DNA of 64,000 nt from an uncultured virus (IMG/VR IMGVR_UViG_3300010224_000009) (taxonomy: Duplodnaviria > Heunggongvirae > Uroviricota > Caudoviricetes). How positions within the stretch are numbered: position 1 is the stretch's first letter; the number at the start of each line of letters is the position of its first letter. The stretch is from IMG/VR virus record IMGVR_UViG_3300010224_000009; one strand, written 5' to 3'. The translations under genes and the position numbers were made by a program. Positions 1-64,000 of this stretch are shown here, piece by piece. The notes under the pieces are model-generated. The model did not search any database. It had not been told where the DNA came from and saw only the letters and a program-made list of their open reading frames with translations.

Positions 1-415
1 GCGGCTGCTGAGGCGCAGTAGGCGCGGCAATGGCACGGCAGGCCGGGGCGCGGGCCAGCAGGGGCGGGGCGGAAAGCCCTGCCTTTTAAGCAACTTAGAC
101 TAAAATTGTAATAAAAGTTTAGATTGTTGCATTTGTCTAAAATTTTATGCGTATTTGTCGCGTATTTTAATTGATCGCATTTTAGATAAATTTGCTGCGC
201 ATTTTAATGGCATTTTAATAGATTGGATTTGTGTAAAAGTTTAGACAATTGCAATCCGTTAACCATAAGTCTGGTTTGCGGTTGCGCTTGGGGCAGAAGT
301 GTGGTAGTCGCGGGCGCGTAACGATTTGTTAACCATGTGCTGACAATGCGGTTGCGCTTGCTGGTGGCCCGTGCAATGGTCGGTCTAACAACAACAGCAC
401 AAGGGGGCTTTGCCC

Positions 416-835
416 GTGGAGTTGCTAATAGAGTGCCACCGCGAGGGGCGCAACCAAGATGGCAAGCTTATTGCGCGGGCCATACTGTTTGACGTTGACC
501 CAGACAATTGTTGCAAAACCATTAACGAAATTGCCGAGGTTGAAGTTATTGTTGACCCCGCGCATTGCTACAATCTGCGGCATTTAGCTAAAGTTGTAAC
601 GAGATGGGTAGGCAACGAACCGTTAACCTTTATGAACAAGGGGTTAACGTTTGGCCGCGCAACCGCAACCGGGACCAAGGCGCGCATGGCATTGGTGCAA
701 GTGGTGCAGCGCTGGCAACAGACCGGCAGCACACAACCGCCGCCACCGCCGCCCCGGCAACCGGAGCCGGCACAAATGCGATGGTTAACAGATGATGAAT
801 GGTTAATGGTTTTGGCCAGCCGAGGAGAACTGTAA
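416..835 (+). CDS. early hypothetical protein (Pro-rich linker near C-terminus)
   Basis: ORF 410-835; GTG at 416 follows the repeated promoter/leader (caacaacagcacaaggggg). Confidence 0.7.
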   Translation: MELLIECHREGRNQDGKLIARAILFDVDPDNCCKTINEIAEVEVIVDPAHCYNLRHLAKVVTRWVGNEPLTFMNKGLTFGRATATGTKARMALVQVVQRWQQTGSTQPPPPPPRQPEPAQMRWLTDDEWLMVLASRGEL

Positions 836-836
836 A

Positions 837-980
837 ATGCAAGACAATTTGTATGCACTTGCCACGGTGCGGCTTATGGCCCCGGCACGCAAGCCATGGT
901 TAACGATCCGTAAAGTCGGCGGCTTGCTGCACTGGCGCATTGGGCGCTTGGGCGGCAGCTTCTACCTTGCCAAGCGTTAA
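837..980 (+). CDS. small hypothetical protein, 47 aa (MQDNLYAL...KVGGLLHWRIGRLGGSFYLAKR)
   Basis: Read manually; ATG just after the upstream stop, preceded by GAGGAG; below the ORF-track cutoff. Confidence 0.6.
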   Translation: MQDNLYALATVRLMAPARKPWLTIRKVGGLLHWRIGRLGGSFYLAKR

Positions 981-992
981 CTGAATTTTAAC
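977..992. promoter_or_regulatory. CtrA consensus box
   Basis: TTAA-ctgaatt-TTAAC just upstream of the promoter copy at 1005. Confidence 0.7.
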
Positions 993-1004
993 CACGATCA
1001 GACT

Positions 1005-1072
1005 TGCCGCTTGCATGGGCGGCAGGTTATGCTATTGTCGGTCATCAACAACGCAACAGGGGTTTGCACATG
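1005..1072 (+). promoter_or_regulatory. repeated early sigma70-like promoter plus leader (TTGC..N..TGCTATTGT cggtcat caacaacgcaac RBS ATG)
   Basis: Near-identical copies at ~352-410(+), 1005-1072(+), 1700-1785(-), 1828-1912(+), 2459-2547(-), 2588-2676(+). Confidence 0.8.
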
Positions 1073-1162
1073 CGCATTTCTAGTTCAGCAATTGCCGCTG
1101 CCATGGCTTGCAGCTATGCGGTCGGCGTTTACGCGGTCGTAATGCTGGCTTGGGGGCTGTAA
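1070..1162 (+). CDS. 30-aa hydrophobic peptide
   Basis: ATG directly follows the conserved leader ggggtttgcac; MRISSSAIAAAMACSYAVGVYAVVMLAWGL. Confidence 0.5.
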   Translation: MRISSSAIAAAMACSYAVGVYAVVMLAWGL

Positions 1163-1164
1163 CG

Positions 1165-1329
1165 ATGCAGAAACTTTTAGATAAATTTGCGGCAGACCCT
1201 ACAAAGGCCAACGCGCAGCGCGTGGTCAGGTATGGCAACCGCCATCCCATGTGGCCGGTAACGGCAGGCGGCGAACGCAATATGAAGCTATGGCAAGCAG
1301 CGCAGCGCATGGCCGGTCGGGTAAACTAA
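1165..1329 (+). CDS. small hypothetical protein
   Basis: ATG at 1165 within ORF 1108-1329; followed by GC hairpin ggggc-tta-ggcccc. Confidence 0.55.
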   Translation: MQKLLDKFAADPTKANAQRVVRYGNRHPMWPVTAGGERNMKLWQAAQRMAGRVN

Positions 1330-1334
1330 CAAAC

Positions 1335-1418
1335 GGGGCTTAGGCCCCGGCACGCCTGATAGATACAATTTTAATAAAATTTTAGATATCGGGTATGGCT
1401 TGGGGCGCATGGCCCCTT
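1335..1418. repeat. convergent-terminator block, copy 1 (hairpin - AT core - hairpin)
   Basis: 30-bp exact repeat tttaataaaattttagatatcgggtatggc at 1370-1399 and 2223-2252, flanked by GGGGC/GCCCC hairpins. Confidence 0.8.
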
Positions 1419-1425
1419 GCCCCTG

Positions 1426-1701
1426 TTAAGCCTTGAACTTTACGCTGCCGCAGTTAACTTTGATGGTGCCCGTGCGGCCGTTGGGCTTGTAAACCACCGT
1501 AATAACCCAACCGCGCGTCATGCTAACAAAAGTAAAATCGGTGCCCGCCAAAAGCTTAACGATTTCCGCCTTGTAATCGTTAAAATCTTCATAATCGCGT
1601 TCGTCCTGCCAGCGGCCCCGCAGGTACATAATGCGGTCGTCGTTGGCCTTAAACCATGCTTGCATGGCGTCCAGTGTGGGCGTTGCGCTCTGTGTTTGCA
1701 T
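1426..1701 (-). CDS. early hypothetical protein (MQTQSAT...)
   Basis: ATG at 1701 follows a reverse-strand copy of the conserved leader. Confidence 0.75.
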   Translation of the reverse strand: MQTQSATPTLDAMQAWFKANDDRIMYLRGRWQDERDYEDFNDYKAEIVKLLAGTDFTFVSMTRGWVITVVYKPNGRTGTIKVNCGSVKFKA

Positions 1702-1912
1702 TGGTAAAACCCTTGTGTTTGTTTGGTATGATCGACCATACCACATAGGCCCCAAGGTGCAAGCGCAAGCGCCGATCATGGTTAACAGGCAGTTAACAGC
1801 GGTCTTAGTGATTTGTTAACCATAACCCGCATAGGTAGAAAATAACTGTTGCATGCTGCCATGGGTATGCTATTGTCGGTCATACCAACAACGCAACGGG
1901 GTTTGCACCATG
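1700..1912. promoter_or_regulatory. divergent promoter pair with CtrA boxes between
   Basis: TTAA-caggcag-TTAAC 1782-1797 and TTAG-N7-TTAAC 1805-1820 lie between two outward-facing promoter copies. Confidence 0.75.
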
Positions 1913-2179
1913 CCAATAACTGTGAAGATGTTTTACGCGACCAACGTTTACGGCCATGTATGGTGCTACGTTGAACCGGCCGAAACGCTGATGTCGTTCA
2001 CTGGCGAATATGGCTGGATGGACCGCACCGACCCGCAGTTTGGGGCAAACGCGACCCCGGTGCTTTGCAGCGGCATTAACGATTTGGCAACCCTGTTCGA
2101 GGAAGAAATGGGCGAGGACCTGCTTTCTGGCGGCAGCGGCTATAGCTACCACGAAGTTAACACGGTCGTTAAATTCTAA
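1910..2179 (+). CDS. early hypothetical protein (MPITVK...)
   Basis: ATG follows the conserved leader caacaacgcaacggggtttgcacc. Confidence 0.75.
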   Translation: MPITVKMFYATNVYGHVWCYVEPAETLMSFTGEYGWMDRTDPQFGANATPVLCSGINDLATLFEEEMGEDLLSGGSGYSYHEVNTVVKF

Positions 2180-2270
2180 AGGGGCTTGGGGCGCGGCCCC
2201 TTGCAGCCCTGATAGGTAAAACTTTAATAAAATTTTAGATATCGGGTATGGCGGGGCGCATGGCCCCTTT
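2179..2270. repeat. convergent-terminator block, copy 2
   Basis: Same structure as copy 1; lies between convergent genes. Confidence 0.8.
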
Positions 2271-2272
2271 GG

Positions 2273-2461
2273 TTACTTTAGCAGGTCTGGCGGCTGCAGT
2301 TCAAAAACGCACTTAACGCCCTTCTGCTGGTCGACCGGGCAAATGCCAAGCGCAGGCAGTTCGCACAAGTAGGCGTAGGCCTCGTCAAAGCTGGCAAACG
2401 GGCCAATATGCTGTGTTTCTAAGTTAAGCTGGCCATGCTGCCTAAAAATCACAATGTACAT
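2273..2461 (-). CDS. early hypothetical protein
   Basis: ATG follows a reverse-strand copy of the conserved leader. Confidence 0.7.
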   Translation of the reverse strand: MYIVIFRQHGQLNLETQHIGPFASFDEAYAYLCELPALGICPVDQQKGVKCVFELQPPDLLK

Positions 2462-2676
2462 GGTGCAAACCCTTGTTGCGTTGTTGTTAGACCGAACTTA
2501 CCACAATGGCCCCAAGGTGCAAGCGGGTTTGCCGATCATGGTTAACAAGTGGTAAACTGGACCGTTAACCGGGCATTAACCATTGCGCGCATAGGTAGAA
2601 AATAACTGTTGCGCGCTGCCGTGGTTATGCTATTGTCTGGTCATACCAAACAACAACGCAACGGGGTTTGCACATG
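2459..2676. promoter_or_regulatory. second divergent promoter pair with CtrA boxes
   Basis: TTAA-N7-TAAAC 2542-2557 and TTAA-ccgggca-TTAAC 2565-2580; 25-bp identity cgcataggtagaaaataactgttgc (1828-1852 = 2588-2612). Confidence 0.75.
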
Positions 2677-2997
2677 GGTGACCGCATTGAGCGCATGGTA
2701 GTAGAGGGGCAGCGGTTTACCGTTGCGGGGCTGCTGGAAGAGCACAAGGCTGGCAGGTTTAAGCCCATGGACAAGGCTGATTTTATGGCCTTTGCCGACG
2801 CACCCGAGGGCAGCAAAATGCTTAACGCGCACGACGAGGACTACGATATTAACTATACGTACATACTGGCCCCGCACAAGGCCGAGGGCGTTATACACCT
2901 TGAATGCGTTGCGCAGGTGGATGGCGGCGGCGAATACATTTATATTGCCACCGTGGACCGGGGCGGCATTGTAACGGATTGGGAGCAAATTGGCTAA
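2674..2997 (+). CDS. early hypothetical protein (acidic)
   Basis: ATG follows the conserved leader; ends before hairpin gccccggc-tttgca-gccggggc. Confidence 0.75.
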   Translation: MGDRIERMVVEGQRFTVAGLLEEHKAGRFKPMDKADFMAFADAPEGSKMLNAHDEDYDINYTYILAPHKAEGVIHLECVAQVDGGGEYIYIATVDRGGIVTDWEQIG

Positions 2998-3243
2998 AAT
3001 TGTATCTTTCGGTATGCCCCGGCTTTGCAGCCGGGGCGCGCTTAATTGGTGCCGATAGTTAAAGTTTTAGACTTGTTTGCCGTATGTTTTAATAAAGTCA
3101 CGGGCGATCTTGGTTAACACAATCCTGCCATTACGGTCGGCCAAATACCCGGCTTTTATTAAAAACTGCTGGTCGGCCTTAGTGATTTGTTTACCGACTA
3201 CAATTTTATTTAAAAGCTTGACGATCGTTGGTTCGGCCATGGC

Positions 3244-3759
3244 TTAACGCCGTGCAGTGGCCGCAAGCAAAGTATTAGCGACCCATGGGTGGTCGCGGGT
3301 AATGTACTTCTTGCGCGGCACAAGTATTGTTTGCCCGTTTGGCTGCGGCTCTTCCACCTGTTGCATGTAATAATAAGTATTGTTTGCCTCGTCTATTACT
3401 AGGCTGGCAAACTCTTGCTTTTCTTTGTTTTGCAGTTGCTTGGTTAAGCGCTGCTGGCCGTGCCATGCGTGCCGCAATGCTTCTACCTCTGCCATAGCCA
3501 TTTGGTAGGCCTCTGCAAAGGCCGCTACCCGCGCCCCGTTGGCAGCGTGCAATTCCCTACCAAGGACGGTTAATTTTGTCTTTAACAGTGGCCGCATGTG
3601 GCCATGGTGCTTAACCATGGACGGTATTAATTCGTTAACCTTTTGCGTTAACCGATCGTTAGCCTTAACAACCTCGTCTATATATGATTGCAATATAGCT
3701 AAATCTTTATCGAACTCTGCCTGTGGCTTTTGGGTAAACGGTTCGTAATTAGTGCGCAT
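3244..3759 (-). CDS. coiled-coil hypothetical protein
   Basis: 171-aa ORF with upstream AGGAG on the minus strand. Confidence 0.75.
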   Translation of the reverse strand: MRTNYEPFTQKPQAEFDKDLAILQSYIDEVVKANDRLTQKVNELIPSMVKHHGHMRPLLKTKLTVLGRELHAANGARVAAFAEAYQMAMAEVEALRHAWHGQQRLTKQLQNKEKQEFASLVIDEANNTYYYMQQVEEPQPNGQTILVPRKKYITRDHPWVANTLLAATARR

Positions 3760-4275
3760 TTTAGATATCTCCTGCCGTTACTTGCCTGTTGGTTGTATTG
3801 CGTGGCCCGTGGTTGTGGTAGCCGGTTGCATGGCCAGTTAGCACAATTTTATGTAACTAAGCAAACGATTTTACGCAAATGGTACGCTTTACCGTTTTCC
3901 GAACATTTTTAGTAAAATGCGCACGGGGCGCTGCCGGGTGGCCGTGGGGCGCGGCCCGTGGGCCGAAAGCCATGCCCCAACAGGCAGTTAGCAAAGCGTT
4001 AAGGTCGGAATTAAAGGTTTAATAAAATTGTCGTACGTTCACAATGCCCCTTTTTACTATACTGTGGAGGCAACTATTTTAAATTAATGGTAAGTTTTAT
4101 TTATTAATTAAAATAAGTTAGGTTTAAAGTATAGGGAAACGGCCCTACTTTGTGTGCCGGGTGAACTCTTTAAGCAACAGCTAATATAATAGGCTGCAAG
4201 TTGTCTAAATGTTTAGAGATCGCAGACCGCTTATATTCTGTTTGTGTGGGGCGCAAGCCTAAAGTCGGATCATGG

Positions 4276-4291
4276 TTAACGGGTAGTTAAC
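4276..4291. promoter_or_regulatory. CtrA consensus box
   Basis: TTAA-cgggtag-TTAAC, preceded by the same gatcatgg context as 1782 and 2542. Confidence 0.7.
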
Positions 4292-4674
4292 AGCCGCAGG
4301 CCCCGGCAAGGCCGGTTTCCATCTCGTTAACCTCGGTTATTACATGCGTACATGCGTATATGGAAAATGACCGGGCAAATGGCACGTTGCGCAGGGGCAG
4401 CGCAGCACGTACCTAGCACCAACAACGACCGCGCTAAGCCACCTAGCAGCCCCGCCCACGCGGTCGGCAGGCATGCAAGCTACCACCCTAGCCGCAGCGC
4501 GGCACGCGCGCCACGGGCCAGCTATGGCGGTCGTCCTACCCATGGCAACAGCCCCGACAATGGTTAACGGCCTAAACAGTTTAGTTGCATAACCTGTATT
4601 ATGGAACTTAGATTAAACAGTTTAATTTAACGACCTAAAAGTTTAAATAACCTTTAAAATGTTTAAATGGATGG

Positions 4675-4690
4675 TTAACAAACAGTTAAT
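4675..4690. promoter_or_regulatory. CtrA consensus box
   Basis: TTAA-caaacag-TTAAT. Confidence 0.6.
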
Positions 4691-4947
4691 ACGATCGCTA
4701 AAGTTTTATCTGTTAAAGTTTGTCTAAAATTTAAGCTAAAAACAATCTACTCCTGTCGGCTCTCTAGCTCCGCGCTCCCTCGCGTCTCGGTGTCTGGCAA
4801 ATTCTGCCAAAATTCTTTTCAACGAATGGTTGCGGTTTAAAACCCTGCAACTTGGGGCCACGGGCCGAGAAGAAAATGCCCACATCAGTCACCAGAGAAA
4901 ATTTTACCCCTTGCCAAGCACATAAAATAGCTGCTATTTACCCTCCC

Positions 4948-5640
4948 AGAGCGAAAAGGCAGCCGAGGAAGTCCGGTAAAACGGGCGACGGTCCGATCTC
5001 ACGTATTAGACCATCCGTGAAGGAAGACACACCGATAGCTGCCCTGTCGAGCTAGGATATAAGTCCAAGTACGGTAGCAACCCGAAACGGAGTAGTCATC
5101 TCTCGCTGGGTGACGAATGGTCCAGGGTCAGTGTTGAGCCTTCATCACAAATCGCTGCAACCGCAAGCCGGATAGTGCATTCCTAGCCTTCTAGCTCTTC
5201 CAGTTTAACGAATGCCCCCTCAAGGGCCGCATGTACGATATATTGCGGTCGGCGAGCAGTGGGTAACGGATCGACTTGCTGTTATGGTTGGTCGATCCGT
5301 TCAATTTTGCGGAGCGCCGCGAGCGCTTGTCAACGGGCAACGGTCATCCCCCTTCCGACCCCGACCGTTGGACGCAAGCCGGGATGAGGCGAAGTCACTC
5401 ACCGCTGAACCCGGCACCACTCGTTAGTCTGCCATCGGGCCGCAACACCCTGATGACTAATCCTAATCCGGTTGCAGAGTGCCGGAGGAAGCATGGATGG
5501 AAAGCCTATGGCATAACGAAATCCATGTACTGGGCCAAGTCAGGATGGTCCAGCGCGTCAGAATGAGGCTAATGACAGAAGCCTGACGGAAATATTGTCT
5601 CAGAAAAGGGCATGGTCAGAAATGGCTGTGCCCTTTTCGC
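4948..5640 (+). ncRNA. candidate large structured non-coding RNA (~690 nt)
   Basis: Upstream TTGCCA(4911)..TATTTA(4935); many helices (5265-5275/5291-5301, 5155-5163/5469-5477, 5338-5345/5363-5370, 5491-5498/5521-5528); terminal GAAA-capped hairpin 5603-5638; no credible ORF. Confidence 0.65.
5603..5640 (+). terminator. 16-bp hairpin with GAAA loop, probable terminator or RNA 3' end
   Basis: gaaaagggcatggtca-gaaa-tggctgtgcccttttc (with G-U pairs). Confidence 0.7.
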
Positions 5641-5880
5641 GTTCATAGCCGCCGCAAATTCTGCCATAAATGTTTTCAATAAGCCTAGTTACCCAAAACC
5701 GTTTAACGCTGCTTGTTGCGTGGAATAAAAACACACTATCTAATGCGCAAATTTGCTTGCCATTGAGAGAGCCTTGAGCTAGTTCTGACACTGCCTGCTC
5801 GGGCTTCGTTGGCCGGTCGCCCTCCTCGCTCCAAACGTAACGGTGACCGGCCACTCCATCTCTCGGCACGAGGGACTATC

Positions 5881-6051
5881 GTGCAAGAAGAGAGCATCCT
5901 ACACAAATTCGTGGAGAAATCTGACGAATTGGCCCTGCAAGTCAATGAGCTTGGGGTCATCCTGGACCCGCGCATATACGACGACTGGTTCGTCCTGCTG
6001 AAGAGGGTCAAGGAATGGATGCAAACCTGCGAAAAATCAACGACGGACTAG
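5881..6051 (+). CDS. hypothetical protein
   Basis: GTG at 5881 after GAGGGA. Confidence 0.55.
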   Translation: MQEESILHKFVEKSDELALQVNELGVILDPRIYDDWFVLLKRVKEWMQTCEKSTTD

Positions 6052-6221
6052 ATGAGCTCCTCAAGAAGACGCAGCACATCAATCGGATCATGTTGAAGCA
6101 GGACGACATCATCACGACCTTGCTGCTGAACTTCCGCAAACGGCCAAATCTGGTCAATCCAGACGTTTTCGCTTGGTTTGAGCATGAAGTTGAGCAACTG
6201 AAAGCGCTCAAGTATGAATGA
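6015..6221 (+). CDS. hypothetical protein
   Basis: 68-aa ORF with AAGGA upstream. Confidence 0.6.
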   Translation: MDANLRKINDGLDELLKKTQHINRIMLKQDDIITTLLLNFRKRPNLVNPDVFAWFEHEVEQLKALKYE

Positions 6222-6298
6222 ACGGGCCATGTTCGGCATGCTTTTGCTCGGCACGATCGCCTTTGCGGCGGTAATTTTGATCGGAGGACTGCTTCAAC

Positions 6299-6775
6299 AT
6301 GGCTAAAGTTCGTCCAGAAACCCGCCTGAAACGCTTTGTGAGGGGTAATTATCCCGGATGGAGCGAAGCTTATGAACCCGGCCTGGGGTCAGGGGTCGGC
6401 TATCCTGACATTCAGGTGTTGGGGCCAAGCGGGAAATTGCTCCCGATCGAGCTAAAAATCGGTGTTGTGAAGGCGGGAAGGCTGCATCCGAGCGAAGTTC
6501 GGGGTCCGCAGGTGGTCTGGCACCGCGAATTTGCCCAATCTGGCGGCATTTCAGTGATGCTTATCGGGCTGGAAACCGGCAATGCTTCCGGCAAATTCGA
6601 TCTGTTTTTCGTGCCAGGAATGGACATGATCGACTGGAAAGAGGGATACGAATTCGACAAATTGCACCATATTATGGCTGACGACCCGCTTCTGAGTGAG
6701 AGATTTGTCGGTTTGGTGCAGTATTTCCTCAAGGAAAGCCCTGTCAGCCCCTTGCGCGCTGTGGCGGTCGCATAA
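6299..6775 (+). CDS. PD-(D/E)XK nuclease, VRR-NUC / Holliday-junction resolvase-like
   Basis: GYPDIQV...IELKIG...QVVWHREF..SGG motif. Confidence 0.75.
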   Translation: MAKVRPETRLKRFVRGNYPGWSEAYEPGLGSGVGYPDIQVLGPSGKLLPIELKIGVVKAGRLHPSEVRGPQVVWHREFAQSGGISVMLIGLETGNASGKFDLFFVPGMDMIDWKEGYEFDKLHHIMADDPLLSERFVGLVQYFLKESPVSPLRAVAVA

Positions 6776-6808
6776 TATAACGAGGGCCGAACCTACGGAG
6801 CCGCTCCC

Positions 6809-7450
6809 GTGACCGAGATTACCGCCGAAGACCTGACGATCAAGGACCTGTTCCTCAAGGCCGAGCTTGACAAGGTCGATTACGACCCCGAACTGGCGAC
6901 CATGTTCTGCCAGAACATCATGGAAGGCAACTCCATGATCGAGGCGGCGTGCGGCGTCTATGCTTCCGACGACACTCCCGGCATGTGGGAAAGCGACGAT
7001 CCGGACGAGCAGAAGCAGCTTGATCGGGAATTGCGCAAGCACGGGGCCGCGCTTCTGCGGAAATTTAAGCGCTGGATGGTGCTCAACGACCGCTTCGACC
7101 AGATGGTCAAGCTGGCGCTCCAGCAGCGCTGCTATGCCTACGTCGAAGAGATGGTCGAGATCGCTGACGATGCGACCGACGATGCTGTGATGGGGGCCAC
7201 CGGGCCGACGATCAACGGTCGCGCCATTCGGCGTGCCGAACTGATGATCAACACCCGCAAGTTCGTGGCTTCCAAGCTGCTGCCGAAGGTTTTCGGCGAC
7301 AAGACCCAAATGGAACTGACCGGCGCAGACGGCAAGGACCTCGGTCCGGTTGCGTTCAATATTCAACTTATCCCATCGGGCGCTTTTGTCACGGCAGAAC
7401 AGGCGCTCAAGGAAGCAGAGGAGCGAGACGGCGGTGCTCCAGCCACCTAA
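6809..7450 (+). CDS. terS: terminase small subunit
   Basis: EEMVEIADD...AIRRAELMINTRKFVASKLLPKVFGDK..ELTGADG, typical TerS C-terminal half. Confidence 0.8.
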   Translation: MTEITAEDLTIKDLFLKAELDKVDYDPELATMFCQNIMEGNSMIEAACGVYASDDTPGMWESDDPDEQKQLDRELRKHGAALLRKFKRWMVLNDRFDQMVKLALQQRCYAYVEEMVEIADDATDDAVMGATGPTINGRAIRRAELMINTRKFVASKLLPKVFGDKTQMELTGADGKDLGPVAFNIQLIPSGAFVTAEQALKEAEERDGGAPAT

Positions 7451-7478
7451 ACCGAGAAGTGTCGGTGATCGTACCGGC

Positions 7479-7835
7479 ATGGAACTGATCAGCCTCGCAC
7501 AACGGCTGAAAGTTCGTGAGAATTTCGCAAAGCAGGCCAACAGGCACCTGCAAGGACAAGAAATCAGCGAAGCCAACACCAACGACATTATCACCTATCT
7601 GGCAAGATATGGCGGTCGGGTCGAGGTTCGTGGCTTGGGGACATTTTTTGTTGTCGATGTGCCTGCAAAACCGCGTGTCGTGAACGGTTTAACTATTGTC
7701 AGACCTGCACGGCGCATAGTAGACTTCAAGCAGTCGACACTACTCCGCGACATGCTGAACAACGACTTTTTCAGCGATGAGGTTCCAACGCCCAACAGCG
7801 ATTATTTCGTTGAAGTGCGGAACATCATGCTGTAG
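7479..7835 (+). CDS. HU/IHF-like DNA-binding protein
   Basis: GRVEVRGLGTFFV..VPAKP....TIVRPARRIVDFKQSTLLRDMLN matches the HU beta-arm motif. Confidence 0.75.
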   Translation: MELISLAQRLKVRENFAKQANRHLQGQEISEANTNDIITYLARYGGRVEVRGLGTFFVVDVPAKPRVVNGLTIVRPARRIVDFKQSTLLRDMLNNDFFSDEVPTPNSDYFVEVRNIML

Positions 7836-7941
7836 GCGATCTCCGTAATTGGCTGGCCCTTGGAGATCGTCGACATTCGGCGGCGGGGACACTGACCGCA
7901 CTCTGGTTTCCGGGGTGCGGTCGATCTCTAAGAGGGCTTGA

Positions 7942-8425
7942 ATGGACACCTTTCATCTCTGCCAGCCTGCTCGACAAGAGCTTGTCCCCACGAACAATTT
8001 CGTTGCTGCTGGCGGCGGCAATGACGGCGGCTCAACGACCAACATTCCGTTCGAGGTCTCTTCCTCGTTCACGGGCGGTTCCGACGCCGGTGAGNNNNNN
8101 NNNNNNNNNNNNNNNNNNNNNNNNNNNNNNNNNNNNNNNNTCCGACGACGGTGAGGCTGTCTGGACTTATGCCGCAACGCAGAAGTTCACCATTCCGGCC
8201 AACTTTGTCAATTCCCGCGCCGCTGTCGACCCCGATACGTTCAACGGCTCGTTCCGGATCATGCTGAACGGTGTGCAGATCGGCACGGTCAGCTTCGTCA
8301 ATGGCGTCGAGAGCTTCACCGGCGCTGGCGGCACCGTGGTCCCTGACGACGAGTTGCAGTTGGTGGCCAATTCGGCCTACGACTTCACCAGCATGTCGAT
8401 TTCCCTCCGTGGAGTGCGCGCCTGA
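7942..8425 (+). CDS. putative virion/fibre-associated protein spanning an N gap
   Basis: 5' part (7942 frame) and 3' part (ending 8425) joined across Ns 8095-8140, whose flanks are near-identical. Confidence 0.6.
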
Positions 8426-8862
8426 TGCTGACCTCCGTTCCGGCGGTCGCGTCCGCCATGGCCAATGCTGCTGCCTCGAAGGCTGAAGAAGGCAACCTGC
8501 TGGCCAATTCTCGGATCGTTCTATACGCTGGCCCGGTTCCAGGAAACGCTCAGTCTGCTCTCGTTGGGGCCAACACCGTCCTTGCGACGATCAATTTGGA
8601 CGCCACAAACCCGTTCCAAGCGGCAGAAATTGACACCGACATGCGTGTGGCCGAATGTCTGGCCACCAATATCCCGGACACCCCGGCCTCGGCAAACGGC
8701 ACGGTGACCTTCTATCGTCAGTTCAACCGCAACAACGAGGTCATTTGGCAAGGCATTGTCACTGGCCCGGACGACGGCGGCGATCTCACCTTGACCAGCG
8801 TCAACGTCATAGCAGACGTTAACGTTATCTTGCAGCGGTACTCAATCCGCGTGCCGTACTAA
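8425..8862 (+). CDS. ~140-aa fibre-subunit paralog 1
   Basis: Shared pattern lYaG..P.nA..al....LatI.l....F..A...........A.A.Gt.tFyR.......v.wqG.V.....GGD..l.svn....v.v. Confidence 0.75.
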   Translation: MLTSVPAVASAMANAAASKAEEGNLLANSRIVLYAGPVPGNAQSALVGANTVLATINLDATNPFQAAEIDTDMRVAECLATNIPDTPASANGTVTFYRQFNRNNEVIWQGIVTGPDDGGDLTLTSVNVIADVNVILQRYSIRVPY

Positions 8863-8873
8863 GAGGAAAACCA

Positions 8874-9308
8874 ATGACAATCACCACTTCTGTCGAAGTC
8901 GCCATTGCCGAACTCGACGCAGTTGTCGATCGTGCCGACAGCGGCACCACCAACCCTTCCGCCCGCTTCACGATCTATGCTGGAGCAATGCCTGCCAACG
9001 CCCGCGCGCCGCTTGGCGATGCCACCGCCCTTGTGACCATTGCCATGGGAAATCCAGCTTTTGGTGATGCAGCCGACAACGCTGCTGCAAGCGCTGCTGA
9101 GGCTCTGGCCAACGCTATCGCCGACACTCCGGCTCTCGCTACCGGCACGGCCAGCTTCTATCGCCTCGTGGATCGTGACGAAACTGTGCTCTGGCAGGGC
9201 ACCGTGACCGAACCGAACCAAGGCGGCGACATGGAAGTTTCCGCGATCAACGTCGTGACCGGCGTCAACATCGTCGTGCAGTCGTTCGCGATGCGCGCTC
9301 CCTACTAA
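8874..9308 (+). CDS. ~140-aa fibre-subunit paralog 2
   Basis: Same motif pattern as 8425. Confidence 0.75.
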   Translation: MTITTSVEVAIAELDAVVDRADSGTTNPSARFTIYAGAMPANARAPLGDATALVTIAMGNPAFGDAADNAAASAAEALANAIADTPALATGTASFYRLVDRDETVLWQGTVTEPNQGGDMEVSAINVVTGVNIVVQSFAMRAPY

Positions 9309-9321
9309 GGGTCTTCAATAA

Positions 9322-10887
9322 ATGGCAACGAAAGTCAACTTCGTCCACATGCTCGGCAACACAGCGCCGTATCTACGGACGCTAAAGTTCACCGACAATG
9401 CGCCTTCGGTGGTCAACCTACCGGCGCAGGCTGGCGGAGTTTTCGATCCTGCCGCCATCGCCATTTCGCCAGACGGCAAGTGGCATCTTTCCGCGATCAA
9501 AACGTCGTCCACGACCCCGCTGCGCTTGTGGATCATGGACGACAACTTCAATTTCGTTGTCGACACGGCGCTGGCTGGTTCGCCGCTACCGCTGGCTGCG
9601 ACTGTCAATGCAATATGCTGGCTGACCAACAATCACATTCTGGTCAGCGATGCAGTCAATGGCCTTTGGGGCGGCGTCGTCGACCGCGTCAATAAGACTA
9701 TTGCCTGGACCCGCATAAACACGGACATTGGCAGCAATATGCTGAGGAATGTCTCTCCGGACGGCAGTTTGGCCTTGTGGGCAGGCAAAACGTCGTCACA
9801 ATATTATCGGTTCATTAAGCGTACCGACGACACCTTCGCTGTTGTTGGTGTGAACAATGGCCCCGGCAACAACGGCCTCGGCGTCAAGATAGAATACAGC
9901 CCGGCTAATTCTACTATCCATGCCGCCCGCACCGGCTCGAACGCCTCCACGTTCTTCAATTATGCTGTTGATGATGCGACGCTCGGTGACGCAACGCCTT
10001 CAATGATCGCAAGCGGCGTCGTCATGGCGGCTAACACCAGTTCCGTTCTTTATGGTCCGGGCAGCGCGGTCACTTACAATGGCACGGTCGCCCGCGTTTC
10101 TCCTGACGGGCTGCATCTGATCTATGGCATTAAGGAAGACGCAGCTTTCTATCTGCGCTCCTACCTGCGGACCTCTCAGGAAGACACATCGCCGGTCATC
10201 TTTGGTCGCAGCGGTTTGATCTCTGCCAACAATCTCCTACCGACCTACATGTCGGACGCGGTGTTCGCCAACAATGACATTCTGCTCATTGCGCCTGCGG
10301 TCAACACTCAAGGCCAAGGTCGCGTGCGCGGTTTTAAGCGCACCGTCGGCAGCCCAGACTTTGAGGAAATTCCTGCAATCGCGGCGTTGTTCAACGACTG
10401 GTCGACGGTTGTCAGCTACTTTGAAGTTTCCAAAGAGTTCGTGCTTGGGACTTCGTCGAAGCTTTACAACGGCGCACCGGCAGCTTTCGTCGGCCGCACT
10501 GCTGACCTGAATAATCTCAAGATCGCGCTGCTCTCGCCCGCCGCCGCCTTCGATCAGACTGACACCAGCCTTGCAGAAGTGCTTGGGGTCAACGAGGTCT
10601 ATGGGTCGTCATGGCCGCAGGGCGGTATCGATGTCGGTGACGGCGGTTATGCCCCGACTGGCAATCCGGACGAGTACGCCTTCACGGCTACCGTGCCGCC
10701 TTTCGACCTTGCCGCCGCTGGCTCGATCACCTTCCGCTATGCAGTGATCTATGACAACAGCGACGCCAACAAGCGCCCGCTGGTATGGATCGACTTTGGA
10801 GAAACCAAGACGGCTTCTCAGTTGGACCGCATGCAGATTGCGTCCGCTAATAGCGCCGTTGCGATCTTCAAGGTTGCTAATCCATAA
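9322..10887 (+). CDS. beta-propeller protein with C-terminal virion-type domain (putative receptor-binding tip)
   Basis: Repeated (I/V)SPDG blades; C-terminus LKIALL..AAAFD.TDT...EV.G..WP.GG...RYAVIY...PLV.IDF shared with 13091. Confidence 0.65.
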   Translation: MATKVNFVHMLGNTAPYLRTLKFTDNAPSVVNLPAQAGGVFDPAAIAISPDGKWHLSAIKTSSTTPLRLWIMDDNFNFVVDTALAGSPLPLAATVNAICWLTNNHILVSDAVNGLWGGVVDRVNKTIAWTRINTDIGSNMLRNVSPDGSLALWAGKTSSQYYRFIKRTDDTFAVVGVNNGPGNNGLGVKIEYSPANSTIHAARTGSNASTFFNYAVDDATLGDATPSMIASGVVMAANTSSVLYGPGSAVTYNGTVARVSPDGLHLIYGIKEDAAFYLRSYLRTSQEDTSPVIFGRSGLISANNLLPTYMSDAVFANNDILLIAPAVNTQGQGRVRGFKRTVGSPDFEEIPAIAALFNDWSTVVSYFEVSKEFVLGTSSKLYNGAPAAFVGRTADLNNLKIALLSPAAAFDQTDTSLAEVLGVNEVYGSSWPQGGIDVGDGGYAPTGNPDEYAFTATVPPFDLAAAGSITFRYAVIYDNSDANKRPLVWIDFGETKTASQLDRMQIASANSAVAIFKVANP

Positions 10888-11717
10888 TGTCAGATTTTGA
10901 CTTTTCGCCCGCTCAGATAACTGGAAAAGCTGCCACGTTCAGCTTTTCTACGAGCGTGGCCGAAGTCCTGACAATCAATGCAGTCAGCAAGCTGCCAGCC
11001 AATCGGTTGCAGTCCAAGACGCAGTTTGGCCTTGCCGTCAATGCAAGGTCGACGCTGCCACGGCTGCAGTCCAAGACGCAGTTCGGCATCGCCGTCAATG
11101 CGAAAAGCAAGTTGCCCCGGCTGCAATCCAAGACGCAGTTTGGTATTGCGATCAATGCCGTTGGCAAGCTGCCCCGGCTGCAATCCAAGGCAATGATCAC
11201 CAAGAAGGAGTTCAAGGACAAGTACCTGTTCTTGTCTCCGGCACGCGGCACGGCCTCGTCCGTAACGTTCACGTTCACCAAGCCTGCCATCAGCGGCCTC
11301 ATTGCGCGATCATATTTGCCGCGCATTCAGAGCCGCGCCGTTCTTACCCCGCCGCAGAACATAAACTCTATTTCGGTCCTCCCAAGACTGACTTCTGCGA
11401 CAGATGTGTATGTTCCGTTTGCGATCGTGGCAAATCAAGAGTTGCCGCGCCTCCAATCGTTCACGCGCATCCTTATTCCGCCGATCACAATTGTCGGCCA
11501 ATCCCCATTGCCCCGGCTCCAATCGCAGGCAACGGTGCAGGTGCCATACATCATGGTCGCCAAGGCCCGGTTCCGGTTGTTCTCGGCTGGCAGCATGAAT
11601 GTCAGCGTCAACGCCGTAGGCGATGGCTACTTTGGGGCGCTTCAATCCGACGGCTTGGCGGTCGTTGATGGTGAAATCACAAAGCGTCGTCGGCGCACTT
11701 CAACCAGTGTGAACTGA
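10887..11717 (+). CDS. repeat protein (LPRLQS repeats), putative fibre scaffold
   Basis: About 8-10 repeats of 19-22 aa. Confidence 0.7.
   Translation: MSDFDFSPAQITGKAATFSFSTSVAEVLTINAVSKLPANRLQSKTQFGLAVNARSTLPRLQSKTQFGIAVNAKSKLPRLQSKTQFGIAINAVGKLPRLQSKAMITKKEFKDKYLFLSPARGTASSVTFTFTKPAISGLIARSYLPRIQSRAVLTPPQNINSISVLPRLTSATDVYVPFAIVANQELPRLQSFTRILIPPITIVGQSPLPRLQSQATVQVPYIMVAKARFRLFSAGSMNVSVNAVGDGYFGALQSDGLAVVDGEITKRRRRTSTSVN
10975..11190 (+). repeat. 57-bp tandem coding repeat, ~4 copies
   Basis: tgca(g/a)tccaag at 11008, 11065, 11122, 11179. Confidence 0.85.
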
Positions 11718-11784
11718 CAACTTCGCACTTGTCCGTTGGCCAGTCTGTGCCGTAATATGCCGCCAATTGTAGCGGTCGGACCCC

Positions 11785-12222
11785 ATGATTGGCTTAGCTT
11801 ACCTCGTCGCAGAAGACATGCTTGACCTGCTTAACGAGAAGTTAGGCGAGAAGGCGGTCGTGCGTTTTTATTCAGGGACGCGGCCCGCTTTTGCTCATGA
11901 CGCTATTCCTTCCGCCACCTTTCTTGGTCAGGTTGCTTTCTCTGAGTTACCGTTCCAACATGCAATTCTGCTGAATGGTGCGGTGGTGCTCTACTTGAAC
12001 AATCTGCCCGCGCCGGGTACGGTGATCAATACTGGTGTCGCTGATTTCTTCCGCGCCTACGGTGGCGACGGCACGGATCAGGGACCAAATAGCGGTCAAG
12101 TCATTATGGACGGCTCTGTGTCGAACATGGATGGCTCCGGCGACTGCAAACTTCTCGACACTTCGCTGATCGCTGGTCAGCAAATCAATCTTATGTCTTG
12201 GCAGATCAGCCTGCCGCTTTAA
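11785..12222 (+). CDS. ~140-aa fibre-subunit paralog 3
   Basis: FYSGTRPA...TGVADFFR...DGSV....GSGDCKL. Confidence 0.7.
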   Translation: MIGLAYLVAEDMLDLLNEKLGEKAVVRFYSGTRPAFAHDAIPSATFLGQVAFSELPFQHAILLNGAVVLYLNNLPAPGTVINTGVADFFRAYGGDGTDQGPNSGQVIMDGSVSNMDGSGDCKLLDTSLIAGQQINLMSWQISLPL

Positions 12223-12232
12223 GGAGATCACA

Positions 12233-12652
12233 ATGGCATCGTATATCTCAGCGGCTGCTGCTATCGCTGCCGTCAACGCAATGACAGCGCTCGTCAATGC
12301 GAACGGCCCCGGCAAGCTCCAGATTTTCGGCGGTGCCATGCCTGCCAATGCGGACGCCGCGCTCAGCGGTCAGCCGTTGCTGGCTGAGTTCCCGCTTGCC
12401 GCTGACGCCTTCCAGGACGCCTCCGACACGATCAATGGCGCTGTTACGCAGGCCAATCCGGTCACGGCTCAGGACGCTGCTGCGACCGGAAATGCCACTT
12501 GGGGACGGGTCGTCGATGGCGACGACAACACCGTGTTCCTTGGGGACGTTTCCACCCCGGCAGGCAACGGCGCAATCAAGATTTCTTCCGTTGCCCTGAC
12601 GCTCGGCGTCGAGGTTTCGGTGATCTCGCTCACCTACACGCAGCCGAAGTAA
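12233..12652 (+). CDS. ~140-aa fibre-subunit paralog 4
   Basis: IFGGAMPANADAAL...ATGNATWGR...GDV. Confidence 0.75.
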   Translation: MASYISAAAAIAAVNAMTALVNANGPGKLQIFGGAMPANADAALSGQPLLAEFPLAADAFQDASDTINGAVTQANPVTAQDAAATGNATWGRVVDGDDNTVFLGDVSTPAGNGAIKISSVALTLGVEVSVISLTYTQPK

Positions 12653-12664
12653 TCGGAGCCAACG

Positions 12665-13081
12665 ATGGAACTTTCATCCCTCGCAGCTATCGCCGCTGCA
12701 AATGCTGTTGCCGATCTGACCGACGCTGGCGCGGGGACACAGACGCTTGTCGTCTATGCTGGCACCAAACCGGCATCCGCTGACACGGCGCTGACCGATC
12801 AGGTTGCGCTGATCACGTTCAATCTGCCCGAGCCTGCCTTCGCAGAAGCTGCCGACGACGGCACTCAAGCCAAGGCGGTGCTGAACGCTGTTGCGCCGGT
12901 CGAAGCTGCTGCCACGGGCACGGCCTCGTTCTTCCGCATCATCAATGGCAACGGCGCTGTATTGATCCAGGGAACGTGCTCTGGCACTTCTGGCTCTGGC
13001 GACGTAAAGCTGAACTCCACTGCCATTCAGGCTGGCGTTCAGTCGACGGTCATTTCGTTCTCCTTCTCGCAGCCGAAATAA
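12665..13081 (+). CDS. ~140-aa fibre-subunit paralog 5
   Basis: VYAGTKPASADTAL...ATGTASFFR...QGTC...GSGDVKL. Confidence 0.75.
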   Translation: MELSSLAAIAAANAVADLTDAGAGTQTLVVYAGTKPASADTALTDQVALITFNLPEPAFAEAADDGTQAKAVLNAVAPVEAAATGTASFFRIINGNGAVLIQGTCSGTSGSGDVKLNSTAIQAGVQSTVISFSFSQPK

Positions 13082-13090
13082 GGGTGCTAT

Positions 13091-14545
13091 ATGCCCGTCG
13101 GAAATCCGCTTCTCGCCGTATGGAACAGCGCTGCTGAACTGCGATCGTACGAATACTCTGACGGAGTGTTCGTGCAGGTCGGCTTGCTGAGCTCGTTCCC
13201 GCATCTGGCTGACAGCGGACAGGTTGCCTCGGGCGCATATCCTTATCCCAATTTCGCATGGGATTGGGACGACAACTTTCTGATCGCCTCGCGGATCAAC
13301 GAGGAAGGCCAGCGGGTCGCGGTCACGCTGAACCCGCAACTACAGACCGTCGCGGCGGAAAGCACGCTCAACACTTCCACGACGCCTGCTGCCGTCAACG
13401 GTGGCTTTGGTTTCAATGCTGCATTCCATGAAATTTACTTCCATGGCCTTGCTTCTGAAAGCGGCATAAGAACTCAGCATATTTCCAACACTGGCGCACG
13501 GTCTTATATCCAGGCAAGTGCCACCAGCACCGCTTACACTTCAGAGATTGAAGTTTCTCCAAACGGTCAGTTTCTGTTCTATGCCCTGAGCACGGGCGCG
13601 CCCCAAGCTGCCGACATTAAGATCAGGTCTCGCACGGACGACAACAGCTTCGTCGATCTTGACGTACCGGCACTGACGCTCAAGCCGCATATGATCCGCG
13701 CCATTGCGAACAATCGCGGCGTGATTTTCATCGATAAGAACGCCAATGCCGCCAAGGTCTATGCACGGCTCGACGGCGAGTTCCAGTTCATGCACGACCT
13801 GGAACTTCCGGCTGGTGTTCCGGCTGCTGCCGCTGCTTCTCAGGATGGACAATGGCTTGTGATCTCTTGCGTGCAGGGATCGACCTATATTTCACGCGTG
13901 TTCCAGCGCAAGGGTGACTTCTTTGCGTTCTACACTGATATTGCATCGTTCGGCAAACTGCTTTCTTTCAGCGCTGACAGCCTGCTTTTGGTTGATGCTG
14001 GTCTGCGCAAGGCTCGCAAGCTCGACGGAGGCGTTTTCAACAACGCTGACGCGGCTATGGTCAATCTACCTGAGCTTGTCGTGGCTCAGGCGCTTAGCCG
14101 GGGCCGCGCGGGGCCTACTGGTAACGGCTGGCTTTACAATGCTGCGGTTCAGCCGCTGGCAGAAGCCACGATAGACCTTGACGACCTTAAACTTACCCTT
14201 TTGGGGGCATCTGCGGCCTTCGACCCCACCGATACGACCATTTCTGAGGTGACTTCTGGCGGCGCAAACGAGGTCGCGGGTGGCGACTGGCCTGCCGGTG
14301 GCCTGCCCTTAACCAACGTAACAGCCGGTATCACTGCTGCTGGCATATACGATCTCAGAGCGGACCCAATCGCGCATATGGTGATGAGCTCTTCACTTTC
14401 AGCGCGGTTTGCTGTGATCTATATTGCCAGCAGTGGCATCCCGCTGGTCAACATCGACTTCCAGACCTTGCGCACGATCCCGGCTGGACGCGAGGCATTG
14501 TTCACGTTTATTGACGACGGGGCCTTCCTCCGATACCAGAATTGA
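13091..14545 (+). CDS. beta-propeller protein with C-terminal virion-type domain (paralog of 9322)
   Basis: VSPNG, SQDG, SADS blades; shared C-terminal domain. Confidence 0.65.
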   Translation: MPVGNPLLAVWNSAAELRSYEYSDGVFVQVGLLSSFPHLADSGQVASGAYPYPNFAWDWDDNFLIASRINEEGQRVAVTLNPQLQTVAAESTLNTSTTPAAVNGGFGFNAAFHEIYFHGLASESGIRTQHISNTGARSYIQASATSTAYTSEIEVSPNGQFLFYALSTGAPQAADIKIRSRTDDNSFVDLDVPALTLKPHMIRAIANNRGVIFIDKNANAAKVYARLDGEFQFMHDLELPAGVPAAAAASQDGQWLVISCVQGSTYISRVFQRKGDFFAFYTDIASFGKLLSFSADSLLLVDAGLRKARKLDGGVFNNADAAMVNLPELVVAQALSRGRAGPTGNGWLYNAAVQPLAEATIDLDDLKLTLLGASAAFDPTDTTISEVTSGGANEVAGGDWPAGGLPLTNVTAGITAAGIYDLRADPIAHMVMSSSLSARFAVIYIASSGIPLVNIDFQTLRTIPAGREALFTFIDDGAFLRYQN

Positions 14546-14555
14546 GGATCGGTAA

Positions 14556-16526
14556 ATGACTGTAGTCCTCAATCCTCTTCCGTTTGATACGTCGCAGTTT
14601 GGCTCCGCAACGATCACCAGTTTTATCCGTTGGCGTAACGACGGTGCATGGCTTTCTGTTCTGCGCGGCACTGCGGCTGTGTTCTTGAAAAAGACTGCCA
14701 CAGACGAATGGAATACTGCAAAGATTGATCATGCGCTGCCTACGATTGCTAGGATCGGCGGCGACTTTCGTAACACAGATTATTCGGTATTCGGCCCGAA
14801 TACGACTGGTGCGATCTCATATGCCAGCTATGATGCAGCCAATGATCGTTATCGTTGGGCGAGTGGCCAGACTATCGCAACGCTATCTTCTAGCGCTGCC
14901 ATTGACATGGACATTTCGCCGGACGGTGCGCATCTTGCCGTCAAGAGTTCTGGCGAATTGTTCGTCTATAATTTGGCGGCTGGCGTCCCGAACCCACCTC
15001 AGATATTTAACATCTCTGGACTTGGGGCGCAAGGTGGACTGAGATATTCTCCTGACGGTCAGTATCTAGCCATTCAGGGCAATTCCGGCGTCCGGCTGTT
15101 GAAGCGTGACGCCGACACATATACTGACATAACCGGATCAGGATGGCCTGTAGCAAGTGGCTCTGTAATTCCTGAATGGAAGCCTGACAGCCAGCAGCTT
15201 TTGTGCCCTACCACGACAGGATATGTCCGGGTATTCGACCGCAACGCTGACGGTACTTTTACGTATCAGTCTTCGAAGGATCTTTATTTCGGCTCTTCCT
15301 CCAGAACATTCCCAAGGTTTATCGGTGCAGAGAACAAATATCTGTTGCTGCTGCCGTTTTCCAGTAGCGGCGCGCCGAAGCTATATTCGGTTAATGGCCT
15401 GAACTTCACGGAAGTTCCAACAGCGATGACCTTCGCTGGCGTAACGTGCTGCGAGGTCTGCCCCACCGACCGAGCTTTGGTGGCGATAGGATTTGCTGCT
15501 ACCGCTGCCGCCCCGAACATGGGCATTTATCGCGTCACGGGCGACGCTACTCTTGACGTTGACGGCGCAGTTGTCAACAAGGCCATGACTGGCGGCGGGC
15601 TGGTCTATCACGGCAACGACACCGACGCTCAGGAAGAAATTCCTATTCGTCCCGGCGTTCTGACGCTGCGCGCCCCGATCGCTTCGATTGAAGAGCAAGT
15701 GGCGGACTACACTGCTATTGTCGGTGCTGTTTCCGCTAAGAAAATGATTGCTGATGGATTGCTCATTAGCGGCATCTCGATCATGTCGGCGAACTTGCGC
15801 GCCAAGCGCATGACCGCAGAAGGTCAGCTTACGGCAGCGGGCACGGTCAGCGGTGATCTTGTCAACAAGAAGATGGTTGCCGACGGCCTCGTGCAATGGA
15901 CGGCATACCAGATCAATGCTTCATTCGTCGGCAAGTCAGGCAAGTTTGAAGGACAGATCGAAACCGTCCTGGGACTTTCCGCTGACTTCGCAGGCAAGAA
16001 AGGCGCACTGCAAAGCACGATCGCAAATGGCAGTGTGTTTTGGGGCGAGTTCGTCGGTAAGAAAGGCTCCCTTGGGGTCGAACTGTATAATCCGTTCCAA
16101 CTTAGCGGTTCTTTCGTCGGGCCAAAGGGCGAGCTCTCCGCATCGCTGGAAGAGTACAAAGGCTCCGTTGTCGCTGAGTTCGTCGGCAAGAAAGGCACGC
16201 TCAATGGCGAAATGTATAACCCCGTCGTGGTTATTGCTGACCTTGTCGGGAAGAAAGGTAGCTTTGCCGCTGATCTCCAAAACCTGCAAGGTATTTCAGC
16301 AAGCTTCGTCGGTCCGAAAGGCTATATGGAAGGCAGGCTCGACCGAGGCCAACGTCTAGACGCGAACTTCCTCGGCAAGCGCGGCACAGTCGGCGGCGAA
16401 TTTTCCGTGAACTACCCGCCGAATGAGGCGTACATTGAAGGCTCGATCAAGAAGATCACTTCCAGCATGACCGCCCGCACCACGCGCAAGGCCGTGCTGA
16501 CATTCATGCGGATTGGCAACACATGA
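14556..16526 (+). CDS. beta-propeller fused to ~22-aa repeat scaffold (FVGKKG / KKM.ADG repeats)
   Basis: ISPDG, YSPDG, WKPDS blades; ~12-13 repeats in the C-terminal half. Confidence 0.7.
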   Translation: MTVVLNPLPFDTSQFGSATITSFIRWRNDGAWLSVLRGTAAVFLKKTATDEWNTAKIDHALPTIARIGGDFRNTDYSVFGPNTTGAISYASYDAANDRYRWASGQTIATLSSSAAIDMDISPDGAHLAVKSSGELFVYNLAAGVPNPPQIFNISGLGAQGGLRYSPDGQYLAIQGNSGVRLLKRDADTYTDITGSGWPVASGSVIPEWKPDSQQLLCPTTTGYVRVFDRNADGTFTYQSSKDLYFGSSSRTFPRFIGAENKYLLLLPFSSSGAPKLYSVNGLNFTEVPTAMTFAGVTCCEVCPTDRALVAIGFAATAAAPNMGIYRVTGDATLDVDGAVVNKAMTGGGLVYHGNDTDAQEEIPIRPGVLTLRAPIASIEEQVADYTAIVGAVSAKKMIADGLLISGISIMSANLRAKRMTAEGQLTAAGTVSGDLVNKKMVADGLVQWTAYQINASFVGKSGKFEGQIETVLGLSADFAGKKGALQSTIANGSVFWGEFVGKKGSLGVELYNPFQLSGSFVGPKGELSASLEEYKGSVVAEFVGKKGTLNGEMYNPVVVIADLVGKKGSFAADLQNLQGISASFVGPKGYMEGRLDRGQRLDANFLGKRGTVGGEFSVNYPPNEAYIEGSIKKITSSMTARTTRKAVLTFMRIGNT

Positions 16527-17536
16527 CCAGCCTACCGATCCTTAATAACCCGTTCATGATCCACCCTCGTCCGGCAGTGGCGGAAGGCGTGCCTTTTGTC
16601 GTGCTCGGTGACGGACAGGTTGCCGACGCTGAGCCGCCCGCATACGGGGTCAGCAGAGGAACCAAGACGGCTCCCTTTCAGCAGCCGCTCGCCTTTGCAC
16701 GCAGCAATGCAGGCCGCGTCGTTTATGCAACCGAAGAGGCACAGAAAACGTTTGTAGCCTCAGACGACCGCGCGACTATGTTCAGGGTGGCAGAACCAAT
16801 ATCTGGTTACTCCGGGAAATGTGAGCGCCTGCATTGGGTGGAGGAGTATGGGCTGTTCATAGGTCAGTCGGCCAAGGGTTCTTCCCATGCTGTCTTGACC
16901 GGATCGGCAGACGGCTCTAACTGGCAGGCTGCTGTTCCCGGAGACCAGTATCAGAAAGCGCATTCGGGGTTTGCGTTTTCCCCTAAGCTTAGGCGCGCGG
17001 TCGTCATGCTTGAAGGCGATGGAGAGAATACCATCGTATTCAACGGCGCGCAATGGTATCCTGGGATTACTCCAGATAACGGTGGAAATTCGGTTGTATG
17101 GAGCGCCAAGCTTGAGCGCTTCTTCACGTTCGACCCAGACACACTGCAAATCTGGCAGTCGGTGGATGGATTTAATTGGCTGAACTATACCTACAACGTT
17201 CCAGCCTCAGTAGGGTATGCCGCAGGGAGTTTCGCAGCTTACACAATTCCTCTCGAGAATGGCGGCGAACGCATCCTTCTTTTCGCCAAACCCACCAAAA
17301 CATCGGAGGTATCATCCGCATGGTTTTCTGACGACGGTCTGGCTACTTGGACCGCCGCTCAGGGCCTGGAAAACACTGGCGCTGTTACGAGGTATGTTGC
17401 ACTGAACGGCAATGCCGTTTATGTTGCTTTTACCGCTGAACTCAATAAGGGCATGATCTCTAGGGATTACGGCTCGACGTGGGAGCGATCTGACCATCTC
17501 TCCGGTAACGCTTGCGGCGTTATCGCTCTCTCGTGA
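16523..17536 (+). CDS. Asp-box (BNR) beta-propeller protein
   Basis: SADGSNW, SVDGFNW, SDDGLATW, SRDYGSTW = S.D.G.TW Asp boxes. Confidence 0.7.
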   Translation: MTSLPILNNPFMIHPRPAVAEGVPFVVLGDGQVADAEPPAYGVSRGTKTAPFQQPLAFARSNAGRVVYATEEAQKTFVASDDRATMFRVAEPISGYSGKCERLHWVEEYGLFIGQSAKGSSHAVLTGSADGSNWQAAVPGDQYQKAHSGFAFSPKLRRAVVMLEGDGENTIVFNGAQWYPGITPDNGGNSVVWSAKLERFFTFDPDTLQIWQSVDGFNWLNYTYNVPASVGYAAGSFAAYTIPLENGGERILLFAKPTKTSEVSSAWFSDDGLATWTAAQGLENTGAVTRYVALNGNAVYVAFTAELNKGMISRDYGSTWERSDHLSGNACGVIALS

Positions 17537-17544
17537 GGATCAAT

Positions 17545-18087
17545 ATGAAGGCCGATGTTTCGCCTCGGGTCATGATACCTGTGCAGTTGAAACGTCAGCG
17601 GCATATCCCGGCACAGCCAAAGCATAGATCGGACACTTCAATGATCGTAGTGCGCATGGCAACCGGAGTGCGGAAGCATTTCCATATTCGAGCGACGGAA
17701 TGGGTGATGTTGTTCCCCTCAGTCGCACTTGGCGCTGCCATGATTTATCAACAGAACATGTTCGCAACGTCGCCTTCGTTCCGTGTTCTGGCTCAGTGGG
17801 GCACAGAAGCCTCATGGTCTCTTATCGTACTTATCTGCGCTTTGATACGCTTGGCAGCGCTCGGCGTCAATGGTACATTCCAAGGGTTCGGTATCTCGCC
17901 GCATATGAGACTGATCGCCTCATTCGCAGGAATGATGTTTTGGTCTCAATTCAGCCTGGGATTTCTGATAGCGTCGTTGACGGGGACCGCCTCGTTTTCG
18001 GCTCCTGTTGCATACTCGACGTTCTGCTTCATGGAAATCCTAAACATTTCGAGATCATGGGCAGACGTTACCGCTAGAAGGCGATAA
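17545..18087 (+). CDS. multi-pass membrane protein, holin candidate
   Basis: About 4 hydrophobic segments; GAGG RBS. Confidence 0.55.
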   Translation: MKADVSPRVMIPVQLKRQRHIPAQPKHRSDTSMIVVRMATGVRKHFHIRATEWVMLFPSVALGAAMIYQQNMFATSPSFRVLAQWGTEASWSLIVLICALIRLAALGVNGTFQGFGISPHMRLIASFAGMMFWSQFSLGFLIASLTGTASFSAPVAYSTFCFMEILNISRSWADVTARRR

Positions 18088-18092
18088 CATAA

Positions 18093-18449
18093 ATGCTGGA
18101 AAATCTGTCGCCTGCTGCCATCGAGACGATCTCTCAGATCGTGCTCGGTGTGATTGTCCTGCTGGCGTCACTGCTTGGCATTCGCATCGGTGTAAACCGA
18201 GGCAAGAAGTCAGAAGACGAGCCAGAAGCTCTGCACGAAATCAAAGGCGCAATTATCTCTGACCGCAAGGCCGGAGAGATATTGAATGCGATGGAAGAGG
18301 TCAAGGACAGCAACCACGAACTCACCAAAGCAATTCATGAGCTCTGTTCTACAATCGTCTCCTTGCGCGAAGCCGTGAGAGATGCTAAGCAAGAGTTCAG
18401 GGACGGACTGCGAGAGTTCCGGTACGACCTGAGGGAAATCAAGCGATAG
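18093..18449 (+). CDS. single-TM plus coiled-coil protein, holin/antiholin candidate
   Basis: N-terminal TM, then a charged coiled coil. Confidence 0.55.
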   Translation: MLENLSPAAIETISQIVLGVIVLLASLLGIRIGVNRGKKSEDEPEALHEIKGAIISDRKAGEILNAMEEVKDSNHELTKAIHELCSTIVSLREAVRDAKQEFRDGLREFRYDLREIKR

Positions 18450-18460
18450 GATCGGCACCT

Positions 18461-18682
18461 ATGCAAGAAGAGAAGTACGACGNNNNNNNNNNGCGCACGG
18501 CGCAAGCTATTGCGGAAGCAGATACAAAGATTGGTCGCGCCCTTGGCATACGACCCGAAGCAGACCTGAACCGAAAGCAGCTTCGCCAGCAGCGCGCGAA
18601 AATGCGCCCGTTCAAACGCAAGCTGGAAAAGCTCAAGCAGGAACAGGCTCGTATTCAGGCGAAGATCGATGCCGCTACGTGA
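18461..18682 (+). CDS. basic coiled-coil protein (spans N gap; start uncertain)
   Basis: ORF track; Ns at 18483-18492. Confidence 0.45.
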   Translation: MQEEKYDXXXXRTAQAIAEADTKIGRALGIRPEADLNRKQLRQQRAKMRPFKRKLEKLKQEQARIQAKIDAAT

Positions 18683-18932
18683 AACCACCTGCATGCAGGT
18701 TTGGCGCATCCGACGCGCTCGTTGGTGGAAGCGTCTTCAGAACAATCTCCATCAAGCTGTTGATGGGATTTACCGAGCATTCCTGACAGGGTATGAACTA
18801 CCGCACAACTCTAAGTGGATTTGGTTCGCCAATATCTTTTGGGTTGATTGCCCCATTTGTTTCTTTTACCGTGGGGCCTCGTTCGGCTTCCTGCTCGGCG
18901 TTATTGTCACAGCGCTACTTTTCTTGATTTAA
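18669..18932 (+). CDS. membrane protein with CPIC (CxxC) motif
   Basis: WVDCPICFFYRG followed by a C-terminal TM helix. Confidence 0.6.
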   Translation: MPLRETTCMQVWRIRRARWWKRLQNNLHQAVDGIYRAFLTGYELPHNSKWIWFANIFWVDCPICFFYRGASFGFLLGVIVTALLFLI

Positions 18933-18942
18933 GGAGACCGAA

Positions 18943-19110
18943 ATGGCATGCTCTTCCTGCGGCAAACCCCGCATCCAAATGACGGCCACCAGCGCACCCC
19001 GTTCGTCCGCATCGACGAGCACTGTTCGCGTGGTCGATAGCCAGTCCGTCGCCAAGGTGCAGACGGCTGTTACCAGCAATCCCAACAGCGCGAAGCGGAC
19101 CAAGGTCTAA
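18943..19110 (+). CDS. 55-aa protein with N-terminal CxxC (MACSSCGK...)
   Basis: Read manually; strong TAAGGAG RBS; abuts terL. Confidence 0.75.
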   Translation: MACSSCGKPRIQMTATSAPRSSASTSTVRVVDSQSVAKVQTAVTSNPNSAKRTKV

Positions 19111-19113
19111 TTC

Positions 19114-20316
19114 ATGCCTGCGGTTCAAAACGTCCAAATCGGAGAGGCGTTCGGGCCGCTGTTTCAGCCTTATCGATATAAGGCTCTCTTTGGCGGTCGA
19201 GGCAACGGTAAATCTATCGGTATCTCGACCGCACTGGCCATGATCGCGCACGGCTCCAAGAAGCGTATTGTGTGCGGTCGTCAGTTCCAGAACTCGATCC
19301 GGGATAGCTCCAAGTCCACGATCGAAAACCGCATTGAAGCCTTGGGGCTCCAGCGCGAGTTCAACGTTACGCACAACGAGATCGTCCATCGGCGCAACGG
19401 CAGTCGCTTCACCTTCGTCGGTTTGGAGCGCAATAAGGACAGTATCAAGTCGCTCGACGACGTAGATATTTTCTGGATTGAAGAAGCCAGAAACATGTCT
19501 AACGAGAGCTTGGAAATCCTTATCCCGACCATTCGTAAGCCGGGGTCTGAAATCTGGGCCTCCTGGAACCCGGTGTTCCCTGACGATCCAATTGATGCCT
19601 TCTTCCGTGGCTCCCATCCGCCACGCAACGCCTACATTCGCAAAGTCAACATCAGCGACAATCCTTGGTTCTACGCTTCGCCGATGGCGCTCGAAATGGA
19701 GCGCATGAAGCAGGCCAACTATCAGAGATATAAGCATGTTTGGCTTGGTGAATACGACGAGCTTGATGATAGCCGCATCTTCACGAATTGGTCCGTGGGC
19801 AGAATGCCGATTAGCGACCGCGATCGTCCTTATTTCGGTCTCGACTTTGGTTTTAGCGGCGACCCGTCGGCGCTGATGAAGCTTTACGTCTTCGAGAAGT
19901 TGAAGACGATTTATATCTCTCAGGAAATGTACGGGCGCTTTACGCTGACTGAATTGCCTGAGATGATGAATACAGTTGACGAGGTCCGCAAGTACCCGAT
20001 CGTTGCGGACAACTCCCGCCCGGAAGACATTCATTTCTTGCGCACAAAGGGCTTCAACTGTGTTGCATCTAAAAAGGGTGCTGGTAGTATCAGAACCGGT
20101 ATTAACTGGCTTCTCGGCTACAAGATAGTTATTGCGCCCGAATGCGTCAACATGCAGAATGAGGCGCGGCTGTATAGCTGGCAGACAGACAAGCTGACGG
20201 GCAAGGTTCTGCCGGTAACATGTGATGCTGACAACCATGGTTGGGATGCCGTTCGCTACGCGACGGAAGAATGCCGTTCAAAGGTGAAGACCGTCGTGAA
20301 AAGGTTCAAGTTCTAA
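19114..20316 (+). CDS. terL: terminase large subunit (PBSX-type)
   Basis: GGRGNGKS Walker A, WIEEA Walker B, GLDFGF and DNHGWDAVRY nuclease motifs. Confidence 0.97.
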   Translation: MPAVQNVQIGEAFGPLFQPYRYKALFGGRGNGKSIGISTALAMIAHGSKKRIVCGRQFQNSIRDSSKSTIENRIEALGLQREFNVTHNEIVHRRNGSRFTFVGLERNKDSIKSLDDVDIFWIEEARNMSNESLEILIPTIRKPGSEIWASWNPVFPDDPIDAFFRGSHPPRNAYIRKVNISDNPWFYASPMALEMERMKQANYQRYKHVWLGEYDELDDSRIFTNWSVGRMPISDRDRPYFGLDFGFSGDPSALMKLYVFEKLKTIYISQEMYGRFTLTELPEMMNTVDEVRKYPIVADNSRPEDIHFLRTKGFNCVASKKGAGSIRTGINWLLGYKIVIAPECVNMQNEARLYSWQTDKLTGKVLPVTCDADNHGWDAVRYATEECRSKVKTVVKRFKF

Positions 20317-21662
20317 TGGCATTCTCGATCCTTAACATGTTTCGGCAGAAGGCGCGTCCGGTCCGCAATCTATTGGATGACCCGTCGCGTTACTCGGTGC
20401 AGGTATTCGCCAACAGCGCTCGTCATGGCGTGACGTACCAGAACATCATTGCTGCTGAGCAGGCAATGCGACACCCTGTTGTATTTCGGTGTTTGCATAA
20501 GATCGCGCTCGCGGTGCAGGACGTTCCGTGGTATATCATGCAGGACCCCAACTCCACTGAGAAGTTGGATAAGAAGAAAGCGAAGGAAATCCAGGACGTT
20601 CTGGATCATCCAAATGAAACGATGTCGGCGTCGCAGTTGCGGTACTGGCTTGGGATCAACAAGGCCGTCTATGGGCGCTTTGCGCTCAAGATCGGCGCAT
20701 TGACGACAGGAGGACCCAATGGGCTTTACCCCTTATCCCAAGGACAATTCAAAACCAAGTTCAAGCGAAACGGAACTATCGACAAATACGTCTATGGCCC
20801 CAACGGTGAAGAAACGCTACAAACGCGCCGTCAGGTCGACCCAAAATTCGATGGAGCTTTCACAAAGCCCTTCGCCTACGAATACATCACGCCCAACATC
20901 GAAGGAGTGATGGACCCGCTGGCCATGGTGGCGGCGAAGAACAACACGCCGCTCAACGCGATCAGGACGCCTGCCGATGTTGTGCAGCTTCTGCTTGAGC
21001 GCGCCCACGATACCGCCTCCGGCCAGCCAAATGTGAAATACATCATCTCCGGCGAGAAGACGCTTTCCGCCGACGAAGAAGATGAGATCATGGACGAGAT
21101 CGAAGACCGCAAGGTTGGGGCCGAGGAAAGCGGTAATATCCTGTTCTTGGCCAATACTTCGATCAAGGTTGACACGCTCAAGAATGGCATGGAAGACATT
21201 CATACCAAGATACCCATGGATGACATGTCGCGCATGATCTACAGCAACATGGGCATTCCGGTCGCGTTGGCAGGTATCGGCTCCTCCGACGCAGCGAAAT
21301 TCGCTGGTAACTACGAAAGCTCCCGTCGCTCGTTCTTCGAGGACACCATTATTCCGAACTACTTGGGGCCAATCGCCGACGGTATCACCGAAGCAATCTG
21401 CCCTCCCGGCGGAAAAATCTTCTTTGATCTGGATGCTATTCCAGGACTTGCAGACGCTCGGGCAAATAAAGCGAAAACCTTGCAGGGCGTCATGTTTTTG
21501 ACAGACGCAGAAAAGCGAATACTGTGTGGCTTCCCTGCATCACCGGAGAGATACGCCGATGCCAACCTCCCTTCGTCTCAAGAAGGCACAAATTCAAGCC
21601 AAGAAGCTGGATCTGAAGATAACGCCAGCGTCCGACGCAGAGTTAAAAGCACTCGGCGATGA
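20316..21662 (+). CDS. portal protein
   Basis: Follows terL; HPVVFRCL..IA, LDHPN..MS, LT.AEKR...GFP, HK97-like features. Confidence 0.9.
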   Translation: MAFSILNMFRQKARPVRNLLDDPSRYSVQVFANSARHGVTYQNIIAAEQAMRHPVVFRCLHKIALAVQDVPWYIMQDPNSTEKLDKKKAKEIQDVLDHPNETMSASQLRYWLGINKAVYGRFALKIGALTTGGPNGLYPLSQGQFKTKFKRNGTIDKYVYGPNGEETLQTRRQVDPKFDGAFTKPFAYEYITPNIEGVMDPLAMVAAKNNTPLNAIRTPADVVQLLLERAHDTASGQPNVKYIISGEKTLSADEEDEIMDEIEDRKVGAEESGNILFLANTSIKVDTLKNGMEDIHTKIPMDDMSRMIYSNMGIPVALAGIGSSDAAKFAGNYESSRRSFFEDTIIPNYLGPIADGITEAICPPGGKIFFDLDAIPGLADARANKAKTLQGVMFLTDAEKRILCGFPASPERYADANLPSSQEGTNSSQEAGSEDNASVRRRVKSTRR

Positions 21663-22422
21663 TATCCCGGAAGGCTATATCGCAGGTTGGGCCTCGACGC
21701 CTGACCTCGATAGCTACCGCGATGTAGTCGTCCCCGGCGCTTTCGACAAGTCGATCGCAGAGCGCGGCCTTACGGGACCGAAGGGCGTTAAGCTCCTCCT
21801 GAACCATGATTGGTCTCAGGTTGCTGGCGTGATCAAGGTTCTGGAGACCCGCAACGGGCGGCTCTGGATCGAGGCGCAACTCAACCTGAACATCAGCTAT
21901 GCCAAGGACGCTCACGAGGCGATTAAGGCTGCTGGCGGGCTGAGCTTCTCGGTCGGTTTCTTCTTGCAGGATTACAACATTCGGCAAGATGCTAACGGTC
22001 GTGATTATTTTGAGCTTGTCAGGGGCGACCTCTTTGAGGTATCGGTAGTTCCATTCCCGGCGAATGAAGAAGCCACGATGGAGTTCTTCAAGTCGGCAGA
22101 AATCGTGCTCACTGAAATGGGCGTCGAGGTTCTGGACGACGACGAAGGGCCAGCCTCTCTGGCGGATTTCGAGAAGATGCTCGTGTCCAACGGATTGGCA
22201 AAGTCGAGGAACGATGCACGGTTGATCACTCTTGAAGTGAAAAATAGCGTGCATCTCTTCATGGCGAAGACCAAGGAACCGGCTTCCACGGTCGAGCCAG
22301 ATCAGACGCAGGAACAGCAGCAAGGCACCGAAGCCCCGGTGGCGGAGAAAAGCCTGTCTTCCATTTTTGAGACGACTTCTCGTTTGAAGTCTCTTTTGAC
22401 ACCCACCACCCAAGAGGGCTGA
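21559..22422 (+). CDS. HK97-family prohead protease
   Basis: GWAST..D...DVV.PGAF, LLNHD, LSFSVGF, LFEVSVVPFPANEEA. Confidence 0.93.
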   Translation: MPTSLRLKKAQIQAKKLDLKITPASDAELKALGDDIPEGYIAGWASTPDLDSYRDVVVPGAFDKSIAERGLTGPKGVKLLLNHDWSQVAGVIKVLETRNGRLWIEAQLNLNISYAKDAHEAIKAAGGLSFSVGFFLQDYNIRQDANGRDYFELVRGDLFEVSVVPFPANEEATMEFFKSAEIVLTEMGVEVLDDDEGPASLADFEKMLVSNGLAKSRNDARLITLEVKNSVHLFMAKTKEPASTVEPDQTQEQQQGTEAPVAEKSLSSIFETTSRLKSLLTPTTQEG

Positions 22423-22423
22423 G

Positions 22424-23800
22424 ATGAATACCAGAACCGCTGAAGAAAACGGTTTCGAAAAGCTGGAGACTGAACTCAAGTCTCTGGTTGACGCTGCTGA
22501 ACAGATGCAGAAGAATGCGGAGCGCCAGTACAAGGAACTGTCCACGCATTACTCCGGCGTCAAGGACGATCATGCTGAACTGCGCAAGCAGGTTGAACAG
22601 CATACCAAGGATTACGCTGCCATGATCGGCGGCATCCAGGAGCTCAAGGCTTCGATCGAACTCGTCAAGAAGGAGCTCGATGCTCCTGTCTATCGTTCCG
22701 AAGAAGAGCTCGCCAAGGCCGACCGCGAAGCCGCTGTCGAACTTCAGCGCCGCTCGTTCCTCGCCAAGAACGGCGCAGACGCCATGGAGGACTTCCGTCC
22801 TGACATGGAAAATCTGGTCAACATTTCCGACTACCGCAAGGCCGCGCAGAAGCTCGTCCGCTACGGCGGCTTGAAGTCCAAGCGCGAAGTCATCTCCATG
22901 TTCGATGACGCCGAGCGGAAGGCTTTCGACGCTGCCAGCCTCGACACCGCTTTCTTCTCGCCGGAAATTCTCGGCATGCAGGACTGCAACATTGAATGCG
23001 CCAGCCTCCTGGACCTCTACGGTCAGGTCACGGTCGGCCGTTCCAAGTTCATGTACCCGCAGGTCGTTGACTACGGCGAAATCGGTTCCTATCAGTGCGA
23101 CGTCGACTGCGACGCCCCGCTCGGTCGCGAAGGCAATATCCAGTTCCTGCACGGCAAGACATACGATTTCCGTGGTGTATTCTGCTTCCTCAAGAAGGTC
23201 CTGGAAGAAGCCAACTTCGACTTCCTGTCGTTCATGATCCAGGCCGCTCAGCGCTCCTACCGCCTGAACCGCAACCGCGCGCTGATGGTCGGCGACGGCG
23301 TCAACGAGCCGCAGGGCTGGCTGACCGCTGATTGCTTCACCGACGTTCGCACCCCGGCTGGCCAGTTCGATCATGTTTACTGGCGTCGCTTCCTGACCTC
23401 GGCTCCGGTCGAGTACGGCTCAATCGTTCCGATCATGCACCAGAACATGTTCGCATATCTGGCTGCTGCTGTCGACAACTCCGGCCGCTTCATTTTCGGT
23501 GATGGTCAGATGACCTATTCGCCGGAAGCTGCTGGCGAACGCATCCGCATCTCGAACTGCCTGCCGGACGCAACCGAAGACAACACCAAGGGCGGTCTCG
23601 ATAATCCGTTCGTCGCCGGCGATTTCATCGCTGCTGCTGCGAATTGGGAGACGGCCTTCAAGGCTGTCAACCGCAAGCCCATGTCGATGGAACAGTACAT
23701 CGGCGGCTCGACCAAGTGGTGCGTCAAGTACCAGTTTGGGGCCGAGGACGGTTCGTTCGTCGGTTGCTGCCCTGCTGGCCGCATCCTCCGGGTTGGCTAA
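22424..23800 (+). CDS. major capsid protein (HK97 fold, Cys-rich)
   Basis: N-terminal coiled-coil delta domain; GDGVNEPQGWL; synteny. Confidence 0.92.
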   Translation: MNTRTAEENGFEKLETELKSLVDAAEQMQKNAERQYKELSTHYSGVKDDHAELRKQVEQHTKDYAAMIGGIQELKASIELVKKELDAPVYRSEEELAKADREAAVELQRRSFLAKNGADAMEDFRPDMENLVNISDYRKAAQKLVRYGGLKSKREVISMFDDAERKAFDAASLDTAFFSPEILGMQDCNIECASLLDLYGQVTVGRSKFMYPQVVDYGEIGSYQCDVDCDAPLGREGNIQFLHGKTYDFRGVFCFLKKVLEEANFDFLSFMIQAAQRSYRLNRNRALMVGDGVNEPQGWLTADCFTDVRTPAGQFDHVYWRRFLTSAPVEYGSIVPIMHQNMFAYLAAAVDNSGRFIFGDGQMTYSPEAAGERIRISNCLPDATEDNTKGGLDNPFVAGDFIAAAANWETAFKAVNRKPMSMEQYIGGSTKWCVKYQFGAEDGSFVGCCPAGRILRVG

Positions 23801-23861
23801 TCGGTGAGGGCTACGGCCCTCACTTCCCGTTCCGCCTTTTCTTCCACAGGGATCACACGAC

Positions 23862-24266
23862 ATGATCAATAATCCCGGAGTACAGACCAAGGGTCTTATC
23901 GCTTGGGACGGTGCTGCTTCCTACCCGAAGCGCATCGTTGACTTCATCGACTTCGGTTTCGTTTTCGAGACCCAAGCCGCACTCGTAGCCGACGCTCAGT
24001 TCGCAGTGCAGTTCCACGACGCCGACACGGCTGACGAATGCACCCCGGAAGCTGGTGTTGATGCTCCTGCCAATGCCGTCTGCGCTGGCCCTGCCTTCGC
24101 TGCCGGTCCGGCAATCATCACCATCCCGGCCGGAACCGCTGCTGGCACGATCTGCTCCGCTACCGTTCCTTGCCGCATTGGCAAGTTCATTAGCCTCCGC
24201 CATATCAGCGGCGGCGCGAACGTGAACGCGGTCCTTCTGCTTCAAGGCCCCAAGCGGGTCCAGTAA
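23862..24266 (+). CDS. minor capsid / decoration protein
   Basis: Directly after the capsid gene; 134 aa, 4 Cys. Confidence 0.65.
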   Translation: MINNPGVQTKGLIAWDGAASYPKRIVDFIDFGFVFETQAALVADAQFAVQFHDADTADECTPEAGVDAPANAVCAGPAFAAGPAIITIPAGTAAGTICSATVPCRIGKFISLRHISGGANVNAVLLLQGPKRVQ

Positions 24267-24268
24267 GC

Positions 24269-24697
24269 ATGCGGCGGGTTCTCGCCGAGACAAACGTGGT
24301 GCGGGCCGGTGATCTGGTCCGCATCTCTCTTAGACTACCAAAGTCTGAACACTTGGGGCGCATCACAATCTGGTCTCGGCAAAATGACGATGATTTCAGC
24401 CCCTACATTGACGAAAGGCAGATCGAGGCAGCGACAAGCTCCGATAAGCCAATAATGCTCAAGCCTATGGAATTTCGTCTCACAGAAAGACGTCGGCACG
24501 TATCTTCTGAGTTCTATTCTGAGACGACGCAGCAGTTCCGAATNNNNNNNNNNCAAGAAATAGACAGCCATTCGGACCCCAAAGTCAAAGCGAGGATCAG
24601 AAGATATGGAAAAACTTCAACGGCGTTCAGACGGAGTTGCCGAAACGCTTTCCGGACAATTCGCGATTTTGCCCACGCGCATTTCTGGCAAGGATGA
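24269..24697 (+). CDS. hypothetical protein (spans N gap; end uncertain)
   Basis: ORF track; Ns at 24544-24553. Confidence 0.45.
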   Translation: MRRVLAETNVVRAGDLVRISLRLPKSEHLGRITIWSRQNDDDFSPYIDERQIEAATSSDKPIMLKPMEFRLTERRRHVSSEFYSETTQQFRXXXXQEIDSHSDPKVKARIRRYGKTSTAFRRSCRNAFRTIRDFAHAHFWQG

Positions 24698-25247
24698 CCA
24701 GTTCAACTGGTTTGACTTCCGCCGGACTGCTGTAGCTCCGGTCACGCGGGTCCGCTGGCTCCGCAACGAGAAGATCGCTGTTATCGACGCCAACACCGCC
24801 GTCTTCATGCTGAACGCTGGCTATGCCAAGCAGATCACCGATGAGCAGTTGGTGGAGTGGAACGACAACATCGACGAGCTCGATCTTGACGCTCCAGACC
24901 CGGCACCGGTCGCCGTCATTCCGGACAGCGAACCAGAGTTCATGCGCGGCAACATAGACGCCGCTCAGTTGCCCTCTGGCACGCAAACACCCGGCACCGC
25001 TGCCAACGTAGCGGCCAAGGCACAAACCGCGCCAGAGGCCCAGGATTTGGCAAACAGCGGCACTCCAGCGCCGGAGGGTAGCACCCCGGCAACCGAGGGC
25101 GGCGAGGGCGGCTCCGAACAGGCTCCGGAAGGCGATGAGCCGCCGGAAGAACAGCAGCAGACCGACGATCCGTCGGAAGGCGGCGAACAGAGCTCTGAGG
25201 GCGAAAAGCCCGCAGGGAAGAAGAAGGCATCGAAAGGATTGCTCTAA
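24606..25247 (+). CDS. hypothetical protein with acidic low-complexity C-terminus
   Basis: 213-aa ORF in the head operon. Confidence 0.7.
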   Translation: MEKLQRRSDGVAETLSGQFAILPTRISGKDDQFNWFDFRRTAVAPVTRVRWLRNEKIAVIDANTAVFMLNAGYAKQITDEQLVEWNDNIDELDLDAPDPAPVAVIPDSEPEFMRGNIDAAQLPSGTQTPGTAANVAAKAQTAPEAQDLANSGTPAPEGSTPATEGGEGGSEQAPEGDEPPEEQQQTDDPSEGGEQSSEGEKPAGKKKASKGLL

Positions 25248-25342
25248 TGCCCAAGCTCCAGTGCTATCGGCCCTGCGCACCGCGCACGTCGATCACTCTC
25301 TCGGTCATGCCGTGCTTCGTTTGCACCCGGCCAGCCGATTAA
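25247..25342 (+). CDS. 31-aa four-Cys peptide, probable capsid cross-linking protein
   Basis: MPKLQCYRPCAPRTSITLSVMPCFVCTRPAD; TAATG coupling; resembles the Milano linking protein as I recall it. Confidence 0.7.
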   Translation: MPKLQCYRPCAPRTSITLSVMPCFVCTRPAD

Positions 25343-25349
25343 AATAACT

Positions 25350-25382
25350 GAGAAGGCGGCAGAAACCCTGTCGCCTTTTCTC
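25350..25382 (+). terminator. hairpin terminator
   Basis: gaaggcggcag-aaacc-ctgtcgcctttt. Confidence 0.65.
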
Positions 25383-25405
25383 CAATTCAAGTTCTGGGGC
25401 TAGAG

Positions 25406-26122
25406 ATGAACGTTTTCACTGCCGATCCACGCGATGCTTTTCTCAGCAATACCGGCTGCAATACCTGCTGCTGCGCGTCGGCGGTCGCTCGCCCCGGCGA
25501 AACCAACAAGTTCATGATTAATTATGCCGCTTGGGGCCTTCCGCTTGGGGGTCGCGGCCTGACAGATCGTGTGGAATTTTCCGTAGAGCGTCGTGAACAG
25601 TCCCCGGACAGCCGCGCTCCGGTCAATCCGAACAAGTATTTCCCGGCTGTTTTCAACACGCCACTCGCCGACACCGTTGCGACCGGCGCTTCCGACCCGC
25701 TGGATGGCACGCTGACCTATAAGTTGGATCAGCTTAACGGGCCAGAGCGCGGCGAAGTGGTGCTCAATGAAGACGGCTCGTTCACCTACACCCCGACGCT
25801 CGGCTTCACAGGATATGACATTTTCTTCATTGTCACTTCCAATGAGGCTAAATCGGTAACAAGTCAGGTTATCGTTGGCGTTGCAGCGCAGGCCGCAGAG
25901 GACCCGTTGCCCGCCAAGGCATTTGAAAAGCCGCTGGCAGTGTTGCAGAAGTCGGTAGTTGTGGACAAGCAGAACTTCCTGCTTTCGTTCGCGCTCAAGG
26001 CTTCCCCGCTGGCAGTCGTCGGAGACATTTACCGTGTGACGATCAAGCAGCCCGCCATGGACTGCAACTGCATCGAATACACCCATATTTCATGCTACGA
26101 CGTCAACGTCGTAGGGTGCTAA
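25406..26122 (+). CDS. collar protein with Ig-like/cadherin-like domain
   Basis: CNTCCC N-terminus; GP..G.V.LN.DGSFTYTP..GFTG.D.F; HISCYD C-terminus. Confidence 0.75.
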   Translation: MNVFTADPRDAFLSNTGCNTCCCASAVARPGETNKFMINYAAWGLPLGGRGLTDRVEFSVERREQSPDSRAPVNPNKYFPAVFNTPLADTVATGASDPLDGTLTYKLDQLNGPERGEVVLNEDGSFTYTPTLGFTGYDIFFIVTSNEAKSVTSQVIVGVAAQAAEDPLPAKAFEKPLAVLQKSVVVDKQNFLLSFALKASPLAVVGDIYRVTIKQPAMDCNCIEYTHISCYDVNVVGC

Positions 26123-26131
26123 GGAAATACC

Positions 26132-26794
26132 ATGTCTGCGACGGGCACCCCCGAAATTGTGTCCCGGATCAGGTTCCAGCCGGAAGAAGTTCTGCCGCTG
26201 CAACTGGTCCGGGAACATACCAAGACGGACGACACCCCGACCGTCACTGACGCAGTTCTCGAGCTCTATCGCGAAGTGGCTTTCGAGCAGGCTGAACTTT
26301 ACACTGGTCGCATCATACTTGGCTCGGCCTCCGTCCAGGAGACCTTTCGCATTGATGTAACCGACGAGTACAACAAGCGCCGCCGCCCGAACCCATACCG
26401 CAAGCTTATCCTGTCGTATGCACCGATGGAAAAGTTTGTGCTCGTTGGGGGCAAGAGCCGCCAGAATATCCGCACAAGGCCAAACAGCCGCGAGCTCGAG
26501 ATCGCTCACGACCAGTTCAATCTTGACATGGGCAATTGCTGCGCTGGTAACGGCCTCAGCATAGAGCAGTTCGTGCTCTATTCCACGGGCTACAAGAGCA
26601 AGGAAGATATTCCTTCCACCATGCTCTATGGCTGCTTGAAGTTCATCGCGTGGTCGATCAATAATCCCGGCGACGAATTGCTGACCGTTCGCAACCGTCT
26701 AGGCACGACCGAAACGGGTCTTATCGGCACCAACAATGCCGCTTGGGGATCAGGCGCGATTGAGCACTGGAAGCCGTATAAGGTCAAACGATGA
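26132..26794 (+). CDS. head-tail adaptor (neck 1)
   Basis: LVREHTK.DD...D..L..Y...AFE.AE.YTGR, gp6/gp15-like. Confidence 0.8.
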   Translation: MSATGTPEIVSRIRFQPEEVLPLQLVREHTKTDDTPTVTDAVLELYREVAFEQAELYTGRIILGSASVQETFRIDVTDEYNKRRRPNPYRKLILSYAPMEKFVLVGGKSRQNIRTRPNSRELEIAHDQFNLDMGNCCAGNGLSIEQFVLYSTGYKSKEDIPSTMLYGCLKFIAWSINNPGDELLTVRNRLGTTETGLIGTNNAAWGSGAIEHWKPYKVKR

Positions 26795-27231
26795 GCCAAG
26801 CGGTCGACACACGCATCATAAAGAAGTTCCGGCACAGGGTCCAAGTGTGCCGGGGCGAAGATGTCGTGGTCAATGGCAACTTGAGCTTCGAGAAGAAGTT
26901 CGTGTACGATGGCTGGGCGATGATTGTGCCGCGCCGCGCTTCCACATTTTCCCCCAATGGCCATACGGTTTTCGAGGAGAAGGACCGGCGCACGCACTTC
27001 ATCAAAATGCGCTACAATCCGAACGTGGAAATCACCACTGCCGCTTGGATATATGAGGCGCGCTTGAAGTCGCCGCCGCGCTGGTTCAAAATCCTATTTG
27101 TCAGCGACGAGTTCGAGAACAGCCAGTTCTTCAACTTCGAGTGCAGGCTGATGGAAGCTGGCGACGACATTACCGAACCCGGCACGCAGCCCCAGACCAT
27201 TCCCGGAATACCGGCAGGTATGGTCCTCTGA
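26791..27231 (+). CDS. head closure protein (neck 2)
   Basis: FRHRVQV...THFIKMRY, gp16-like; synteny. Confidence 0.75.
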   Translation: MSQAVDTRIIKKFRHRVQVCRGEDVVVNGNLSFEKKFVYDGWAMIVPRRASTFSPNGHTVFEEKDRRTHFIKMRYNPNVEITTAAWIYEARLKSPPRWFKILFVSDEFENSQFFNFECRLMEAGDDITEPGTQPQTIPGIPAGMVL

Positions 27232-27647
27232 TGTTCAAGATCACCTTCCAGCCATGGCGCAGATTTGTTGCTTATCGAGACCGCAGGGTCACGACAACAT
27301 TCATGCGCGATGCTGCTAAGGAGTTCAATAAAGAATACCGCAAGGCCATTGCCAGCCCGCCCAAAACCGGGCGCATGTACCGGCGCAAGCACGGCCTGCA
27401 CCAAGCATCGCGTCCGCTTACTGAATACCCGGCAAATGAGACCGGCGCACTGCAAAATAGTGTTCGTTCTGACGCCACAAGTGACACGGCGACGGTTGGC
27501 ACGACAATGTTTTATGGTAAGTTTCTGCGGGAAGGCACTCGCAAAATGCAGCGCCGTAAAATGAGCGATAACATTGTGCGCGACAATACTCCGCGCATCC
27601 TAGCGCGTCTGAGAGGTTGGGTTGTCTGGAAGCGAAGACCGTCTTAA
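27231..27647 (+). CDS. tail completion protein (HK97 gp10-like)
   Basis: HQAS.P.EYPANETGALQNS...YGKFL.EGTRKM..R. Confidence 0.7.
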   Translation: MFKITFQPWRRFVAYRDRRVTTTFMRDAAKEFNKEYRKAIASPPKTGRMYRRKHGLHQASRPLTEYPANETGALQNSVRSDATSDTATVGTTMFYGKFLREGTRKMQRRKMSDNIVRDNTPRILARLRGWVVWKRRPS

Positions 27648-28161
27648 TTCGACGATCCTAAAGTTCGTTGAAGACCTACGCCCGATTGTGCCTGAGCTCG
27701 ATGGCCGCGTGATCGCCGTCTCCGAGATGGAAGTTAATCGCGCCAATATGCCGACCCTGCCCATCTGCATGACTGCGCTCCGGGACGTTACGTTCCGGCA
27801 TGCAGAGCAGACCAATCAAGACCCTTGGATCGTAGAGCAGATCGTCACGGAGTTCTGGTTCGAAAGCAATCGGATCAAGAACAGTAAGAGCCAAGAAACT
27901 CCATTCTGGGCTTATTACGACTATGACAAGCTTCTGTTCAAGATTGTCAAGTTTGTCTTGGGGTGGACTTCACCGAAGGGCTACAAATTCAAGATTACCC
28001 GCATGGACATTGAGAGCAGCGACCTTGCGGTCCATGTTGCATTCGAGTTCTTTCATCAGTACAGGTTCTGCGACGTATTCCCTGACGAACCGGAAGAGCT
28101 CCGGCTGGTTCAGAGCGTGTGCATGAAAACAGGTTGTGAAGATACCAAAATAGGGGTGTAA
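27622..28161 (+). CDS. tail terminator
   Basis: Synteny before sheath; 179 aa. Confidence 0.6.
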   Translation: MSGSEDRLNSTILKFVEDLRPIVPELDGRVIAVSEMEVNRANMPTLPICMTALRDVTFRHAEQTNQDPWIVEQIVTEFWFESNRIKNSKSQETPFWAYYDYDKLLFKIVKFVLGWTSPKGYKFKITRMDIESSDLAVHVAFEFFHQYRFCDVFPDEPEELRLVQSVCMKTGCEDTKIGV

Positions 28162-28167
28162 AAAGCA

Positions 28168-28392
28168 ATGGAAAAAATTTCAGTTAAGGCTGTCGAAGGC
28201 CGTGTAGCCTTTACAGCACCGCGCGGCGGCGCTAAGATACCGTCCGACAAGTATGTGGAAGTTGACAAAACTCCATGGATCATGCGCCTGCTTGAGAAGC
28301 ACGGAGACATTGTCCAGGAGAAAGCCTCCAAAAAGTCTCAAGCGAAGCCCTCCGAACCGGCCTCGGCGTCTTCTACCGATCCGGCCAAGTAA
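28168..28392 (+). CDS. small pre-sheath protein
   Basis: VKAVEGR...V....WIMRLL..HGDI, typical of the small gene before Mu-like sheaths. Confidence 0.6.
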   Translation: MEKISVKAVEGRVAFTAPRGGAKIPSDKYVEVDKTPWIMRLLEKHGDIVQEKASKKSQAKPSEPASASSTDPAK

Positions 28393-28407
28393 CAAGGACT
28401 GACATTA

Positions 28408-29916
28408 ATGGCGCAAGATGTTCTTTCGAACGGCTTCGTTCAGCTTTGCATCGATCCGAACCTCAATTTCTATGATACGGCAGCGCGCATGCTCGTTATC
28501 GGTCCGGCTCTCGACGGCCCGACGGAAGAGCTCGTTACCGGATCGATCGCCGCTGTCAACAGCGAACGCGACCTCGTGGAAATGTTCGGTGAAGGCTCCA
28601 TCCTGACCGAAGCCCTCCGCGTTGTGCTCTGCCAAGCTCCGACGGTCAAGGTTGAAGCCTTGCCGATCGCTGATGCTGCCGATGCAGTTGCCGCGCAATA
28701 CACCGTGACGATTACCGGCCCCGCTACCAGCGACGGTCGCTTCACGATGTTCTTTGGCAATGACGGCTATGACGTCGACTTCCGCGTCACTGCTGGCATG
28801 ACCGCCACGCAGATCGCCGCCGCTCTGGCTGCTGCCATTGGCGACAACTTCCCGTATTCGGCTGCTGCCGCTCTCGGCGTTGTCACCCTGACAGCCAAGA
28901 ACAAGGGCACCATCGGCAACTACCTGAACCCGATCTACAACTGGTCCGGTCGTCGCAACTATGCGCCGGAAGGCGTCACGGTTGCCGTCGCTCGTTCGGT
29001 TGACGGCACGGGCGCTGGCACGGTTCCGAACCTTATCGACATCACTGGCGAATGCTGCTACGATGTTGTCGTCTATCTTGGCGACGACGATGCTGGCCAG
29101 CAGGTGCTCAAGGATTACCTGACCGACGCTTGGTCCTGCGACAAGCCGCAGTGCTTTGGTCAGGGCTACGTGTTCAACGCTGGTACGCTCGGCGAAGTCC
29201 TTGCATTTGGGGACAACTCCGCCGAACTTTGCCGCTTGGCCTATGCCGAGGACAGCTTCGACTTCCCGTGGCTGACCGTCGCCGCCTATGCCGCCGCCAG
29301 CGCTGCTATCGCTCTCACCAATCCGGAACAGAGCATTCAGGGCAGCGAATTGGGCCTGCTTAGCTGCATTCGGTTGCCGCAGTCGTGCGCCTCTCCGTGG
29401 ACCTACGACGAGCGGCTCCAGTTGCAGGATCAGGGCTTCGTTACCTACGGTCCTTCCGGCTTTGGACTTGGGGCGCTCACCAATCCCCAAATCTACAACG
29501 ACGTGACCAACTACCTGTACGACGATCTCGGCCGCGCCAATGCGACCTACCGGGACGCCAACAGCCGTCGTTTGGCCAAGTCCACGGCGCTCTCGATCGC
29601 CGAGCAGTTGAACACGTATAACGGCCTCGGGCTGTTCACCAAGAACACCCGCATCCGTCCCGGTGTCAAGGGCACCAATCCGCGTCTGATCTTGGCCGAC
29701 CTGCGCAATTGGGCCAAGGAAAACATCGGCGTTCTGTTCTCCGAGTTCGACAATATCGATCAGGACATCAAAGTCCAGACCGACTTCGAGGTCGCGCAGA
29801 AGTGCCGGGGCGTCCCTTCGCTCCTGCATGTGAACTTCCGGTATCAACCACCCGTTCGCATCGGCCAGATCAAGACCAATCTTCAGCCGAAGCTGCTGGA
29901 CAACTGCGATCGTTAA
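28408..29916 (+). CDS. tail sheath protein
   Basis: FGEGSIL, VTLTAKNKGTIGN, Mu gpL-like motifs. Confidence 0.92.
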   Translation: MAQDVLSNGFVQLCIDPNLNFYDTAARMLVIGPALDGPTEELVTGSIAAVNSERDLVEMFGEGSILTEALRVVLCQAPTVKVEALPIADAADAVAAQYTVTITGPATSDGRFTMFFGNDGYDVDFRVTAGMTATQIAAALAAAIGDNFPYSAAAALGVVTLTAKNKGTIGNYLNPIYNWSGRRNYAPEGVTVAVARSVDGTGAGTVPNLIDITGECCYDVVVYLGDDDAGQQVLKDYLTDAWSCDKPQCFGQGYVFNAGTLGEVLAFGDNSAELCRLAYAEDSFDFPWLTVAAYAAASAAIALTNPEQSIQGSELGLLSCIRLPQSCASPWTYDERLQLQDQGFVTYGPSGFGLGALTNPQIYNDVTNYLYDDLGRANATYRDANSRRLAKSTALSIAEQLNTYNGLGLFTKNTRIRPGVKGTNPRLILADLRNWAKENIGVLFSEFDNIDQDIKVQTDFEVAQKCRGVPSLLHVNFRYQPPVRIGQIKTNLQPKLLDNCDR

Positions 29917-29928
29917 GAGGATTGATCG

Positions 29929-30339
29929 ATGGCTTGCGATAACATTGTTGGGGTCAAGAACATTCTCTTGACCTTTCAGGACTGCGAAACGGGCGCATCG
30001 TATGGCCCGTATGCTCACGAACTGGCGACGGACGAGCTTCCCACGTGGAAGCTCTGCCAGTTCACGAACGAGGCTCTGGCGGGCGGCTTTGTTCGCCGGA
30101 CCTATGCGAACTCCTTGGCTACGATGAACGTCATCCGTGATCTGCGCATCCCGCTCTCCTATTATCAGGGTTGCGCGGCGATCGACCTCCAGGTTGAATA
30201 CGAGAACGGTCTGGTCTATACGGCCAAGGGCGGCTCGCATACCGGCGACGATCAGTCTGATACCCACGGCGTCACACTGACCCTGAACTACAAGCAGATC
30301 GACGAACTGTTGCCCGACGGCGCACTCGTCGCTGCTTAA
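29929..30339 (+). CDS. tail tube protein
   Basis: 136 aa directly after sheath; VEYENGLVY. Confidence 0.85.
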   Translation: MACDNIVGVKNILLTFQDCETGASYGPYAHELATDELPTWKLCQFTNEALAGGFVRRTYANSLATMNVIRDLRIPLSYYQGCAAIDLQVEYENGLVYTAKGGSHTGDDQSDTHGVTLTLNYKQIDELLPDGALVAA

Positions 30340-30466
30340 AGCTAGGAGCGCGTTCAAAGTCACTTAACCGGGACCCGAACGCGCTTCTCCTTCGCCCGCT
30401 GTTTTTGCCGAGAGCAGCGGGCGAAGTTGTATTATCGGCAACTCGGCAATCGGCAAAGGACCACCT

Positions 30467-31090
30467 ATGAGCACTCTTATTCAAGTTGACAGCGTGCCCT
30501 TGATCGTGAAGGGCGACCAGATTGTAGAGATCGAAGTGAACCCCATCGGCTTCCTCGGGTTCCAGAAGATCGCAGCAGAGACCAACTCGCTCGTCCCGGC
30601 AGGCGGCAAGAAATGGTCTATCATGAACAAGCGTCTGCGCATCAAGGCACAGGTGCGAGTGATCAATACGGCAGGCGTCAAGGGCGTCTTGGACGATCTG
30701 GAAATTACGCAGCTTCCAATCGCCTATGCCAACAAGATGAACACTGCCCTGAACAGCGGCGACGGCGAACCGGGCAAGATCATCAATGCCGGTGACGGGG
30801 TCGCGACCCCAATCCTGTTCGCTTTGGGGACGGCAATCCCGGTTCAGAGCAACAACGAGACCGTAGAGATCAAGGAGCTTGAGTTCCTTGCCACTACGTT
30901 CGGCGATGTTGAAGAAGTTATGGCAGAAACGGACCCGCTCTCGCAGGCCGTGGCGCTGCTTCGTTCGGTGGCCAAGCCGGTCGGCGTCAATGAAAGCTTG
31001 CAGCGACTTCCAGACTTCGCCCTTGAACGGCTCAAGCTGGCGGACGGCTTCAAGATCATCGATGACGTCTTGCCACGTTTTTTAGGGTAG
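30467..31090 (+). CDS. tail assembly chaperone (G form)
   Basis: Between tube and tape measure; ends at a slippery site. Confidence 0.8.
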   Translation: MSTLIQVDSVPLIVKGDQIVEIEVNPIGFLGFQKIAAETNSLVPAGGKKWSIMNKRLRIKAQVRVINTAGVKGVLDDLEITQLPIAYANKMNTALNSGDGEPGKIINAGDGVATPILFALGTAIPVQSNNETVEIKELEFLATTFGDVEEVMAETDPLSQAVALLRSVAKPVGVNESLQRLPDFALERLKLADGFKIIDDVLPRFLG

Positions 31091-31260
31091 GAAAAAAGAT
31101 TGTCGCTGCTGTTGAGGAATATCGGTACTACTCAGCAAACAGCGACGATCTCGGCGGATTGACCATCAAAAAGCTCGCACTCCGCATGACTAATTTCCGA
31201 AAGATTAACGAGCAAGACATAAGGTTCCAAGCTGCTATAGCAGGCGCGAAGATGAAGTGA
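31078..31260 (+). CDS. -1 frameshift extension of the chaperone (GT form)
   Basis: T TTT TTA at 31078-31084; the -1 frame is open (RVGKKIVAAVEEYRYY...AKMK) to TGA at 31260. Confidence 0.8.
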   Translation, partial: FFRVGKKIVAAVEEYRYYSANSDDLGGLTIKKLALRMTNFRKINEQDIRFQAAIAGAKMK

Positions 31261-31267
31261 GGCATAG

Positions 31268-33775
31268 GTGGCAGACTACACTGAAAAAGCTTCGCTTATG
31301 GTGGTCGATGGCTCTAGCGCCAAGATCAACAAAATCAACCAAGCGCTTGACCGGCTGGCTAAGACCGCTGCTAGAACACAGGCATCATTGAACAAGCTTG
31401 GTGGCGGGAACACTGCCGCCAAGATCAATGCTACGGCGAAGGCGGTGAACGCTCTCGCACGCGGCCTGAACAAGCTACCTAAGAGCCAGACCATCGGCGT
31501 CAAGTTGCGCGGCAACTCGGCGGCGGATTTGCGCGCCATGGCTCGCGCCATGGGTCAATACAAGTCGGCCTCCAAGAACATCAACACCCTGATTGGTGCT
31601 GGTGGTCGGACTTCCAATTACAGCAACCTTGACACGCTGACACAAAAGCTGGTCCGCGTGGCGCGTGCCGCCAACATGGCACAGATCGCGCTTGCCAAGG
31701 TCCAGCAGAATATCCCACAAGGTCGAGGCCCAAATAACCCCTTTGGGGGCAATCCTCCCGGCCGCGCTGCCCCGGCACAGAACATCGGGCTAGAGTTGCA
31801 GCCGCTCAAGTCCTTGTTCCGCTCGTTCATTGTTGACATTGGTCATACAATCGTAGGCGCTATCAAGGAAGGTTTTGCGGAAGGCATCAAGGGATATGAT
31901 GTTGCCGCAAACAAGCTGGCGCAACAAAGGATAACTGGTCCGGCAGCGGAGCAACTAAGACAGCAAGCGTTTGCTGGTGAACGCCGCGCGCCAATATGGC
32001 GTGCTGACGAGCGTATGGACTTCTATGCAGAAGTTGGCTCTAACTTCCGCGACCCTCGCGATGCTGCCAAATTCGACCAATATGTCGAGCGCGCCATCTA
32101 TGCTGCTGTTCAGCAGGGCGGTAGCCGTGACGAGGCTACGACTGGCGTTGCGCAGTTGTTCAAGGGTCTCGGCAACGCTGGCTATCTGCAGGATGCTCAG
32201 GGCAACCTGAACTCCGACATTGGCAAGTATATCGACGCATACACTGCTGCGAAATACTCTGAAGGCGCACAGATCAACTTCAACGACGCAGCGCAGCTTT
32301 TGAAGTATGCGCGCACTTCTGCGCAATCTATTACCCCACGCGAGTTCTTCACTCAGCTTATTGCTTCTGCTGATATTGGCGCATCGACTGCCGGTGTTCA
32401 GCTTAACCAAGCAATGAAGAACTTTGCTGGCGAGACGACCAAGAAGGCGTTGCAGGCGCAGGAAGAAGGCGGTCTGCGCAGCCCCGGAACAATGGTCAAG
32501 TCTGGCCAAGTCGGCAAGAAAGCGACATACACGTATGAAGCTGGTCAGATCGTAGATGAAGAGCTTCTGCGAGAAAACCCGACTGCGTGGATACAGAAAA
32601 ACATTGCTGGCCCGAATGGCTATCTTGCCCGTAAGGGGCTTGACGTCAATAAGGCTTCTTCTGCGGAAATCCTTTCTGCCCTCGACCCCTTGGCTGGCAA
32701 CCGCAACGTAGATGACTTCTTGGCAAAGGCCGTCTTGCAGGCGCAAGAGCGTGAGATCAAGACGTCGAAGTATTTCGACAATCCTACTTCTACTGCGGAA
32801 ATGGATGCAACCAATAGGACTTCTTCTTGGGTCCAGTTGCAGGAGACGACGCAGCAACTCGTCAGTTTGTTCGGCAACCTTGGGGACAAGCTCGAGAACA
32901 AATTCATCCCGGTAATCGACACGGTCGGCAATTGGGCTGAGCGACTTAACAATTTGATTGAAGGTCGCAGCAAAGCTGAGATGGGCGATTATGCCACCTT
33001 GGCAGCGGCGGGCGCGGCTGGTATCGGCGGCGGCATTGCTGGCGTAAAGCTGCTCACATGGGCAGCAACGGGTTTTGGCTTGCCGGGTGCGGCGCTGCGG
33101 CTAACGGCTGCTGCTGAGGCTCTGAGCCTTGCTGCGGCCCGGTTGGGCGGCGGGGCACCGGGCACCCCGCCCGCTAATGCTGGCGGACGCAATTCGTGGA
33201 GCAAATGGCTGCTGACCCTTGGCGCTTGGGGCGCTGCTGGCGCTGGCGTCTTCACTTCTGGATCGACTGCAGACAATCAATATGTGAACGCTGACGAAAA
33301 AGAACGGCAGCGCATGCGCAACCAAGCTGTCGGCTTTTCGGAAGCGCAGTCCCGCGCTCCGGAAATGCAAGAGCAATCCCGGCAGCTTTCGGAATGGATC
33401 AACAAACTCGCCGCCGCTCGTGAGCGTTTCAGCACGATAGAGCAACAGGGAGTTGACCCCAACAGCCAAGACTACATCAGCGCCGCGCTGGCATATCAGC
33501 AGGCAGGCGACAATGTCAACAAGTTGCAACAGTCGCTGACCGAAGGCTCCAATGCGATTTTGCAGGCTTTCGAGACCGGCAATGCCAAACTGACGGACAC
33601 ATCCAACAATTTCGCTGCCAATGCGGCACAAACCCTTCTCGGCGTGGCCTCTTCGTTTGGTTCTGCCGCTGGCGAGGCAATGCGGCAAGCCATTGGCACT
33701 ATTGGCGTTAACGTGAACGGTCCAGCAGCGGCCCCGAACACGGGAACTAACACCAACTTGCAGACAGGTGGCTGA
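31268..33775 (+). CDS. tape measure protein
   Basis: 835 aa, Ala/Gly-rich, helical; synteny. Confidence 0.88.
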   Translation: MADYTEKASLMVVDGSSAKINKINQALDRLAKTAARTQASLNKLGGGNTAAKINATAKAVNALARGLNKLPKSQTIGVKLRGNSAADLRAMARAMGQYKSASKNINTLIGAGGRTSNYSNLDTLTQKLVRVARAANMAQIALAKVQQNIPQGRGPNNPFGGNPPGRAAPAQNIGLELQPLKSLFRSFIVDIGHTIVGAIKEGFAEGIKGYDVAANKLAQQRITGPAAEQLRQQAFAGERRAPIWRADERMDFYAEVGSNFRDPRDAAKFDQYVERAIYAAVQQGGSRDEATTGVAQLFKGLGNAGYLQDAQGNLNSDIGKYIDAYTAAKYSEGAQINFNDAAQLLKYARTSAQSITPREFFTQLIASADIGASTAGVQLNQAMKNFAGETTKKALQAQEEGGLRSPGTMVKSGQVGKKATYTYEAGQIVDEELLRENPTAWIQKNIAGPNGYLARKGLDVNKASSAEILSALDPLAGNRNVDDFLAKAVLQAQEREIKTSKYFDNPTSTAEMDATNRTSSWVQLQETTQQLVSLFGNLGDKLENKFIPVIDTVGNWAERLNNLIEGRSKAEMGDYATLAAAGAAGIGGGIAGVKLLTWAATGFGLPGAALRLTAAAEALSLAAARLGGGAPGTPPANAGGRNSWSKWLLTLGAWGAAGAGVFTSGSTADNQYVNADEKERQRMRNQAVGFSEAQSRAPEMQEQSRQLSEWINKLAAARERFSTIEQQGVDPNSQDYISAALAYQQAGDNVNKLQQSLTEGSNAILQAFETGNAKLTDTSNNFAANAAQTLLGVASSFGSAAGEAMRQAIGTIGVNVNGPAAAPNTGTNTNLQTGG

Positions 33776-34959
33776 TGGCTGAGGCTTGTTACGTAGATCG
33801 CTATCTTCCGGCCAGCTACAAGGGCATTCCCTTCGAGGCAATGGAAGTCACGAGCCAGCACGGAAGGCGCGGCGCTGAGGGAGAGTTCCCATTCGGCGAA
33901 CAAACCGCATATGCAGACTTGGGGCGATCCATCCGGACATACTCAATCCATGGACGCTTTGCCACCAACGATCACATCGCTTTGGCGACGGCACTGATTG
34001 CCGTTTGCGAAACTCCTGGACCCGGCCCGCTGGTGCATCCTACGCGGGGCATCATCATTGCCGCGTGCAAGCAGTTGCGCGTCACCGACAACCCTATGGA
34101 CAACGCGGGCATCACCGAGTTCGACATGGACTTGGTCGAGGCTGAAATCTACCCCAATGGCTTGAGCCTTGTCGGGTCGCTGCTTGGCCTCGTGTTGACG
34201 CCTCTTATCGAAGCGGAGCAGGAAAGCTTTGAAGTCGAATATCAGCCAGAAGTGGCAACTTTTTATGATCGTGCTGCTGTTATGCAGACTGCGGGTAGCG
34301 CTGTTTCGTCGATCACTACAGCGTACCGTCAAGCGGCTGCTAACGTAACCGACATCAAAGTCTATCGCAGCTTGGCCTCCTTCGACACGTTGGCCAGCGA
34401 CAACGGTCTGCTTTCCAACAAGACGACCATGCTTGCCGCCATGAAGGACGGCATGGCATTGATCGACAAGTACGGCAACACGACGCAAAAGCAGGAATTG
34501 TTCCGCAACATCGTCAACCAGAACACGGGCGACGTTCTGGTCGGCCGTACCGCAGGCGGCACGATCAACGCTATCACCAGCTTCATGCGCTCACTTGGGG
34601 CCGGATATCTCACCCGCGCTTATCTGGAAGAAAGCCCCAAGGACATGACCGAGGCATTCAGCCAGTATGACCGGGTCGTGGCTATTTTCAATCAAGAGAT
34701 CGAGATCGCCCGCGAGCGCTGCAATCACAAACTGCATGTCAAGCTGGCGCGCTTCCTGGAAGACATCAAGGTGCAGATGCTTCATCGCGCCTACAATTCC
34801 CCGGCTGTCGTGCAATACAAGTTCGGCAGCGCCGTCCATTCGCTTGTCGCCGCATATGCCATCTACGACGATGCTACGCGGTTCACGGACATTGAGACCA
34901 GAAACCCTTACGGCTGGCCATGGCAGATTGGCCCCGACGTTATCGCGGCACGGACATGA
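33775..34959 (+). CDS. Mu-like DNA circularisation / tube-initiator protein
   Basis: PASYKGIPF...GRR...EFPF.....DLGR; PGPGPLVHPTRG. Confidence 0.85.
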   Translation: MAEACYVDRYLPASYKGIPFEAMEVTSQHGRRGAEGEFPFGEQTAYADLGRSIRTYSIHGRFATNDHIALATALIAVCETPGPGPLVHPTRGIIIAACKQLRVTDNPMDNAGITEFDMDLVEAEIYPNGLSLVGSLLGLVLTPLIEAEQESFEVEYQPEVATFYDRAAVMQTAGSAVSSITTAYRQAAANVTDIKVYRSLASFDTLASDNGLLSNKTTMLAAMKDGMALIDKYGNTTQKQELFRNIVNQNTGDVLVGRTAGGTINAITSFMRSLGAGYLTRAYLEESPKDMTEAFSQYDRVVAIFNQEIEIARERCNHKLHVKLARFLEDIKVQMLHRAYNSPAVVQYKFGSAVHSLVAAYAIYDDATRFTDIETRNPYGWPWQIGPDVIAART

Positions 34960-36203
34960 GCAAGCCCTTCCGAGTATTCCTTGACGGCGAAGAACTGACG
35001 CAGTACACGGGCGGCTCCCTTCGTCGCGCCAAGGCTGACCTCACTGGCTCGTTCCAGTGCGAAGTCTTCTTTAACTACATGCCCTCAAGGCCGGTTATGG
35101 TCAATGCGTTGCGCGGAAAGGACGTCACGGTTTATGTCGCGAACCAGCTTGCTTTCTATGGTTCTCTGGATAAGCGTAAAGGTAAGGGAAACGGTAAGAC
35201 CACGGATGAGCATGCCGGGTCGAGCATCAACACTTCCATCAACCCGAACTCTTATAGCGTCAGCTTATCGGCACGAGGCAAGACAAAATATCTCATTTCT
35301 GGCTCGCATCAACACAAGACGGGGACAATAATCAAGCCTTCTACCCGGCAGGCGGTGGAAGCCTTGCTGAAAGGCTACGACGTAGAGTTAGACTGGAAGT
35401 CCAACTCCATTGACCTAGAGCGCGTCACCTTCCGCGACGGCAACAATGTCTTGTTAGAACTGCAACGCATAGCCAACGAGAACGGCCATTATTTCTATGA
35501 GGGCCGCGACGGCAAATTGATATTCGAGGACACGCCTACGCGGAATGGCGATGACCTTATCCTCGGCCGTAATATCCTGAGCTTCGACGCCGACCAGTCG
35601 GAAGAGCACGAGAAGAGCCGGATCATCGTCAAAGGCCAGCGGACCAATAAGGCGGTCTGGGGCGAAGATGCTGTGCTCAATGTTCTCAAGTCTGCTAAAA
35701 AGAGTGGCATGGATGCTGACGTCCCGTATATAGTGCAGCACTACGGGGACGCCACGCCGGACGCTCTTGATCGGCGGGCAAAGTTCGAGGCGGATAAACG
35801 GAATGCTCAGTCTCTTCGGGTCACTGTTGACGTCTTCCATGTTCAAACGCCGTCTGGCGAACCTTGGGATTTGGGTACTCTCCACTATGTTGAAGTTCCT
35901 CCTGAGGGAATTTTTAACGTCCTGGAATGCGTCGAAATCACATACACTGTTGACGCGCAAGGCACGCTCAAGACTACCCTTACGCTTGCGCCGCCTCCTT
36001 CGTCTAACGATGGCAAGCCCGTTTCGGACAAGGCGTCGATGGGCCAGCAAAGAAGATCGCAACTCGGCGTAAATGCTTTGGATATTTGGGAGCCGTCAGA
36101 CCTAGACTTCGCTGGCCAATATGCAGTTTCGGAAGAAACGATCCAGCCCAACTTCTCTGGCGGTATTCAACTCGGCGCACCACCAACTATTCTGACGGAT
36201 TGA
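34956..36203 (+). CDS. baseplate hub (Mu gp44-like)
   Basis: DGKLIF....LILGRNIL...SRIIVKGQ; RRAKFEADKR. Confidence 0.8.
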   Translation: MSKPFRVFLDGEELTQYTGGSLRRAKADLTGSFQCEVFFNYMPSRPVMVNALRGKDVTVYVANQLAFYGSLDKRKGKGNGKTTDEHAGSSINTSINPNSYSVSLSARGKTKYLISGSHQHKTGTIIKPSTRQAVEALLKGYDVELDWKSNSIDLERVTFRDGNNVLLELQRIANENGHYFYEGRDGKLIFEDTPTRNGDDLILGRNILSFDADQSEEHEKSRIIVKGQRTNKAVWGEDAVLNVLKSAKKSGMDADVPYIVQHYGDATPDALDRRAKFEADKRNAQSLRVTVDVFHVQTPSGEPWDLGTLHYVEVPPEGIFNVLECVEITYTVDAQGTLKTTLTLAPPPSSNDGKPVSDKASMGQQRRSQLGVNALDIWEPSDLDFAGQYAVSEETIQPNFSGGIQLGAPPTILTD

Positions 36204-36205
36204 CC

Positions 36206-36730
36206 ATGACTTCTATGGAAAGCTTCCCAAGCCGCAATCGTGACATGCAGGACTTGTTCGAGCGGATGGTTTTCGGCAAACTAACTCACTTGGACACGGG
36301 CGCGGTCGTGACGCTGCGGGGCAACGGCACGCAGGATGAAGAGGTCGTTGTGCTCAACATCGGCCAAAGCATGAACCTGCCGGAGAACTTCAACACAGAA
36401 GTTTTAGTGCTGGCCTCCGGTTCCGACACCAACTTGAAGTTCGCGCTGCTGACGATCCCGCGCGACAAGCAGCGGCCATGGAAGGAAGGCACGGGCGGCA
36501 TCCAGAACCCGACCGATCCGGACAAGGCCATTGAGTTCAACGACAAGCGCACGCATGTCACCGAAAACAATTTTGCCGTTGGGGACAGCGGCATCTTCGA
36601 AGTCAAAGATGGCAAGGTTTATATCCGCGCCGAACTGGTGGTCGAAGGAAGAGTAACTTCCAACGACAGGTTCAAGTCCCCCAATCCCGGTGAGAACGGC
36701 ACTGAGGATATTCCAGGGTTCGAAAGCTGA
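36206..36730 (+). CDS. baseplate spike (Mu gp45-like)
   Basis: Synteny; beta-rich C-terminus. Confidence 0.7.
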   Translation: MTSMESFPSRNRDMQDLFERMVFGKLTHLDTGAVVTLRGNGTQDEEVVVLNIGQSMNLPENFNTEVLVLASGSDTNLKFALLTIPRDKQRPWKEGTGGIQNPTDPDKAIEFNDKRTHVTENNFAVGDSGIFEVKDGKVYIRAELVVEGRVTSNDRFKSPNPGENGTEDIPGFES

Positions 36731-37275
36731 TGGATTGCAATGTTCAAATTCAGGGCAGGCGAAAGATTTTCTGGACCACGCAGCCCGACGCTTGTGGCGT
36801 TGTTGCTGATTGTCATAGCAATTGCGGCTCTAGCGGGCTGCGATCGTTCGTCCCACAAGGCCAGCGCGGACGCACGTTCGCAACGAATGACTATGTCAGG
36901 GGTCTAGCCCTGAACATATTGTTCACTGACGCCCGTAAGGGAGACCGCGCTTGCGGCTATCGACCGGGCGCTATCGGCGGGCACTGGTCTGATAGCTTCC
37001 GCGACGACGGCGGTCGGGCTGGCACCAATTTGCGCGATATTCCAATATCGTACAAGGTTGCCGATACGGTCAAGCTGGCGCAGGCATACATGCTTTCCGC
37101 GCTCCAGAAGCTCGTGAAGTATGGTGTTGCTCAGAACGTTTCAGTTGCGGTAAAGTACACGGGCCGCAACACTTTCCAGGCAGACATTGACATCATAAGC
37201 TCTGACGGACAGTCGACCCGCGTCGGCGTCACTGGCTCTCGGACAGAGAACTCTTGGGTTTGGGGATCGAACTAA
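36730..37275 (+). CDS. baseplate protein (Mu gp46-like)
   Basis: LFTDAR....GGHWSDSF; A.AY...AL..LV..GVA. Confidence 0.8.
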   Translation: MDCNVQIQGRRKIFWTTQPDACGVVADCHSNCGSSGLRSFVPQGQRGRTFATNDYVRGLALNILFTDARKGDRACGYRPGAIGGHWSDSFRDDGGRAGTNLRDIPISYKVADTVKLAQAYMLSALQKLVKYGVAQNVSVAVKYTGRNTFQADIDIISSDGQSTRVGVTGSRTENSWVWGSN

Positions 37276-38457
37276 ATGGCATGCGAGATCGAACGCCCTA
37301 GCCCGCGTGTTCTATTCGAGAGCATCAAGTCGATGTTCTCTTCCAATGTGCTTGGCGGCGCTCCCATCATCCCAGAGAGCAATGAATGGTATGTCGTTTC
37401 TAACGACTACGCCATGGCAGAACAATTCTATTCCATCTCTGAGCAGGCATGGAAGGAGCGCGATCCGCGCTACGCTTGCTGCGAGAACCTTATCGACATG
37501 GCCGCGCAGGATGGCTTCTATCCGCGCCCTGCCACCTTCGCTTCCGGGTATATCCAGCTTAAAGGCGTGGCCGGAACTCAGTTGCCCGCGAGCATCGAAG
37601 TGAGCATTGCAGGGCAGCAGTTCGTGAATGCTGGCCCGGTGCCCGCACAGATCGCTCAAGACGGCACTGCGACGGTGCGCATGAGGGCGCTTGAACCGGG
37701 CACGGCGGGCAACTTACCGGCAGGCACGGCGGGCGGCAACCTCACAACGCCGATTGCCAACGTGAACAATGCCGTTACGATCTATGGCAATCAGTTTTGC
37801 GGTGGCGCGGCTGCGGAAGAGTGCGAACCGTTCCGTGCCCGCTATCTGGAACGCATGCGCTACAAGCCTAGCGTATCTCTTGACGCTGTCAAGCAGAAGC
37901 TGTTGGAATGGCCTTGCGTGACCTCGGTCTGCGAACGCGCTGGCACTTGCTGCTATGATGACACGCCCCAAGACTATGAAGGCGGCAATGCGTGCGGCAG
38001 ACCTATCCGCCTGTATGCTCTGTTCGATGGCATCTTCCCGTTCGGCGCTGCCCCGGCAGAGCAAGTGCGCGAAATTAACGAATGGCTCTTTGGGGTCGTC
38101 CAAGGCGTCGGCCAAGGTCAGGTTGATTGGGGCATCACGGGCACTGTCTATCCGTTCACGGGCGGCTATGTCTCCATCGACATTGACGGCATGGCCTGCA
38201 CTTCGCCAGCTACCACCAACGAAATTCGCGCACGCATAACGGAATATGTGGCGCGGCTATGCCCGTCGCAAATCCTCTACAAGCGCGACCTGGAAGCTAT
38301 CGTCTCGCAGCTAATGGCAGGCACGGGCAATTATGATATCGTCATCAACAGCGAGGACGACCGCATCGTCGTAGATCAGGGCTGCGGCGACGCAAGCCCG
38401 GAATGCGATGTTCGCATTGTCCTTAACCAAATCCGCTTCACAAATCCCGGAGCTTGA
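37276..38457 (+). CDS. baseplate wedge J-like (Mu gp47)
   Basis: RPAT.ASG..., ALEPGTAGNL, GGAA.E..E.FRARYL. Confidence 0.88.
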   Translation: MACEIERPSPRVLFESIKSMFSSNVLGGAPIIPESNEWYVVSNDYAMAEQFYSISEQAWKERDPRYACCENLIDMAAQDGFYPRPATFASGYIQLKGVAGTQLPASIEVSIAGQQFVNAGPVPAQIAQDGTATVRMRALEPGTAGNLPAGTAGGNLTTPIANVNNAVTIYGNQFCGGAAAEECEPFRARYLERMRYKPSVSLDAVKQKLLEWPCVTSVCERAGTCCYDDTPQDYEGGNACGRPIRLYALFDGIFPFGAAPAEQVREINEWLFGVVQGVGQGQVDWGITGTVYPFTGGYVSIDIDGMACTSPATTNEIRARITEYVARLCPSQILYKRDLEAIVSQLMAGTGNYDIVINSEDDRIVVDQGCGDASPECDVRIVLNQIRFTNPGA

Positions 38458-38460
38458 TAA

Positions 38461-39342
38461 GTGGCCGACTACACCTATCAAGATGGAATTGATGGACGAG
38501 TGGCGGTAGGCGAAATCGCAACCGACGGCTGCTGCCCTCCCGACCTTTGCTCCATCAGCCCGGAAGCCATTGCATGCGCGATGGTCAGCATCCTGCCTTC
38601 TGGTCCGCTCTGGGATAAGTCCAAAGAGCTTGCCTTGGCTTGCGGTGGCGTGTGCGATCAAAACTGCGACGCATTTGGCAACGAGCCGGACATGTGTGCA
38701 AGCCTTGTGCTGCATTCCATCTACTCGGCGCGCAAGCTGCATTATTATATCCAATCTGCCCTCTGGCCTTCGATCCGAGAGAGCAATCCGCTGACCGCAT
38801 GGTCGACAATGGACAGTTGGCTGGAGCGCCTTGGCTGGCAGGACTGCTATAACACGTTCTGCCGTGATAGCTCCCTTGGCGATATCACGCCTTATGAAGT
38901 TATGGGCGAGTGCGGACTGACCTACTGCCCGCCCACTTTTTCTGAAGACCTAGAGCGGCTCTACAAGCGTGGCGTGATCACTGCCCTTTGGAGAATGCGC
39001 TTGGGGTTCACCAAGAACCTTTCGGCGCTGAACTTCATCCTCGCACCGCTCTATTCCGAACTGGTGGTTGACCCTGCATACCGACCGGGCATCGACCCCA
39101 AGCCTTGCCTTGTTCTGCGACCTACATCTGATTACGCTTCCAAGATAATAAAAGACCCGTGCCCGCGCAGTCAGACCACTGTACTAGAGCAGCAGAAACA
39201 GGTAAAACTTTATTTGACACCAGCCGACGGTTTGTGCGTAGGCGGGCCGCGCAAAGCATATCCACTGACCCTAGCCGCGCATTGCATCGTCCTGTCGCTG
39301 CTTCCGAACTGCTGCAATTTCTGCCTTAAACGGCAACCCTAA
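38461..39342 (+). CDS. baseplate wedge (Mu gp48-like), very Cys-rich
   Basis: ILPSGPLWD; ESNPLTA..TMDSWLERLG. Confidence 0.75.
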   Translation: MADYTYQDGIDGRVAVGEIATDGCCPPDLCSISPEAIACAMVSILPSGPLWDKSKELALACGGVCDQNCDAFGNEPDMCASLVLHSIYSARKLHYYIQSALWPSIRESNPLTAWSTMDSWLERLGWQDCYNTFCRDSSLGDITPYEVMGECGLTYCPPTFSEDLERLYKRGVITALWRMRLGFTKNLSALNFILAPLYSELVVDPAYRPGIDPKPCLVLRPTSDYASKIIKDPCPRSQTTVLEQQKQVKLYLTPADGLCVGGPRKAYPLTLAAHCIVLSLLPNCCNFCLKRQP

Positions 39343-39353
39343 GAGGAACTTCC

Positions 39354-40136
39354 ATGGCTGGTATCTTTCCTTCCGGCGGCACCGATCCTGCGAATACGCT
39401 GCTGGCTCAGATTGGCTCGAAACTTGTCTCCGGTTGCAAGGCGCTGTTTTATCGCGTAAACTGCAATCCGCGCTTCGATCCTGCTGCCACCAACGCGCTA
39501 ATCTCTGAGATCGTAAATGCGGTCAATGCAGCGAACATCAATTACGATTGTTCCAAGCTGAACAACCTCGCCGGGGCACTGCTGGCTATGAAGACGCCAG
39601 TCGAGAACATGGACAATTACGATCTGAAATACCCGGACAATGACGACGTTCTGCGCGGCAAGTTCGACGGCGTAGAAGGGAAGACCTCTGTTCAACGGCT
39701 GTTGCGCTATGCTCCTTCCGCCATGCCTGCGGTCGCTGATATGGGCGACAACGATGTTGTGATCATCGGCACGACGCAGGAAGTCAATGGCGAAAGCATC
39801 CTGTACGGACAGCGGATCACTCTGGCCAACCTCAAGAAACTCTTTGGGGGCGCTTTCGGTTCAGACTATCGTTGGCGCAATGTCATGTCCAGCCGCACCA
39901 ATGGCGTCGTGTATCGCAACACCACGGGATCGGCAATCCAGGTCTGTATTCAGGGGACGCATGACGGTGGCTATTTCTTCGTCTCTTCTGACAATGAAAA
40001 TTGGGTCCGGCTTGGCACCTTCGCCGGTAACTCGCAGGAAAAGGGCTTGATCCAAGCGATCATCCCCAATGGATATTATTACCGTCTGGATGGCGGCGGC
40101 GATATCCAACTGTGGAGCGAGCTTTCTCCGAACTGA
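39354..40136 (+). CDS. short tail fibre
   Basis: C-terminal W.NV..SR..GVVY.NTTG..I.V....IIPNG.YY fibre-tip motif; Cys-containing N-terminal anchor shared with 40149. Confidence 0.75.
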   Translation: MAGIFPSGGTDPANTLLAQIGSKLVSGCKALFYRVNCNPRFDPAATNALISEIVNAVNAANINYDCSKLNNLAGALLAMKTPVENMDNYDLKYPDNDDVLRGKFDGVEGKTSVQRLLRYAPSAMPAVADMGDNDVVIIGTTQEVNGESILYGQRITLANLKKLFGGAFGSDYRWRNVMSSRTNGVVYRNTTGSAIQVCIQGTHDGGYFFVSSDNENWVRLGTFAGNSQEKGLIQAIIPNGYYYRLDGGGDIQLWSELSPN

Positions 40137-40148
40137 TAAGGCCAACCG

Positions 40149-42290
40149 ATGTCCAGCATTTTCCCTGACACTTCTGCCGGTGGTCTGATTGTTATCGACC
40201 ATGACACGGGTATGCCGGTCGCGCAGCCTGACGTCGAAAACTCCAATTTCGCGGCGGGCTTCACGGCAAGCTGCGATGTGACCGCGTTGCCAAGCAACTG
40301 CAACGCGCGGGTCGAGCCTGCACAGATCAACGCTATTGTTGCTGAACTCGTCAATCTCTACTACTCCATGGCTCCGGCCCGTGAGTGGGATTGCAACGAG
40401 CAGGACAACATCGCCGAGGCATTTGAGCAGTTCATTCAGACGCTCGTCGGTGGTGGCGGCGGTGGCGGCATTTCCTGCGCACTGGTTGCCGACGGACAGG
40501 CTGGAGAAGAAGCCGGGGCCTATCTGCTGTATTGCAACGGCGAAACGATCCAGAAATGGTCTGTGCATGGCGACGGCGGCTTGGTCGAGTTCGTGCTCGA
40601 TACGTTCTGCGGCGTTGATGAAGTCGATCTCGGCAATGACGACTATGTTCTGTTCTGCCGTGAAGGTGCGATCAAGAAGACCAATGCCCTGAACTTTCAG
40701 CTATATCTCGGCGAATGGTTGCAGGCGCGCTCCTACATCACGAACAACCTCGTGCGACGCAATGGGCGGCTGTATTCTCCGAACGCGGCTATCCCGGCTG
40801 GCACGCCGTTTGTGATTGGCACTGGCGGCGCTACTTGGTATGAGGTCAGCCCCGGCACCCATCCGCCCTACGACAGCACCGTCGCTTGGGCTGAAAATAC
40901 CATCGTTACCAGACAAGGCGTTCACTACGCGGCGAACTCTGCCATTGCAGCCAATGTCCCGTTTGTCGTCGGCACGGCAGCGAACACTTGGCGGCGGGTA
41001 GAGATCAGCCAAGCCTTCATCTGGGACTATGCCGAACGGGCCTACAGCGAAGGCAGCGTTATTGCCCGCAATGGCATCCTGTATCGCTCTTTGCAGGACC
41101 TTGCGCCGGGGCCGTGGGACGAGACCAAATGGGAAGCCATCGGCGGCGAACGCTCCCGGTATCGTGGCCCGTGGGCCACGCAGAACGCCTATGTCGCAGA
41201 AGACATGGTGAAGGTGAACGGGCGGCTCTACACGGCCAACTCTGACATTCCTGCCGCTACACCTTTCATGATCGGCACTGCCGCCAATCAGTGGACGGAA
41301 GTTTCCCCAAGCTTGGGGATCGCATATTCGGCGACCGACACTTACACGGCTGGCCAGATTGTCTCCTGGAACGGCGGGCTGTATATCGCCAATGGCAATA
41401 TCCCGGTCGGCATTGATCCGAGCAACATCGGTATCAGCGGCGCGTCGTGGCGCGTGTTCGGCGTTGACACGGTCATCCGGCCGTTCACCAACGTCAAGAA
41501 TTACGTTGCTGGCGAAGTGATGCTCAAGGCCACCAACGCCTATCCGAACGAGAACGCTATCTGGCGCTCCCCGAACGGACAGCTTGCTGGCGATTGGGAC
41601 CAGAAGGTCTTCGAGACGATTGGCGAACGCAACAAAATGCGGGGCCGGTGGAACATTGCCGATAAGTATCTCAAGGGCGACCTTGTGATCCGCTACGGCA
41701 TCGAGACGCCATATGGCGTCATGTTCGAGGCAAACTCAGATATCCCGCCGAATACGCAATGGGCGGTCGGCTTTGCCGATGGCCAGTGGACAGAGCTTGA
41801 CGTTGCGCCAACAGGCGGCATCAACCTGAAACTCTATATTGAGGGTCAGACTTACTCCGCTGGCGATTACGTTCTGACCCGTTGGGGCATCTACCGGGCG
41901 GAAGCTGACATTCTGGCTACGGACGATTTTGCGGACGCTGCTGGAAAATTCAGCCCGTATAACAGCGCCCGCGCGCCAATCATTCTCGATCAAGCTGCAC
42001 ATTCGGCAATCCGAAATCATCGCAACCAGACGATCGGTTTCAGCTACGCTGGCCCCAAGACGTATGTGCTTGGCGCTGGCATCCTTAATCCCGGTGACAC
42101 GATCTCCGGTTATTCGTATAACGGACAGTTGACCTTTGCCGAGGCGGCAGGGGTGACGATCCGTTCGCCGGAGGGCCTGTCGCTGCGCGATCGGGATTAC
42201 TCCAGCTTTTTGATCAAGTGCCTTTCCGTTTCCGGCAATGGAACCGGCGCAGAATATCTTCTGGCCGGAGACCTAGAGCCAATTCCCTAA
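40149..42290 (+). CDS. tail fibre/spike with tandem carbohydrate-binding-like repeats
   Basis: Repeats W....Y..(G)D.V...G..Y.AN..I.......G.....W. Confidence 0.75.
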   Translation: MSSIFPDTSAGGLIVIDHDTGMPVAQPDVENSNFAAGFTASCDVTALPSNCNARVEPAQINAIVAELVNLYYSMAPAREWDCNEQDNIAEAFEQFIQTLVGGGGGGGISCALVADGQAGEEAGAYLLYCNGETIQKWSVHGDGGLVEFVLDTFCGVDEVDLGNDDYVLFCREGAIKKTNALNFQLYLGEWLQARSYITNNLVRRNGRLYSPNAAIPAGTPFVIGTGGATWYEVSPGTHPPYDSTVAWAENTIVTRQGVHYAANSAIAANVPFVVGTAANTWRRVEISQAFIWDYAERAYSEGSVIARNGILYRSLQDLAPGPWDETKWEAIGGERSRYRGPWATQNAYVAEDMVKVNGRLYTANSDIPAATPFMIGTAANQWTEVSPSLGIAYSATDTYTAGQIVSWNGGLYIANGNIPVGIDPSNIGISGASWRVFGVDTVIRPFTNVKNYVAGEVMLKATNAYPNENAIWRSPNGQLAGDWDQKVFETIGERNKMRGRWNIADKYLKGDLVIRYGIETPYGVMFEANSDIPPNTQWAVGFADGQWTELDVAPTGGINLKLYIEGQTYSAGDYVLTRWGIYRAEADILATDDFADAAGKFSPYNSARAPIILDQAAHSAIRNHRNQTIGFSYAGPKTYVLGAGILNPGDTISGYSYNGQLTFAEAAGVTIRSPEGLSLRDRDYSSFLIKCLSVSGNGTGAEYLLAGDLEPIP

Positions 42291-42299
42291 GAGGACAAC

Positions 42300-43409
42300 A
42301 TGAACTTCTCGGCATCCGAACTCAGCTTGGTCCAGGAATATGCTAAGCGGGACGACGTTCCTGTGAACGCCTGCTTGGCCTTTATGGCAGTCGAAACCAA
42401 TGGCGTGACCGGCACGCTTATTGGCGGTGTCATCAAGGCCATTATCCGTTGGGAGGGCCACTATTTCGACAAGCTGGTGCCCGCCAAGCTACAGGCCAAG
42501 GCCCGCGCCATGGGCCTAGCCTCGCCCAAGGTAGGCGGGATTAAGAACCCCGCCAGCCAAGAAGGACGTTATGAGCTTCTGGCCAAGGGCAAAACGCTGG
42601 ATATTCCTGCCGCAATCAGTTCTTGCTCTTGGGGCGTCGGTCAGGTCATGGGCGCTCACTGGAAATGGCTCGGGTTCAAGTCCGCCGAGGACTTCGAGGC
42701 CATGGCTCAGTCCGGCTTTAGCGGACAGTTGGCAATCATGTTCGCCTTCATGCGCAAGTCGGGCGTGATCCCTCACCTGCGTCGCCTTGACTGGTCTGCA
42801 GTGGCCCGTATCTGGAATGGCCCCAAGTACGCGGCCAACAAATACGACATCAAGATGAAGACGGAATACGAGGCGCTGGAAGGTGCAGCGGCAAAAATTC
42901 CTTCTTCTGCTGGCATGCTGCGTGCCGGTTCCAAGGGCGCAAAGGTCAAGGACTTGCAAGCGCTGCTGGTCCGCGCCGGGTATGCGGTCAACACAGACGG
43001 CGATTTTGGACCGTCGACCGAGCGCGCTGTTAAGGCGTTCCAGTTGAAGAACAAGCTGGACGTTGACGGGGTCGCTGGCCCGCGCACCATGGAAATGTTG
43101 CAGCGGTTCCGCGTGACGCCGCAGGAGCTTGCCGGTCAAACCAAGCCGCTGGATCAGCAGCAGGTCAAGCAGGGCTTGTTCTCCGGCATCGGTGGTGCGG
43201 CTGGCCTGCAAGCGGCCAAGAGCCAAGTCGACGCGGCCAAGGACCAGCTTGCCGCCTACGCTGGCAACGCATTCATCGACCATATCTCCATGTACTTGGG
43301 GATCGCTTCCGCAGTCCTGATCGTCGGCGGCTTGGCCTATGCCGGGTATGGCATCTGGAAGTCGCGCCACACCACGCTCGGAATTGAAGACAAGGTGGCA
43401 ACCGCATGA
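42300..43409 (+). CDS. endolysin: N-acetylmuramidase (DUF3380-type), peptidoglycan-binding domain and C-terminal TM
   Basis: AVET.G, RWEGHYF, SCSWGVGQVMG.HW..LGF, WNGPKY; LRAGSKG..V..LQ..L...GY..DGDFGP.TE.AV..FQ. Confidence 0.9.
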   Translation: MNFSASELSLVQEYAKRDDVPVNACLAFMAVETNGVTGTLIGGVIKAIIRWEGHYFDKLVPAKLQAKARAMGLASPKVGGIKNPASQEGRYELLAKGKTLDIPAAISSCSWGVGQVMGAHWKWLGFKSAEDFEAMAQSGFSGQLAIMFAFMRKSGVIPHLRRLDWSAVARIWNGPKYAANKYDIKMKTEYEALEGAAAKIPSSAGMLRAGSKGAKVKDLQALLVRAGYAVNTDGDFGPSTERAVKAFQLKNKLDVDGVAGPRTMEMLQRFRVTPQELAGQTKPLDQQQVKQGLFSGIGGAAGLQAAKSQVDAAKDQLAAYAGNAFIDHISMYLGIASAVLIVGGLAYAGYGIWKSRHTTLGIEDKVATA

Positions 43410-43654
43410 CCTATAAACTAATCGGCATCGGCGTCGTCGTCCTGTTGCTCATTGCAGCCGCAGGGTATGTCATTCACACGCAGCGTCAGGACGCCGCTGA
43501 CGACGCGCTGGAAGGAGTGAGGCAGAATAATGACAAACTCGGGCAGGCGGCTGAGGGCGCTGCTATCGATTACGACGATTGCCGTCGTGCTGACCGGTTG
43601 TGGGACTACGAGCGGGGTCGATGTGGCGGCGCTGCGAAGGGTGGTCGGAACTGA
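43406..43654 (+). CDS. inner-membrane spanin (Rz-like)
   Basis: N-terminal TM, two C-terminal Cys, follows endolysin. Confidence 0.7.
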   Translation: MTYKLIGIGVVVLLLIAAAGYVIHTQRQDAADDALEGVRQNNDKLGQAAEGAAIDYDDCRRADRLWDYERGRCGGAAKGGRN

Positions 43655-43784
43655 CCTCATATCGGCCAAGGGCGCAACGGAGGCGGACCAAGATCGGATT
43701 AACCGCACCGTGATCAGACTAGGCGCTGCCAAAGTCTATACGCCCTCAGAGTTGGCGGCGCACGGGCGGGCAGTACAGCCCTAA
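43530..43784 (+). CDS. outer-membrane spanin lipoprotein (Rz1-like)
   Basis: Overlaps the Rz-like gene in another frame; lipobox VLTG-C. Confidence 0.75.
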   Translation: MTNSGRRLRALLSITTIAVVLTGCGTTSGVDVAALRRVVGTDLISAKGATEADQDRINRTVIRLGAAKVYTPSELAAHGRAVQP

Positions 43785-43789
43785 AATTA

Positions 43790-43822
43790 GGAGGCCGCTA
43801 GACGCCAAATCTAGCGGCCTCC
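43790..43822. terminator. hairpin between convergent late and replication operons
   Basis: ggaggccgctaga-cgccaaa-tctagcggcctcc, 13-bp stem. Confidence 0.8.
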
Positions 43823-43866
43823 AGGCGTTTTGTAGGGTGCTTGGCTACGTAGGTAGCCGCCCGCCC

Positions 43867-44301
43867 TTAATGCGCGCCAGCGGCCTTTGGAAACAATTTC
43901 TGGCTAACGCCTTTGCCGTTCGCAGCCTTGGAGATCAGCAGCCGAACCTCATGCGCCCGCAGTTCGCCAAGCTGCTGCTGACGAATGTTGATCCGCTCTA
44001 GGAGTTCGCCGACCTGCGCAACTTCACGCTGCTGCTCGTCTTCGAGCTTACGGATGAGGTCTTGCGTCTTTCGGCCGTCTTCGTTGAGTTTGGCCTCGCT
44101 GTCCCGGAAGTGATGATCAATGGGTGCGACGATACCGCTCGCAACGAGGGTTGGCTGACGGACAGGAGTAACTCGTCCACTGCTTGCAAGTGCGCTCTCA
44201 AGCGCATTTTCGGCGGCAAAATTGGTTGCAATTTCTGCGGCGGTCTTTTCCGCAGACTGTTCCTGCGCACTCTTTGCTTCATTGTTCATTTCTCGCTCCA
44301 T
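43867..44301 (-). CDS. coiled-coil hypothetical protein
   Basis: 144-aa ORF. Confidence 0.65.
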   Translation of the reverse strand: MEREMNNEAKSAQEQSAEKTAAEIATNFAAENALESALASSGRVTPVRQPTLVASGIVAPIDHHFRDSEAKLNEDGRKTQDLIRKLEDEQQREVAQVGELLERINIRQQQLGELRAHEVRLLISKAANGKGVSQKLFPKAAGAH

Positions 44302-44312
44302 TGTTTTACTGA

Positions 44313-44624
44313 TTAAGCTGCCTCGGGCTGTTCCTTGTGCAGCTTGACGAATTTTGCGTAATCTCCAGCGACAGTAAATATCGCCTTATGGCCGCGCCCG
44401 ACCATCTCGTTGTGCAGCAGGGTCAGCCCTTCGCGGGGCAACTTCCGCTGCAAATTTCTAAGGGAGGACAATACGCCACTCCGAAAATACTTATACTGCT
44501 CTTGGGGATCAAGCTCCGGCCGCACATGGTCAATAATGGCGTCCAAGCTGATCTCGTCCTTCTCCTTAGACTTCAAGGTGACGATGGCCCCAAGGATGGC
44601 TAGTTCTTTAGACGACAGACGCAT
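44313..44624 (-). CDS. putative winged-helix DNA-binding protein
   Basis: RLSSKELAIL...ISLDAII....SSLRNLQRKL...GRG. Confidence 0.55.
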   Translation of the reverse strand: MRLSSKELAILGAIVTLKSKEKDEISLDAIIDHVRPELDPQEQYKYFRSGVLSSLRNLQRKLPREGLTLLHNEMVGRGHKAIFTVAGDYAKFVKLHKEQPEAA

Positions 44625-46336
44625 TACGCAGCCTCAGCATAATAAGGATCGAACATTTTGCGAATGTCGTCCAAGACCAGATCAGAAAATTCCTTCTTGG
44701 CTTTCAAGTTAGCGAGGATGCGAAGATCGACGCTACGGGAGGCAACCAAGTCGATGAAGAAGGTTGTCTTATGGGTGCCAATGCGGTGGATGCGGTCTTC
44801 AGACTGCCAGCGGTCCACGGCCTTGAACGAGTTGGAATAATAGATGGCATAGGCGCACTCGCCCTGCAGATTGAGGCCGGTTCCACCAGCGGCCGGGTTG
44901 GAGATGAAAATGTCCTTCCCGGAGTTTTTATTAAGAAAAAGTTCCTTGTTTCGTTTGCGGTCCGCGTCAGAGGTCGATCCGACGTAGTCAACAGCGCGAG
45001 AACCAAAGGCTTTCTTGAGCGCAAGATAATCTTCCTTGAAACGACACCAGAAGATTTTCTTCTCGTGCTTACCGATCTCTTCATCCAGTTCCACGGCGCG
45101 GTCTAGGCGTGGGTTGTCCAGATAGTTTACGGTGCCATCTTCATCGACAATGAAGCCGCAGGTAATTTGCTGCAAGCGCATGACCATAACGGCGGCGGTA
45201 TCTACTGTCGCGACTTTGCCGTTGGCCAGCTTGGCGACAAAGTCTTCCCGCAGGTCGTCATAAACCTTGCGCTGCTTGTCGGTCATCTTGAACGTGTCGC
45301 GCTTGTAAACCTTGGGCGGCAGATCAAGGTCTTCTTCCTTGGTGGCGCGGAAGGTAAATGGATCAATGCGCTTGTAGAATTGCGTCAGGTTCTTGTGGCT
45401 CTGGACCTTCTGGCCACCAAAGCCGTTATCGACCATGTTGCAGTATTCGGCCCGGAAAGCAGACTTGTACTTGTGGCCAATAATGTCCGGATCCAAGTAG
45501 AAGAACTGGCCCCAAACGTTCTCCAAATTGGTGGAGATTGGGGTCCCGGAAAGAATGGAGCGATACTCAATGGCATCGCGAATTTTCAGCAGGTGCTCGC
45601 CGCGCTTGGTCTCCGGGTCGGCAATGTCTTGGCTCTCGTCCACCAGTCCATAGACATGGTTGTCCAGTGCGTCAAGGAACTTCTCAATGGCAGCAAAGCC
45701 TTTCTTGGTCCAGACACCGTCTATGTTGATGGCAAACACCTTCAACACGTTCTTGGCTTCCAGCATCTTGTCGAAAGACTTCTGCTCCCACTTGGTCGTC
45801 ATGCCCGCCCATGCGTGAGCTCGGTAGGGCACGTTCTCGGGTACGTGCGCGGGCAACTGCTCGTCGATCCACTGCTCATGCACGCCCTTCTTGGTCATGA
45901 CCAATAGGCCGTCTATCTTATGGTCGCACCACAGGTAAACCGTCTTGTCGATAGACATTTTGGTTTTGCCCGTGCCGGTGCCCATGAACATAGCCGACAC
46001 AAACAGGTCTTTCAGCTTGGCAAAGCCGCGCTTCTGGAACTCGTACTGCTCATGGACGATAGAGAAGGCTGGCCTTGGGGCCTTTGGCATGACCAGCACT
46101 TCGCGCGCTTGGTTGACCCTGGACCTATTGCGCTGGTCATCGAACTCACACTCTGGGAACAATTCTAGCCAGTGCTCGATATTGCGCTGCGTCGTCTCGA
46201 ACCAATACCCCAAGCCATTCCTTGCAAAGCCCTTTCGGCCGGACACGCGCAACAGGAACGCGGTCAGGCGCGTGCCTAACTTTTCGTCCCTGCCGTAAAC
46301 GACTTCGCAAGTTTCGTTGTATGCTGTGAGTTTCAT
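44624..46336 (-). CDS. SNF2-family helicase
   Basis: MGTGTGKT, VDESQ, LSGTP, GGTGLNLQ, QSEDRIHRIG. Confidence 0.93.
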   Translation of the reverse strand: MKLTAYNETCEVVYGRDEKLGTRLTAFLLRVSGRKGFARNGLGYWFETTQRNIEHWLELFPECEFDDQRNRSRVNQAREVLVMPKAPRPAFSIVHEQYEFQKRGFAKLKDLFVSAMFMGTGTGKTKMSIDKTVYLWCDHKIDGLLVMTKKGVHEQWIDEQLPAHVPENVPYRAHAWAGMTTKWEQKSFDKMLEAKNVLKVFAINIDGVWTKKGFAAIEKFLDALDNHVYGLVDESQDIADPETKRGEHLLKIRDAIEYRSILSGTPISTNLENVWGQFFYLDPDIIGHKYKSAFRAEYCNMVDNGFGGQKVQSHKNLTQFYKRIDPFTFRATKEEDLDLPPKVYKRDTFKMTDKQRKVYDDLREDFVAKLANGKVATVDTAAVMVMRLQQITCGFIVDEDGTVNYLDNPRLDRAVELDEEIGKHEKKIFWCRFKEDYLALKKAFGSRAVDYVGSTSDADRKRNKELFLNKNSGKDIFISNPAAGGTGLNLQGECAYAIYYSNSFKAVDRWQSEDRIHRIGTHKTTFFIDLVASRSVDLRILANLKAKKEFSDLVLDDIRKMFDPYYAEAA

Positions 46337-46372
46337 TGCCGCTCCTGAACCCTAAACTGCCACGGCCTGCCA

Positions 46373-46392
46373 TAAAAGGCAAGCTATTTTAT
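46373..46392 (-). promoter_or_regulatory. conserved promoter motif ATAAAATAGCTTGCCTTTTA
   Basis: Also at 57527-57546(+) and 60338-60357(+); partial at 4922. Confidence 0.7.
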
Positions 46393-48590
46393 TGCATCGA
46401 GCTAATATCATTTGGATATCTGACATGGCTTCTAATCACTTCGCCACACTTATCCTCATTCTCATTAGCCGCCTCAAACAGCGGCCTATATTCTTCATAC
46501 AAGGCAGGCGAAAGCAGCACGTATTGCAGCGTACCGGCCACCCTAATGCGCTTGTGGTATTGCAGCATGCCCTCAGCAACCATCGCTTTACGAAGATCAT
46601 GCGCAGTAGAGAAGACCTTGCCTTTGTTCTCCCGTGCAGCCCAAATTTCGAGCTCGCGAGTGGTCAATGCAGCCTTCACGTTCATGAAGATCATGCGTTC
46701 AGCAAGCTCTGCTGCCATGATCTCTTCCGGCGTACGGCTGGCCGCGATCATCTCTTTCTTCTTGGAGGTCATTGGGGCCGGTTCGCCACGAGCAACATAA
46801 TCTCCGTATTGCTCGGCCCAATGCTTGACAATGGCCAGCCCGCCAGAGTTAAGCCATGAGTTGAACTCGTCGAAGCGCTTGATTGGCCACTTGGCCTCGG
46901 TCAGCGTCGGGCAAAGCCAGCGCCGGTCGCTGTCCTCAATCTTCATTGCCTTGGGGCTGTTGGACGAGGCGAAGAAGTGTGCCCAATTCTCCGTCTTGTA
47001 GCGCTTCATGTTCTTCTCGTTGACCATGATCTCCGTATCGGTGATGTAGGTCTTCAGCTTATTGTATGCCTTCCAGGAGTGACCTGAATAAATTTCGGCA
47101 ACAACAACCAGACGGCGGTTCGCCATCCACGAGTTAAACTGGCTTTCAACAATATCGTTTTCCGTCGGGTAGCCGACATTGTTGACGCCGACCAGCGGGG
47201 CAAGGATGCGGTTGGACAAGGTTGTCTTGCCGACGCCCTGCGTTTCCGTAATCATCAGCAGGCCGTAGCCCATGCGAATTTCCGGACGAGCTATGAGGGT
47301 GGCGCACCAACGCAGAACTTCCCGCCGCTCGTCTTCCCGTGGCACAAGGTATTCCATGAAGTCAATGAACGGCTGCGCGTCGCCTACCGCTGCCTTGACA
47401 CTGGAAGGCATGTGCATGTTTATCGCCGAGGTCTCGCCTTCGGTTACTTTCCGACCGGCCACATCAGGACGATAGCAAAGCCGAGCCATACGGCCAGAAT
47501 AAGTCGAATTGAGAAGACGGCACGTATCTGCCACATGCGAAAATGCGGCAAGCATCTTATTGACGACCGTGTCAGTACCCAGAATATGAGGGCGCTCAAC
47601 ATTAACATAGAGATCAGCTTCGGGGACATAAGCCCATTCCTCAGTTACGTGTGGACGGATGATCGTGATCGGCTTGCCCTTTGGCTGCTTGATCTGGTCG
47701 GTCATCCAAGTTGCCGGGTGAACGCAGGCGTCGAACGACGGGCCGATGTAGAACTTCTTTCCATCGATTTTGCTGAACATACGCTTGGGGAACGGGTCAG
47801 CCAAGTCAAAGGCCGCAGGCCATTCGTCAGTGAACTGCACATGGAATGTCTGCATACGCAAATGCACAGAGATTTTGGCCACGGCTTCACGCCCCGGCTT
47901 ATCGTTGTCTGAAACGATATAGGCGCGCTTGACCCCAAGGCGATTGAGGACTTCCCAATCCGTTTTGTGCGGGTTGAATGCACCGCCAGACCAGCCAAGG
48001 TGTGCCCCGGCCTTGAGCTCTTCCAGCCATGGGTGTTCCTTGTTTTCGGCAACGATACGTTGGCAGGCACGCGCCGCCTTTGCGCCTTCATGGATGAAGA
48101 CGGTGGTGTGGTCGCCAATGGTTTCCAGACCATACAGCGGCAACTTGTTCGGCGGCTCAGCCGGACGCCACTTGTCGTCGTCCCAATAGGTCCAAGGAAC
48201 GTAGCGCTTTTCCTCGGTATCGGTGCGCGGGTCCAGACGATGCTGGAGCATCGTGATCTGGCCAAACTGGTCGCGGAACTCGAAGATGCTTTCGATGTCT
48301 GCCTCAGCCAGTTGCGGCGGCAGGTTGATCGCGTTGGCAAGCTTCTTGTAGTTGGGGAACTCTACCCGGCTGAACGCTTCCTTAATCTGGTTGCGCTCGT
48401 CCTCGGTCGGTTCATAGCCTTCCGTGGCATAGATGGTGCCATCATCATCGAAGTCGATGCGGCCAGCTTCCTTGAAATACTTGCCGCGCTTTTCCCGGAT
48501 TACTGCTGACTTGAGACCGGATGGTTCAGCTTTGAACCGCCGGAGATATTGAGCTACCTCCGGAATGTCATAAAGGCCCGAGATTTTCAT
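46389..48590 (-). CDS. primase-helicase (Toprim-like plus SF3/D5-like ATPase)
   Basis: FIHEGAKAA, SDNDKPG; QGVGKTT; FNSWM...LVVVAEI; FASSN. Confidence 0.85.
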   Translation of the reverse strand: MKISGLYDIPEVAQYLRRFKAEPSGLKSAVIREKRGKYFKEAGRIDFDDDGTIYATEGYEPTEDERNQIKEAFSRVEFPNYKKLANAINLPPQLAEADIESIFEFRDQFGQITMLQHRLDPRTDTEEKRYVPWTYWDDDKWRPAEPPNKLPLYGLETIGDHTTVFIHEGAKAARACQRIVAENKEHPWLEELKAGAHLGWSGGAFNPHKTDWEVLNRLGVKRAYIVSDNDKPGREAVAKISVHLRMQTFHVQFTDEWPAAFDLADPFPKRMFSKIDGKKFYIGPSFDACVHPATWMTDQIKQPKGKPITIIRPHVTEEWAYVPEADLYVNVERPHILGTDTVVNKMLAAFSHVADTCRLLNSTYSGRMARLCYRPDVAGRKVTEGETSAINMHMPSSVKAAVGDAQPFIDFMEYLVPREDERREVLRWCATLIARPEIRMGYGLLMITETQGVGKTTLSNRILAPLVGVNNVGYPTENDIVESQFNSWMANRRLVVVAEIYSGHSWKAYNKLKTYITDTEIMVNEKNMKRYKTENWAHFFASSNSPKAMKIEDSDRRWLCPTLTEAKWPIKRFDEFNSWLNSGGLAIVKHWAEQYGDYVARGEPAPMTSKKKEMIAASRTPEEIMAAELAERMIFMNVKAALTTRELEIWAARENKGKVFSTAHDLRKAMVAEGMLQYHKRIRVAGTLQYVLLSPALYEEYRPLFEAANENEDKCGEVIRSHVRYPNDISSMQ

Positions 48591-48811
48591 TTATTATCGC
48601 CTAGAAGCTTGTCCACGTTTTCAATTACTTCACCCAACTCTCGCCGCATGCGGAGCAAGTGTTCACGGGGCAGTGGCTTCTTGCGCTCCAGCGCCAAGGA
48701 GGTTTCTCTGACTATATTGGCCGTAAGTTTGAGCACCTGCTCCAGTATTGGTCCCGCCCGCATTCTTCGTTTCTTCCTGCTCAGGTTTGTGGTTCGGGTC
48801 CATATCCCCAA
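48587..48811 (-). CDS. small hypothetical protein overlapping the dnaE 3' end
   Basis: Fills the gap and couples to the primase start. Confidence 0.45.
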   Translation of the reverse strand: MGIWTRTTNLSRKKRRMRAGPILEQVLKLTANIVRETSLALERKKPLPREHLLRMRRELGEVIENVDKLLGDNK

Positions 48812-51629
48812 TGTACCGAACCATTTTAATGTTAATCATTCTGAAGTCGCGCGGCACGGTGCCCTTGATAGCATACAGGGCTTTGTTGGCGCGGCCTCGG
48901 TTGATGATCGGCTTGGCTAGAACCTCGTAGTCGAAGCGGCCGACCTTGGCATAAATGTTATCGGTGTCGTCGGCCAAATGCAGGCCGAGCGACAAGTGCG
49001 GACCGTTCACTCGATAGCCGCGCTTGGCGACGTTGAGTTCTTCGTTTTCGTCTTTAGGGTTGATCTTTGCCAGAGTGACAAAGACAAGAACTTCATATTC
49101 CTCACCAGTTACCTGAATGTCTTTCAGTGGAACCGGCGCGGACAATATGTTGCGCTCACGAGGGTCAGGCATGACCCTGCGGAAAGCATCCGCAATTGGC
49201 GCTAGACTGTCGACCTTTGTAACCGGGGCCTCTAGCAGCTTAGCGGCACGGGCGGGCAGAGGCAAGTTCAGAGCGCGAGCGCTGAGAATTTGTTGCACAA
49301 TTTTGGGGCCGATCCCCTTCACATTCTGCACCGGACCGATGAGCACCTTCTCTCCGTCCACCACACCAACGACCCATTTGTCGGTGGAGAACTCAGGATG
49401 AACCGGCAAGTAGTTGACGCCTTCCGCCTGCATTTCACGCAGGGCTTGCAACTGGCGCTCAATCTTGTCTTGGTGCGTCAGCGTCGCGGCTGCAAACTCC
49501 ATCGGCCAATGCGCCTTGAGGTAAGCGCACTGATACGATATGAGGCCGTAAGCGACCGCGTGTGATTTATTGAAGCACCACGCACCGAACGCGCACAGGC
49601 TGTCCCATACTTCGAAGGCGACGTCAAAGGGCACGCCTTTGCGGACACATTCTTCCTTAAACGGGTTGCCAAACTGGTCGAAGAACTCGCGCCCCAAGGA
49701 CTTTGACATGGCTTTACGGAGGTTAGAAGTGTCCTCCCACGATAGACCACCAACTTCACGGACGATGGACATGATTTGTTCTTGATACACGACAACGCCG
49801 TAGGTGTCGCGTAGATACGGCTCGAACACGGGATGGGGAATGTTGATCGGTTCTTTGCCGTTCTTCCGCTTGAGGTAGTGAGACGTCGAACCAGAAGAGA
49901 GTGGTCCCGGCCGCGCCAGAGCCGTAAGACTGACAATGTCGTCGAGGCACGTGATGTTGACTTCTTTGGCCACGCGCTGTAGCGCCGCGCCTTCAAACTG
50001 GAAAATGCCCGAGTATTTCCTCTGGTTAAGGACATCAAAAGCCGCCTGATCGTCTAGAGGGATGGTCTCGATGAACTCCCTTGGCTTGCCGATGGATGCA
50101 AGGCAGTCCTCGAATATGGATAGCTGCGTCAGACCGAGCGCGTCGATCTTTAGCAGGTTCAGTTCTTCTGCGTCTTTCTTGTCGCAGTATGTGCCGCCCG
50201 TGGAGCTATCCACGGCCACATATTCGCGCACCGGGCGTTCAGTAACGATGATGCCTGCCGCGTGCTTGGACTTGTTGGCCGGATGGCCTTCCATGCGCTT
50301 AGCAATCTCCATTTCCGGGTGCTCGGTGATAAGCTTCTGGCCAGCCGGGGTCATGGCGATGGTGTCTTCCACGGCCCGCAGTGCGCGTGCGTCGCCCGAG
50401 GAAGTTTCAATCAAGCTGTCCAGTACCGGGTTCGTCTTCCAGAACGGCACGCCAAGCGCTGCCCCGGCCTCCTGGATAACGGAGCGCGGCTTGTATAGCG
50501 ACACTGTGCCAAGCTGCGCCACGCGCTCCTTGCCATACAGTTCTTCCATGTGCTTGAAAACCAGATGGCGGTTCTGGTCCGAGAAGTCGATATCGATGTC
50601 CGGCAGGTCAAGACGGTTAATGTCGATGAACCGCTCGAAGAGCAAGCCATACGGGATGGGGTCAATTTGCGTGATCCCCAAGAGCCAGCAGACAAGGCTA
50701 CCGGACGACGAGCCGCGACCGGGGCCGACGATCATGTGCTGCTTGGCCCACTGGATCATTTCTCCAACGATGTAGAAGTAGTCGCCGAAACCCTTCTCGT
50801 CGATTAGAGTGAGCTCGCGCTCGAGACGTTGTCTATATACCGGATCATCGAGGTTGCACCCCAACTTAGCAGCGCCCTCGAGGCACATTTCCCGGAGCGT
50901 CTTTGGTTTCTCCGGCGATAGTAGCGTGCCGAGGGGTAGTTCCGCCCTGCACTTATCAAGTGCGGTCCGCAGATTGCTTCTAGCTCCAGCAATCGTTTCA
51001 TCGGTCGCACCTGTCTTCTGTATCGAAGCGAGCCACTCTTCGTCGGTTTGTATATGTTGATCATAGCTCTGCGTTGAGCTATTGATGCCGATAATTGTTT
51101 CGTATAGAACGCGGTCGCCTTTGTTCGTGTACCGATTGGCGCTCGAAGCAATGAACTGGAAGCCACGCTCCTGAGCTTTGTTGAAGTAGCCTTTATAGAC
51201 AGCCGGGCTAAGCGCGACGTAGGTGTCTTCGTCTGGCTCAATAAGGTCAAGGTTCGCACGGTGCCCGAGAACTTTGACAACTCCGGTTGCACGGGCCACC
51301 TGCTCATAGGTGAGGAGCGGAGTGTATCGAAACTGGTTGGTCGCAAGTTCAATGAGTTCGTGTATCGCCGCCACGTTTTCTTTTGCGAAGAAGCTGATTT
51401 CCGCAGTGGGCGGCTTTTTATCATGTAGTCCGGTCGTGACATTCAGCGTAACTCCATATACAGGACGCAGGTCTTTCTTCTTGCAGAGCTTGCGCCACCG
51501 CACGAAACCGAATGTCGACGCCATGTCGCAGATTGGGGCCGCAGGATAGCCGACCTCGACCAGCCGGTCCATCACTTCCTCGATGTGGCCCGTGGCATAG
51601 CTGTAAGAATATCCGGTCATAATGCGCAT
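48663..51629 (-). CDS. dnaE: DNA polymerase III alpha subunit
   Basis: GPGRGSSSGSLV, LLFERFI...R..LPDIDIDF, KHAAG, LLKIDALGL, VYQEQIM, FNKSHAVAY. Confidence 0.97.
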   Translation of the reverse strand: MRIMTGYSYSYATGHIEEVMDRLVEVGYPAAPICDMASTFGFVRWRKLCKKKDLRPVYGVTLNVTTGLHDKKPPTAEISFFAKENVAAIHELIELATNQFRYTPLLTYEQVARATGVVKVLGHRANLDLIEPDEDTYVALSPAVYKGYFNKAQERGFQFIASSANRYTNKGDRVLYETIIGINSSTQSYDQHIQTDEEWLASIQKTGATDETIAGARSNLRTALDKCRAELPLGTLLSPEKPKTLREMCLEGAAKLGCNLDDPVYRQRLERELTLIDEKGFGDYFYIVGEMIQWAKQHMIVGPGRGSSSGSLVCWLLGITQIDPIPYGLLFERFIDINRLDLPDIDIDFSDQNRHLVFKHMEELYGKERVAQLGTVSLYKPRSVIQEAGAALGVPFWKTNPVLDSLIETSSGDARALRAVEDTIAMTPAGQKLITEHPEMEIAKRMEGHPANKSKHAAGIIVTERPVREYVAVDSSTGGTYCDKKDAEELNLLKIDALGLTQLSIFEDCLASIGKPREFIETIPLDDQAAFDVLNQRKYSGIFQFEGAALQRVAKEVNITCLDDIVSLTALARPGPLSSGSTSHYLKRKNGKEPINIPHPVFEPYLRDTYGVVVYQEQIMSIVREVGGLSWEDTSNLRKAMSKSLGREFFDQFGNPFKEECVRKGVPFDVAFEVWDSLCAFGAWCFNKSHAVAYGLISYQCAYLKAHWPMEFAAATLTHQDKIERQLQALREMQAEGVNYLPVHPEFSTDKWVVGVVDGEKVLIGPVQNVKGIGPKIVQQILSARALNLPLPARAAKLLEAPVTKVDSLAPIADAFRRVMPDPRERNILSAPVPLKDIQVTGEEYEVLVFVTLAKINPKDENEELNVAKRGYRVNGPHLSLGLHLADDTDNIYAKVGRFDYEVLAKPIINRGRANKALYAIKGTVPRDFRMINIKMVRYIGDMDPNHKPEQEETKNAGGTNTGAGAQTYGQYSQRNLLGAGAQEATAP

Positions 51630-51632
51630 GGC

Positions 51633-52046
51633 TCAGCCCTCGTAGCGTGGATTGCGGGTAGCGATCATTTCGTTCAGCGTATCTATGACGCGGGTCGAAC
51701 TGAAATGTGCCAGCATGGCGTCCGGCAGTATGGTGATATGCGCCTCAAGGCCCCTGAGCATGGCGCAATCCGGCTCAAGTTGTTCGCGGGTGTAGTAGCT
51801 TATGCGGAACCCTAGCCCGCGCCCATTGGCACCGTTGCCAAGCGTCACCTGCTGCATAGCATAGGGTGCTAAAACAGGATATTTGCCAGCAAGGAACACG
51901 CGGGCTTTGTCCATATGTTCATGGAGGTCAAGCCTGCTGCAAATGAAAATGCTGTGCCCATGACCGCGCTCGAAGCGGGCCAGTGCGTCAATGACTGCCT
52001 TTGTGTGACAATCAACTTCCTTCTTGGGGCGCGTTCTCATACCCAT
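51633..52046 (-). CDS. hypothetical protein
   Basis: 137-aa ORF in the operon. Confidence 0.6.
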   Translation of the reverse strand: MGMRTRPKKEVDCHTKAVIDALARFERGHGHSIFICSRLDLHEHMDKARVFLAGKYPVLAPYAMQQVTLGNGANGRGLGFRISYYTREQLEPDCAMLRGLEAHITILPDAMLAHFSSTRVIDTLNEMIATRNPRYEG

Positions 52047-52570
52047 CCTCTTTTATACATTTCCAGGAAGCATCGCCCCAAGGCCATAGTGTCTGGTCCG
52101 GCGCGGTGGTGGTCAGAGAAGTCAACACCGAACAGCTTCTCGTGCAGCTTACCAAGGCTAAGACGATAACCTTGCAGCCATTCTGTCGCCTCAACCGTGC
52201 AGATTACAGGCGGCAGTTTTATTTCCATGCCAAGGCGCATGAACTCAATGGTCAGCATGTCGGTATCGAACGCGGCATTGTGTGCCACGATCAAATCGAA
52301 CTGGCTCATAAAGTCTGCAATTTCCTGAGCGTGTGACTTGAAGTAGTTGCAGTTCGCAACCATCTCGTCATTGATGCCTGTGATCCGATGAATTTCGTCT
52401 GTGATCTTCACTGGAGGCTTGATGAGCAGGGGCAGCGTGGTCCCAAGCTCGTCTTTCTCTGTGTCAGCCTCTACGCAGAAATATTCGATGATATGAGGCT
52501 GCTTGGCTAGGGGCCTACCGAAATTATCGATAAGCCCCGTGGTTTCCGTATCGAATATCCCGGCTCTCAT
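52037..52570 (-). CDS. dnaQ: DEDDh 3'-5' exonuclease (Pol III epsilon-like)
   Basis: FDTETTG, VAHNAAFD, HRA..D. Confidence 0.92.
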   Translation of the reverse strand: MRAGIFDTETTGLIDNFGRPLAKQPHIIEYFCVEADTEKDELGTTLPLLIKPPVKITDEIHRITGINDEMVANCNYFKSHAQEIADFMSQFDLIVAHNAAFDTDMLTIEFMRLGMEIKLPPVICTVEATEWLQGYRLSLGKLHEKLFGVDFSDHHRAGPDTMALGRCFLEMYKRGWV

Positions 52571-53112
52571 TTCTGGACGGGAGGTTCCGGAATTACGGCT
52601 GGCGGGGCGGGGTCGGCGGGTTCTCCGTCGAGAACGAGGCTGGCTTCGTCGGCCTCCGTGGACTGTTCGGGAAGCTCACTTGGCTCAACGACGGCTTCCT
52701 GATCAGCATGATGAACGGGCTGTCCAAGGTAACTGAGTGGGTCGATGATGAGCATGCGTTCGTTGCCGGTGATTTCGAGACCGGGATGGGCTTCGCTTGG
52801 GGCTTCATCCTCGGTCGGAAAGGTGGCAATTTCTGCATCAACCTCCGCCAGCATCGCGGTGTAAACCATGTCATCATGCAGGCTGTCCGAATGTCCGCCA
52901 GTATTGAAGTTCTCGCAGTAACGGGTCAGCTTGGCGACCTTCTGGGTCAGCAGTCCGAACCGATTATGGTCATCAATGCCGTCAAGCTTGACGCCGTTGG
53001 GAAACAGTGCGAGCATCACTTCGCCATGGCGCTTGTAATTGTCGCCATAGATTTTGTTACGCTCTTCATAGGTGTCTGCGCCCGAGCGCAGTAGTTCGGG
53101 GACGGTGGTCAT
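52567..53112 (-). CDS. all-alpha nucleotide pyrophosphatase-like / nucleotide-modification-associated domain protein
   Basis: EERNKIYGDNY...K..KL.R.......HSDSLHD..VY.AML (DUF6378-like pattern). Confidence 0.6.
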   Translation of the reverse strand: MTTVPELLRSGADTYEERNKIYGDNYKRHGEVMLALFPNGVKLDGIDDHNRFGLLTQKVAKLTRYCENFNTGGHSDSLHDDMVYTAMLAEVDAEIATFPTEDEAPSEAHPGLEITGNERMLIIDPLSYLGQPVHHADQEAVVEPSELPEQSTEADEASLVLDGEPADPAPPAVIPEPPVQK

Positions 53113-53555
53113 CCAATGGCTCCGTTTCTGACCTGCCAACATTCAATGCCAGCATTGCGCAGGGCTTCCACAACGTCGTCGCGGTCCTCAAGAGCAATGA
53201 TGGTTGCGTCGGGATATAGCTCCCGCACTTGCTCCAGATAAGCCAGCTTGAGGGCTGGCTCCTTGGTCTTTGGAATATCGAAATTGTCCCGCATTAGCAT
53301 ATGGTCCGGATGCACATTAAACGCGGCCAACTGCTTGCGGGTCTCTTCCCGATACTTCTCATAACGGCCCGTCACCACTACAAGCTCAAATGTCGACCAA
53401 TAAACAGACGACAGGAACTCGCAGATGAACGGGTGGCACGGGTCCTTTGGGGCGAGCCTTTCGTACTCGTCCCAATCGCCAGCCTTCATGAAATGGAGCC
53501 GGTGAGCATTGTCGGTCAAAGCGCCTTCAAGGTCCACCATTAGAACGCATGTCAT
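53109..53555 (-). CDS. HAD-family phosphatase (PNKP phosphatase-like)
   Basis: VDLEGAL (DxDGT variant), VTGR, LMR, LK, LEDRDDVV. Confidence 0.75.
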   Translation of the reverse strand: MTCVLMVDLEGALTDNAHRLHFMKAGDWDEYERLAPKDPCHPFICEFLSSVYWSTFELVVVTGRYEKYREETRKQLAAFNVHPDHMLMRDNFDIPKTKEPALKLAYLEQVRELYPDATIIALEDRDDVVEALRNAGIECWQVRNGAIG

Positions 53556-54055
53556 TCGACGGCCTCAGCCTTAATGCGTTCGCTGCCCCAAATGCGGGCA
53601 AGCTCGTCCATAATAACTTCACGGCGGTCGATGAAGTTCTTGGCCTTGGCCATACCTTCCAGCATGTCGCTGACATATGGCCAGTGATGTTCGGCTGGCT
53701 GAGAAAGCATGACATTGCAACCGTAGCCGAAACCGCTGAACGTGACAAAGCCGCAATGCCGCTCCGCCATGGAGCCGACAGTGTAGCCAATTTCGAACGC
53801 GGTGCCGGGGTCACGATCATCGATGCAGGCGACGACTATGTAGCTCGTGTCGATAGCTTCAATGTTTCGGTGATAAATCTCGTGGGCGACCTTAGCCCGC
53901 TCTTCCGGGGTCATGTCCACAAGAACCGGGCTGAGGTCACGCGGGTCGCAGACCGTGAAGCCAAGTTCACGCAGGCCCTTGATAGCAGCATCCATAACGG
54001 CGCGCTGCTGGTCGTTGAAGAAAGGTCCTGCTGCATAAATGTCGTACTTATACAT
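53552..54055 (-). CDS. nucleoside 2-deoxyribosyltransferase-family protein
   Basis: IYAAGPFF, N..AI.....VVA..D..DPGTAFEIGY, NVML. Confidence 0.85.
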   Translation of the reverse strand: MYKYDIYAAGPFFNDQQRAVMDAAIKGLRELGFTVCDPRDLSPVLVDMTPEERAKVAHEIYHRNIEAIDTSYIVVACIDDRDPGTAFEIGYTVGSMAERHCGFVTFSGFGYGCNVMLSQPAEHHWPYVSDMLEGMAKAKNFIDRREVIMDELARIWGSERIKAEAVE

Positions 54056-54065
54056 ATTCGCTCCG

Positions 54066-55223
54066 TTAAGCTGCCGGGTCGGGGATAGTTTGCATGTAGA
54101 GTTCCTGCCACATGCCTTTGGTCAGTTCGCGCTTGCTCATGTAGCCCATGATCTCGGCCCGCTGCTGACCGCTTGGGGCAAGGTCGTTGAAGCCATACCA
54201 CAAGGGGCAGGCCGGGGCCGGGTCTTTGCCCTCGTGCCGCAGGAGGTTGTCACGCCCTACGGGGCAGTGATCCTTGCCGTCACAAGGCAAAAGGAACGCG
54301 CCGTCGTCCCCAAAGGCATCATTCATGGCCCGAATGACGGGTGCCCACAAGTCCTCCTGCGCGATCCAGCAATTGCGCTTCCTGAGCATGCCCACGGCCA
54401 TGCTGGTAGGCATTACCATGGCCAAGCTAATGCAGGAGCTCACAGGAGCGGTGACAGCGTTGCGGTTGACATACTGCCACAGGGTATCTGTGAACATGAT
54501 TGGCCGGTGGCGCACAATTTGCGCCCGCAGCACAATCGGGATGCTCTTCAGATACACATGGACAAAGTCGCCCATGCGGGTAGCCTTGTCGTCCTTGTAC
54601 GGCTTGGAAACTTCCTCCATCTTGGGGAGCAAGTCCGCGTAGCCGTAAGTCCCGATCGGTACGTTATGGTAGATGGTGTCCTTGATCACGGTCTTGAGCC
54701 GCAGACCAAACTCGCTGAACATCGACAGCACGGAATTGTCCCGCTCAGAGCCGTCCATGAGAATGTTCTCAACGAACGCATGAATGGCGTCAGCGAAACG
54801 CAACAGAGTACGGGCCGAAAGCTTGACGGTGAACTCGGTCAAGTACACCATGGACAGCATTTCGCGGTAGTTGTCCTGTGCCTGCGTCGCCTTGCGGGCC
54901 ATCATGGTGTCGTAGCACAGCATGACTTCCGGATGGTTGACATACATCGGAGGAACTTCCCATTCCTCCAGATTGTCGACGCGGCTGGTGCGCGCCCATG
55001 CCACATGGTCCCTGAGGCTGAACAGCATCTCGCGGATAATAATCGGCACCTTCATCTGGAGGATAAAGTCCTCCATTTCGTTCACTGGCACGTCGATCTT
55101 GATGACGTCTTCAATAGAAGAGGTCGTGTCGTTCGGCCGACTGGTGCCCCAAGCCTTAGCGACAAAAACGCCCGTAGGCGCGCGGAGGACCGTAACCTCC
55201 ATGGATGCTGCTTTGATACCCAT
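54066..55223 (-). CDS. divergent tandem ThyX-like flavin-dependent protein
   Basis: PIVLRAQIVRHR in the second half; degenerate PIIIREMLFSLR....ARTSR in the first half; Cys-rich tail. Confidence 0.55.
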   Translation of the reverse strand: MGIKAASMEVTVLRAPTGVFVAKAWGTSRPNDTTSSIEDVIKIDVPVNEMEDFILQMKVPIIIREMLFSLRDHVAWARTSRVDNLEEWEVPPMYVNHPEVMLCYDTMMARKATQAQDNYREMLSMVYLTEFTVKLSARTLLRFADAIHAFVENILMDGSERDNSVLSMFSEFGLRLKTVIKDTIYHNVPIGTYGYADLLPKMEEVSKPYKDDKATRMGDFVHVYLKSIPIVLRAQIVRHRPIMFTDTLWQYVNRNAVTAPVSSCISLAMVMPTSMAVGMLRKRNCWIAQEDLWAPVIRAMNDAFGDDGAFLLPCDGKDHCPVGRDNLLRHEGKDPAPACPLWYGFNDLAPSGQQRAEIMGYMSKRELTKGMWQELYMQTIPDPAA

Positions 55224-55224
55224 G

Positions 55225-55893
55225 TTAAAACCCCTTGAAGAAAGCGCCGAACTGCATGGTCTTTTCGATGCGAGACCGATTGAGGATGGAGGAAAGTTCT
55301 TCCATCACCCAAAGCAGTGGGTCGTCTTTGTCGGCATTGGCAAGCATGGCTCCCATGACCTCGGAGACTTCCTGCGATACGCGCAGGAACGAGCGGTTGC
55401 CGAGCATGGAAAATTCAACCATGGTCTTATACACCACGGCGGCAAAGTCTGCCAGCTTGACAATGCGGCCTTCGATGCTCTTGTCCTTGGCCTTGCTCCA
55501 AGTCTCAAGCAGCGGTATCTTGAGGACTTCTTCCAGCCGAGTGATGGCCCGCAGTTCATACGCCTTGAGGCCGTCGGTGACCATGGTCGACGAATACTTG
55601 GCGGGCCGGTCAATGTCGCCGGTCAGCACTTCTTCAAGGTCGTGCGTCACTGCCTTCTTCAGCAATTCAGACATGCTGACCAAGACACCCTTTTGCCGGG
55701 TGCGCTCGCCGATGACATAGGCAAATGCCACGACAAAGCCCATGTGTTCCAGCAGGCTTTCGCGCTTGACCATGTGGTCGCGGGAATAGCGCTGCACATT
55801 GCTGGCTTGGTTCAGAATTTCCAGGAGGTTCTGCACATCGCGCTCCACGACATGCTTGGGGTTCAGTAGTGCCTGCTCGGTCTTCGCGTCCAT
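55225..55893 (-). CDS. HD-domain 5'-deoxynucleotidase (YfbR-like)
   Basis: V.RY....ESLLEH, HDLEEVLTGDI..PAK, IVKLAD. Confidence 0.85.
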   Translation of the reverse strand: MDAKTEQALLNPKHVVERDVQNLLEILNQASNVQRYSRDHMVKRESLLEHMGFVVAFAYVIGERTRQKGVLVSMSELLKKAVTHDLEEVLTGDIDRPAKYSSTMVTDGLKAYELRAITRLEEVLKIPLLETWSKAKDKSIEGRIVKLADFAAVVYKTMVEFSMLGNRSFLRVSQEVSEVMGAMLANADKDDPLLWVMEELSSILNRSRIEKTMQFGAFFKGF

Positions 55894-56543
55894 CAGTTGT
55901 CGCCCTCGGTTGCGGACTTCTTTTTCTTCTTGAGCCTGCCGTCAACTTCCTCGTAGAAGTCGAACTTGACAATCTGCCCCACGGTCAGCCCAAGCTTTTC
56001 GTAATCGATCTCCTCGCCCGCCTTGATCTTCTGGCGGACAAATGCTTGCAGGCTGGAGGCATGCACGCCTTCAACCATTTCTTCTTCGAACTCGACCTCC
56101 TCGTTCGGGTCGTATTCTTTCAGCATTTCGCGCACGCGGGCAAAGAAGTCCTTGGCCGCGTTGTGCATGTTCTTGGGGAACCGGACCGAAATGTCGGTCT
56201 TGATCAGCGCCGCGCCGCCAGCTTCTTCCAGCACTTGGAGAGCCTGCTCTTTGTCAAACTCTTCCTTGGGCAAGGAGCCGCTGACATAGCTGTCCAGCTT
56301 GGTTTTGATCTTGCCATCTTGGCTCTCGTATTTGCCCATGTTGGCATCTTTCATAAGATTGACCAACTCGAACTGCTTAATACGATTGAAGCGTCCCACG
56401 TTTACCTTGAGCGCTTCGTTGAGACTGTCGATGGTTTCCTGGATCGCGGCAGCTTCTTGCACGAGTGCCACGATCTTGTCGAGCTTGTCGGAGGAGGCGT
56501 CTGCCTCCTCCTTTGCCTTGGCTATGCGTTCCAGCAAGTCCAT
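55893..56543 (-). CDS. conserved phage replication-module protein
   Basis: Coiled coil followed by VHASSLQAFVRQ motif. Confidence 0.7.
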   Translation of the reverse strand: MDLLERIAKAKEEADASSDKLDKIVALVQEAAAIQETIDSLNEALKVNVGRFNRIKQFELVNLMKDANMGKYESQDGKIKTKLDSYVSGSLPKEEFDKEQALQVLEEAGGAALIKTDISVRFPKNMHNAAKDFFARVREMLKEYDPNEEVEFEEEMVEGVHASSLQAFVRQKIKAGEEIDYEKLGLTVGQIVKFDFYEEVDGRLKKKKKSATEGDN

Positions 56544-56545
56544 GG

Positions 56546-57382
56546 TTACATGGCCTGCCCGGTGTCGGCCTGCGCACGGCCACCGCGACCGCCGCCTTCC
56601 GAACCACCTTCATCGAGGGTGGAGGTGTCAGCCTTGGCCTCGCCGTCGTCAATGCTCTTCTTGAGCTTCTCGGCCCGGTTGAAGATCATCTCGGCGAAGG
56701 CTGCATTTTCCTCGGCGATTTCCGGCAGGCTCTTGTGCCGTTCCAGGGTCCAGCCGATCCAGCTTCCCTTAGCATTGCTTTCCGGCACGGAGCCGAGCGA
56801 ATACGAACGGAAATAGAACGGAGCCTGAATTGCATCACCGTTCGGCAGGTTGATTTCTTCCGTGGTCGCCAGCGTCAGCCAGCGGCGGGACTTCTTCAAC
56901 TGCGTGGAGGTCATGGCAATATAGCTCGGGCGCGCGTTGGCGCTCAAGTTCAGGCCGTAAATCTGCGCGGTTTCCACGACGTAGTTGCCGTTCGGCAGAG
57001 CATCGCGGCCCATTGCGTCCGGGCTGGTCTGTGCCATGATGGCGTCGTCGGGGTAAATGTTCTGCAGACCCTTGCCGCTGTCGCGCGGTGCCCATTCAAT
57101 CCAAACCTTGTCGAAGTGGACCGGGACAAAGATCATTGGCTTGGTAATGATCTCGCTGAGGCCGGTGTCGAAGATCATGCCGGGCTTGTACTTTTCGTCA
57201 TACTCCGGCTTGCCCATCGTCACTTGGGGGCTGTTGGACTGGATGATGGTCAGGCGAGGAATGAGAAGGTCGTTCGCCGTAACCTTTTCGAGACCAGTCG
57301 CTTTGCCAACGAAACGGTTGACGTCGAAACCGGCTGCCGGAAGCTTTTCAGCTTCCTTCATTGCTACTTCTTTAGATGCCAT
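56546..57382 (-). CDS. putative ssDNA-binding / recombination protein
   Basis: GLE.V...DLLIPRL.I.Q..SPQV, IEW.PR..G.G, N.KGSW; acidic Gly-rich tail; AGGA RBS. Confidence 0.65.
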   Translation of the reverse strand: MASKEVAMKEAEKLPAAGFDVNRFVGKATGLEKVTANDLLIPRLTIIQSNSPQVTMGKPEYDEKYKPGMIFDTGLSEIITKPMIFVPVHFDKVWIEWAPRDSGKGLQNIYPDDAIMAQTSPDAMGRDALPNGNYVVETAQIYGLNLSANARPSYIAMTSTQLKKSRRWLTLATTEEINLPNGDAIQAPFYFRSYSLGSVPESNAKGSWIGWTLERHKSLPEIAEENAAFAEMIFNRAEKLKKSIDDGEAKADTSTLDEGGSEGGGRGGRAQADTGQAM

Positions 57383-57526
57383 TGGGTTTGGTTCCTGGAG
57401 CGCTTGAAAACGGCCTATCCGTTCACATTTTGGCTCAACTACCATGTTTAACCGCTTTTGCAGGCGGTGCAACGTTTAAAAGTTTAAATGTGCTAAATAC
57501 CTGTTAATAAAGGGCTTTCAATGTGT

Positions 57527-57580
57527 ATAAAATAGTTTGCCTTTTAGCGGGCCGCGTGCCATAGTGCCGCCAGTTAGTTT
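57527..57580 (+). promoter_or_regulatory. promoter for the right-hand accessory operon
   Basis: ATAAAATAGTTTGCCTTTTA, then GCCATAGT at -10 spacing. Confidence 0.65.
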
Positions 57581-57593
57581 GGAGCGATCTAAC

Positions 57594-57884
57594 ATGTCAA
57601 GTGTTGCTATTCGGATGCAACTGCCTAAGATGCAGGCTGCATATAAAGCCGCATTTCAAAATCTGCTGAGTGTCAAACCTGAACTGGAACTGACGCAGCG
57701 TGCGGCATTGGACCCCGACTTTATGCGTCGGTTTTTCTCACATATTGAACTACATGGCGTCAACGGGTGCGATCTTGAAAGCATCCATTTCCGCATCACT
57801 GCCGCGCAACTCGGCATTCCCAATAATCTAGCAGGCTGGCAAAAATTTCTGAATGCCAAGCCCCAAGGAGGTTCGCTGCTGTGA
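57594..57884 (+). CDS. hypothetical protein
   Basis: ATG at 57594 after GGAG. Confidence 0.7.
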   Translation: MSSVAIRMQLPKMQAAYKAAFQNLLSVKPELELTQRAALDPDFMRRFFSHIELHGVNGCDLESIHFRITAAQLGIPNNLAGWQKFLNAKPQGGSLL

Positions 57885-58004
57885 TACTTGAACTGTTACA
57901 GTTTTTCTTCCAAGACGGTTGGCACTGGATCGGTGGCCTCGTTTATATCGCTGCCGTGCTCGGTGCGTTCGGCATGGGCTTGGGGCTTATCGTGGAGTTG
58001 ATCC

Positions 58005-58271
58005 GTGGAAAGTAAGACCATCAAGATCAAGCAGCGGCTTGACGGCCGCATCGAAGGCACCGTAAATCAGGCGTTTGCCTCCATGACATTCAGGTTCAGG
58101 ACGGCAGAAGGCGACATGGCCGAAGTCACGCTGGACATTGAAAGCAGCCTTGACATTATCTACCAGCTTGACGGCGGCAAGCAGATCGTTAAGGAGATAA
58201 AGAACGAGCGCGCGAGACGCATGCCCCAAAGCCTTTGGGCAAAGATCAAGGAGCACTTCCGAAATGGCTGA
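58005..58271 (+). CDS. hypothetical protein
   Basis: GGAG RBS; coupled ORFs. Confidence 0.65.
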   Translation: MESKTIKIKQRLDGRIEGTVNQAFASMTFRFRTAEGDMAEVTLDIESSLDIIYQLDGGKQIVKEIKNERARRMPQSLWAKIKEHFRNG

Positions 58272-58575
58272 TGAACGGCACCTGAAAAATCTGGAACAAG
58301 AGCTACTTGAAAAAGGTATGCTCATGGAGGCTGGATGGGTAAGCTTCCGGCTTGCGGTCGGTTGGGCCAGTGCCCCGAAGGAACAGCTTGAAGAATGCCG
58401 TAACGCATTCTTTGCCGGTGCGCAGCATGCGTTCTCTTCTATCATGAACGTGATGACCGACGACAAGGAACCGACGGAAGAAGACTACCGGCGCATGCAG
58501 ATGATAGACGACGAACTGTTCGAGTTCCTGGAAGCGTTCTGCGTCAAGCATGGCCTGCCGACGCCAAGGAGATAG
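58264..58575 (+). CDS. hypothetical protein
   Basis: Q..E.R.AFFAGA motif common in phage proteins. Confidence 0.75.
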   Translation: MADERHLKNLEQELLEKGMLMEAGWVSFRLAVGWASAPKEQLEECRNAFFAGAQHAFSSIMNVMTDDKEPTEEDYRRMQMIDDELFEFLEAFCVKHGLPTPRR

Positions 58576-58577
58576 CT

Positions 58578-58820
58578 ATGGCTGAGAAGTTCGACGTCTG
58601 GCAGTTCTTCCCGGAAGGGTATAACGAACAGATCGGCTTCGATCTCGAAGCACAAGCCGCTGTAGATTTGGCCCTCGACTTTACCCGTCGGCCCGCTGCC
58701 ATGATTGGCATCATTCAAGAGGTAAGGATCGTCGACAAGCTGGACAACTTGGTGTTCCATTGGAAGTTCGGCGAAGGTGTTGTGTTCCCCAAACCAGAAG
58801 ATATGGAGAAGTACGAGTGA
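58578..58820 (+). CDS. hypothetical protein
   Basis: AAGGAG RBS. Confidence 0.7.
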   Translation: MAEKFDVWQFFPEGYNEQIGFDLEAQAAVDLALDFTRRPAAMIGIIQEVRIVDKLDNLVFHWKFGEGVVFPKPEDMEKYE

Positions 58821-59317
58821 CCTCAATTCTTAGACCATGGGTGCAGCAGCTACCCTTCATGCAACAGGCCGTGCTCATGACGGCGGTGCGGGCGGAGGAC
58901 GGCACGCCAAAGCGCCATCCCATGAAGGACACGGTCCGCCTGCTGCGGCGCGCTGTATTTATCTCTTCGTTCTCTGGCAAGGAGTTTGACGACCCTTGGG
59001 AAGACGAGGGTCAGGGCGGTTCGTTCAGCAAGCCGCTGCGGGCAGACCAAGACTTGCTAAGTGTCCAGGATGCCTTCATCGACGCCCGCGACGAAATGAG
59101 CCACCATTACTATACTCATTTCATGCACGCGAGCCACATCGTTGCAATCCATCATCCGCATGGCCTCATTAGGGAATTTTTCCGGGGCGTATATGGGCGC
59201 ATGGTGCATGCCCTGCACCTTAATCCAGAAACTGACCAAGCCATGCAATTGCGGCTTGGGGATAGCGCTGCACAGTGGAAGGCGCGCGAAGATCGCAGCA
59301 CCAATTGTAGTGAGTAG
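58817..59317 (+). CDS. conserved His-rich phage protein
   Basis: WVQQLPFMQQAVL.TAVR..DG; HHYYTHFMHA; LHLNPET. Confidence 0.7.
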   Translation: MTSILRPWVQQLPFMQQAVLMTAVRAEDGTPKRHPMKDTVRLLRRAVFISSFSGKEFDDPWEDEGQGGSFSKPLRADQDLLSVQDAFIDARDEMSHHYYTHFMHASHIVAIHHPHGLIREFFRGVYGRMVHALHLNPETDQAMQLRLGDSAAQWKAREDRSTNCSE

Positions 59318-59327
59318 GAGAACGAAC

Positions 59328-59606
59328 ATGCCTCAGTACAATAAGAAGGGTCGACAAGATCACCTTTACCCCAAAGTGCAGCCGCACGGTGCAGATGTGC
59401 TGACGCAGGTCATGCAGGAGAAGGGAATGGATGCAGCCGCCTTGGCTGCGGCAAGCGGGGTCGACGAGGGTATCATCAGCGACCTAATGACCCGCGACAA
59501 GACGTTCTCTTACATACTTTCCGAAAAGCTGGCGGTCGCCCTTGGGGTCGGCAAACAACGGTTCTATAAAGCCCATCTTGCGTGGATGGACAGCGGAGGG
59601 ACGTGA
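59328..59606 (+). CDS. XRE/HigA-like HTH protein
   Basis: HGADVL...M..KGM.AAALA.ASGV....IS......SEKLAVALG. Confidence 0.7.
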   Translation: MPQYNKKGRQDHLYPKVQPHGADVLTQVMQEKGMDAAALAAASGVDEGIISDLMTRDKTFSYILSEKLAVALGVGKQRFYKAHLAWMDSGGT

Positions 59607-59607
59607 C

Positions 59608-59883
59608 ATGGACATTGGTGTAAGGATGTCGAAAACTTCATGCCCGTATTGCGGCAAGGGATTGGACGCGGCCTCTAGCCCGCATCATCGCGGTGCGCGT
59701 CCGAGCGAAGGCGATCTCGGCATGTGTGTCGGGTGCGGCGGCTTCATGAAATACAACAAGGAATTGAAGCTGGATAAGATCACGACAGAAGAACTGTTGG
59801 ACATCGATCCAAGATCAAGAAACGAATTGTTCAAGGCCCATGAAGCGTGGACCATTATGATGGAACGTAGAGGCCAGAAATGA
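59608..59883 (+). CDS. zinc-finger protein
   Basis: CPYCG...P.EGD..MCVGCG. Confidence 0.7.
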   Translation: MDIGVRMSKTSCPYCGKGLDAASSPHHRGARPSEGDLGMCVGCGGFMKYNKELKLDKITTEELLDIDPRSRNELFKAHEAWTIMMERRGQK

Positions 59884-60125
59884 AGAAGGGCAAGTACGAA
59901 ATAAAGGCAAGTGCTTGGCCATGGCAGAAAGGATTTAACCGCCATGGTCGGATTGGCTCTATCGCACCGCTCAATCCTACAAACCCTAAGACTGGCGCAA
60001 GCGCCCGCTTTGGCGGCGGCTGGAAGTACCGGCTTGGCTTTGCCATTGGCAGTGGCGAATATGGCTGGACGCTTATGATCGACCTCTTGTTCGGGACCGT
60101 CACGATAAGAAAGAGAAACTATTGA
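59880..60125 (+). CDS. hypothetical protein
   Basis: ATGA coupling. Confidence 0.6.
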   Translation: MKKGKYEIKASAWPWQKGFNRHGRIGSIAPLNPTNPKTGASARFGGGWKYRLGFAIGSGEYGWTLMIDLLFGTVTIRKRNY

Positions 60126-60310
60126 TTAGGATCGAAATCTCCAGCAATAGTAAGGACGAGGAAGACACCTTATTCCTTGGTCTGCAAAAGTTCTTCGACC
60201 GGGAACTTATTAAGGTCCATTCGTCAAGCGAAAACAGTCTCAGAAAAGAGATATGGATAGAGCCTGATAGGTTCGATATGTCCAGAATGCGCGAGTATGT
60301 GGCCGACTAA
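60122..60310 (+). CDS. hypothetical protein
   Basis: TTGA coupling. Confidence 0.5.
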   Translation: MIRIEISSNSKDEEDTLFLGLQKFFDRELIKVHSSSENSLRKEIWIEPDRFDMSRMREYVAD

Positions 60311-60318
60311 GAAGACAA

Positions 60319-60358
60319 ATAAAAGGCAGGCTTTGCCATAAAATAGCTTGCCTTTTAT
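60319..60358 (+). promoter_or_regulatory. inverted repeat overlapping the conserved promoter motif
   Basis: ataaaaggcaggct ... agcttgccttttat. Confidence 0.65.
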
Positions 60359-60398
60359 GCCCGCCCGTGCGAGGGTGACCCTATTGGAGCAGGGACAC

Positions 60399-60719
60399 AT
60401 GACGACTAAAGCAAACGCATACGCGGTCTTACAGCTTTGCCTTGACGACCCGGATTTCAGCAACGAGCATGTAAACACCGACATTGTCGGCCACATCGCA
60501 CAGCACATGGGTCGTCCGGTACTGATCGACGGCCTGTTGCGTCTCAAGGAACTTTGCGCGCACATCGGCTTTGAAGAGCTTGAATACGATCTTTGGCAGC
60601 TTGGATTGCATGACCAGTTGCCCAAGGACGTAGTGCTGCGGCACTTTGCGAGGATGATCCTGCGCACGCACGGCCCGGAAGAGGGCAAAGGCGTTCCAAG
60701 CAACCTCCGTCTTCTTTAA
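60399..60719 (+). CDS. hypothetical protein
   Basis: ATG at 60399 after GGAGCAGGGA. Confidence 0.65.
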   Translation: MTTKANAYAVLQLCLDDPDFSNEHVNTDIVGHIAQHMGRPVLIDGLLRLKELCAHIGFEELEYDLWQLGLHDQLPKDVVLRHFARMILRTHGPEEGKGVPSNLRLL

Positions 60720-60798
60720 ACGACGAGCACGTTATCCCCAAGCTGCAACCCTTGGGGATCGCGGGCATGTCGCCCTATAACACCATTTGGAGATTACA

Positions 60799-61239
60799 AT
60801 GGTCGGCAAACGTTTGGGTGCTTTTGGCGGAATTTTCAACCGTATCAAGGGCAACACCGATATCCTGGAAGGCTTCTGCGCAATCGTCGTGCGCGTCGGT
60901 TCGGCTGACGGCAACTTCGACGACGCCGAAGAAAAGGCTGGTCTGGACGCCATCAACGCGATGAGCGTCATCACCGAAAACTTCAACCCGCAGCAGATTG
61001 CCGTTGCCTTCGACAAGCAAGCTGATCGAGCCAAGGCTGGCCGTTCCGGTCGCCGCGAACTGCTGCGCGAAATCCAGGAAGCTGCGCAGAAGGGCGGTCC
61101 GGAAATTGCCAAGGCTATGATCGTGCTCGGCCTCGACGTTGCCGACAAGAACGGCATTGGTGCGGAGGAAGAACGCGATCTGCGCTTCCTCGCGACCGAA
61201 CTGCGCGTCGATTACGACCGTTGCCTCCAGGAAGGCTGA
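60799..61239 (+). CDS. TerB-family (tellurite-resistance-like) protein
   Basis: VGSADGNFDDAEE...F...LDVADKNGIGAEEE..L..LA.EL. Confidence 0.75.
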   Translation: MVGKRLGAFGGIFNRIKGNTDILEGFCAIVVRVGSADGNFDDAEEKAGLDAINAMSVITENFNPQQIAVAFDKQADRAKAGRSGRRELLREIQEAAQKGGPEIAKAMIVLGLDVADKNGIGAEEERDLRFLATELRVDYDRCLQEG

Positions 61240-61242
61240 GCT

Positions 61243-61389
61243 ATGAAGAGCAAGCTTGTAACCGGAGCCGCCGCAGTCGGGGCGTTCATCCTAGCTCAGT
61301 CCTTCGTCGGGTCAGTTATTGCCGATGGCATGCTGACGATCACAGCGGCGGCGGTCGGCTTTGGGGTAGGCTGGCTCTCTAAGAAATGA
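61243..61389 (+). CDS. 48-aa membrane peptide
   Basis: Read manually; MKSKLVTGAAAVGAFILAQSFVGSVIADGMLTITAAAVGFGVGWLSKK. Confidence 0.6.
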   Translation: MKSKLVTGAAAVGAFILAQSFVGSVIADGMLTITAAAVGFGVGWLSKK

Positions 61390-61395
61390 TGGCAG

Positions 61396-61434
61396 TAAGG
61401 GGCCGGGATGCTACCCCTTTAGCCCGGCCCCTTA
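61396..61434 (+). terminator. hairpin terminator
   Basis: taaggggccggg...cccggcccctta. Confidence 0.7.
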
Positions 61435-61449
61435 TTGATTGGAGGAAAT

Positions 61450-61764
61450 ATGCCAGTAAAGCAGATGAAGCAATTCCCCGGCATGGCCCCGCCGCCCGTG
61501 CGGACGCCGCGCTGCAATGCCAATGTCAATGACAGCAGCACCCACGAGGAAAGATGGCGGACAGAGCGCTATGGGAAGAGCGATAGACCTTTTCAGTGCT
61601 CTCGGCCAAGCGTGGTTGAGATCAATGGAAAGCCCTATTGCCGCTTGCATGGGGCGCACATCGTCCTAGACATGTATATCAAAGGTGAGTTAGTTGATCG
61701 TCCGCCGCCTACTGGTAAAGCTGGAACAGAGAACCCGGTGCGTAGAACCGCCCGCAAGATTTAA
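61450..61764 (+). CDS. Cys/His zinc-binding hypothetical protein
   Basis: RC.A...QCSR.....YCRLH; GGAGG RBS. Confidence 0.65.
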   Translation: MPVKQMKQFPGMAPPPVRTPRCNANVNDSSTHEERWRTERYGKSDRPFQCSRPSVVEINGKPYCRLHGAHIVLDMYIKGELVDRPPPTGKAGTENPVRRTARKI

Positions 61765-61799
61765 CCTGCGCTGCGACAGCGCTAGAGTGGAGATAAATT

Positions 61800-62111
61800 A
61801 TGGGATCGTGTATAAAGACCGGGGCACATGTGTTTCTGGAAGAATATGGCGAGTTTGCCTACGGCGACATGCACCAGTTCAACGGAGTGTATGTGCTGCG
61901 GTCGTCGGGGCAAGGCCCCAAGCCCATGAACGGAATGGCTGAGGTCCATTTCAAGGTAGCGCAAACGCTTGCGATCTGGGACGGAAAGCCGTATGGTGCT
62001 ATCTTCTGCGCCGGGGTCACGTATTTTGGCTATGACGGCGCACCAATATCGGAGGTACTGCCACAATGGCAAGAGGTTTCAGCAACAAAGAGCGAGGATG
62101 CCTGCGAATAG
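61800..62111 (+). CDS. hypothetical protein
   Basis: GGAG RBS. Confidence 0.55.
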   Translation: MGSCIKTGAHVFLEEYGEFAYGDMHQFNGVYVLRSSGQGPKPMNGMAEVHFKVAQTLAIWDGKPYGAIFCAGVTYFGYDGAPISEVLPQWQEVSATKSEDACE

Positions 62112-62347
62112 CGGGCATTCTTATTTTGGCGTTCGTGCTGATATTCTTCGCACTGGTGATCTATGCCCCGTAGTAGCGCCGAATGGCGTTCTTTTCATGT
62201 GTGGTATCACGGCACGAGATTTAAGGTGGTGCGGGCGGTAAGCCCTGCCATGGGCGAGCGCCGGGTGAAGCGGTACGGGACCGCTGAAATTACGCACTGG
62301 AACCGCGTCCCGAGGATTGCGCGGTTTACAGCCTACATCGATGGCAA

Positions 62348-62827
62348 GTGGATATGGAGCGACACTCAGCTATGGAAGCTAAAGAAACAATTGCGGAAGA
62401 TCGGATTAAACCGATTATGTGCGTCTGCCCCTTCTGCGGCAGCTACGACGTCGATCCGGAAGGCGGCTTAGGGCAAGACGCCGAAGGCACCATGAAGACC
62501 TTTCCGGTCTGCGACAAGTGCGGGGCGACAGCCCCAAGCGTTGAGCAATGGAACAACCGCACCGTCACGACAGAGATGATTATTCTGGCGAGGGCACTCG
62601 GCATTAGCCCGCTCCACGATGACGGTGGCGTTCGACGTACCCTTGGGGTCGCGCTGCGGTCCAATCGGCAGATTGCGTACATGCAGGAGATTGCCGAGAT
62701 CACTGGCGTGGAAACAACCTGGGATTGGGAAGAACTCCGGAAGACCGACCGCATTGATACCGAGGTCGGCTACTGGAAGAACCTTCATGACGGCACTTGG
62801 GAACACGTAAGGACGGCGGAATACTGA
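62348..62827 (+). CDS. Lar-like (restriction alleviation) zinc-finger domain protein; start uncertain
   Basis: CPFCGS...VCDKCGA....EQWNNR. Confidence 0.6.
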   Translation: MDMERHSAMEAKETIAEDRIKPIMCVCPFCGSYDVDPEGGLGQDAEGTMKTFPVCDKCGATAPSVEQWNNRTVTTEMIILARALGISPLHDDGGVRRTLGVALRSNRQIAYMQEIAEITGVETTWDWEELRKTDRIDTEVGYWKNLHDGTWEHVRTAEY

Positions 62828-62985
62828 TGCTGTATTTTCTGGTACTGATCACAAACGTAGGGATCACTGTGGTCCCTGAGCCGTACACGCTGGAGGCCTG
62901 CGAGCAGGCGGCTAAGGTGTGGGAGCAGAAAGGTATGCGCAGCCATGCATGCCTCCCTTGGTCCGATGACGCCAAGAGAGATTGA
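62827..62985 (+). CDS. small hypothetical protein
   Basis: TGATG coupling; Y.TLEACEQAA....CLP. Confidence 0.5.
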   Translation: MLYFLVLITNVGITVVPEPYTLEACEQAAKVWEQKGMRSHACLPWSDDAKRD

Positions 62986-63184
62986 ATATTGGGAAATGTG
63001 GCGACGCTGGCGGGAACTGACCAAGTACCGCAAGAAATGGCCTGACCGATATTTCAGTCCAAGCAGCCCGATGCCGAGGAAAAGCCCCAAGGGTGAGTTC
63101 CGCAAGCGACAATATCGGTCCACTGGAATGCAGAAGTATTTCAAGGACCGCAACTATTTCCATGAGAGCGAGGGAATATTCTAA
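62966..63184 (+). CDS. basic aromatic hypothetical protein
   Basis: ORF 62945-63184, coupled to the next gene. Confidence 0.45.
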   Translation: MTPREIEYWEMWRRWRELTKYRKKWPDRYFSPSSPMPRKSPKGEFRKRQYRSTGMQKYFKDRNYFHESEGIF

Positions 63185-63477
63185 TGGACGCGCAGAAGAT
63201 TTCGGAAGCAGCAAGCACGATGAAGAAGGCCGAGTATGCGCTTGGCTGGTTCCAGCGGGAGCGGGACGCGCTCAGCGCTATCAGGCTCGATACTAAGGGT
63301 CAGATTACTTCCGCGCCGGGGCACGGAGAGGCCAAGGGATATCTCCAGGAAGCCATGCGCAAGATGGGTCCGGATATTCTGACGCTGGCCAAGTCGCTTG
63401 CCGAGATTGACATTGCAAACTCCAAGGCGACCATTCGTCAAGAAGCTGGTGGCGGCACCGAGGACGGCGGGCTGTAA
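63184..63477 (+). CDS. hypothetical protein
   Basis: TAATG coupling. Confidence 0.65.
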   Translation: MDAQKISEAASTMKKAEYALGWFQRERDALSAIRLDTKGQITSAPGHGEAKGYLQEAMRKMGPDILTLAKSLAEIDIANSKATIRQEAGGGTEDGGL

Positions 63478-63731
63478 TGCCGCTGACCCTGCTGGAACTG
63501 ACCGCCGCTAAGGTCATGCTAGATAACGGCCTCAATCCGTGCTACCATGGCCACTTGGATTGGGTCTCTGCTGGCTGCGGCAATTGCGGTTGCCACAAGG
63601 ATGCCGCTTGCTCTGTGCCGGTGTATCGCTGCACCGTTTGCGGCGACAGTGACTACGGCGACAACGAGGAAGCAGACGAGCAGCGCCGGATTTGCGGCGA
63701 GCTACACGGCAATTATCTTGACGAGGAATAG
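63477..63731 (+). CDS. Cys-rich zinc-binding protein
   Basis: C...H.W...GC.NCGC....CSVPVYRC..CGD.DYG. Confidence 0.7.
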   Translation: MPLTLLELTAAKVMLDNGLNPCYHGHLDWVSAGCGNCGCHKDAACSVPVYRCTVCGDSDYGDNEEADEQRRICGELHGNYLDEE

Positions 63732-64000
63732 ATGAAATACATAATGTTTGAAGACGCAGAAGGCAGGAAGATGCCTGTTATCTTTCCTGAACTTCTGGTT
63801 CATGCTGATGTAGCTAAGGTCATTCAGCGGGCAATGCCAAATCCAGTGAAGATCAAGTCGGCGGGTTTCGTGATCCTTGGGGCAGACGTCCATACCCACG
63901 GCGAAAGCGAAACGCTCGGTGTAAAAGGCCGCGACATTGACGCGGCTTATATCGTTTCTGGCGATGCCGGGGCATACATGCCAGAAATGATGGTCGAGGG
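63732..64000 (+). CDS. hypothetical protein, truncated by window end (MKYIMFE...PVIFPELLVH...SAGF...GESETLG)
   Basis: ATG at 63732 after GAGGA; frame open to the end. Confidence 0.65.
   Translation, partial: MKYIMFEDAEGRKMPVIFPELLVHADVAKVIQRAMPNPVKIKSAGFVILGADVHTHGESETLGVKGRDIDAAYIVSGDAGAYMPEMMVE

Follow-up and report, generated by a model that had tools for sequence, protein, structure and literature searches.

The first 4.7 kb of the window, as the whole 64,000-nucleotide stretch of phage DNA analysed here is called, is depleted in GA and TC, as the first-pass annotation had claimed, and this purge is the product of natural selection, being due neither to chance nor to plain codon bias. 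The GA+TC observed/expected ratio is 0.43 in positions 1-4744, compared with about 1.05 elsewhere; 139 GA (ratio 0.45) and 113 TC (0.40) are found in this segment, the ratios over positions 4745-64000 being 1.05 for GA and 1.09 for TC. The depletion is symmetric between strands, and a strand-symmetric measure gives 0.40-0.56 in all five 1-kb intervals inside the segment, vs at least 0.84 in all 59 later ones. The total of 252 GA/TC (binomial z -15.4) is to be compared with a mean of 609 (sd 55, minimum 445) in 653 other 4744-nt intervals of the genome. Both edges of the purge are sharp: the maximum-likelihood change point on the right is 4745, and the left edge is base 1 of the window, GA/TC density being normal just upstream in the identical IMG/VR record G001. 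A literature search found no published description of such a regional dinucleotide purge.

The purged segment is a small-gene module in which promoter cassettes recur and CtrA-type half-sites are numerous; its layout is as follows.

1-4744, purged segment as a whole
90-250, left inner-edge array, AT-rich, TTTAGAC/GTCTAAA-type words, repeat families D1 and I11
416-835, plus strand, g1, 139 aa, open reading frame after the conserved leader (25 GA, 1 TC)
837-980, plus strand, g2, 47 aa, basic (pI 11.7), read as an open reading frame (2 GA, 3 TC)
1003-1069, plus strand, promoter and leader cassette, repeat families D3, D9, D10, D14 and I5
1070-1162, plus strand, g3, 30-aa hydrophobic peptide, directly 3' of a leader cassette copy (0 GA, 4 TC)
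1165-1329, plus strand, g4, 54 aa, basic
1426-1701, minus strand, g7, 91 aa, starting at a minus-strand leader cassette copy (coding strand 13 GA, 3 TC)
1702-1797 and 2462-2557, minus strand, further cassette copies
1849-1909 and 2609-2673, plus strand, further cassette copies
1910-2179, plus strand, g5, 89 aa, acidic (pI 4.2)
2273-2461, minus strand, g8, 62 aa
2674-2997, plus strand, g6, 107 aa, acidic (pI 4.6), orphan
3067-3240, minus strand, g9, 57 aa, basic
3244-3759, minus strand, g10, 171 aa, modelled as a long helical hairpin with a small beta domain
4560-4745, right inner-edge array, AT-rich, TTTAGAC/GTCTAAA-type words, stopping exactly at the change point

The segment contains 22 GTTAAC and 13 TTAACCAT/ATGGTTAA motifs. 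Its ten proteins have no Pfam, PHROG or clear fold match, the predicted models of g1 (pLDDT 87) and g10 (pLDDT 74) included, and no homologue in the phage collection. A search of 1.84 billion representatives gave three homologues of g1 (38-52% identity); g10 has one (64% identity), and the sole database match of g6 is g6 itself.

The purge is visible at all levels of this module. As had been noticed from the letters alone, g6 has no TC and all 20 of its GA belong to Asp/Glu codons, while the coding strands of g8 and g10 contain one and six TC, respectively. Intergenic DNA is depleted as well (45.6 GA/TC per kb vs 132 per kb). The residual intergenic GA/TC had been said to fall mostly in three word families (ttagaY/Rtctaa, gtcgg/ccgaY and gatc); these account for just 37 of 99, and "mostly" was therefore an overstatement. 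GATC is indeed retained, with 12 copies where the dinucleotide content of the segment itself predicts about 3. All 4-mers with GA or TC are depleted (0.07-0.89), with the sole exception of TAGA/TCTA (1.86), and TTTAGAC/GTCTAAA-type words account for much of the GA/TC that is retained. The two inner-edge arrays are linked by the I3 repeat, which pairs 219-248 with 4720-4749, and a third array of the same type lies at about 65.70-65.90 kb, beyond the window. The -35 boxes and ribosome sites of the segment are GA-free variants (TTGC-type and GGGG in the cassettes), and TTGAC occurs at 1.05 per kb, vs 3.11 per kb in late/middle genes.

The core of the initial proposal, that selection has acted on a single dinucleotide in a single part of the genome, is borne out by codon-shuffle and cross-codon controls. 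The ten segment genes contain 153 GA/TC, 94 of which are unavoidable Asp/Glu codons, vs 302±10 (302±9.7) predicted under synonymous recoding. Across codon boundaries, TC is seen 4 times vs 27 expected (z -6.1) and GA 22 times vs 59 (z -7.7), the two most avoided of the 16 cross-codon dinucleotides; the corresponding counts in late/middle genes are 582 vs 567 expected for TC and 887 vs 939 for GA. All ten segment genes end in TAA (reference set: 18 TAA, 17 TGA), and serine makes up 2.4% of segment-protein residues, vs 6.0%.

It seems quite improbable, given these controls, that the purge is a by-product of composition, i.e., of weakly codon-adapted early orphan genes with fewer ATC, TTC, GTC and TCG codons, and of AT-rich regulatory words and TTAAC sites. 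Such a by-product would be in keeping with the 4.7-fold enrichment of TAA/TTA in the segment, with the shifts of other dinucleotides (GC up, TA up) and with the mild deficit (ratio 0.81) of the phiCbK and T5 terminal repeats. It is nevertheless contradicted already by the within-segment shuffles, in which segment codon usage is kept and strong, TC/GA-specific cross-codon avoidance remains. Furthermore, the 16 lowest of the 64 trinucleotides are all 16 that contain GA or TC, stop codons, ribosome sites and -35 boxes are affected too, and the comparators, at 0.81, come nowhere near the 0.40 of the segment.

Mutation pressure rather than selection could also be considered, if the segment were hit again and again by a TC-specific cytosine deaminase (TC to TT, seen as GA to AA on the opposite strand), possibly because a terminal repeat is single-stranded during end resection and annealing. 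AA/TT is raised in the segment (1.41 vs 1.19) and G+C is lower (0.50 vs 0.56), the AA+TT excess and the GA+TC deficit are comparable in magnitude, TTC, ATC and GTC are largely replaced by TTT, ATT and GTT, and a change of TGA to TAA would fit. However, cross-codon TC ahead of Pro, His, Gln and Arg codons, where a C-to-T change would alter the protein, is seen 3 times vs 19.7±3.4 expected. GGA, CGA and AGA codons are depleted too (GA at codon positions 2-3 is at 0.31), A-ending codons are increased (ATA 0.27 vs 0.07, GTA 0.22 vs 0.08, TTA 0.24 vs 0.01), and a neighbouring block outside any putative repeat is partly purged. A mutational footprint is thus improbable; as for the TC deaminase that had been offered as an example, a plain TC-to-TT footprint does not pass the cross-codon test.

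TC is where (6-4) photoproducts mainly form, and TT is the main dimer site. An early template purged of TC to survive sunlight damage would account for TC being the depleted dipyrimidine, and a hazard of low probability would leave the purge incomplete. It was, however, correctly pointed out at the outset that TT and CC are not avoided: TT is enriched (1.38-1.44), also across codons (z +4.5), and CC is at 1.06, which makes protection against UV the least credible of the explanations considered.

The phage is a myovirus of 74.7 kb with a distant relationship to Agrobacterium phage 7-7-1, and the segment is native to it, because segment and genome have their restriction-site avoidance in common. 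This genome relies on site avoidance, GA/TC-bearing sites included: GANTC is absent genome-wide (0 vs 284 expected), 17 hexamer palindromes are present at most once each, and there is a single copy each of GAATTC, GGATCC and AGATCT. In the segment, these 17 palindromes total 2 occurrences vs 29.6±5.8 expected, while non-avoided palindromes are present, and CTAG, GTAC and ACGT are under-represented alike in segment and rest. The TTTAGAC arrays and TTAACCAT promoters also continue into the neighbouring block, and the same junctions are found in the independent record G001. A chimeric assembly, or an origin in another GA/TC-poor genome, is therefore largely refuted and very unlikely, even though the dinucleotide profile is distinct and the segment proteins lack homologues in the phage collection. 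In contrast to the restriction sites, which are eliminated outright, GA/TC is purged only in part; such an incomplete, additive purge fits a hazard that is improbable at any single site.

The purge is graded, a feature absent from the first-pass annotation: the ratio is 0.43 in the segment, 0.80 in a block rich in CtrA sites, 1.02 in the next block and 1.08 in late/middle genes. The 0.80 block comprises the 9 kb adjoining upstream on the circular map, beyond the window end; it is early, contains 12 CtrA half-sites, TTGACA promoters and GGAG ribosome sites, and avoids cross-codon TC and GA (z -5.5 and -4.7). The record start matches the left purge edge within about 20 nt (chance about 0.001), which suggests that the segment is terminal and enters first. 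The small terminase gene is located 2 kb downstream.

We favour target avoidance, with a probability of roughly 0.37: the targets would be avoided in DNA that lies exposed until the phage has gained control, by analogy with the first-step-transfer region of T5. The segment would be the immediate-early module and would probably be located where the virion DNA physically ends, perhaps as a direct terminal repeat some 4.7 kb long; it would thus be exposed, and needed, before any phage protein exists. The agent would be an activity that hits any given GA/TC step with low probability, either a host enzyme that cuts, nicks, deaminates or otherwise damages DNA or, alternatively, an early nuclease of the phage itself that degrades host DNA. 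Each GA/TC in the module would therefore be a small liability, and selection would remove all those not required by the protein sequence or by an essential binding word. Once early proteins are made, the hazard would be neutralised or become irrelevant, so that later-acting DNA would keep normal GA/TC, the adjoining delayed-early block being intermediate. The purge would in that case point to an enzyme reading the two-letter step GA/TC.

Evasion of a host defence, one of the two options raised initially, would agree with a purge that is graded and strongest in the earliest DNA, and with the T5 precedent. The DarT example finds no support, since depletion is no stronger for TNTC than for CNTC. 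Among the phage proteins, no enzyme specific for GA/TC was recognised; we know of no bacterial defence reading GA/TC, and a literature search likewise gave none. Against target avoidance, replication genes, which must also be expressed from infecting DNA, are unpurged, and, as 252 GA/TC are left in the segment, the hazard would be reduced only about 2.4-fold. The phage also possesses genes associated with T-hypermodified phages, in favour of self-modification.

Self-modification, the other initial option, is a close rival, albeit a doubtful one: the phage might hypermodify thymidine at TC and keep its early DNA plain. A non-canonical thymidine, e.g., derived from 5-hydroxymethyl-dU, might conceivably be hypermodified after replication where T precedes C, which concerns about 30% of T in the bulk genome. 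A module purged of TC on both strands would then be the only stretch of the virion DNA left plain, which host RNA polymerase and CtrA could still read without being modified themselves, and early proteins might subsequently adapt the cell to the modified template. The following genes may bear on it.

52037-57472, minus strand, nucleotide-metabolism cassette: RNase T-type exonuclease, PNK-like kinase and HAD phosphatase proteins, deoxyribosyltransferase-like protein, Pam3 gp33- and gp34-like proteins
54066-55223, minus strand, ThyX-like protein, 385 aa
55225-55893, minus strand, HD 5'-deoxynucleotidase-like protein, adjoining the ThyX-like gene

By tblastn, the ThyX-like protein matches 4 of 50,697 phage records (YerA41, vB_Yru_GN1, Carin-5 and phiXF1), and homologues of the HD protein are present in all three records tested. 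A bulky thymidine substitution is reported for YerA41 DNA (PMC9023294), and Carin-5 is described as T-hypermodified (PMC12686479). The YerA41 protein at the ThyX-like match is QSM00782.1, which the latter source lists as a thymidylate-synthase variant proposed to make 5hmdUMP (PMC12686479). The kinase, phosphatase and deoxyribosyltransferase-like proteins of the cassette and the GA-free signals of the segment would be compatible with self-modification. Furthermore, both the ThyX-like gene and the purge are missing from all five related IMG/VR genomes. In the late/middle region (4.7-57.5 kb), hexamer palindromes containing GA/TC are less avoided than those lacking it (median 0.78 vs 0.31, Mann-Whitney p = 0.02), and GATC (1.20) and TCGA (1.15) are not avoided.

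However, the bulk genome has been cleared of GANTC, GAATTC, GGATCC and AGATCT, so that GA/TC is not generally shielded there. None of the three phages with cassette homologues has a regional purge, all being GA/TC-rich genome-wide (1.32-1.42). The ThyX-like protein may be no more than a standard thymidylate synthase, no transferase, DNA-kinase family member, DpdA or methyltransferase was recognised in any open reading frame scanned, and the DNA had been obtained as an assembly from ordinary metagenome sequencing (G001). In the CtrA-promoted block, TTGACA and GGAG signals are retained and depletion is only mild, which, together with genome-wide avoidance of GA/TC-bearing sites, weakens the rationale built on CtrA and host RNA polymerase. 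The option is indirectly supported by the presence of homologues of the thymidylate-synthase variant and the HD protein of T-hypermodified phages.

Returning to target avoidance, the terminal repeats of phiCbK, without cross-codon avoidance, and of SPO1 (ratio 0.99) show no such purge and count against it. In T5, whose terminal repeat has the mild deficit mentioned above, first-step genes display a similar but weaker avoidance across codons (TC 0.83, z -3.0; GA 0.77, z -4.2), whereas in the next genes GA is not avoided (0.97, z -0.7) and TC is avoided more weakly (0.90, z -2.5).

The GA dinucleotide and its complement TC are strongly depleted in the first 4744 nt of the window (the segment, below), as the first-pass annotation had claimed for the first 4.7 kb. 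Dinucleotide counts give 139 GA and 113 TC in the segment, with observed/expected ratios of 0.45 and 0.40, compared to 1.05 and 1.09 in the remaining 59 kb. The strand-symmetric ratio ranges from 0.40 to 0.56 in the five 1-kb windows within the segment and is at least 0.84 in all 59 later ones, the maximum-likelihood change point being located at 4745. The segment total of 252 GA/TC is to be compared with a mean of 609 (sd 55, minimum 445) in the 653 other windows of equal length (z -15.4). Ranked by depletion, the 64 trinucleotides are headed by precisely the 16 that contain GA or TC, every 4-mer containing GA/TC is depleted with the sole exception of TAGA/TCTA, and no longer motif emerged when one was sought behind the depletion in the segment. 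Between genes, GA/TC density is also low (45.6 per kb in the segment vs 132 per kb); the leftover intergenic GA/TC had been thought to fall mostly in recurring words, yet only 37 of 99 lie within TTAGA, GATC or GTCGG. Upstream of window base 1, in the sequence supplied by an identical IMG/VR record (G001), GA/TC density is normal right up to the final bases and drops immediately after. The purged segment thus forms a unit of its own, about 4745 bp long, whose left edge and the start of the window's record are no more than about 20 nt apart.

The segment is organised as follows, according to ORF reading and repeat analysis:

90-250 and 4560-4745: AT-rich arrays of the TTTAGAC/GTCTAAA word, at both inner edges of the segment
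Whole segment, both strands: ten small ORFs (g1 to g10, 30-171 aa) downstream of repeated promoter and leader cassettes
Within the cassettes: a TTGC-type -35 box and a GGGG ribosome site, neither of which contains GA
416-835, plus strand: g1
1910-2179, plus strand: g5
2674-2997, plus strand: g6
3244-3759, minus strand: g10

It also contains 22 GTTAAC and 13 TTAACCAT/ATGGTTAA words (the CtrA half-site word). The array at 4560-4745 stops at the change point, at the inner end, where T5 has a repeat-rich injection stop signal. Pfam and PHROG gave no match for any of the ten ORFs; in protein libraries, g1 has three homologues, g10 one and g6 none. In the phage collection, the g10 and g6 proteins have no tblastn match, and a nucleotide search for close relatives gave no match either. 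Neither viral nor metagenome nor genome contigs yielded the DNA of the g1 and g10 homologues, and the segment leader motif is absent from the viral contigs searched. No convincing fold match was obtained with the structure models of g1 (pLDDT 87) and g10 (pLDDT 74): an RNase T fold for g1 was considered, but the best Foldseek match reaches only E 4e-3 and TM 0.35, and neither fold nor function is claimed; a comparison of g1 with all representative chains peaks at Z 5.9, to unrelated proteins, and the fold search with g10 gave no match. A search for RNA families and tRNAs found none. Just past the change point lies a TC-rich stretch of about 0.5 kb (4745-5270), without convincing ORF or Rfam match.

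The depletion results from selection, and not from chance, codon bias or simple mutation. When the ten genes are synonymously recoded with the codon usage of 35 late and middle genes (4.7-57.5 kb), 302±9.7 GA/TC are predicted; 153 are observed, 94 of which belong to Asp/Glu codons. Asp and Glu are not depleted in the segment proteins, and serine stands at 2.4% vs 6.0%. Compared with late and middle genes, codon shares are lowered for TTC (0.21 vs 0.74), ATC (0.15 vs 0.60), CTC (0 vs 0.21), GTC (0.17 vs 0.42) and GGA (0.02 vs 0.11), and TAA is the stop codon of 10 of 10 genes, where the reference set has 18 TAA and 17 TGA (p about 0.001). Such a pattern could be a compositional by-product, but avoidance persists across codon junctions in a within-segment synonymous shuffle that preserves the segment's own codon usage: cross-codon TC occurs 4 times vs 27 expected (z -6.1) and cross-codon GA 22 times vs 59 expected (z -7.7), these being the two most avoided of the 16 junction dinucleotides. 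Late and middle genes show no cross-codon TC/GA avoidance. A by-product of composition is therefore quite improbable, and the selection on one dinucleotide proposed in the first-pass annotation withstands the codon-shuffled control.

A footprint of mutation has also to be weighed. As after TC deamination of the APOBEC/DddA type, TC/GA is decreased and TT/AA increased, on both strands. The depletion nevertheless reaches protein-changing positions and NGA codons (0.31), and it is regional, with sharp edges. In particular, the T|C junction ahead of Pro, His, Gln or Arg codons, which C-to-T change cannot remove without altering the protein, occurs 3 times vs 19.7±3.4 expected. A plain TC-to-TT deamination footprint is thus not enough, and a mutational origin is unlikely; hardening of the segment against UV is a very unlikely explanation too.

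Foreign origin of the segment is very unlikely as well, since it follows the palindrome avoidance of the genome and shares repeats with its neighbour. The restriction-proofing of this genome is unusually thorough: across 74.7 kb (window and G001 remainder), the CcrM/HinfI word GANTC occurs 0 times vs about 284 expected, 20 hexamer palindromes are below 0.1 of expectation, with 12 of them at zero, and GAATTC, GGATCC and AGATCT are likewise avoided. The segment contains no GANTC, and the 17 avoided palindromes that lack GA/TC occur in it 2 times, where its own dinucleotide content predicts 29.6±5.8; palindromes tolerated by the genome do occur there. Furthermore, the TTTAGAC arrays and TTAACCAT promoters extend into the neighbouring 65.7-74.7 kb block. 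A chimeric assembly, raised as an alternative when the purge was first noticed, or a recent import is accordingly most improbable. The segment thus displays the classic restriction-site avoidance of phages, as does the whole genome, but the purge differs from it by hitting a two-letter step in every context, in one region only and in addition to site avoidance.

GA/TC pressure tracks an early-to-late gene gradient, on which window base 1 marks a large jump. The observed/expected ratio is 1.08 in late and middle genes (4.7-57.5 kb), 1.02 at 57.5-65.7 kb, 0.80 in the early block at 65.7-74.7 kb and 0.43 in the segment. The early block, which lies outside the window and is known from G001, consists of 9 kb of small plus-strand genes that, on the circular map, lead up to window base 1. 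Its cross-codon TC (42 vs 81 expected, z -5.5) and GA (169 vs 211, z -4.7) are both avoided, while the same test reveals no avoidance at 57.5-65.7 kb. What is firmly established is that selection works on duplex DNA against the GA/TC step, in an early module that is native to the genome and has sharp borders and, more weakly, in the early block next to it. Across the 4.7 kb of the segment, promoter boxes and ribosome sites have been reshaped along with the choice of codons and stops; selection this strong would call for a molecule that reads the GA/TC step.

CtrA-type sites, scored by word count and not by the scoring matrix of PMC9437464, follow the two early regions. All 25 TTAACCAT/ATGGTTAA sites are found within 65.7-74.3 kb plus 1-4.7 kb, i.e. 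13.7 kb of the 74.7-kb genome (13 in the segment, 12 in the early block, 0 between 4.7 and 65.7 kb), together with 32 of the 34 GTTAAC, 10 of them in the early block. An array of TTTAGACAAA words is present at about 65.70-65.90 kb. It had been reasoned that DNA read by CtrA and host RNA polymerase must stay unmodified, but the early block, rich in CtrA-type sites, retains TTGACA promoters and GGAG ribosome sites at a ratio of 0.80. With the graded values, this indicates that the pressure is not simply tied to reading by CtrA or host polymerase. In the same block, GATC (0.75) and TCGA (0.67) are low, both being over-represented in late genes. Late and middle genes strongly avoid cross-codon TA (z -13.9), CC (-10.7) and GG (-8.1), and an avoidance of this strength is lacking in the segment and the 65.9-74.7 kb block; the two parts of the genome are thus under different dinucleotide regimes beyond GA/TC.

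The window represents most of a myovirus genome of about 74.7 kb in window coordinates. Recognised genes encode large and small terminase, portal, protease, capsid, sheath, baseplate and endolysin, as well as a DNA polymerase III alpha-type polymerase, a primase and an SNF2-type helicase. A family of 140-aa virion structural proteins (phrog_3758) is present as five tandem paralogues at 8425-13081, interleaved with two larger phrog_24741 proteins; a search for relatives of known structure gave none for the Pam3 gp33- and gp34-like proteins. The nearest isolates, with 44-58% identity in TerL and capsid protein, are the Synechococcus phages Ssp-JY38 and Yong-L2-223 and the Agrobacterium phages 7-7-1, Milano and OLIVR4. 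All (100%) of the 31-letter words sampled from the window recur in G001, a circular-type assembly whose ends overlap by 80 nt with one mismatch (window-equivalent 2038-2117). This mismatch (A or G), one variant of which puts an extra TC/GA inside g5, could reflect polymorphism in the population or two repeat copies that differ. Between 2038 and 63801, the window exceeds G001 by 85 nt; it contains N runs at 8095-8140, 18483-18492 and 24544-24553 (66 bases in total). The record start would coincide by chance with the left compositional edge with a probability of about 0.001, and the small terminase gene is located 2 kb downstream. Both points make a physical terminus at the segment likely, perhaps in the form of a terminal repeat.

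The closest parallel is the first-step-transfer DNA of T5 and BF23. Like it, the segment is a discrete module of small genes with host-type promoters, a repeat-rich inner edge and a putative end-proximal location, and like that of T5 it is free of avoided host-nuclease sites (see GANTC and the 17 palindromes); the T5 repeat has 0 EcoRI sites, compared to 3 in the following 30 kb. According to the available text of PMC10644984, T5-like phages withstand nuclease defences unless sites sit in the first-step-transfer repeat, and how they spare their own DNA from degradation is said there to be unclear. The differences are also clear. T5 loses specific sites, with GA/TC decreased to 0.80 only, whereas here the whole dinucleotide is down to 0.43; the rest of this genome is also restriction-proofed, unlike later-entering T5 DNA; homologues of A1, A2 and dmp were not found among the segment ORFs with PHROG and Pfam; and the long terminal repeat and two-step entry, known for T5, are here putative. 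In the T5 first-step genes, cross-codon avoidance is weak but significant for T|C (0.83, z -3.0) and G|A (0.77, z -4.2), with C|T at 0.64; in the next T5 genes, G|A is not avoided (0.97, z -0.7), T|C is avoided more weakly (0.90, z -2.5) and C|T is in excess (1.33). Over the whole T5 repeat (1-10219), the ratios are 0.80 for GA/TC, 0.79 for AG/CT, 1.52 for GC and 1.31 for CG.

When the GA/TC content of long terminal repeats is divided by that of the remaining genome, values of 0.81 for phiCbK, 0.81 for T5 and 0.99 for SPO1 are obtained, compared to 0.40 for the segment; Lacusarx was left out, its record starting elsewhere than at its repeat. The phiCbK repeat is shifted only mildly (GA/TC 1.04 vs 1.28), and its genes show no cross-codon avoidance. 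In several Alphaproteobacteria phages (LPEG), the available text of PMC9437464 describes terminal repeats or gap regions in which CtrA sites are clustered, and CtrA binding; it holds no report on the dinucleotide composition of these regions. By word counts, the segment fits this class of CtrA-site-dense terminal repeats or gaps, the sites being clustered, as in LPEG phages, in one genome part among small genes of unknown function. The isolates nearest in TerL and capsid protein have Agrobacterium and Synechococcus as hosts, and a CtrA-carrying alphaproteobacterial host is here only putative. A comparison with related phages, suggested in the first-pass annotation, revealed the purge in none of 7-7-1, Ssp-JY38 and five IMG/VR genomes (55-58% capsid identity), all of them distant, and full-text literature searches turned up no account of phages with such a purge of one dinucleotide from one region. 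We would class the purge as a form of target avoidance in the phage DNA that is exposed first.

We favour, with a probability of only about 0.37, the avoidance of a hazard that would act at GA/TC with a low probability per site and would matter only before the phage takes control, as on the T5 model. A further proposal, which we consider doubtful, is that a DNA-acting activity with two-letter specificity, either a TC-directed host nuclease or deaminase or the phage's own host-DNA-destroying nuclease, would be countered by a GA/TC-free landing module entering and acting first; if so, the case would exemplify a broader and so far undescribed strategy by which phages would rid their first-exposed DNA of one dinucleotide or another. 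A rule of this kind, if general, could serve to locate genome ends and early genes, and to read off the specificities of unknown enzymes, by sequence alone. DarT-type TNTC targeting, formerly cited as an example of such a defence, is not supported: the depletion is not specific to T at position -2 of TC, the ratios being 0.40 for TNTC, 0.32 for CNTC, 0.46 for GNTC and 0.55 for ANTC.

A close rival to the avoidance of an early hazard, to be held as no more than tentative, is that the segment avoids the phage's own thymidine hypermodification in TC context. Two features of the window bear on it:

52.0-57.5 kb: cassette encoding 385-aa ThyX-like, HD 5'-deoxynucleotidase-like, deoxyribosyltransferase-like, PNK-like P-loop kinase and HAD phosphatase proteins
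54066-55893, minus strand: the ThyX-like and HD proteins, with homologues almost only in YerA41, Carin-5, vB_Yru_GN1 and phiXF1

The ThyX-like protein has only 4 tblastn matches among 50,697 phage records (these same four phages), and homologues of the HD protein were found in 3 of 3 records tested. The ThyX-like protein, a putative thymidylate-synthase variant, is similar to YerA41 QSM00782.1 (29% identity, E 2e-30), and Pfam Thy1 scores below its cut-off. The available texts describe a bulky thymidine substitution in YerA41 DNA (PMC9023294), and Carin-5 as T-hypermodified, with QSM00782.1 listed as a thymidylate-synthase variant thought to make 5hmdUMP (PMC12686479). From these homologues, our phage may carry a modified thymidine. 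In favour of self-modification, the ThyX-like gene is present in none of the five relatives that show no purge, and palindromes with GA/TC are less avoided than others at 4.7-57.5 kb (median 0.78 vs 0.31, p = 0.02). On the other hand, three phages bearing the cassette (phiXF1, YerA41 and Carin-5) show, unlike this one, no regional purge of any dinucleotide; GANTC, GAATTC, GGATCC and AGATCT are avoided genome-wide; and no transferase family, DNA-kinase family, DpdA or methyltransferase was recognised in the ORFs scanned.

The 7-deazaguanine DNA modification made by DpdA has a GA motif. It finds no support here: neither DpdA (tRNA-guanine transglycosylase family) nor preQ0 synthesis genes have a Pfam or PHROG match in any ORF scanned, and Ssp-JY38, in which they are annotated, shows no purge.

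Each outcome, if true, would be new biology: either a dinucleotide-specific activity of an immune system or nuclease, or a context-specific thymidine hypermodification with the early module as its one unmodified island. As purged and unpurged DNA are carried on one molecule, the segment provides a built-in control. In phiXF1 (1.42), YerA41 (1.32) and Carin-5 (1.36), GA/TC is the most over-represented dinucleotide.

Follow-up and report, generated by a model that had tools for sequence, protein, structure and literature searches.

Why should a run of DNA crowded with the dinucleotide TC lie exactly where a long stretch that avoids TC comes to an end? The question is raised by positions 4745–4795 of a 64,000-nt sequence from an uncultured tailed phage (hereafter the window, meaning the whole stretch of DNA that was analyzed). 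A first-pass annotation of these letters saw in the tract a deliberate boundary mark and proposed that its signal was encoded in dinucleotide density. Here we describe the tract, the depleted domain that it borders and the counterparts of both in three related phages, and we weigh the functions that such a locus may serve.

The Phage Genome and Its Relatives

The genome that carries the tract is that of a myophage with a circular map of ~74.7 kb. The 10,704 nt lying between the end and the start of the window on this map were supplied by a near-identical viral record (G001), which has all sampled words in common with the window. The + strand carries structural genes between 6.3 and 43.4 kb; between 43.8 and 57.5 kb, genes for replication and nucleotide metabolism lie on the − strand, and small + strand genes follow. 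Among the products encoded are a DUF5906 primase-helicase and a PolIII-alpha-like polymerase, and the nucleotide-metabolism genes include those for a YfbR-like HD protein, a deoxyribosyltransferase-like protein and PNKP. The cumulative GC skew reaches its minimum at ~56.8 kb, and its rise stops at ~4.3–4.8 kb, where the slope changes.

Rightward of the tract, the first conserved gene is a 158-aa ORF that starts at 6299 on the + strand and has an Hjc-like fold, an assignment to be taken as a lead only. It is followed by terS at 6809–7450 (+ strand; Pfam PF20901, E = 4.6e-17) and, beside terS, by an HU/IHF-like ORF at 7350–7835 (+ strand). The first-pass annotation had placed terS some 2 kb downstream of the tract, and the distance is indeed 2.06 kb. 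The large terminase subunit, TerL, belongs to the Pfam family Terminase_3 and is 50.1% identical to those of two Synechococcus phages; its gene lies 14.4 kb away from the tract. Scans against NCBIfam and Pfam gave no further function for the early ORFs and the 52–57 kb cluster, and neither positions 1–8000 of the window nor a 521-aa ORF had a close DNA or protein match in the phage collection.

Relatives were found by a terS alignment search, while single-protein scans of viral contigs with terS or with a 171-aa early ORF recovered none. Relatives A (G002; 75,275 nt) and B (G003; 75,899 nt) are viral contigs, and relative C is a contig of 76,146 nt binned in a metagenome-assembled genome (MAG). 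Further terS homologs (P0003–P0016), encoded on contigs of up to 40 kb, are 52–67% identical. Statements about four genomes refer to the window phage together with A, B and C.

A Purge of TC.GA in the Early-Gene Domain

The depletion of TC to the left of the tract is pronounced. In positions 1–4744 the observed/expected ratios (O/E) of TC and GA are 0.40 and 0.45, compared with 1.09 and 1.05 in the rest of the window. TA has a normal ratio there (1.06, vs. 0.59 in the rest), and GTTAAC sites number 22 in 1–4744 against 2 in the remaining 59 kb. The annotation had rightly reported a zone avoiding TC, but the length of 4.7 kb that it gave was that of a zone clipped by the start of the window. 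The purged domain continues for ~9 kb past this point, starts after an AT-rich iteron block situated 13,741 nt upstream of the tract and comprises about 12–14 kb of the 74.7-kb genome, that is, 18% of it. A purge upstream of terS is present in all three relatives, with A showing the strongest and B and C the weakest. The domain of A measures 16.8 kb and that of B 13.2 kb, and the range across the clade is 12–17 kb.

The right third of the domain (positions 1–4744) holds divergent small genes and repeated modules, which are predicted to consist of sigma70-like promoters (TTGCAN, 16 nt, TATnnT) and a shared 5'UTR. The left two thirds hold + strand genes, including those for DUF932, DUF2786/DUF7168 and WYL-domain proteins. 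In the upstream early genes the O/E of TC in the three codon phases is 0.45/0.58/0.49, and in the genes of the zone within the window 0.20/0.28/0.21. GA is normal only at codon positions 1–2, where it belongs to Asp and Glu codons, and is low in the other two phases. The untranslated DNA of 3900–4744 is purged as well, up to the first box of the element described below, with 19 TC against 47.4 expected and 19 GA against 57.9 expected. Since TC is low in every phase, GA is spared only in the manner just given and untranslated DNA is affected too, we conclude that the purge acts on the duplex step TC.GA and not on codons. In the same early genes the ratio of TT is raised to 1.5–1.8 and that of AA to 1.1–1.6.

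Along the genome the purge has a sawtooth profile. At the element the combined O/E of TC and GA jumps from 0.35 to 1.00 in the window, from 0.50 to 0.98 in A and from 0.54 to 0.98 in B. Farther upstream the purge becomes gradually weaker (Spearman rho = -0.80, p = 6e-4 in the window; -0.67, p = 0.009 in A; -0.48, p = 0.08 in B), with a slope that comes in part from the GA kept in Asp and Glu codons of + strand genes. On its left side the purge has no sharp limit, and depletion is slight in the gene that comes first after the left AT-rich block.

A Conserved Two-Box Element at the End of the Purge

The tract at 4745–4795 has the sequence ATCTACTCCTGTCGGCTCTCTAGCTCCGCGCTCCCTCGCGTCTCGGTGTCT, as originally given. 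The recount confirmed that it contains 11 TC and no GA on the + strand, together with 11 CT and a single AG (C 21, T 16, G 11, A 3). Such a density is rare in this genome. Stretches with at least 10 TC or GA per 51 nt form five clusters on the two strands of the 64-kb window, four of which reach at least 11 (4738–4806, 56067–56133, 7132–7198 and 21044–21131). Over the 59.2 kb that lie rightward of the tract, the mean is 3.3 TC or GA per 51 nt, and 11 are reached by 0.03% of all 51-nt segments.

Judging from the comparison of the four genomes, the tract is this phage's copy of a short, conserved, single-copy noncoding DNA element. In all four the element has the same plan, namely ATCTACTCC, a spacer of 26 nt and TC[G/A]CGTCTC, followed by weaker similarity. 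Box 1, ATCTACTCC, occupies 4745–4753 on the + strand and is invariant, its first base falling on the side of normal composition. The spacer (4754–4779, + strand) varies apart from an invariant central TCT and is CT-rich in this genome only; its length is constant at 26 nt, since the match spans 44 nt in each of the four genomes. Box 2 (4780–4788, + strand) reads TCGCGTCTC here and TCACGTCTC in relative C, and occurs once in the window. Thus, two boxes of 9 nt are held at a fixed distance while the sequence between them diverges. The whole element is found once per genome in all four, and box 1 has one exact copy in the window, where its near-matches are no commoner than in shuffled sequences. 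The hexamer CGTCTC of box 2 was also considered as a special site in its own right and rejected, its 10 copies being below the 18 expected.

To the right of box 2, weaker conservation extends over ~70 nt (4789–4856, + strand, from the alignment of the window with B). This flank includes a palindrome, GGTTTAAAACC, at 4834–4844 (+ strand), and, in the window genome only, a small hairpin followed by a T-run (4795–4809, + strand). Positions 4739–4856 are 77.5% identical to relative B over 120 nt (E = 3e-20), which makes them the strongest noncoding match within positions 1–7000 of the window. Between B and C the identity is 0.91–0.96 from -100 to +100 of the element and ~0.6–0.7 around it. The flanking early ORFs, on the other hand, are hardly conserved. 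Among the stop-to-stop ORFs of 1–6400 and 57001–64000, tblastn found matches in the relatives for only six, and three of these six are frames over the element itself. Similarity in several frames and on both strands points to conservation at the level of DNA.

The element sits at the step of the sawtooth TC.GA purge in this myophage clade. A maximum-likelihood two-rate fit to the density of TC and GA placed the end of the purge at +1 nt from the first base of box 1 in the window (2-lnL support from -76 to +16) and at -4 nt in relative A (from -50 to +40). In the relatives with a weak purge the change point is broader, lying at +219 nt in B and +454 nt in C with wide support. A homologous element at the end of the purge in four of four genomes, and within 5 nt of the change point in two of them, supports the proposal that the tract is a nonrandom boundary mark.

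The idea that the mark consists of TC density did not fare as well. It had been suggested that relatives might keep a TC-dense tract at this boundary despite divergence of sequence; a homologous element does lie there in all four genomes, but its saturation with TC is not kept. The 51 nt equivalent to the tract contain 6 TC in A and 7 in both B and C, compared with 11 here. These values exceed the genome mean of 3.3–3.4 TC in every case, but they place the tract in the top 8% (A), 3% (B) and 4% (C) of its own genome, compared with 0.03% in the window. Five of the 11 TC sit inside the two invariant boxes and the remaining six are lineage-specific. Relative A, which among the relatives has the strongest purge, has the fewest TC in the tract, where G (18) outnumbers C (15) and the spacer is G-rich. 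The relatives therefore keep a sequence element, with its fixed boxes, and not a TC-saturated patch, and the TC richness seen here is mostly a by-product of that element.

Further copies or homologs were sought outside the four genomes. A scan with a longer pattern of the right flank returned G003 (relative B) again and nothing else. The loci retrieved by motif scan (L001, L030, L032 and L048–L053) were attributed to chance, as they are found on unrelated contigs without a purge and mostly in coding DNA. Weak terS loci (L004–L020, L021–L023, L024–L029 and L035) were discarded for being too short or too distant; in L023, the 3.3 kb upstream showed no purge and no element.

We found no conserved RNA structure at the element (consensus fold of -6.2 kcal/mol, with a covariation term of 0.06), while the sequence of the window element taken alone folds with z = -2.1. 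Rfam gave no match in the window at the gathering threshold and none at E ≤ 1 in 4200–6400, and no tRNA was found in the region of the element. With fixed boxes, fixed spacing, a single copy and no RNA structure, the element shows the features of a putative recognition site of the protein-bound type.

The Untranslated Control Region beside the Element

The element is the outer edge of an untranslated control region of ~850 nt that is made up of a GC-rich block, a 24-bp dyad and AT-rich iterons. The GC-rich block occupies 4381–4558. The AT-rich block, with iterons of the TTTAGACAA/TTGTCTAAA type, spans 4560–4744 and directly precedes the tract, just as the annotation had described. Within it, the four-genome alignment revealed three invariant words, TTAACA (4675–4680), GTTAA (4685–4689) and TAAAAT (4725–4730). 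The dyad, GTTGCATAACCTGTATTATGGAAC, lies at 4584–4607 and is present in all four genomes, in an orientation that is inverted here with respect to the other three. Similar AT-rich iteron blocks occur at 86–250 of the window and ~13.7 kb upstream of the element. A copy of the element itself was not found at the left edge of the purged domain. A candidate there was rejected, as its resemblance came down to AT-rich words and one shared ATCT.

Discussion

Conserved cis-acting elements at the early/late junctions of phage genomes are of known kinds, such as cos, pac, iss and late promoters. The two-box element is, for its clade, a previously undescribed member of this general class of cis-acting junction sites. 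What is unusual is that an early domain purged of a duplex dinucleotide stops within a few nucleotides of a conserved element in independent genomes. A full-text literature search retrieved no such pattern of dinucleotide depletion in phage early regions, a result that does not prove its absence.

We tentatively favor the reading that the element is a protein-recognized terminus or packaging boundary, with the purged domain entering the cell first. Proteins would recognize the element as the point on the circular map at which the ends of the linear virion DNA are joined, and the element would serve as a packaging-start site for the terminase (cos-like) or as an entry-boundary site, upstream of the Hjc-like–terS–HU-like group. 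Packaging would run rightwards from the element. The purged early domain would be packaged last and would be the first DNA to enter the cell, at a time when no protective function has yet been made. DNA on the right of the element would be the last to enter and would therefore need no purge. A sharp step next to a gradient would fit such a junction of linear ends. Consistent with a terminus are the single-copy homologous element with its constant 26-nt spacing in four of four genomes, the peak of conservation at the element, the step at the change point, the sawtooth purge of duplex DNA, the position 2.06 kb upstream of terS with the Hjc-like and HU/IHF-like ORFs beside it and the end of the rise of cumulative GC skew near the element.

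In phage lambda, the cos region is organized as cosQ-cosN-cosB with binding sites for IHF and terS. Our element resembles it in being a single-copy, multi-box candidate protein-binding noncoding region upstream of terS with an HU/IHF-like gene nearby, and in its proposed position where the two map ends join. It differs in ways that also count against a terminus, being 2 kb from terS and 14 kb (14.4 kb) from terL, with a TerL of the Terminase_3 family; no dyad symmetry around a putative nick site was seen by eye. Further arguments against a terminus are that the left edge of the purge is unsharp and lacks a copy of the element, and that none of the four assemblies breaks at the element. The breaks fall at 2038–2117 of the window in G001, inside terL in G003, 129 nt after terL in G004 and ~2 kb from terL in G002, although all four behave as circular, which makes this weak evidence. 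The gradient of the purge could instead mirror classes of immediate-early and delayed-early genes.

A comparison with phages 7-7-1 and Milano (Schmittlotzvirus), whose TerL proteins are 44.5% and 44.1% identical to that of our phage, respectively, points in both directions. These phages likewise have terS and terL physically apart and a small + strand gene unit followed by an iteron-rich untranslated region and the terS block. In contrast, both the TC.GA purge (O/E of TC of 0.93–1.44 across 47 bins of one kb) and the element are absent from 7-7-1. In favor of a terminus, phage 7-7-1 was reported to circularize via cohesive ends, which were proposed without being located (PMC3517404). For Milano, a relative of 7-7-1, the accessible text gives headful packaging as predicted by PhageTerm (PMC6588377), which counts against a terminus, since headful packaging leaves no fixed ends.

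A close rival, which we regard as possible though less than probable, is that the locus is the promoter and conserved 5' leader of a rightward middle or late transcription unit. The AT-rich block and the dyad would then be regulator-binding DNA, transcription would start a few nucleotides before box 1, the boxes would be a site recognized by a protein or by RNA polymerase (qut/nut/ops-like) at the head of a + strand structural operon of ~38 kb, and the step in composition would be the boundary between early and late transcription. All confidently assigned genes from 6299 to 43409 are on the + strand, and a rightward early promoter follows each of the other two AT-rich iteron blocks. The words TTAACA and TAAAAT are invariant in the four genomes, the latter ending 12–14 nt before box 1, but the alignment offers no acceptable -35 sequence at 16–18 nt upstream of TAAAAT in any genome, and the -10 candidates of the TTAACA-N18 type lie at a variable distance from box 1. 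In a consensus scan, the only sigma70-like matches on the + strand of 1–7000 were in the AT-rich block (4573–4602 and 4675–4704), which is weak evidence because the same scan misses the phage's own early promoters. A single copy and the lack of RNA structure are what one expects of a site read as DNA or as linear RNA; nevertheless, the 26-nt spacing of the boxes is unlike promoter geometry, the hairpin after the tract (4795–4809) is not conserved beyond the window genome, and Pfam scans found no sigma, Q, N or NusG-like protein, and thus no cognate antiterminator for a leader of the lambda pR'-qut type. A promoter also gives no reason for promoter DNA being purged up to box 1. It seems quite improbable to us that the locus is a replication origin or some other array of protein-binding sites whose edge just happens to fall at the step. 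Iterons, AT-rich and GC-rich blocks and a dyad are all present, the primase-helicase and the polymerase are encoded, the slope of the GC skew changes at the element, and in 7-7-1 the corresponding map position is taken by an untranslated region rich in iterons. However, the iterons of our phage recur in three blocks spread over 14 kb, two of them upstream of early promoters, and therefore fit a regulator better than an origin; the minimum of the cumulative GC skew, the usual signal of an origin, is at ~56.8 kb; and the boxes and their exact coincidence with the step are left unexplained.

The iss of phage T5 is described, in the available part of the source, as a large untranslated region with repeats and palindromes, conserved beside poorly conserved coding DNA, and the avoidance of a sequence together with restriction sensitivity is there confined to the first-entering early segment (bioRxiv 10.1101/866236). 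Our phage is similar, in that an early, first-expressed segment is bounded by a repeat-rich, conserved untranslated region. The element and this region could accordingly be an injection-stop site at which entry halts until early proteins are made, with the leading end at the far left and the purged domain as first-step-transfer segment, an idea that we consider unlikely. The untranslated region, rich in repeats and palindromes, is indeed conserved next to early coding sequence with little conservation. In the left two thirds of the domain, transcription of the + strand early genes runs towards the element, and the domain amounts to 18% of the genome. On the other hand, no paired DnaA boxes lie near the element, in contrast to the iss: TTWTNCACA has two matches in 64 kb (at 230 and 57522), with 3.2 expected, and none in 3900–4900. 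The avoidance reported in the accessible account of T5 is of a hexamer site, whereas here it is of the dinucleotide TC.GA and is strongest beside the element and weakest on the far side, the opposite of what left-first entry predicts. Moreover, ours is an unrelated myophage of ~75 kb with terminal repeats and two-step entry not in evidence, and neither repeats nor ends are in evidence at the left block. The suggestion that the tract acts through its TC density, as a modified or bound patch serving as roadblock, decoy or pause signal, is poorly supported, and we give it very little credence. The 51 nt do exceed the genome mean in all four genomes, the phage carries the YfbR-like HD, deoxyribosyltransferase-like and PNKP genes, and strict GA-dinucleotide DNA modification exists elsewhere: the accessible texts report dPreQ0 at GA in Pseudomonas phage iggy, with a 2-nt context as the unit of the enzyme (PMC10484667), and modification at GA and GGC in CAjan (PMC7544227). 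These cases show that a phage DNA-modifying enzyme can read a 2-nt context such as GA (TC on the other strand), but a domain-limited purge was not found reported in their accessible parts (PMC10484667, PMC7544227), and a DpdA/TGT gene was detected in none of the three clade records searched. The 6–7 TC of the relatives, five of them fixed by the boxes, and the low count of A despite the strongest purge among the relatives argue against a role for density. An ordinary cause, be it the 3' end of a small minus-strand gene, a Rho-utilization (rut) tract or chance, is equally hard to credit. An ORF of 49 aa at 4736–4885 (− strand), with an Arg/Glu/Asp-rich tail, is open across the tract, where it encodes ...RHRDARERGAREPTGVDCF*, but stops interrupt this frame in relative A and the matches extend over several frames on both strands; we rejected it as a protein gene, and the tract is likely noncoding, as first proposed. 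Although the tract has much C and little G (C 21, G 11) and most of it is predicted to be unpaired, this composition is not kept in the relatives (G 18, C 15 in A), so a rut tract is unsupported. With the last early gene of the + strand ending at 2997, there is no obvious transcript for which a terminator would be needed at the tract, and chance is excluded by the conservation of the element.

In our assessment, then, two functions compete: the element may mark a terminus or entry boundary, or it may be the leader of a late promoter. A wider claim, which appears rather doubtful to us, would be that the clade keeps a TC.GA-purged, TT.AA-enriched domain of 12–17 kb ending to the nucleotide at the two-box element as part of a staged entry of the T5 type, independently invented, in which the element would be a physical terminus or stop. 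If staged entry were true, it would imply a DNA-targeting activity with dinucleotide specificity alone, which would work while only the purged domain is inside the cell. Candidates would be a host deaminase or nuclease directed at TpC, the phage's own host-DNA-degrading enzyme or a context-specific modification.

The two favored readings would each have consequences for the biology of these phages. The authors of the 7-7-1 study report having found no evidence on how transcription is timed (PMC3517404), and if the element is a late promoter leader, it would offer a way to approach temporal control, of which no instance is known in this group. If it is instead a terminus or entry boundary, the polarity with which the DNA of an uncultivated phage enters its host would be readable from sequence alone, and the purge would point to a new activity that reads TpC in DNA.

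Early-gene domain and its regulation

The TC-poor zone corresponds to an early-gene domain of 12–17 kb that is depleted in the duplex step TC.GA. It covers window positions 1–4744 and about 9 kb of DNA upstream of the window start (locus L043), and is found in all four clade genomes, occupying loci L002/L031/L045, L003/L033/L046 and L034 in the relatives. The depletion does not depend on reading frame, Asp and Glu codons retain GA, and TT/AA is raised in the same domain. Phage 7-7-1, a distant Agrobacterium phage relative, is without TC.GA depletion.

The small early genes of both orientations are driven by repeated promoter/5'UTR cassettes of predicted promoters (window 1011–1068, 1849–1908 and 2609–2673, and on the minus strand 1707–1797 and 2467–2557), in which TTGCAN, a 16-nt spacer and TATnnT are followed by CATACCAACAAC..GGGGTTT ahead of the start codon. 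Paired sites of the form GTTAAC-N5-GTTAAC(CAT) precede the −35 of these early modules by about 15 nt, as at window 1778–1796, 2538–2556, 4272–4290 and 4671–4689; an early regulator probably binds these pairs. GTTAAC occurs 22 times in window 1–4744 but only twice in the remaining 59 kb.

Another cassette-type promoter (TTGCGC ... TATAAG; minus strand, window ~4130–4255) faces leftward into DNA devoid of ORFs, where a hairpin comes next (4132–4147), and may produce a small RNA of about 75 nt. Rfam gave weak matches to YrlA, a Y RNA-like family with tRNA-like arms, in relative C (L040 1799–1904, plus strand; 29.9 bits, E 0.0038) and relative B (L041 1829–1935, plus strand; 23.9 bits), neither of which reaches the gathering score of 69. 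Both lie some 300–430 nt to the right of the conserved two-box element that marks the right edge of the domain, and neither relative A nor the window genome has a YrlA match.

Left of the domain, ATGGCCGGTCTGATTTT forms two to three direct repeats about 400–500 nt beyond the left AT-rich block in relatives A and B (−17.2 kb and −13.6 kb from the element, respectively), while a different 30-mer, present as two repeats, occupies the equivalent place in the window genome. Among the 15 upstream plus-strand ORFs scanned in L043, three match DUF932 (also TIGR03299, phage/plasmid-like protein), DUF2786/DUF7168 and WYL-domain families (8052–9035, 5466–6158 and 11697–12413, all given as (−) in L043); two are within the purged domain and one is just beyond its left edge. 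Proteins of these families are frequently encoded in the DNA that conjugative plasmids transfer first.

Terminase genes and contig ends

A stretch of 11.7 kb containing virion genes separates terS (window 6809–7450) from terL (19114–20316), an oddity likewise reported for phage 7-7-1. Directly upstream of terS, a 158-aa ORF (6299–6775, plus strand) has no Pfam match; in the Atlas it is modelled with a structure similar to Holliday-junction resolvases of the Hjc type (TM 0.60/0.82), a likeness we take only as a lead.

The linearisation point falls at most about 3.5 kb from terL in three of four independent assemblies: inside terL (G003), 129 nt past it (G004) and ~2 kb beyond it (G002). This clustering may be due to chance, or could hint at some peculiarity of coverage or sequence variation near terL. 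N runs interrupt the window at 8095–8140 (46 nt), 18483–18492 and 24544–24553 (10 nt each).

Nucleotide-metabolism genes

A nucleotide-metabolism-like cluster (52567–57472, minus strand) encodes PNK/HAD-PNKP, a nucleoside 2-deoxyribosyltransferase-like protein, a Thy1-like protein (weak match), a YfbR-like HD 5'-deoxynucleotidase and proteins like Pam3 gp33 and gp34. Judging from its gene content, the cluster may hint at a non-canonical base.

Follow-up and report, generated by a model that had tools for sequence, protein, structure and literature searches.

A possible lineage-specific non-coding transcript in a variable slot upstream of the small terminase gene of an uncultured phage

What is encoded, if anything, by positions 4948-5640 of the genome of an uncultured Caudoviricetes phage (IMG/VR record IMGVR_UViG_3300010224_000009), where no gene is apparent? 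We examined the entire 64,000-nt stretch of DNA in which this locus lies, referred to below as the window. A sequence-only reading had described the locus as the longest gene-free stretch of normal composition and as a candidate for a highly structured phage RNA, possibly of a new family, for which GOLLD and ROOL were invoked as precedents.

The description as gene-free was accurate, and even an understatement, since coding signal is missing from approximately 3760 to 5880. Between about 3751 and 5776, codon-usage log-odds were below zero in every one of the six frames, becoming positive from 5851 on, and the longest run in the window devoid of a positive coding score covers 3421-5940 (2520 nt), the runner-up being 540 nt. 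Within 4948-5640, no frame carried a coding signal and no conserved reading frame was found. The two plus-strand ORFs of 71 and 96 aa had coding scores of -0.36 and -0.21, compared with +0.17 to +0.52 for real neighbouring genes; homologue searches with both were empty, and no GGAG-like ribosome-binding site was seen ahead of the ATG at 5212. PHROGs matched none of the five ORFs within 4852-5566, and an exhaustive homologue search for ORFs returned a single spurious match, a 25-residue repeat artefact. A gene remnant in 4860-5900 was also considered and judged not significant, as the one six-frame match to the loci of related phages had E = 0.002 with about 60 queries; in the reverse search, a 30-aa minus-strand frame at 4944-5042 resembled a protein of a sister phage (47% over 34 aa; E = 0.02 with the window as target). 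An antisense regulator was rejected as well, as no segment longer than 13 nt was complementary to any other part of the genome, the search extending to the 10.7 kb beyond the window.

The locus is situated roughly 1.2 kb upstream of the small terminase gene (terS), within a 2.1-kb non-coding control region, and the operon orf56-orf68-orf158-terS lies downstream of it. The candidate body has a normal composition (55% GC) and contains no iterons or tandem repeats, all detected repeats lying outside; the AT-rich, repeat-rich part is found upstream at 4000-4740. The HIP1 palindrome gave no useful hint of the host (0 matches, 3.07 expected); the TerL protein suggests phages of the Synechococcus type. 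The overall layout is as follows.

3760-4713, no strand assigned: ORF-free control region from the leftward 171-aa gene (3244-3759) to the conserved element B, with no coding score in any frame
4948-5602, plus strand: candidate RNA body X, about 655 nt, for which no homologue, Rfam match or coding signal was found
5881-6051, plus strand: first gene after the non-coding stretch, 56 aa, with a GTG start, a GAGGGA ribosome-binding site and a coding score of +0.20

The control region contains AT-rich blocks with repeated GTTAA/TTTAAA words (repeats D3-D6) and a C-rich block at 4300-4560, and it aligns weakly with the same position in the related locus L019 (58% over 791 nt). The start context of the 56-aa gene, GAGGGAC-AT-GTG, is common to the related locus L047.

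Several signals at the borders of X bear on whether it is expressed.

4911-4940, plus strand: promoter-like site TTGCCA-N18-TATTTA with a TG two bases before the second hexamer, containing AAAATA-N5-TATTTA
5603-5645, plus strand: terminator-like hairpin T1, 16 bp with a GAAA loop and 3 G-U pairs (5603-5638), followed by TTTTCGCGTT
5757-5785, plus strand: another promoter-like site of this type, TTGCCA-N17-TAGTTC, preceding a short leader and aligning with the sister promoter TTGCCT-N16-TAGTTT
5810-5853, plus strand: leader hairpin before the first coding gene, a 12-nt inverted repeat (I8) that is 11/12 complementary; the segment 5801-5950 has z = -3.9

The promoter-like hexamers and the terminal GAAA hairpin had both been noted before, and both are present. 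The hexamers, TTGCCA at 4911-4916 and TATTTA at 4935-4940, match sigma-70 TTGACA and TATAAT at 5/6 and 3/6 positions, respectively, with a spacer of 18 nt (16-18 nt expected). A consensus promoter/terminator scan did not list this site (8/12 matches; the second hexamer ends in A), and the same scan gave a stronger promoter-like site inside the stretch on the minus strand, 5333-5304 (10/12 matches). The combination AAAATA-N5-TATTTA has a single occurrence in the 64-kb window when one mismatch is allowed (0.16 expected), and it is also located ahead of the long RNA of the sister phages discussed below, exactly in L019 and with one mismatch in L020 and L047. As for T1, the 16-bp hairpin at 5603-5638, 3 of its pairs being G-U, has a GC-rich core, and 4 T are found among the first 8 bases after it; the consensus scan, whose rule is 5 T in 8 bases, did not list it. 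The local fold of 5501-5650 has z = -4.2 on the plus strand and -1.7 on the minus strand, and T1 would be a plus-strand RNA signal, because its G-U pairs turn into C-A mismatches on the other strand. Along with about 25 nt downstream, T1 can be aligned to the terminator that follows the YrlA-like RNA in L047 and L020, where TTTTGCGTTT comes next.

The 5' end of the stretch had further been proposed to be complementary over 14 nt to the 3' arm of the terminal hairpin. Nine of these hold, 4951-4959 being perfectly complementary to 5632-5640, while the full 14 nt do not pair. A match at least this long arose in 5 of 2000 shuffles and in 7 of 1725 genomic 40-mers; the end-to-end complementarity of 4948-5640 thus exceeds chance. 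The minimum free energy (MFE) fold contains the terminator hairpin and lacks the 9-bp pairing of the two ends. The sister RNAs also have a 9-nt 5' element complementary to a terminator arm, a degree of complementarity seen in 7 of 527 and 9 of 528 genomic 60-mers. Collectively, the border signals support the view that 4948-5640 is framed like a plus-strand transcription unit, running from a candidate promoter to a terminator-like hairpin.

We then asked how strongly the body itself is structured. Two of its local elements are the following.

5265-5301, plus strand: hairpin of 11 perfect base pairs closing a 15-nt loop, with CAATTTTG after it; the segment 5201-5350 has z = -2.4 on the plus and -3.0 on the minus strand
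5338-5370, plus strand: perfect 8-bp hairpin

All 13 pairings that had been read by eye exist, with 9 of 10 pairs in 5009-5018/5113-5122 and the remainder perfect or containing one G-U. Perfect stems of at least 8 bp, among them the long-range 9-bp pair 5155-5163/5469-5477, numbered 7, compared with 2.9 +/- 1.6 in 200 dinucleotide shuffles (4 of which reached 7), and local hairpins of at least 8 bp numbered 3, compared with 0.43 (3 being reached by 2/200). When stems of at least 7 bp were counted, the 14 observed were near the shuffle expectation of 11.0 (42/200 reached 14), which places the many helices of 5-7 bp at chance level. As a whole, the plus strand folded better than its dinucleotide shuffles (z = -3.0 with 20 shuffles, -3.3 with 14; minus strand, -1.8), and this part of the earlier expectation stands. 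The stretch was nevertheless not exceptional relative to native sequence of the same phage: 12 evenly spaced control windows of 693 nt had z from +0.77 to -6.28, with 2 below the candidate and 3 more between -2.5 and -2.9, and after regression on GC content the candidate ranked 28th of 122 windows (z = -0.75). Among 150-nt windows within the candidate, 5201-5350 and 5501-5750 were the only ones to stand out, and the MFE fold (-262.2 kcal/mol) and the centroid (-222.0 kcal/mol) were widely different. The label "highly structured" is therefore unsupported, as the energy is ordinary for this genome and most helices are at chance; an exceptionally stable fold was not observed, and an ornate, globally structured RNA in 4948-5640 is not shown by these data.

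Searches for known families gave a consistent picture. With all 4227 families of Rfam 15, cmscan found no match in the whole window at the gathering score, and at E up to 10 nothing was found inside 4948-5640, either when 3600-6400 or when the 841-nt segment 4860-5700 was scanned. The suggested likeness to GOLLD and ROOL thus found no counterpart among the Rfam covariance models. These two families are associated with phages. They are large ornate RNAs with Rfam families, and a cryo-EM preprint deals with them (10.1101/2024.12.08.627333). X shares with them a large non-coding stretch (600-800 nt) in a phage genome; it differs in having no covariance-model match or demonstrated conserved architecture, and in its ordinary folding energy. 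ARAGORN detected no tRNA or tmRNA in the window or in four sister loci. By blastn, 3760-6300 had no match among 50,697 phage records, and 4860-5700 none among 72,556 plasmid records; with short words against all fetched loci, element B and a 26-nt repeat were recovered and the body X was unmatched. Since no homologue of X was found, there is no sign of selection on the body.

To place the locus in its family, relatives were collected via alignment of the small terminase protein (TerS), which gave 19, 9 and 2 loci, the close ones being only L019, L020, L047 and L040. The three sister lineages are equidistant, with TerS identities of 48-49%. TerS relatives at 52-67% identity, on contigs of 1.1 to 40 kb, are recorded in a protein collection. 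With orf158 as query no relatives were found in IMG/VR, and a 521-aa ORF as query gave two distant loci. The comparison brought out three conserved or repeated elements around the body.

4714-4857, plus strand: conserved non-coding element B, core ATCTACTCC...CGTCTC, present in all four related phages (four-way alignment)
4797-4822, plus strand: copy 1 of the 26-nt direct repeat D2, which is the tail of element B and is identical to copy 2 at 23/26 positions
5654-5679, plus strand: copy 2 of D2, which together with the next 45 nt or so forms a diverged duplicate of the element B tail

By blastn, element B matched L047 at 76.6% identity across 141 nt and L020 at 73.8% across 145 nt, and a pattern scan of IMG/VR with its core returned only the two known sister records. 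The 26-nt repeat is present in two copies in the window and in one copy each in L047 and L020. We considered that the two copies might mark an insertion with target duplication; this was rejected, as sister-homologous sequence continues after copy 1 and not after copy 2. An 18-nt piece of the repeat occurred at 6 loci in an IMG/VR pattern scan, where the short matches were confined to the pattern site, with no other similarity to 3760-6300. As judged from these alignments, the flanks of 4948-5640 are conserved across related phages. The region from element B to orf158, on the other hand, has a different content in every lineage: the sister ORFs from this region had no convincing homologue in the window apart from the flanking genes (the 3244-3759 gene and orf158), and X shares nothing with any sister, while L019 still has a 16-nt island in common with the long RNA of L020. 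Two words, GCGTCAGAATG and CATGGTCAG, also occur in L019; we do not regard this as homology, as the second lies there within a plausible membrane-protein ORF.

The sisters offer two points of reference for what the slot may hold. In L047 (2004-2109) and L020 (2124-2230), full-length matches to YrlA (Rfam RF02553) stayed under the gathering score of 69, with 29.9 and 23.9 bits, and the modules have a T-arm, a closed acceptor-like stem and a D-arm. The slot of X between element B and the terminator is the very site of this YrlA-like module, and the predicted cassette of X has the same order of promoter, RNA and terminator and a 5' end complementary to the 3' end region. Unlike the module, X is about three times longer and has no tRNA-like element according to ARAGORN, and neither the window nor the complete record of this phage had a match to YrlA at E up to 10. 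According to Chen et al. (2014; PMC4201824), YrlA and Y RNAs are encoded next to an Rsr gene (Ro60, TROVE domain) and carry a GNCGAA(N0-1)G motif near the 5' end. No Rsr/TROVE gene (PF05731) was found in any of the four genomes or records searched (G001-G004), the control search being positive in 2 of 14 named genomes. The motif has two matches in X, both internal (5112 and 5388) and none near the 5' end, corresponding to the background density (0.98 per kb on the plus strand of the window).

The second point of reference is an RNA of about 600 nt in the sisters (L020 3380-3955, L047 3399-4012, L019 about 3795-4450), which shows 18 compensatory and 19 one-sided changes in 169 pairs and belongs to no Rfam family. 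This covarying RNA is the firmer by-product of our analysis. It resembles X in its promoter type, TTGCC-N-AAAATA-N5-TA(T/G)TT, in its size (575-655 nt) and in its location upstream of the orf158-terS operon; there is, however, no sequence, profile or covariance-model similarity between the two, and the sister RNA runs directly into the ribosome-binding site of the next gene, whereas X would end in a terminator. An nhmmer profile of the sister RNA found nothing in 4700-6000, its best match in the whole window lying elsewhere (E = 0.26). A low-power covariance model of its 5' domain (R1, from 3 sequences) gave as its best match on 3700-6300 a 13-nt hairpin at 4497-4509, outside the stretch (E = 0.42). 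To judge from the sequence, the window seems to retain only a remnant of about 90 nt of the sister-type leader, at 5790-5880.

We tentatively favour the view that 4948-5640 gives rise to a non-coding transcript specific to this lineage, placed in a variable RNA slot, and give it close to an even chance of being correct. A phage-specific type of sigma-70-like promoter (4911-4940) would direct plus-strand synthesis of an RNA of about 655 nt without coding capacity, ending at the intrinsic terminator (5603-5645). The slot, bounded by the conserved 140-nt element and the conserved terminator, would be variable in content and hold a Y-RNA-like tRNA mimic in two sister phages. X would function at the RNA level; its most likely partner would be a protein of the host or the phage, bound in the way envisaged for the tRNA mimic of the sisters, and pairing of the 5' end of X with the 3' arm of the terminator might close the molecule or modulate read-through into orf56-orf68-orf158-terS. 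The transcription, function and mode of action of X are thus what we infer from its setting. HK022 putL and putR, promoter-proximal read-through RNAs of about 70 nt, have the same layout of promoter, folded RNA, terminator and co-directional operon, and are mentioned as an analogy only.

The main rival is that the body is a non-functional spacer, perhaps incidentally transcribed, consisting of DNA that decaying cargo genes, or recombination among repeated promoter modules, left behind in a hypervariable region. We consider this unlikely, yet it deserves to be taken seriously: the content between element B and orf158 changes with every lineage, the 26-nt element and about 45 nt are duplicated on either side of the body, as if by rearrangement, the fold is of ordinary energy, the searches yielded no homologue of any type, and the marginal match of the 4944-5042 minus-strand frame could be a gene remnant. 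That match, however, fails correction for the number of queries, and no frame retains any coding signal. Moreover, 650 nt of junk would be unusual in a genome where the next longest run lacking coding signal is 540 nt; a spacer would also not be expected to be framed exactly by a conserved type of promoter and a conserved terminator, or to have a 5' end that pairs with that terminator above chance.

Three other readings fare less well. A large and intricately folded RNA of the GOLLD/ROOL kind, possibly of a new family, would be in keeping with the non-coding stretch of 650-700 nt, the z of about -3 against dinucleotide shuffles, the excess of stems of at least 8 bp (including the long-range 5155-5163/5469-5477) and the presence in the sisters of an RNA of similar size (about 600 nt) with the same promoter type and real covariation. 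We rate it as quite improbable, given that Rfam has no match at E up to 10, that the energy is ordinary for the genome, that only two local regions stand out among 150-nt windows, one of them being the terminator, and that neither the covariance model nor the nhmmer profile of the sister RNA finds anything in the stretch. Slightly less probable again is an element acting as DNA, for example a site for packaging, an origin of replication or a set of protein-binding sites. The position about 1.2 kb upstream of the small terminase gene in a 2.1-kb non-coding control region would suit such an element, as would the perfect palindromic stems of 11 and 8 bp and the flanking 26-nt repeat, which may bind a protein; against this, the body has normal composition (55% GC) and neither iterons nor tandem repeats, the terminal hairpin depends on G-U pairs and is sensible only as RNA, and it is element B rather than the body that is conserved across relatives. 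That the stretch encodes one or more small proteins missed by the searches is the least probable reading, and we give it very little weight: plus-strand ORFs of 71 and 96 aa do exist, but their coding scores are negative, they have no homologues and no GGAG-like site was seen before the ATG at 5212.

Returning to the lineage-specific transcript, a broader proposal may be made, which we consider speculative and, as a whole, more doubtful than the spacer. In a small clade of cyanophage-like myoviruses of about 75 kb, a promoter-to-terminator slot beside the packaging operon would carry RNA cargo that is swapped between lineages; two lineages would hold a Y-RNA-like mimic without an Rsr partner, and this phage a novel RNA of 650 nt whose ends pair. 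These cargo RNAs might be trans-acting decoys or sponges directed against host RNA-handling or defence proteins, and X would found an undescribed family.

If the stretch is spacer DNA, the lesson would be one of caution, namely that, in this genome, a shuffle z of -3, even together with a dozen visually identified helices, is not enough to tell a non-coding stretch apart from ordinary coding sequence. If X is a functional RNA, these phages would exchange unrelated non-coding RNAs within one conserved expression cassette, and a 650-nt RNA would stand alongside a tRNA-mimicking, Y-like RNA that has no Ro/Rsr partner, both offering clues to the ways in which phages manipulate host RNA metabolism or defence.

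The sequence-only reading had placed its candidate, a phage non-coding RNA of ~690 nt, in the longest gene-free stretch of normal composition in the genome, and this stretch proved larger than claimed. When codon usage was scored as log-odds, with 22 long window genes as the training set, the longest non-coding run was 3421-5940, the next being 540 nt; the score is below zero in all six frames from ~3751 to 5776 and above zero from 5851, where coding resumes with a 56-aa gene that has a GAGGGA ribosome-binding site. Neither of the two largest ORFs in the candidate found a homologue in a search of 5.8 billion proteins. When 1.84 billion representatives were searched exhaustively with HMMER, a single match came up, which we regard as an artefact (a 25-residue similarity repeated six times in an 1839-aa repeat protein), and PHROGs matched none of the five ORFs within 4852-5566 (13 ORFs of the surroundings were scanned). 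Given the negative coding score, the ORFs without a credible homologue and the absence of a PHROGs match, we consider the stretch non-coding; no conserved coding frame was found by codon score, protein or PHROGs searches, and small proteins missed by all of these are scarcely credible. The features of the region, and the terminase genes, are as follows.

4714-4857, element B, a conserved non-coding element
4911-4940, promoter-like site
4948-5640, + strand, the candidate (body, 4948-5602)
5603-5645, terminal hairpin with GAAA loop
6809-7450, small terminase (TerS; Pfam)
19114-20316, large terminase (Pfam)

The window is a rotated copy (100% identical) of a 74.6-kb virus record that is complete and assembled as a circle; that record carries window bases 2038-2117 at either end. 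In the window, N runs lie at 8095-8140, 18483-18492 and 24544-24553. Pfam also identified portal, prohead protease and capsid proteins, Mu-type baseplate proteins, a DnaE-type polymerase and two Pam3-like proteins. The terminase genes are separated by ~12 kb, with several large ORFs without a Pfam match between them, e.g. 9322-10887 (521 aa). By large terminase, the closest named phages are two Synechococcus phages, at 50% identity. Ahead of element B, ~950 nt (3760-4713) lack ORFs; this region combines AT-rich blocks and recurring GTTAA/TTTAAA words with a C-rich block (4300-4560). At the same place the sister phages carry a region comparable in size and composition, and its appearance is that of an origin or control region.

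The candidate had been compared with GOLLD and ROOL, which we take to be phage-associated Rfam families, and thought to be possibly new. No Rfam 15 family matched the stretch at any threshold tried, and ARAGORN found nothing in the window. DNA similarity was absent from GenBank phage records and from plasmid records, and neither an nhmmer profile of the whole long RNA of the sister phages nor a covariance model of its 5' domain (from three sequences, of little power) found anything in the candidate. Within Rfam 15, phage and plasmid records, the stretch can be placed in no described family and is without known relatives. GOLLD and ROOL themselves are the subject of a cryo-EM preprint (10.1101/2024.12.08.627333).

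We found 28 homologues of the small terminase in the protein collection and compared three full-length sister genomes and one 6.9-kb fragment. TerS identity is 48-49% among the window, L019 and the L020/L047 pair, which are thus about equidistant, and 82% between L020 and L047.

L019, 75.3-kb virus record: long non-coding RNA, about 3795-4450
L020, 75.9-kb virus record: YrlA-like covariance-model match, terminator following, 2124-2230; long non-coding RNA, 3380-3955
L047, 76.1-kb contig binned with a Saccharibacteria MAG: YrlA-like covariance-model match, terminator following, 2004-2109; long non-coding RNA, 3399-4012

Element B (~140 nt; core ATCTACTCC...CGTCTC) is conserved in all four genomes, and a pattern scan of IMG/VR for its core found it only in two sister records; its role may be in packaging or regulation. 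In L047 and L020 it is followed by an RNA of ~250 nt that ends in a terminator. The model of YrlA, a Y RNA of bacteria, matched this RNA over its full length, with T-arm, closed acceptor-like stem and D-arm in permuted order, at sub-threshold scores of 29.9 (L047) and 23.9 bits (L020), where the gathering score is 69. The assignment to YrlA is weak, because 13 of 14 control genomes also gave matches in this search (E up to 10), none above the cut-off; a TROVE/Rsr gene was found in none of the four genomes. GNCGAA(N)G is described as a YrlA motif (PMC4201824); it occurs three times in the 281 nt of the L047 slot, and only at background density in the candidate. The terminator of the small sister RNA, with ~25 nt beyond it, aligns with the terminal hairpin of the window, so that the candidate and the small sister RNA share a slot, bounded by one and the same pair of conserved flanks; the candidate fills it with ~655 nt, the sister RNA with ~250 nt.

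A second non-coding locus of the sisters, further downstream, holds a long RNA of 575-655 nt that is preceded by a conserved promoter and runs into the ribosome-binding site of the next gene. In the consensus fold of the L020/L047 alignment (74% identity), 18 compensatory and 19 one-sided changes fall on 169 pairs, no pair being broken, and L019 retains part of the RNA (some of the 5' domain). This RNA is genuinely structured; no Rfam family matches it, and it looks like an undescribed structured leader RNA. In L047 a 101-base N run (4013-4113) has the same ~55-nt stretch on either side, which looks like an assembly or masking artefact. The fragment (L040) is a fifth relative, from a metagenome, with an orf158 homologue at 1822-2337. 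Its first ~470 nt (1-470) have no convincing ORF, include a long hairpin (CCACCCTCA...TGAGGGTGG) and may represent the 3' portion of a further long leader RNA.

The sister long-RNA promoter reads TTGCC(T/C)-N16-TA(G/T)TT(T/A), with AAAATA five bases ahead of the second hexamer, and the candidate is preceded by the same layout. AAAATA-N5-TATTTA occurs once in the 64-kb window and recurs in L019 exactly and in L020 and L047 with one mismatch. A second, weaker copy of the promoter type (5757-5785) is followed by a 90-nt leader (5790-5880) with a hairpin at 5810-5853 (12-nt inverted repeat, 11/12 complementary; local z = -3.9). The start of this leader, and its end (GAGGGAC-AT-GTG), resemble the two ends of the sister ~600-nt RNA, of which it looks, by this resemblance, like a remnant, as if the interior had been deleted.

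Three of the pairs in the terminal hairpin are G-U and would turn into C-A mismatches on the opposite strand, and the local z of the hairpin is -4.2 on the + strand versus -1.7 on the - strand; on these grounds it is predicted to be an RNA signal for rightward transcription. Its 3' arm (5632-5640) can form 9 bp with the 5' end (4951-4959), a pairing reached by 5 of 2000 shuffles and 7 of 1725 genomic 40-mers. In the sister RNAs, too, the terminator has an arm, here the 5' one, that is complementary to a 9-nt 5' element (reached by 7/527 and 9/528 genomic 60-mers). A switch by end pairing would be possible and is not favoured, since the terminator hairpin forms in preference to the closing pair in the minimum-energy fold. 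A 26-nt repeat has one copy in the tail of element B (4797-4822) and another just past the terminator (5654-5679; 23/26 identical), the latter with ~45 nt being a diverged duplicate of the first; L047 and L020 have one copy each. Homology to the relatives runs on after copy 1 and not after copy 2, and we therefore reject insertion with target duplication and read the repeat as duplication of a regulatory module.

All helices listed by the sequence-only reading were confirmed at the coordinates given, and so were both promoter-like hexamers and the GAAA hairpin of 16 bp. The description as highly structured was not supported: the + strand fold beats dinucleotide shuffles (z = -3.0 with 20 shuffles, -3.3 with 14; -1.8 on the - strand) and has some long stems, but it is not exceptional within the genome. 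Among twelve evenly spaced 693-nt control windows (z = 0.26, -2.46, -1.73, -2.83, -6.28, -0.90, 0.77, 0.20, -0.44, -2.90, -3.92 and -0.93), two are more negative and three come close; one of the twelve, 26000-26692, in the structural gene block, is much stronger (z = -6.3, 14 dinucleotide shuffles). With energy regressed on GC over 122 windows, the candidate ranks 28 (z = -0.75) and its - strand 58. At 150 nt, only 5201-5350, with the 11-bp hairpin, and 5501-5750, with the terminal hairpin, stand out. Stems of at least 8 bp are in excess (7 versus 2.9 +/- 1.6; reached by 4/200 shuffles), and those of at least 7 bp are not (14 versus 11.0; 42/200). By control windows, regression and stem counts, the few hairpins are real features, and the numerous short helices picked out by eye are to be expected in any sequence of such length and composition; we consider an ornate RNA improbable.

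The best-supported reading, which we favour tentatively from the shared promoter layout and aligned terminators, is that the candidate would be a discrete non-coding transcription unit filling a variable RNA slot of this phage clade. A consensus promoter/terminator scan, however, listed neither its promoter-like site nor its terminator, and the best promoter-like match of the region lies on the - strand (5333-5304, TTGACA-N18-CAAAAT, 10/12), pointing leftward through the 11-bp hairpin. By blastn and nhmmer the candidate shares nothing with the slot content of other phages, and its body might instead be spacer DNA without a function, a product of rearrangement in a hypervariable region; this, the main rival, is rather unlikely. 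Action as a DNA-level element, set against the strand asymmetry of the terminal hairpin, is highly improbable.

If the stretch is such a transcription unit, it would most likely function at the RNA level by acting on a partner protein, the analogy being the YrlA-like tRNA mimic of the sister phages. The put RNAs of phage HK022, of ~70 nt, are promoter-proximal read-through RNAs; a possible side role of the candidate would be to set read-through into the downstream orf56-orf68-orf158-terS operon. The claim for the stretch is modest, namely that it is an orphan non-coding cassette. The sister phages offer the firmer novelty: their ~600-nt covarying RNA has no counterpart in Rfam, and their YrlA-like RNA occurs without Rsr.
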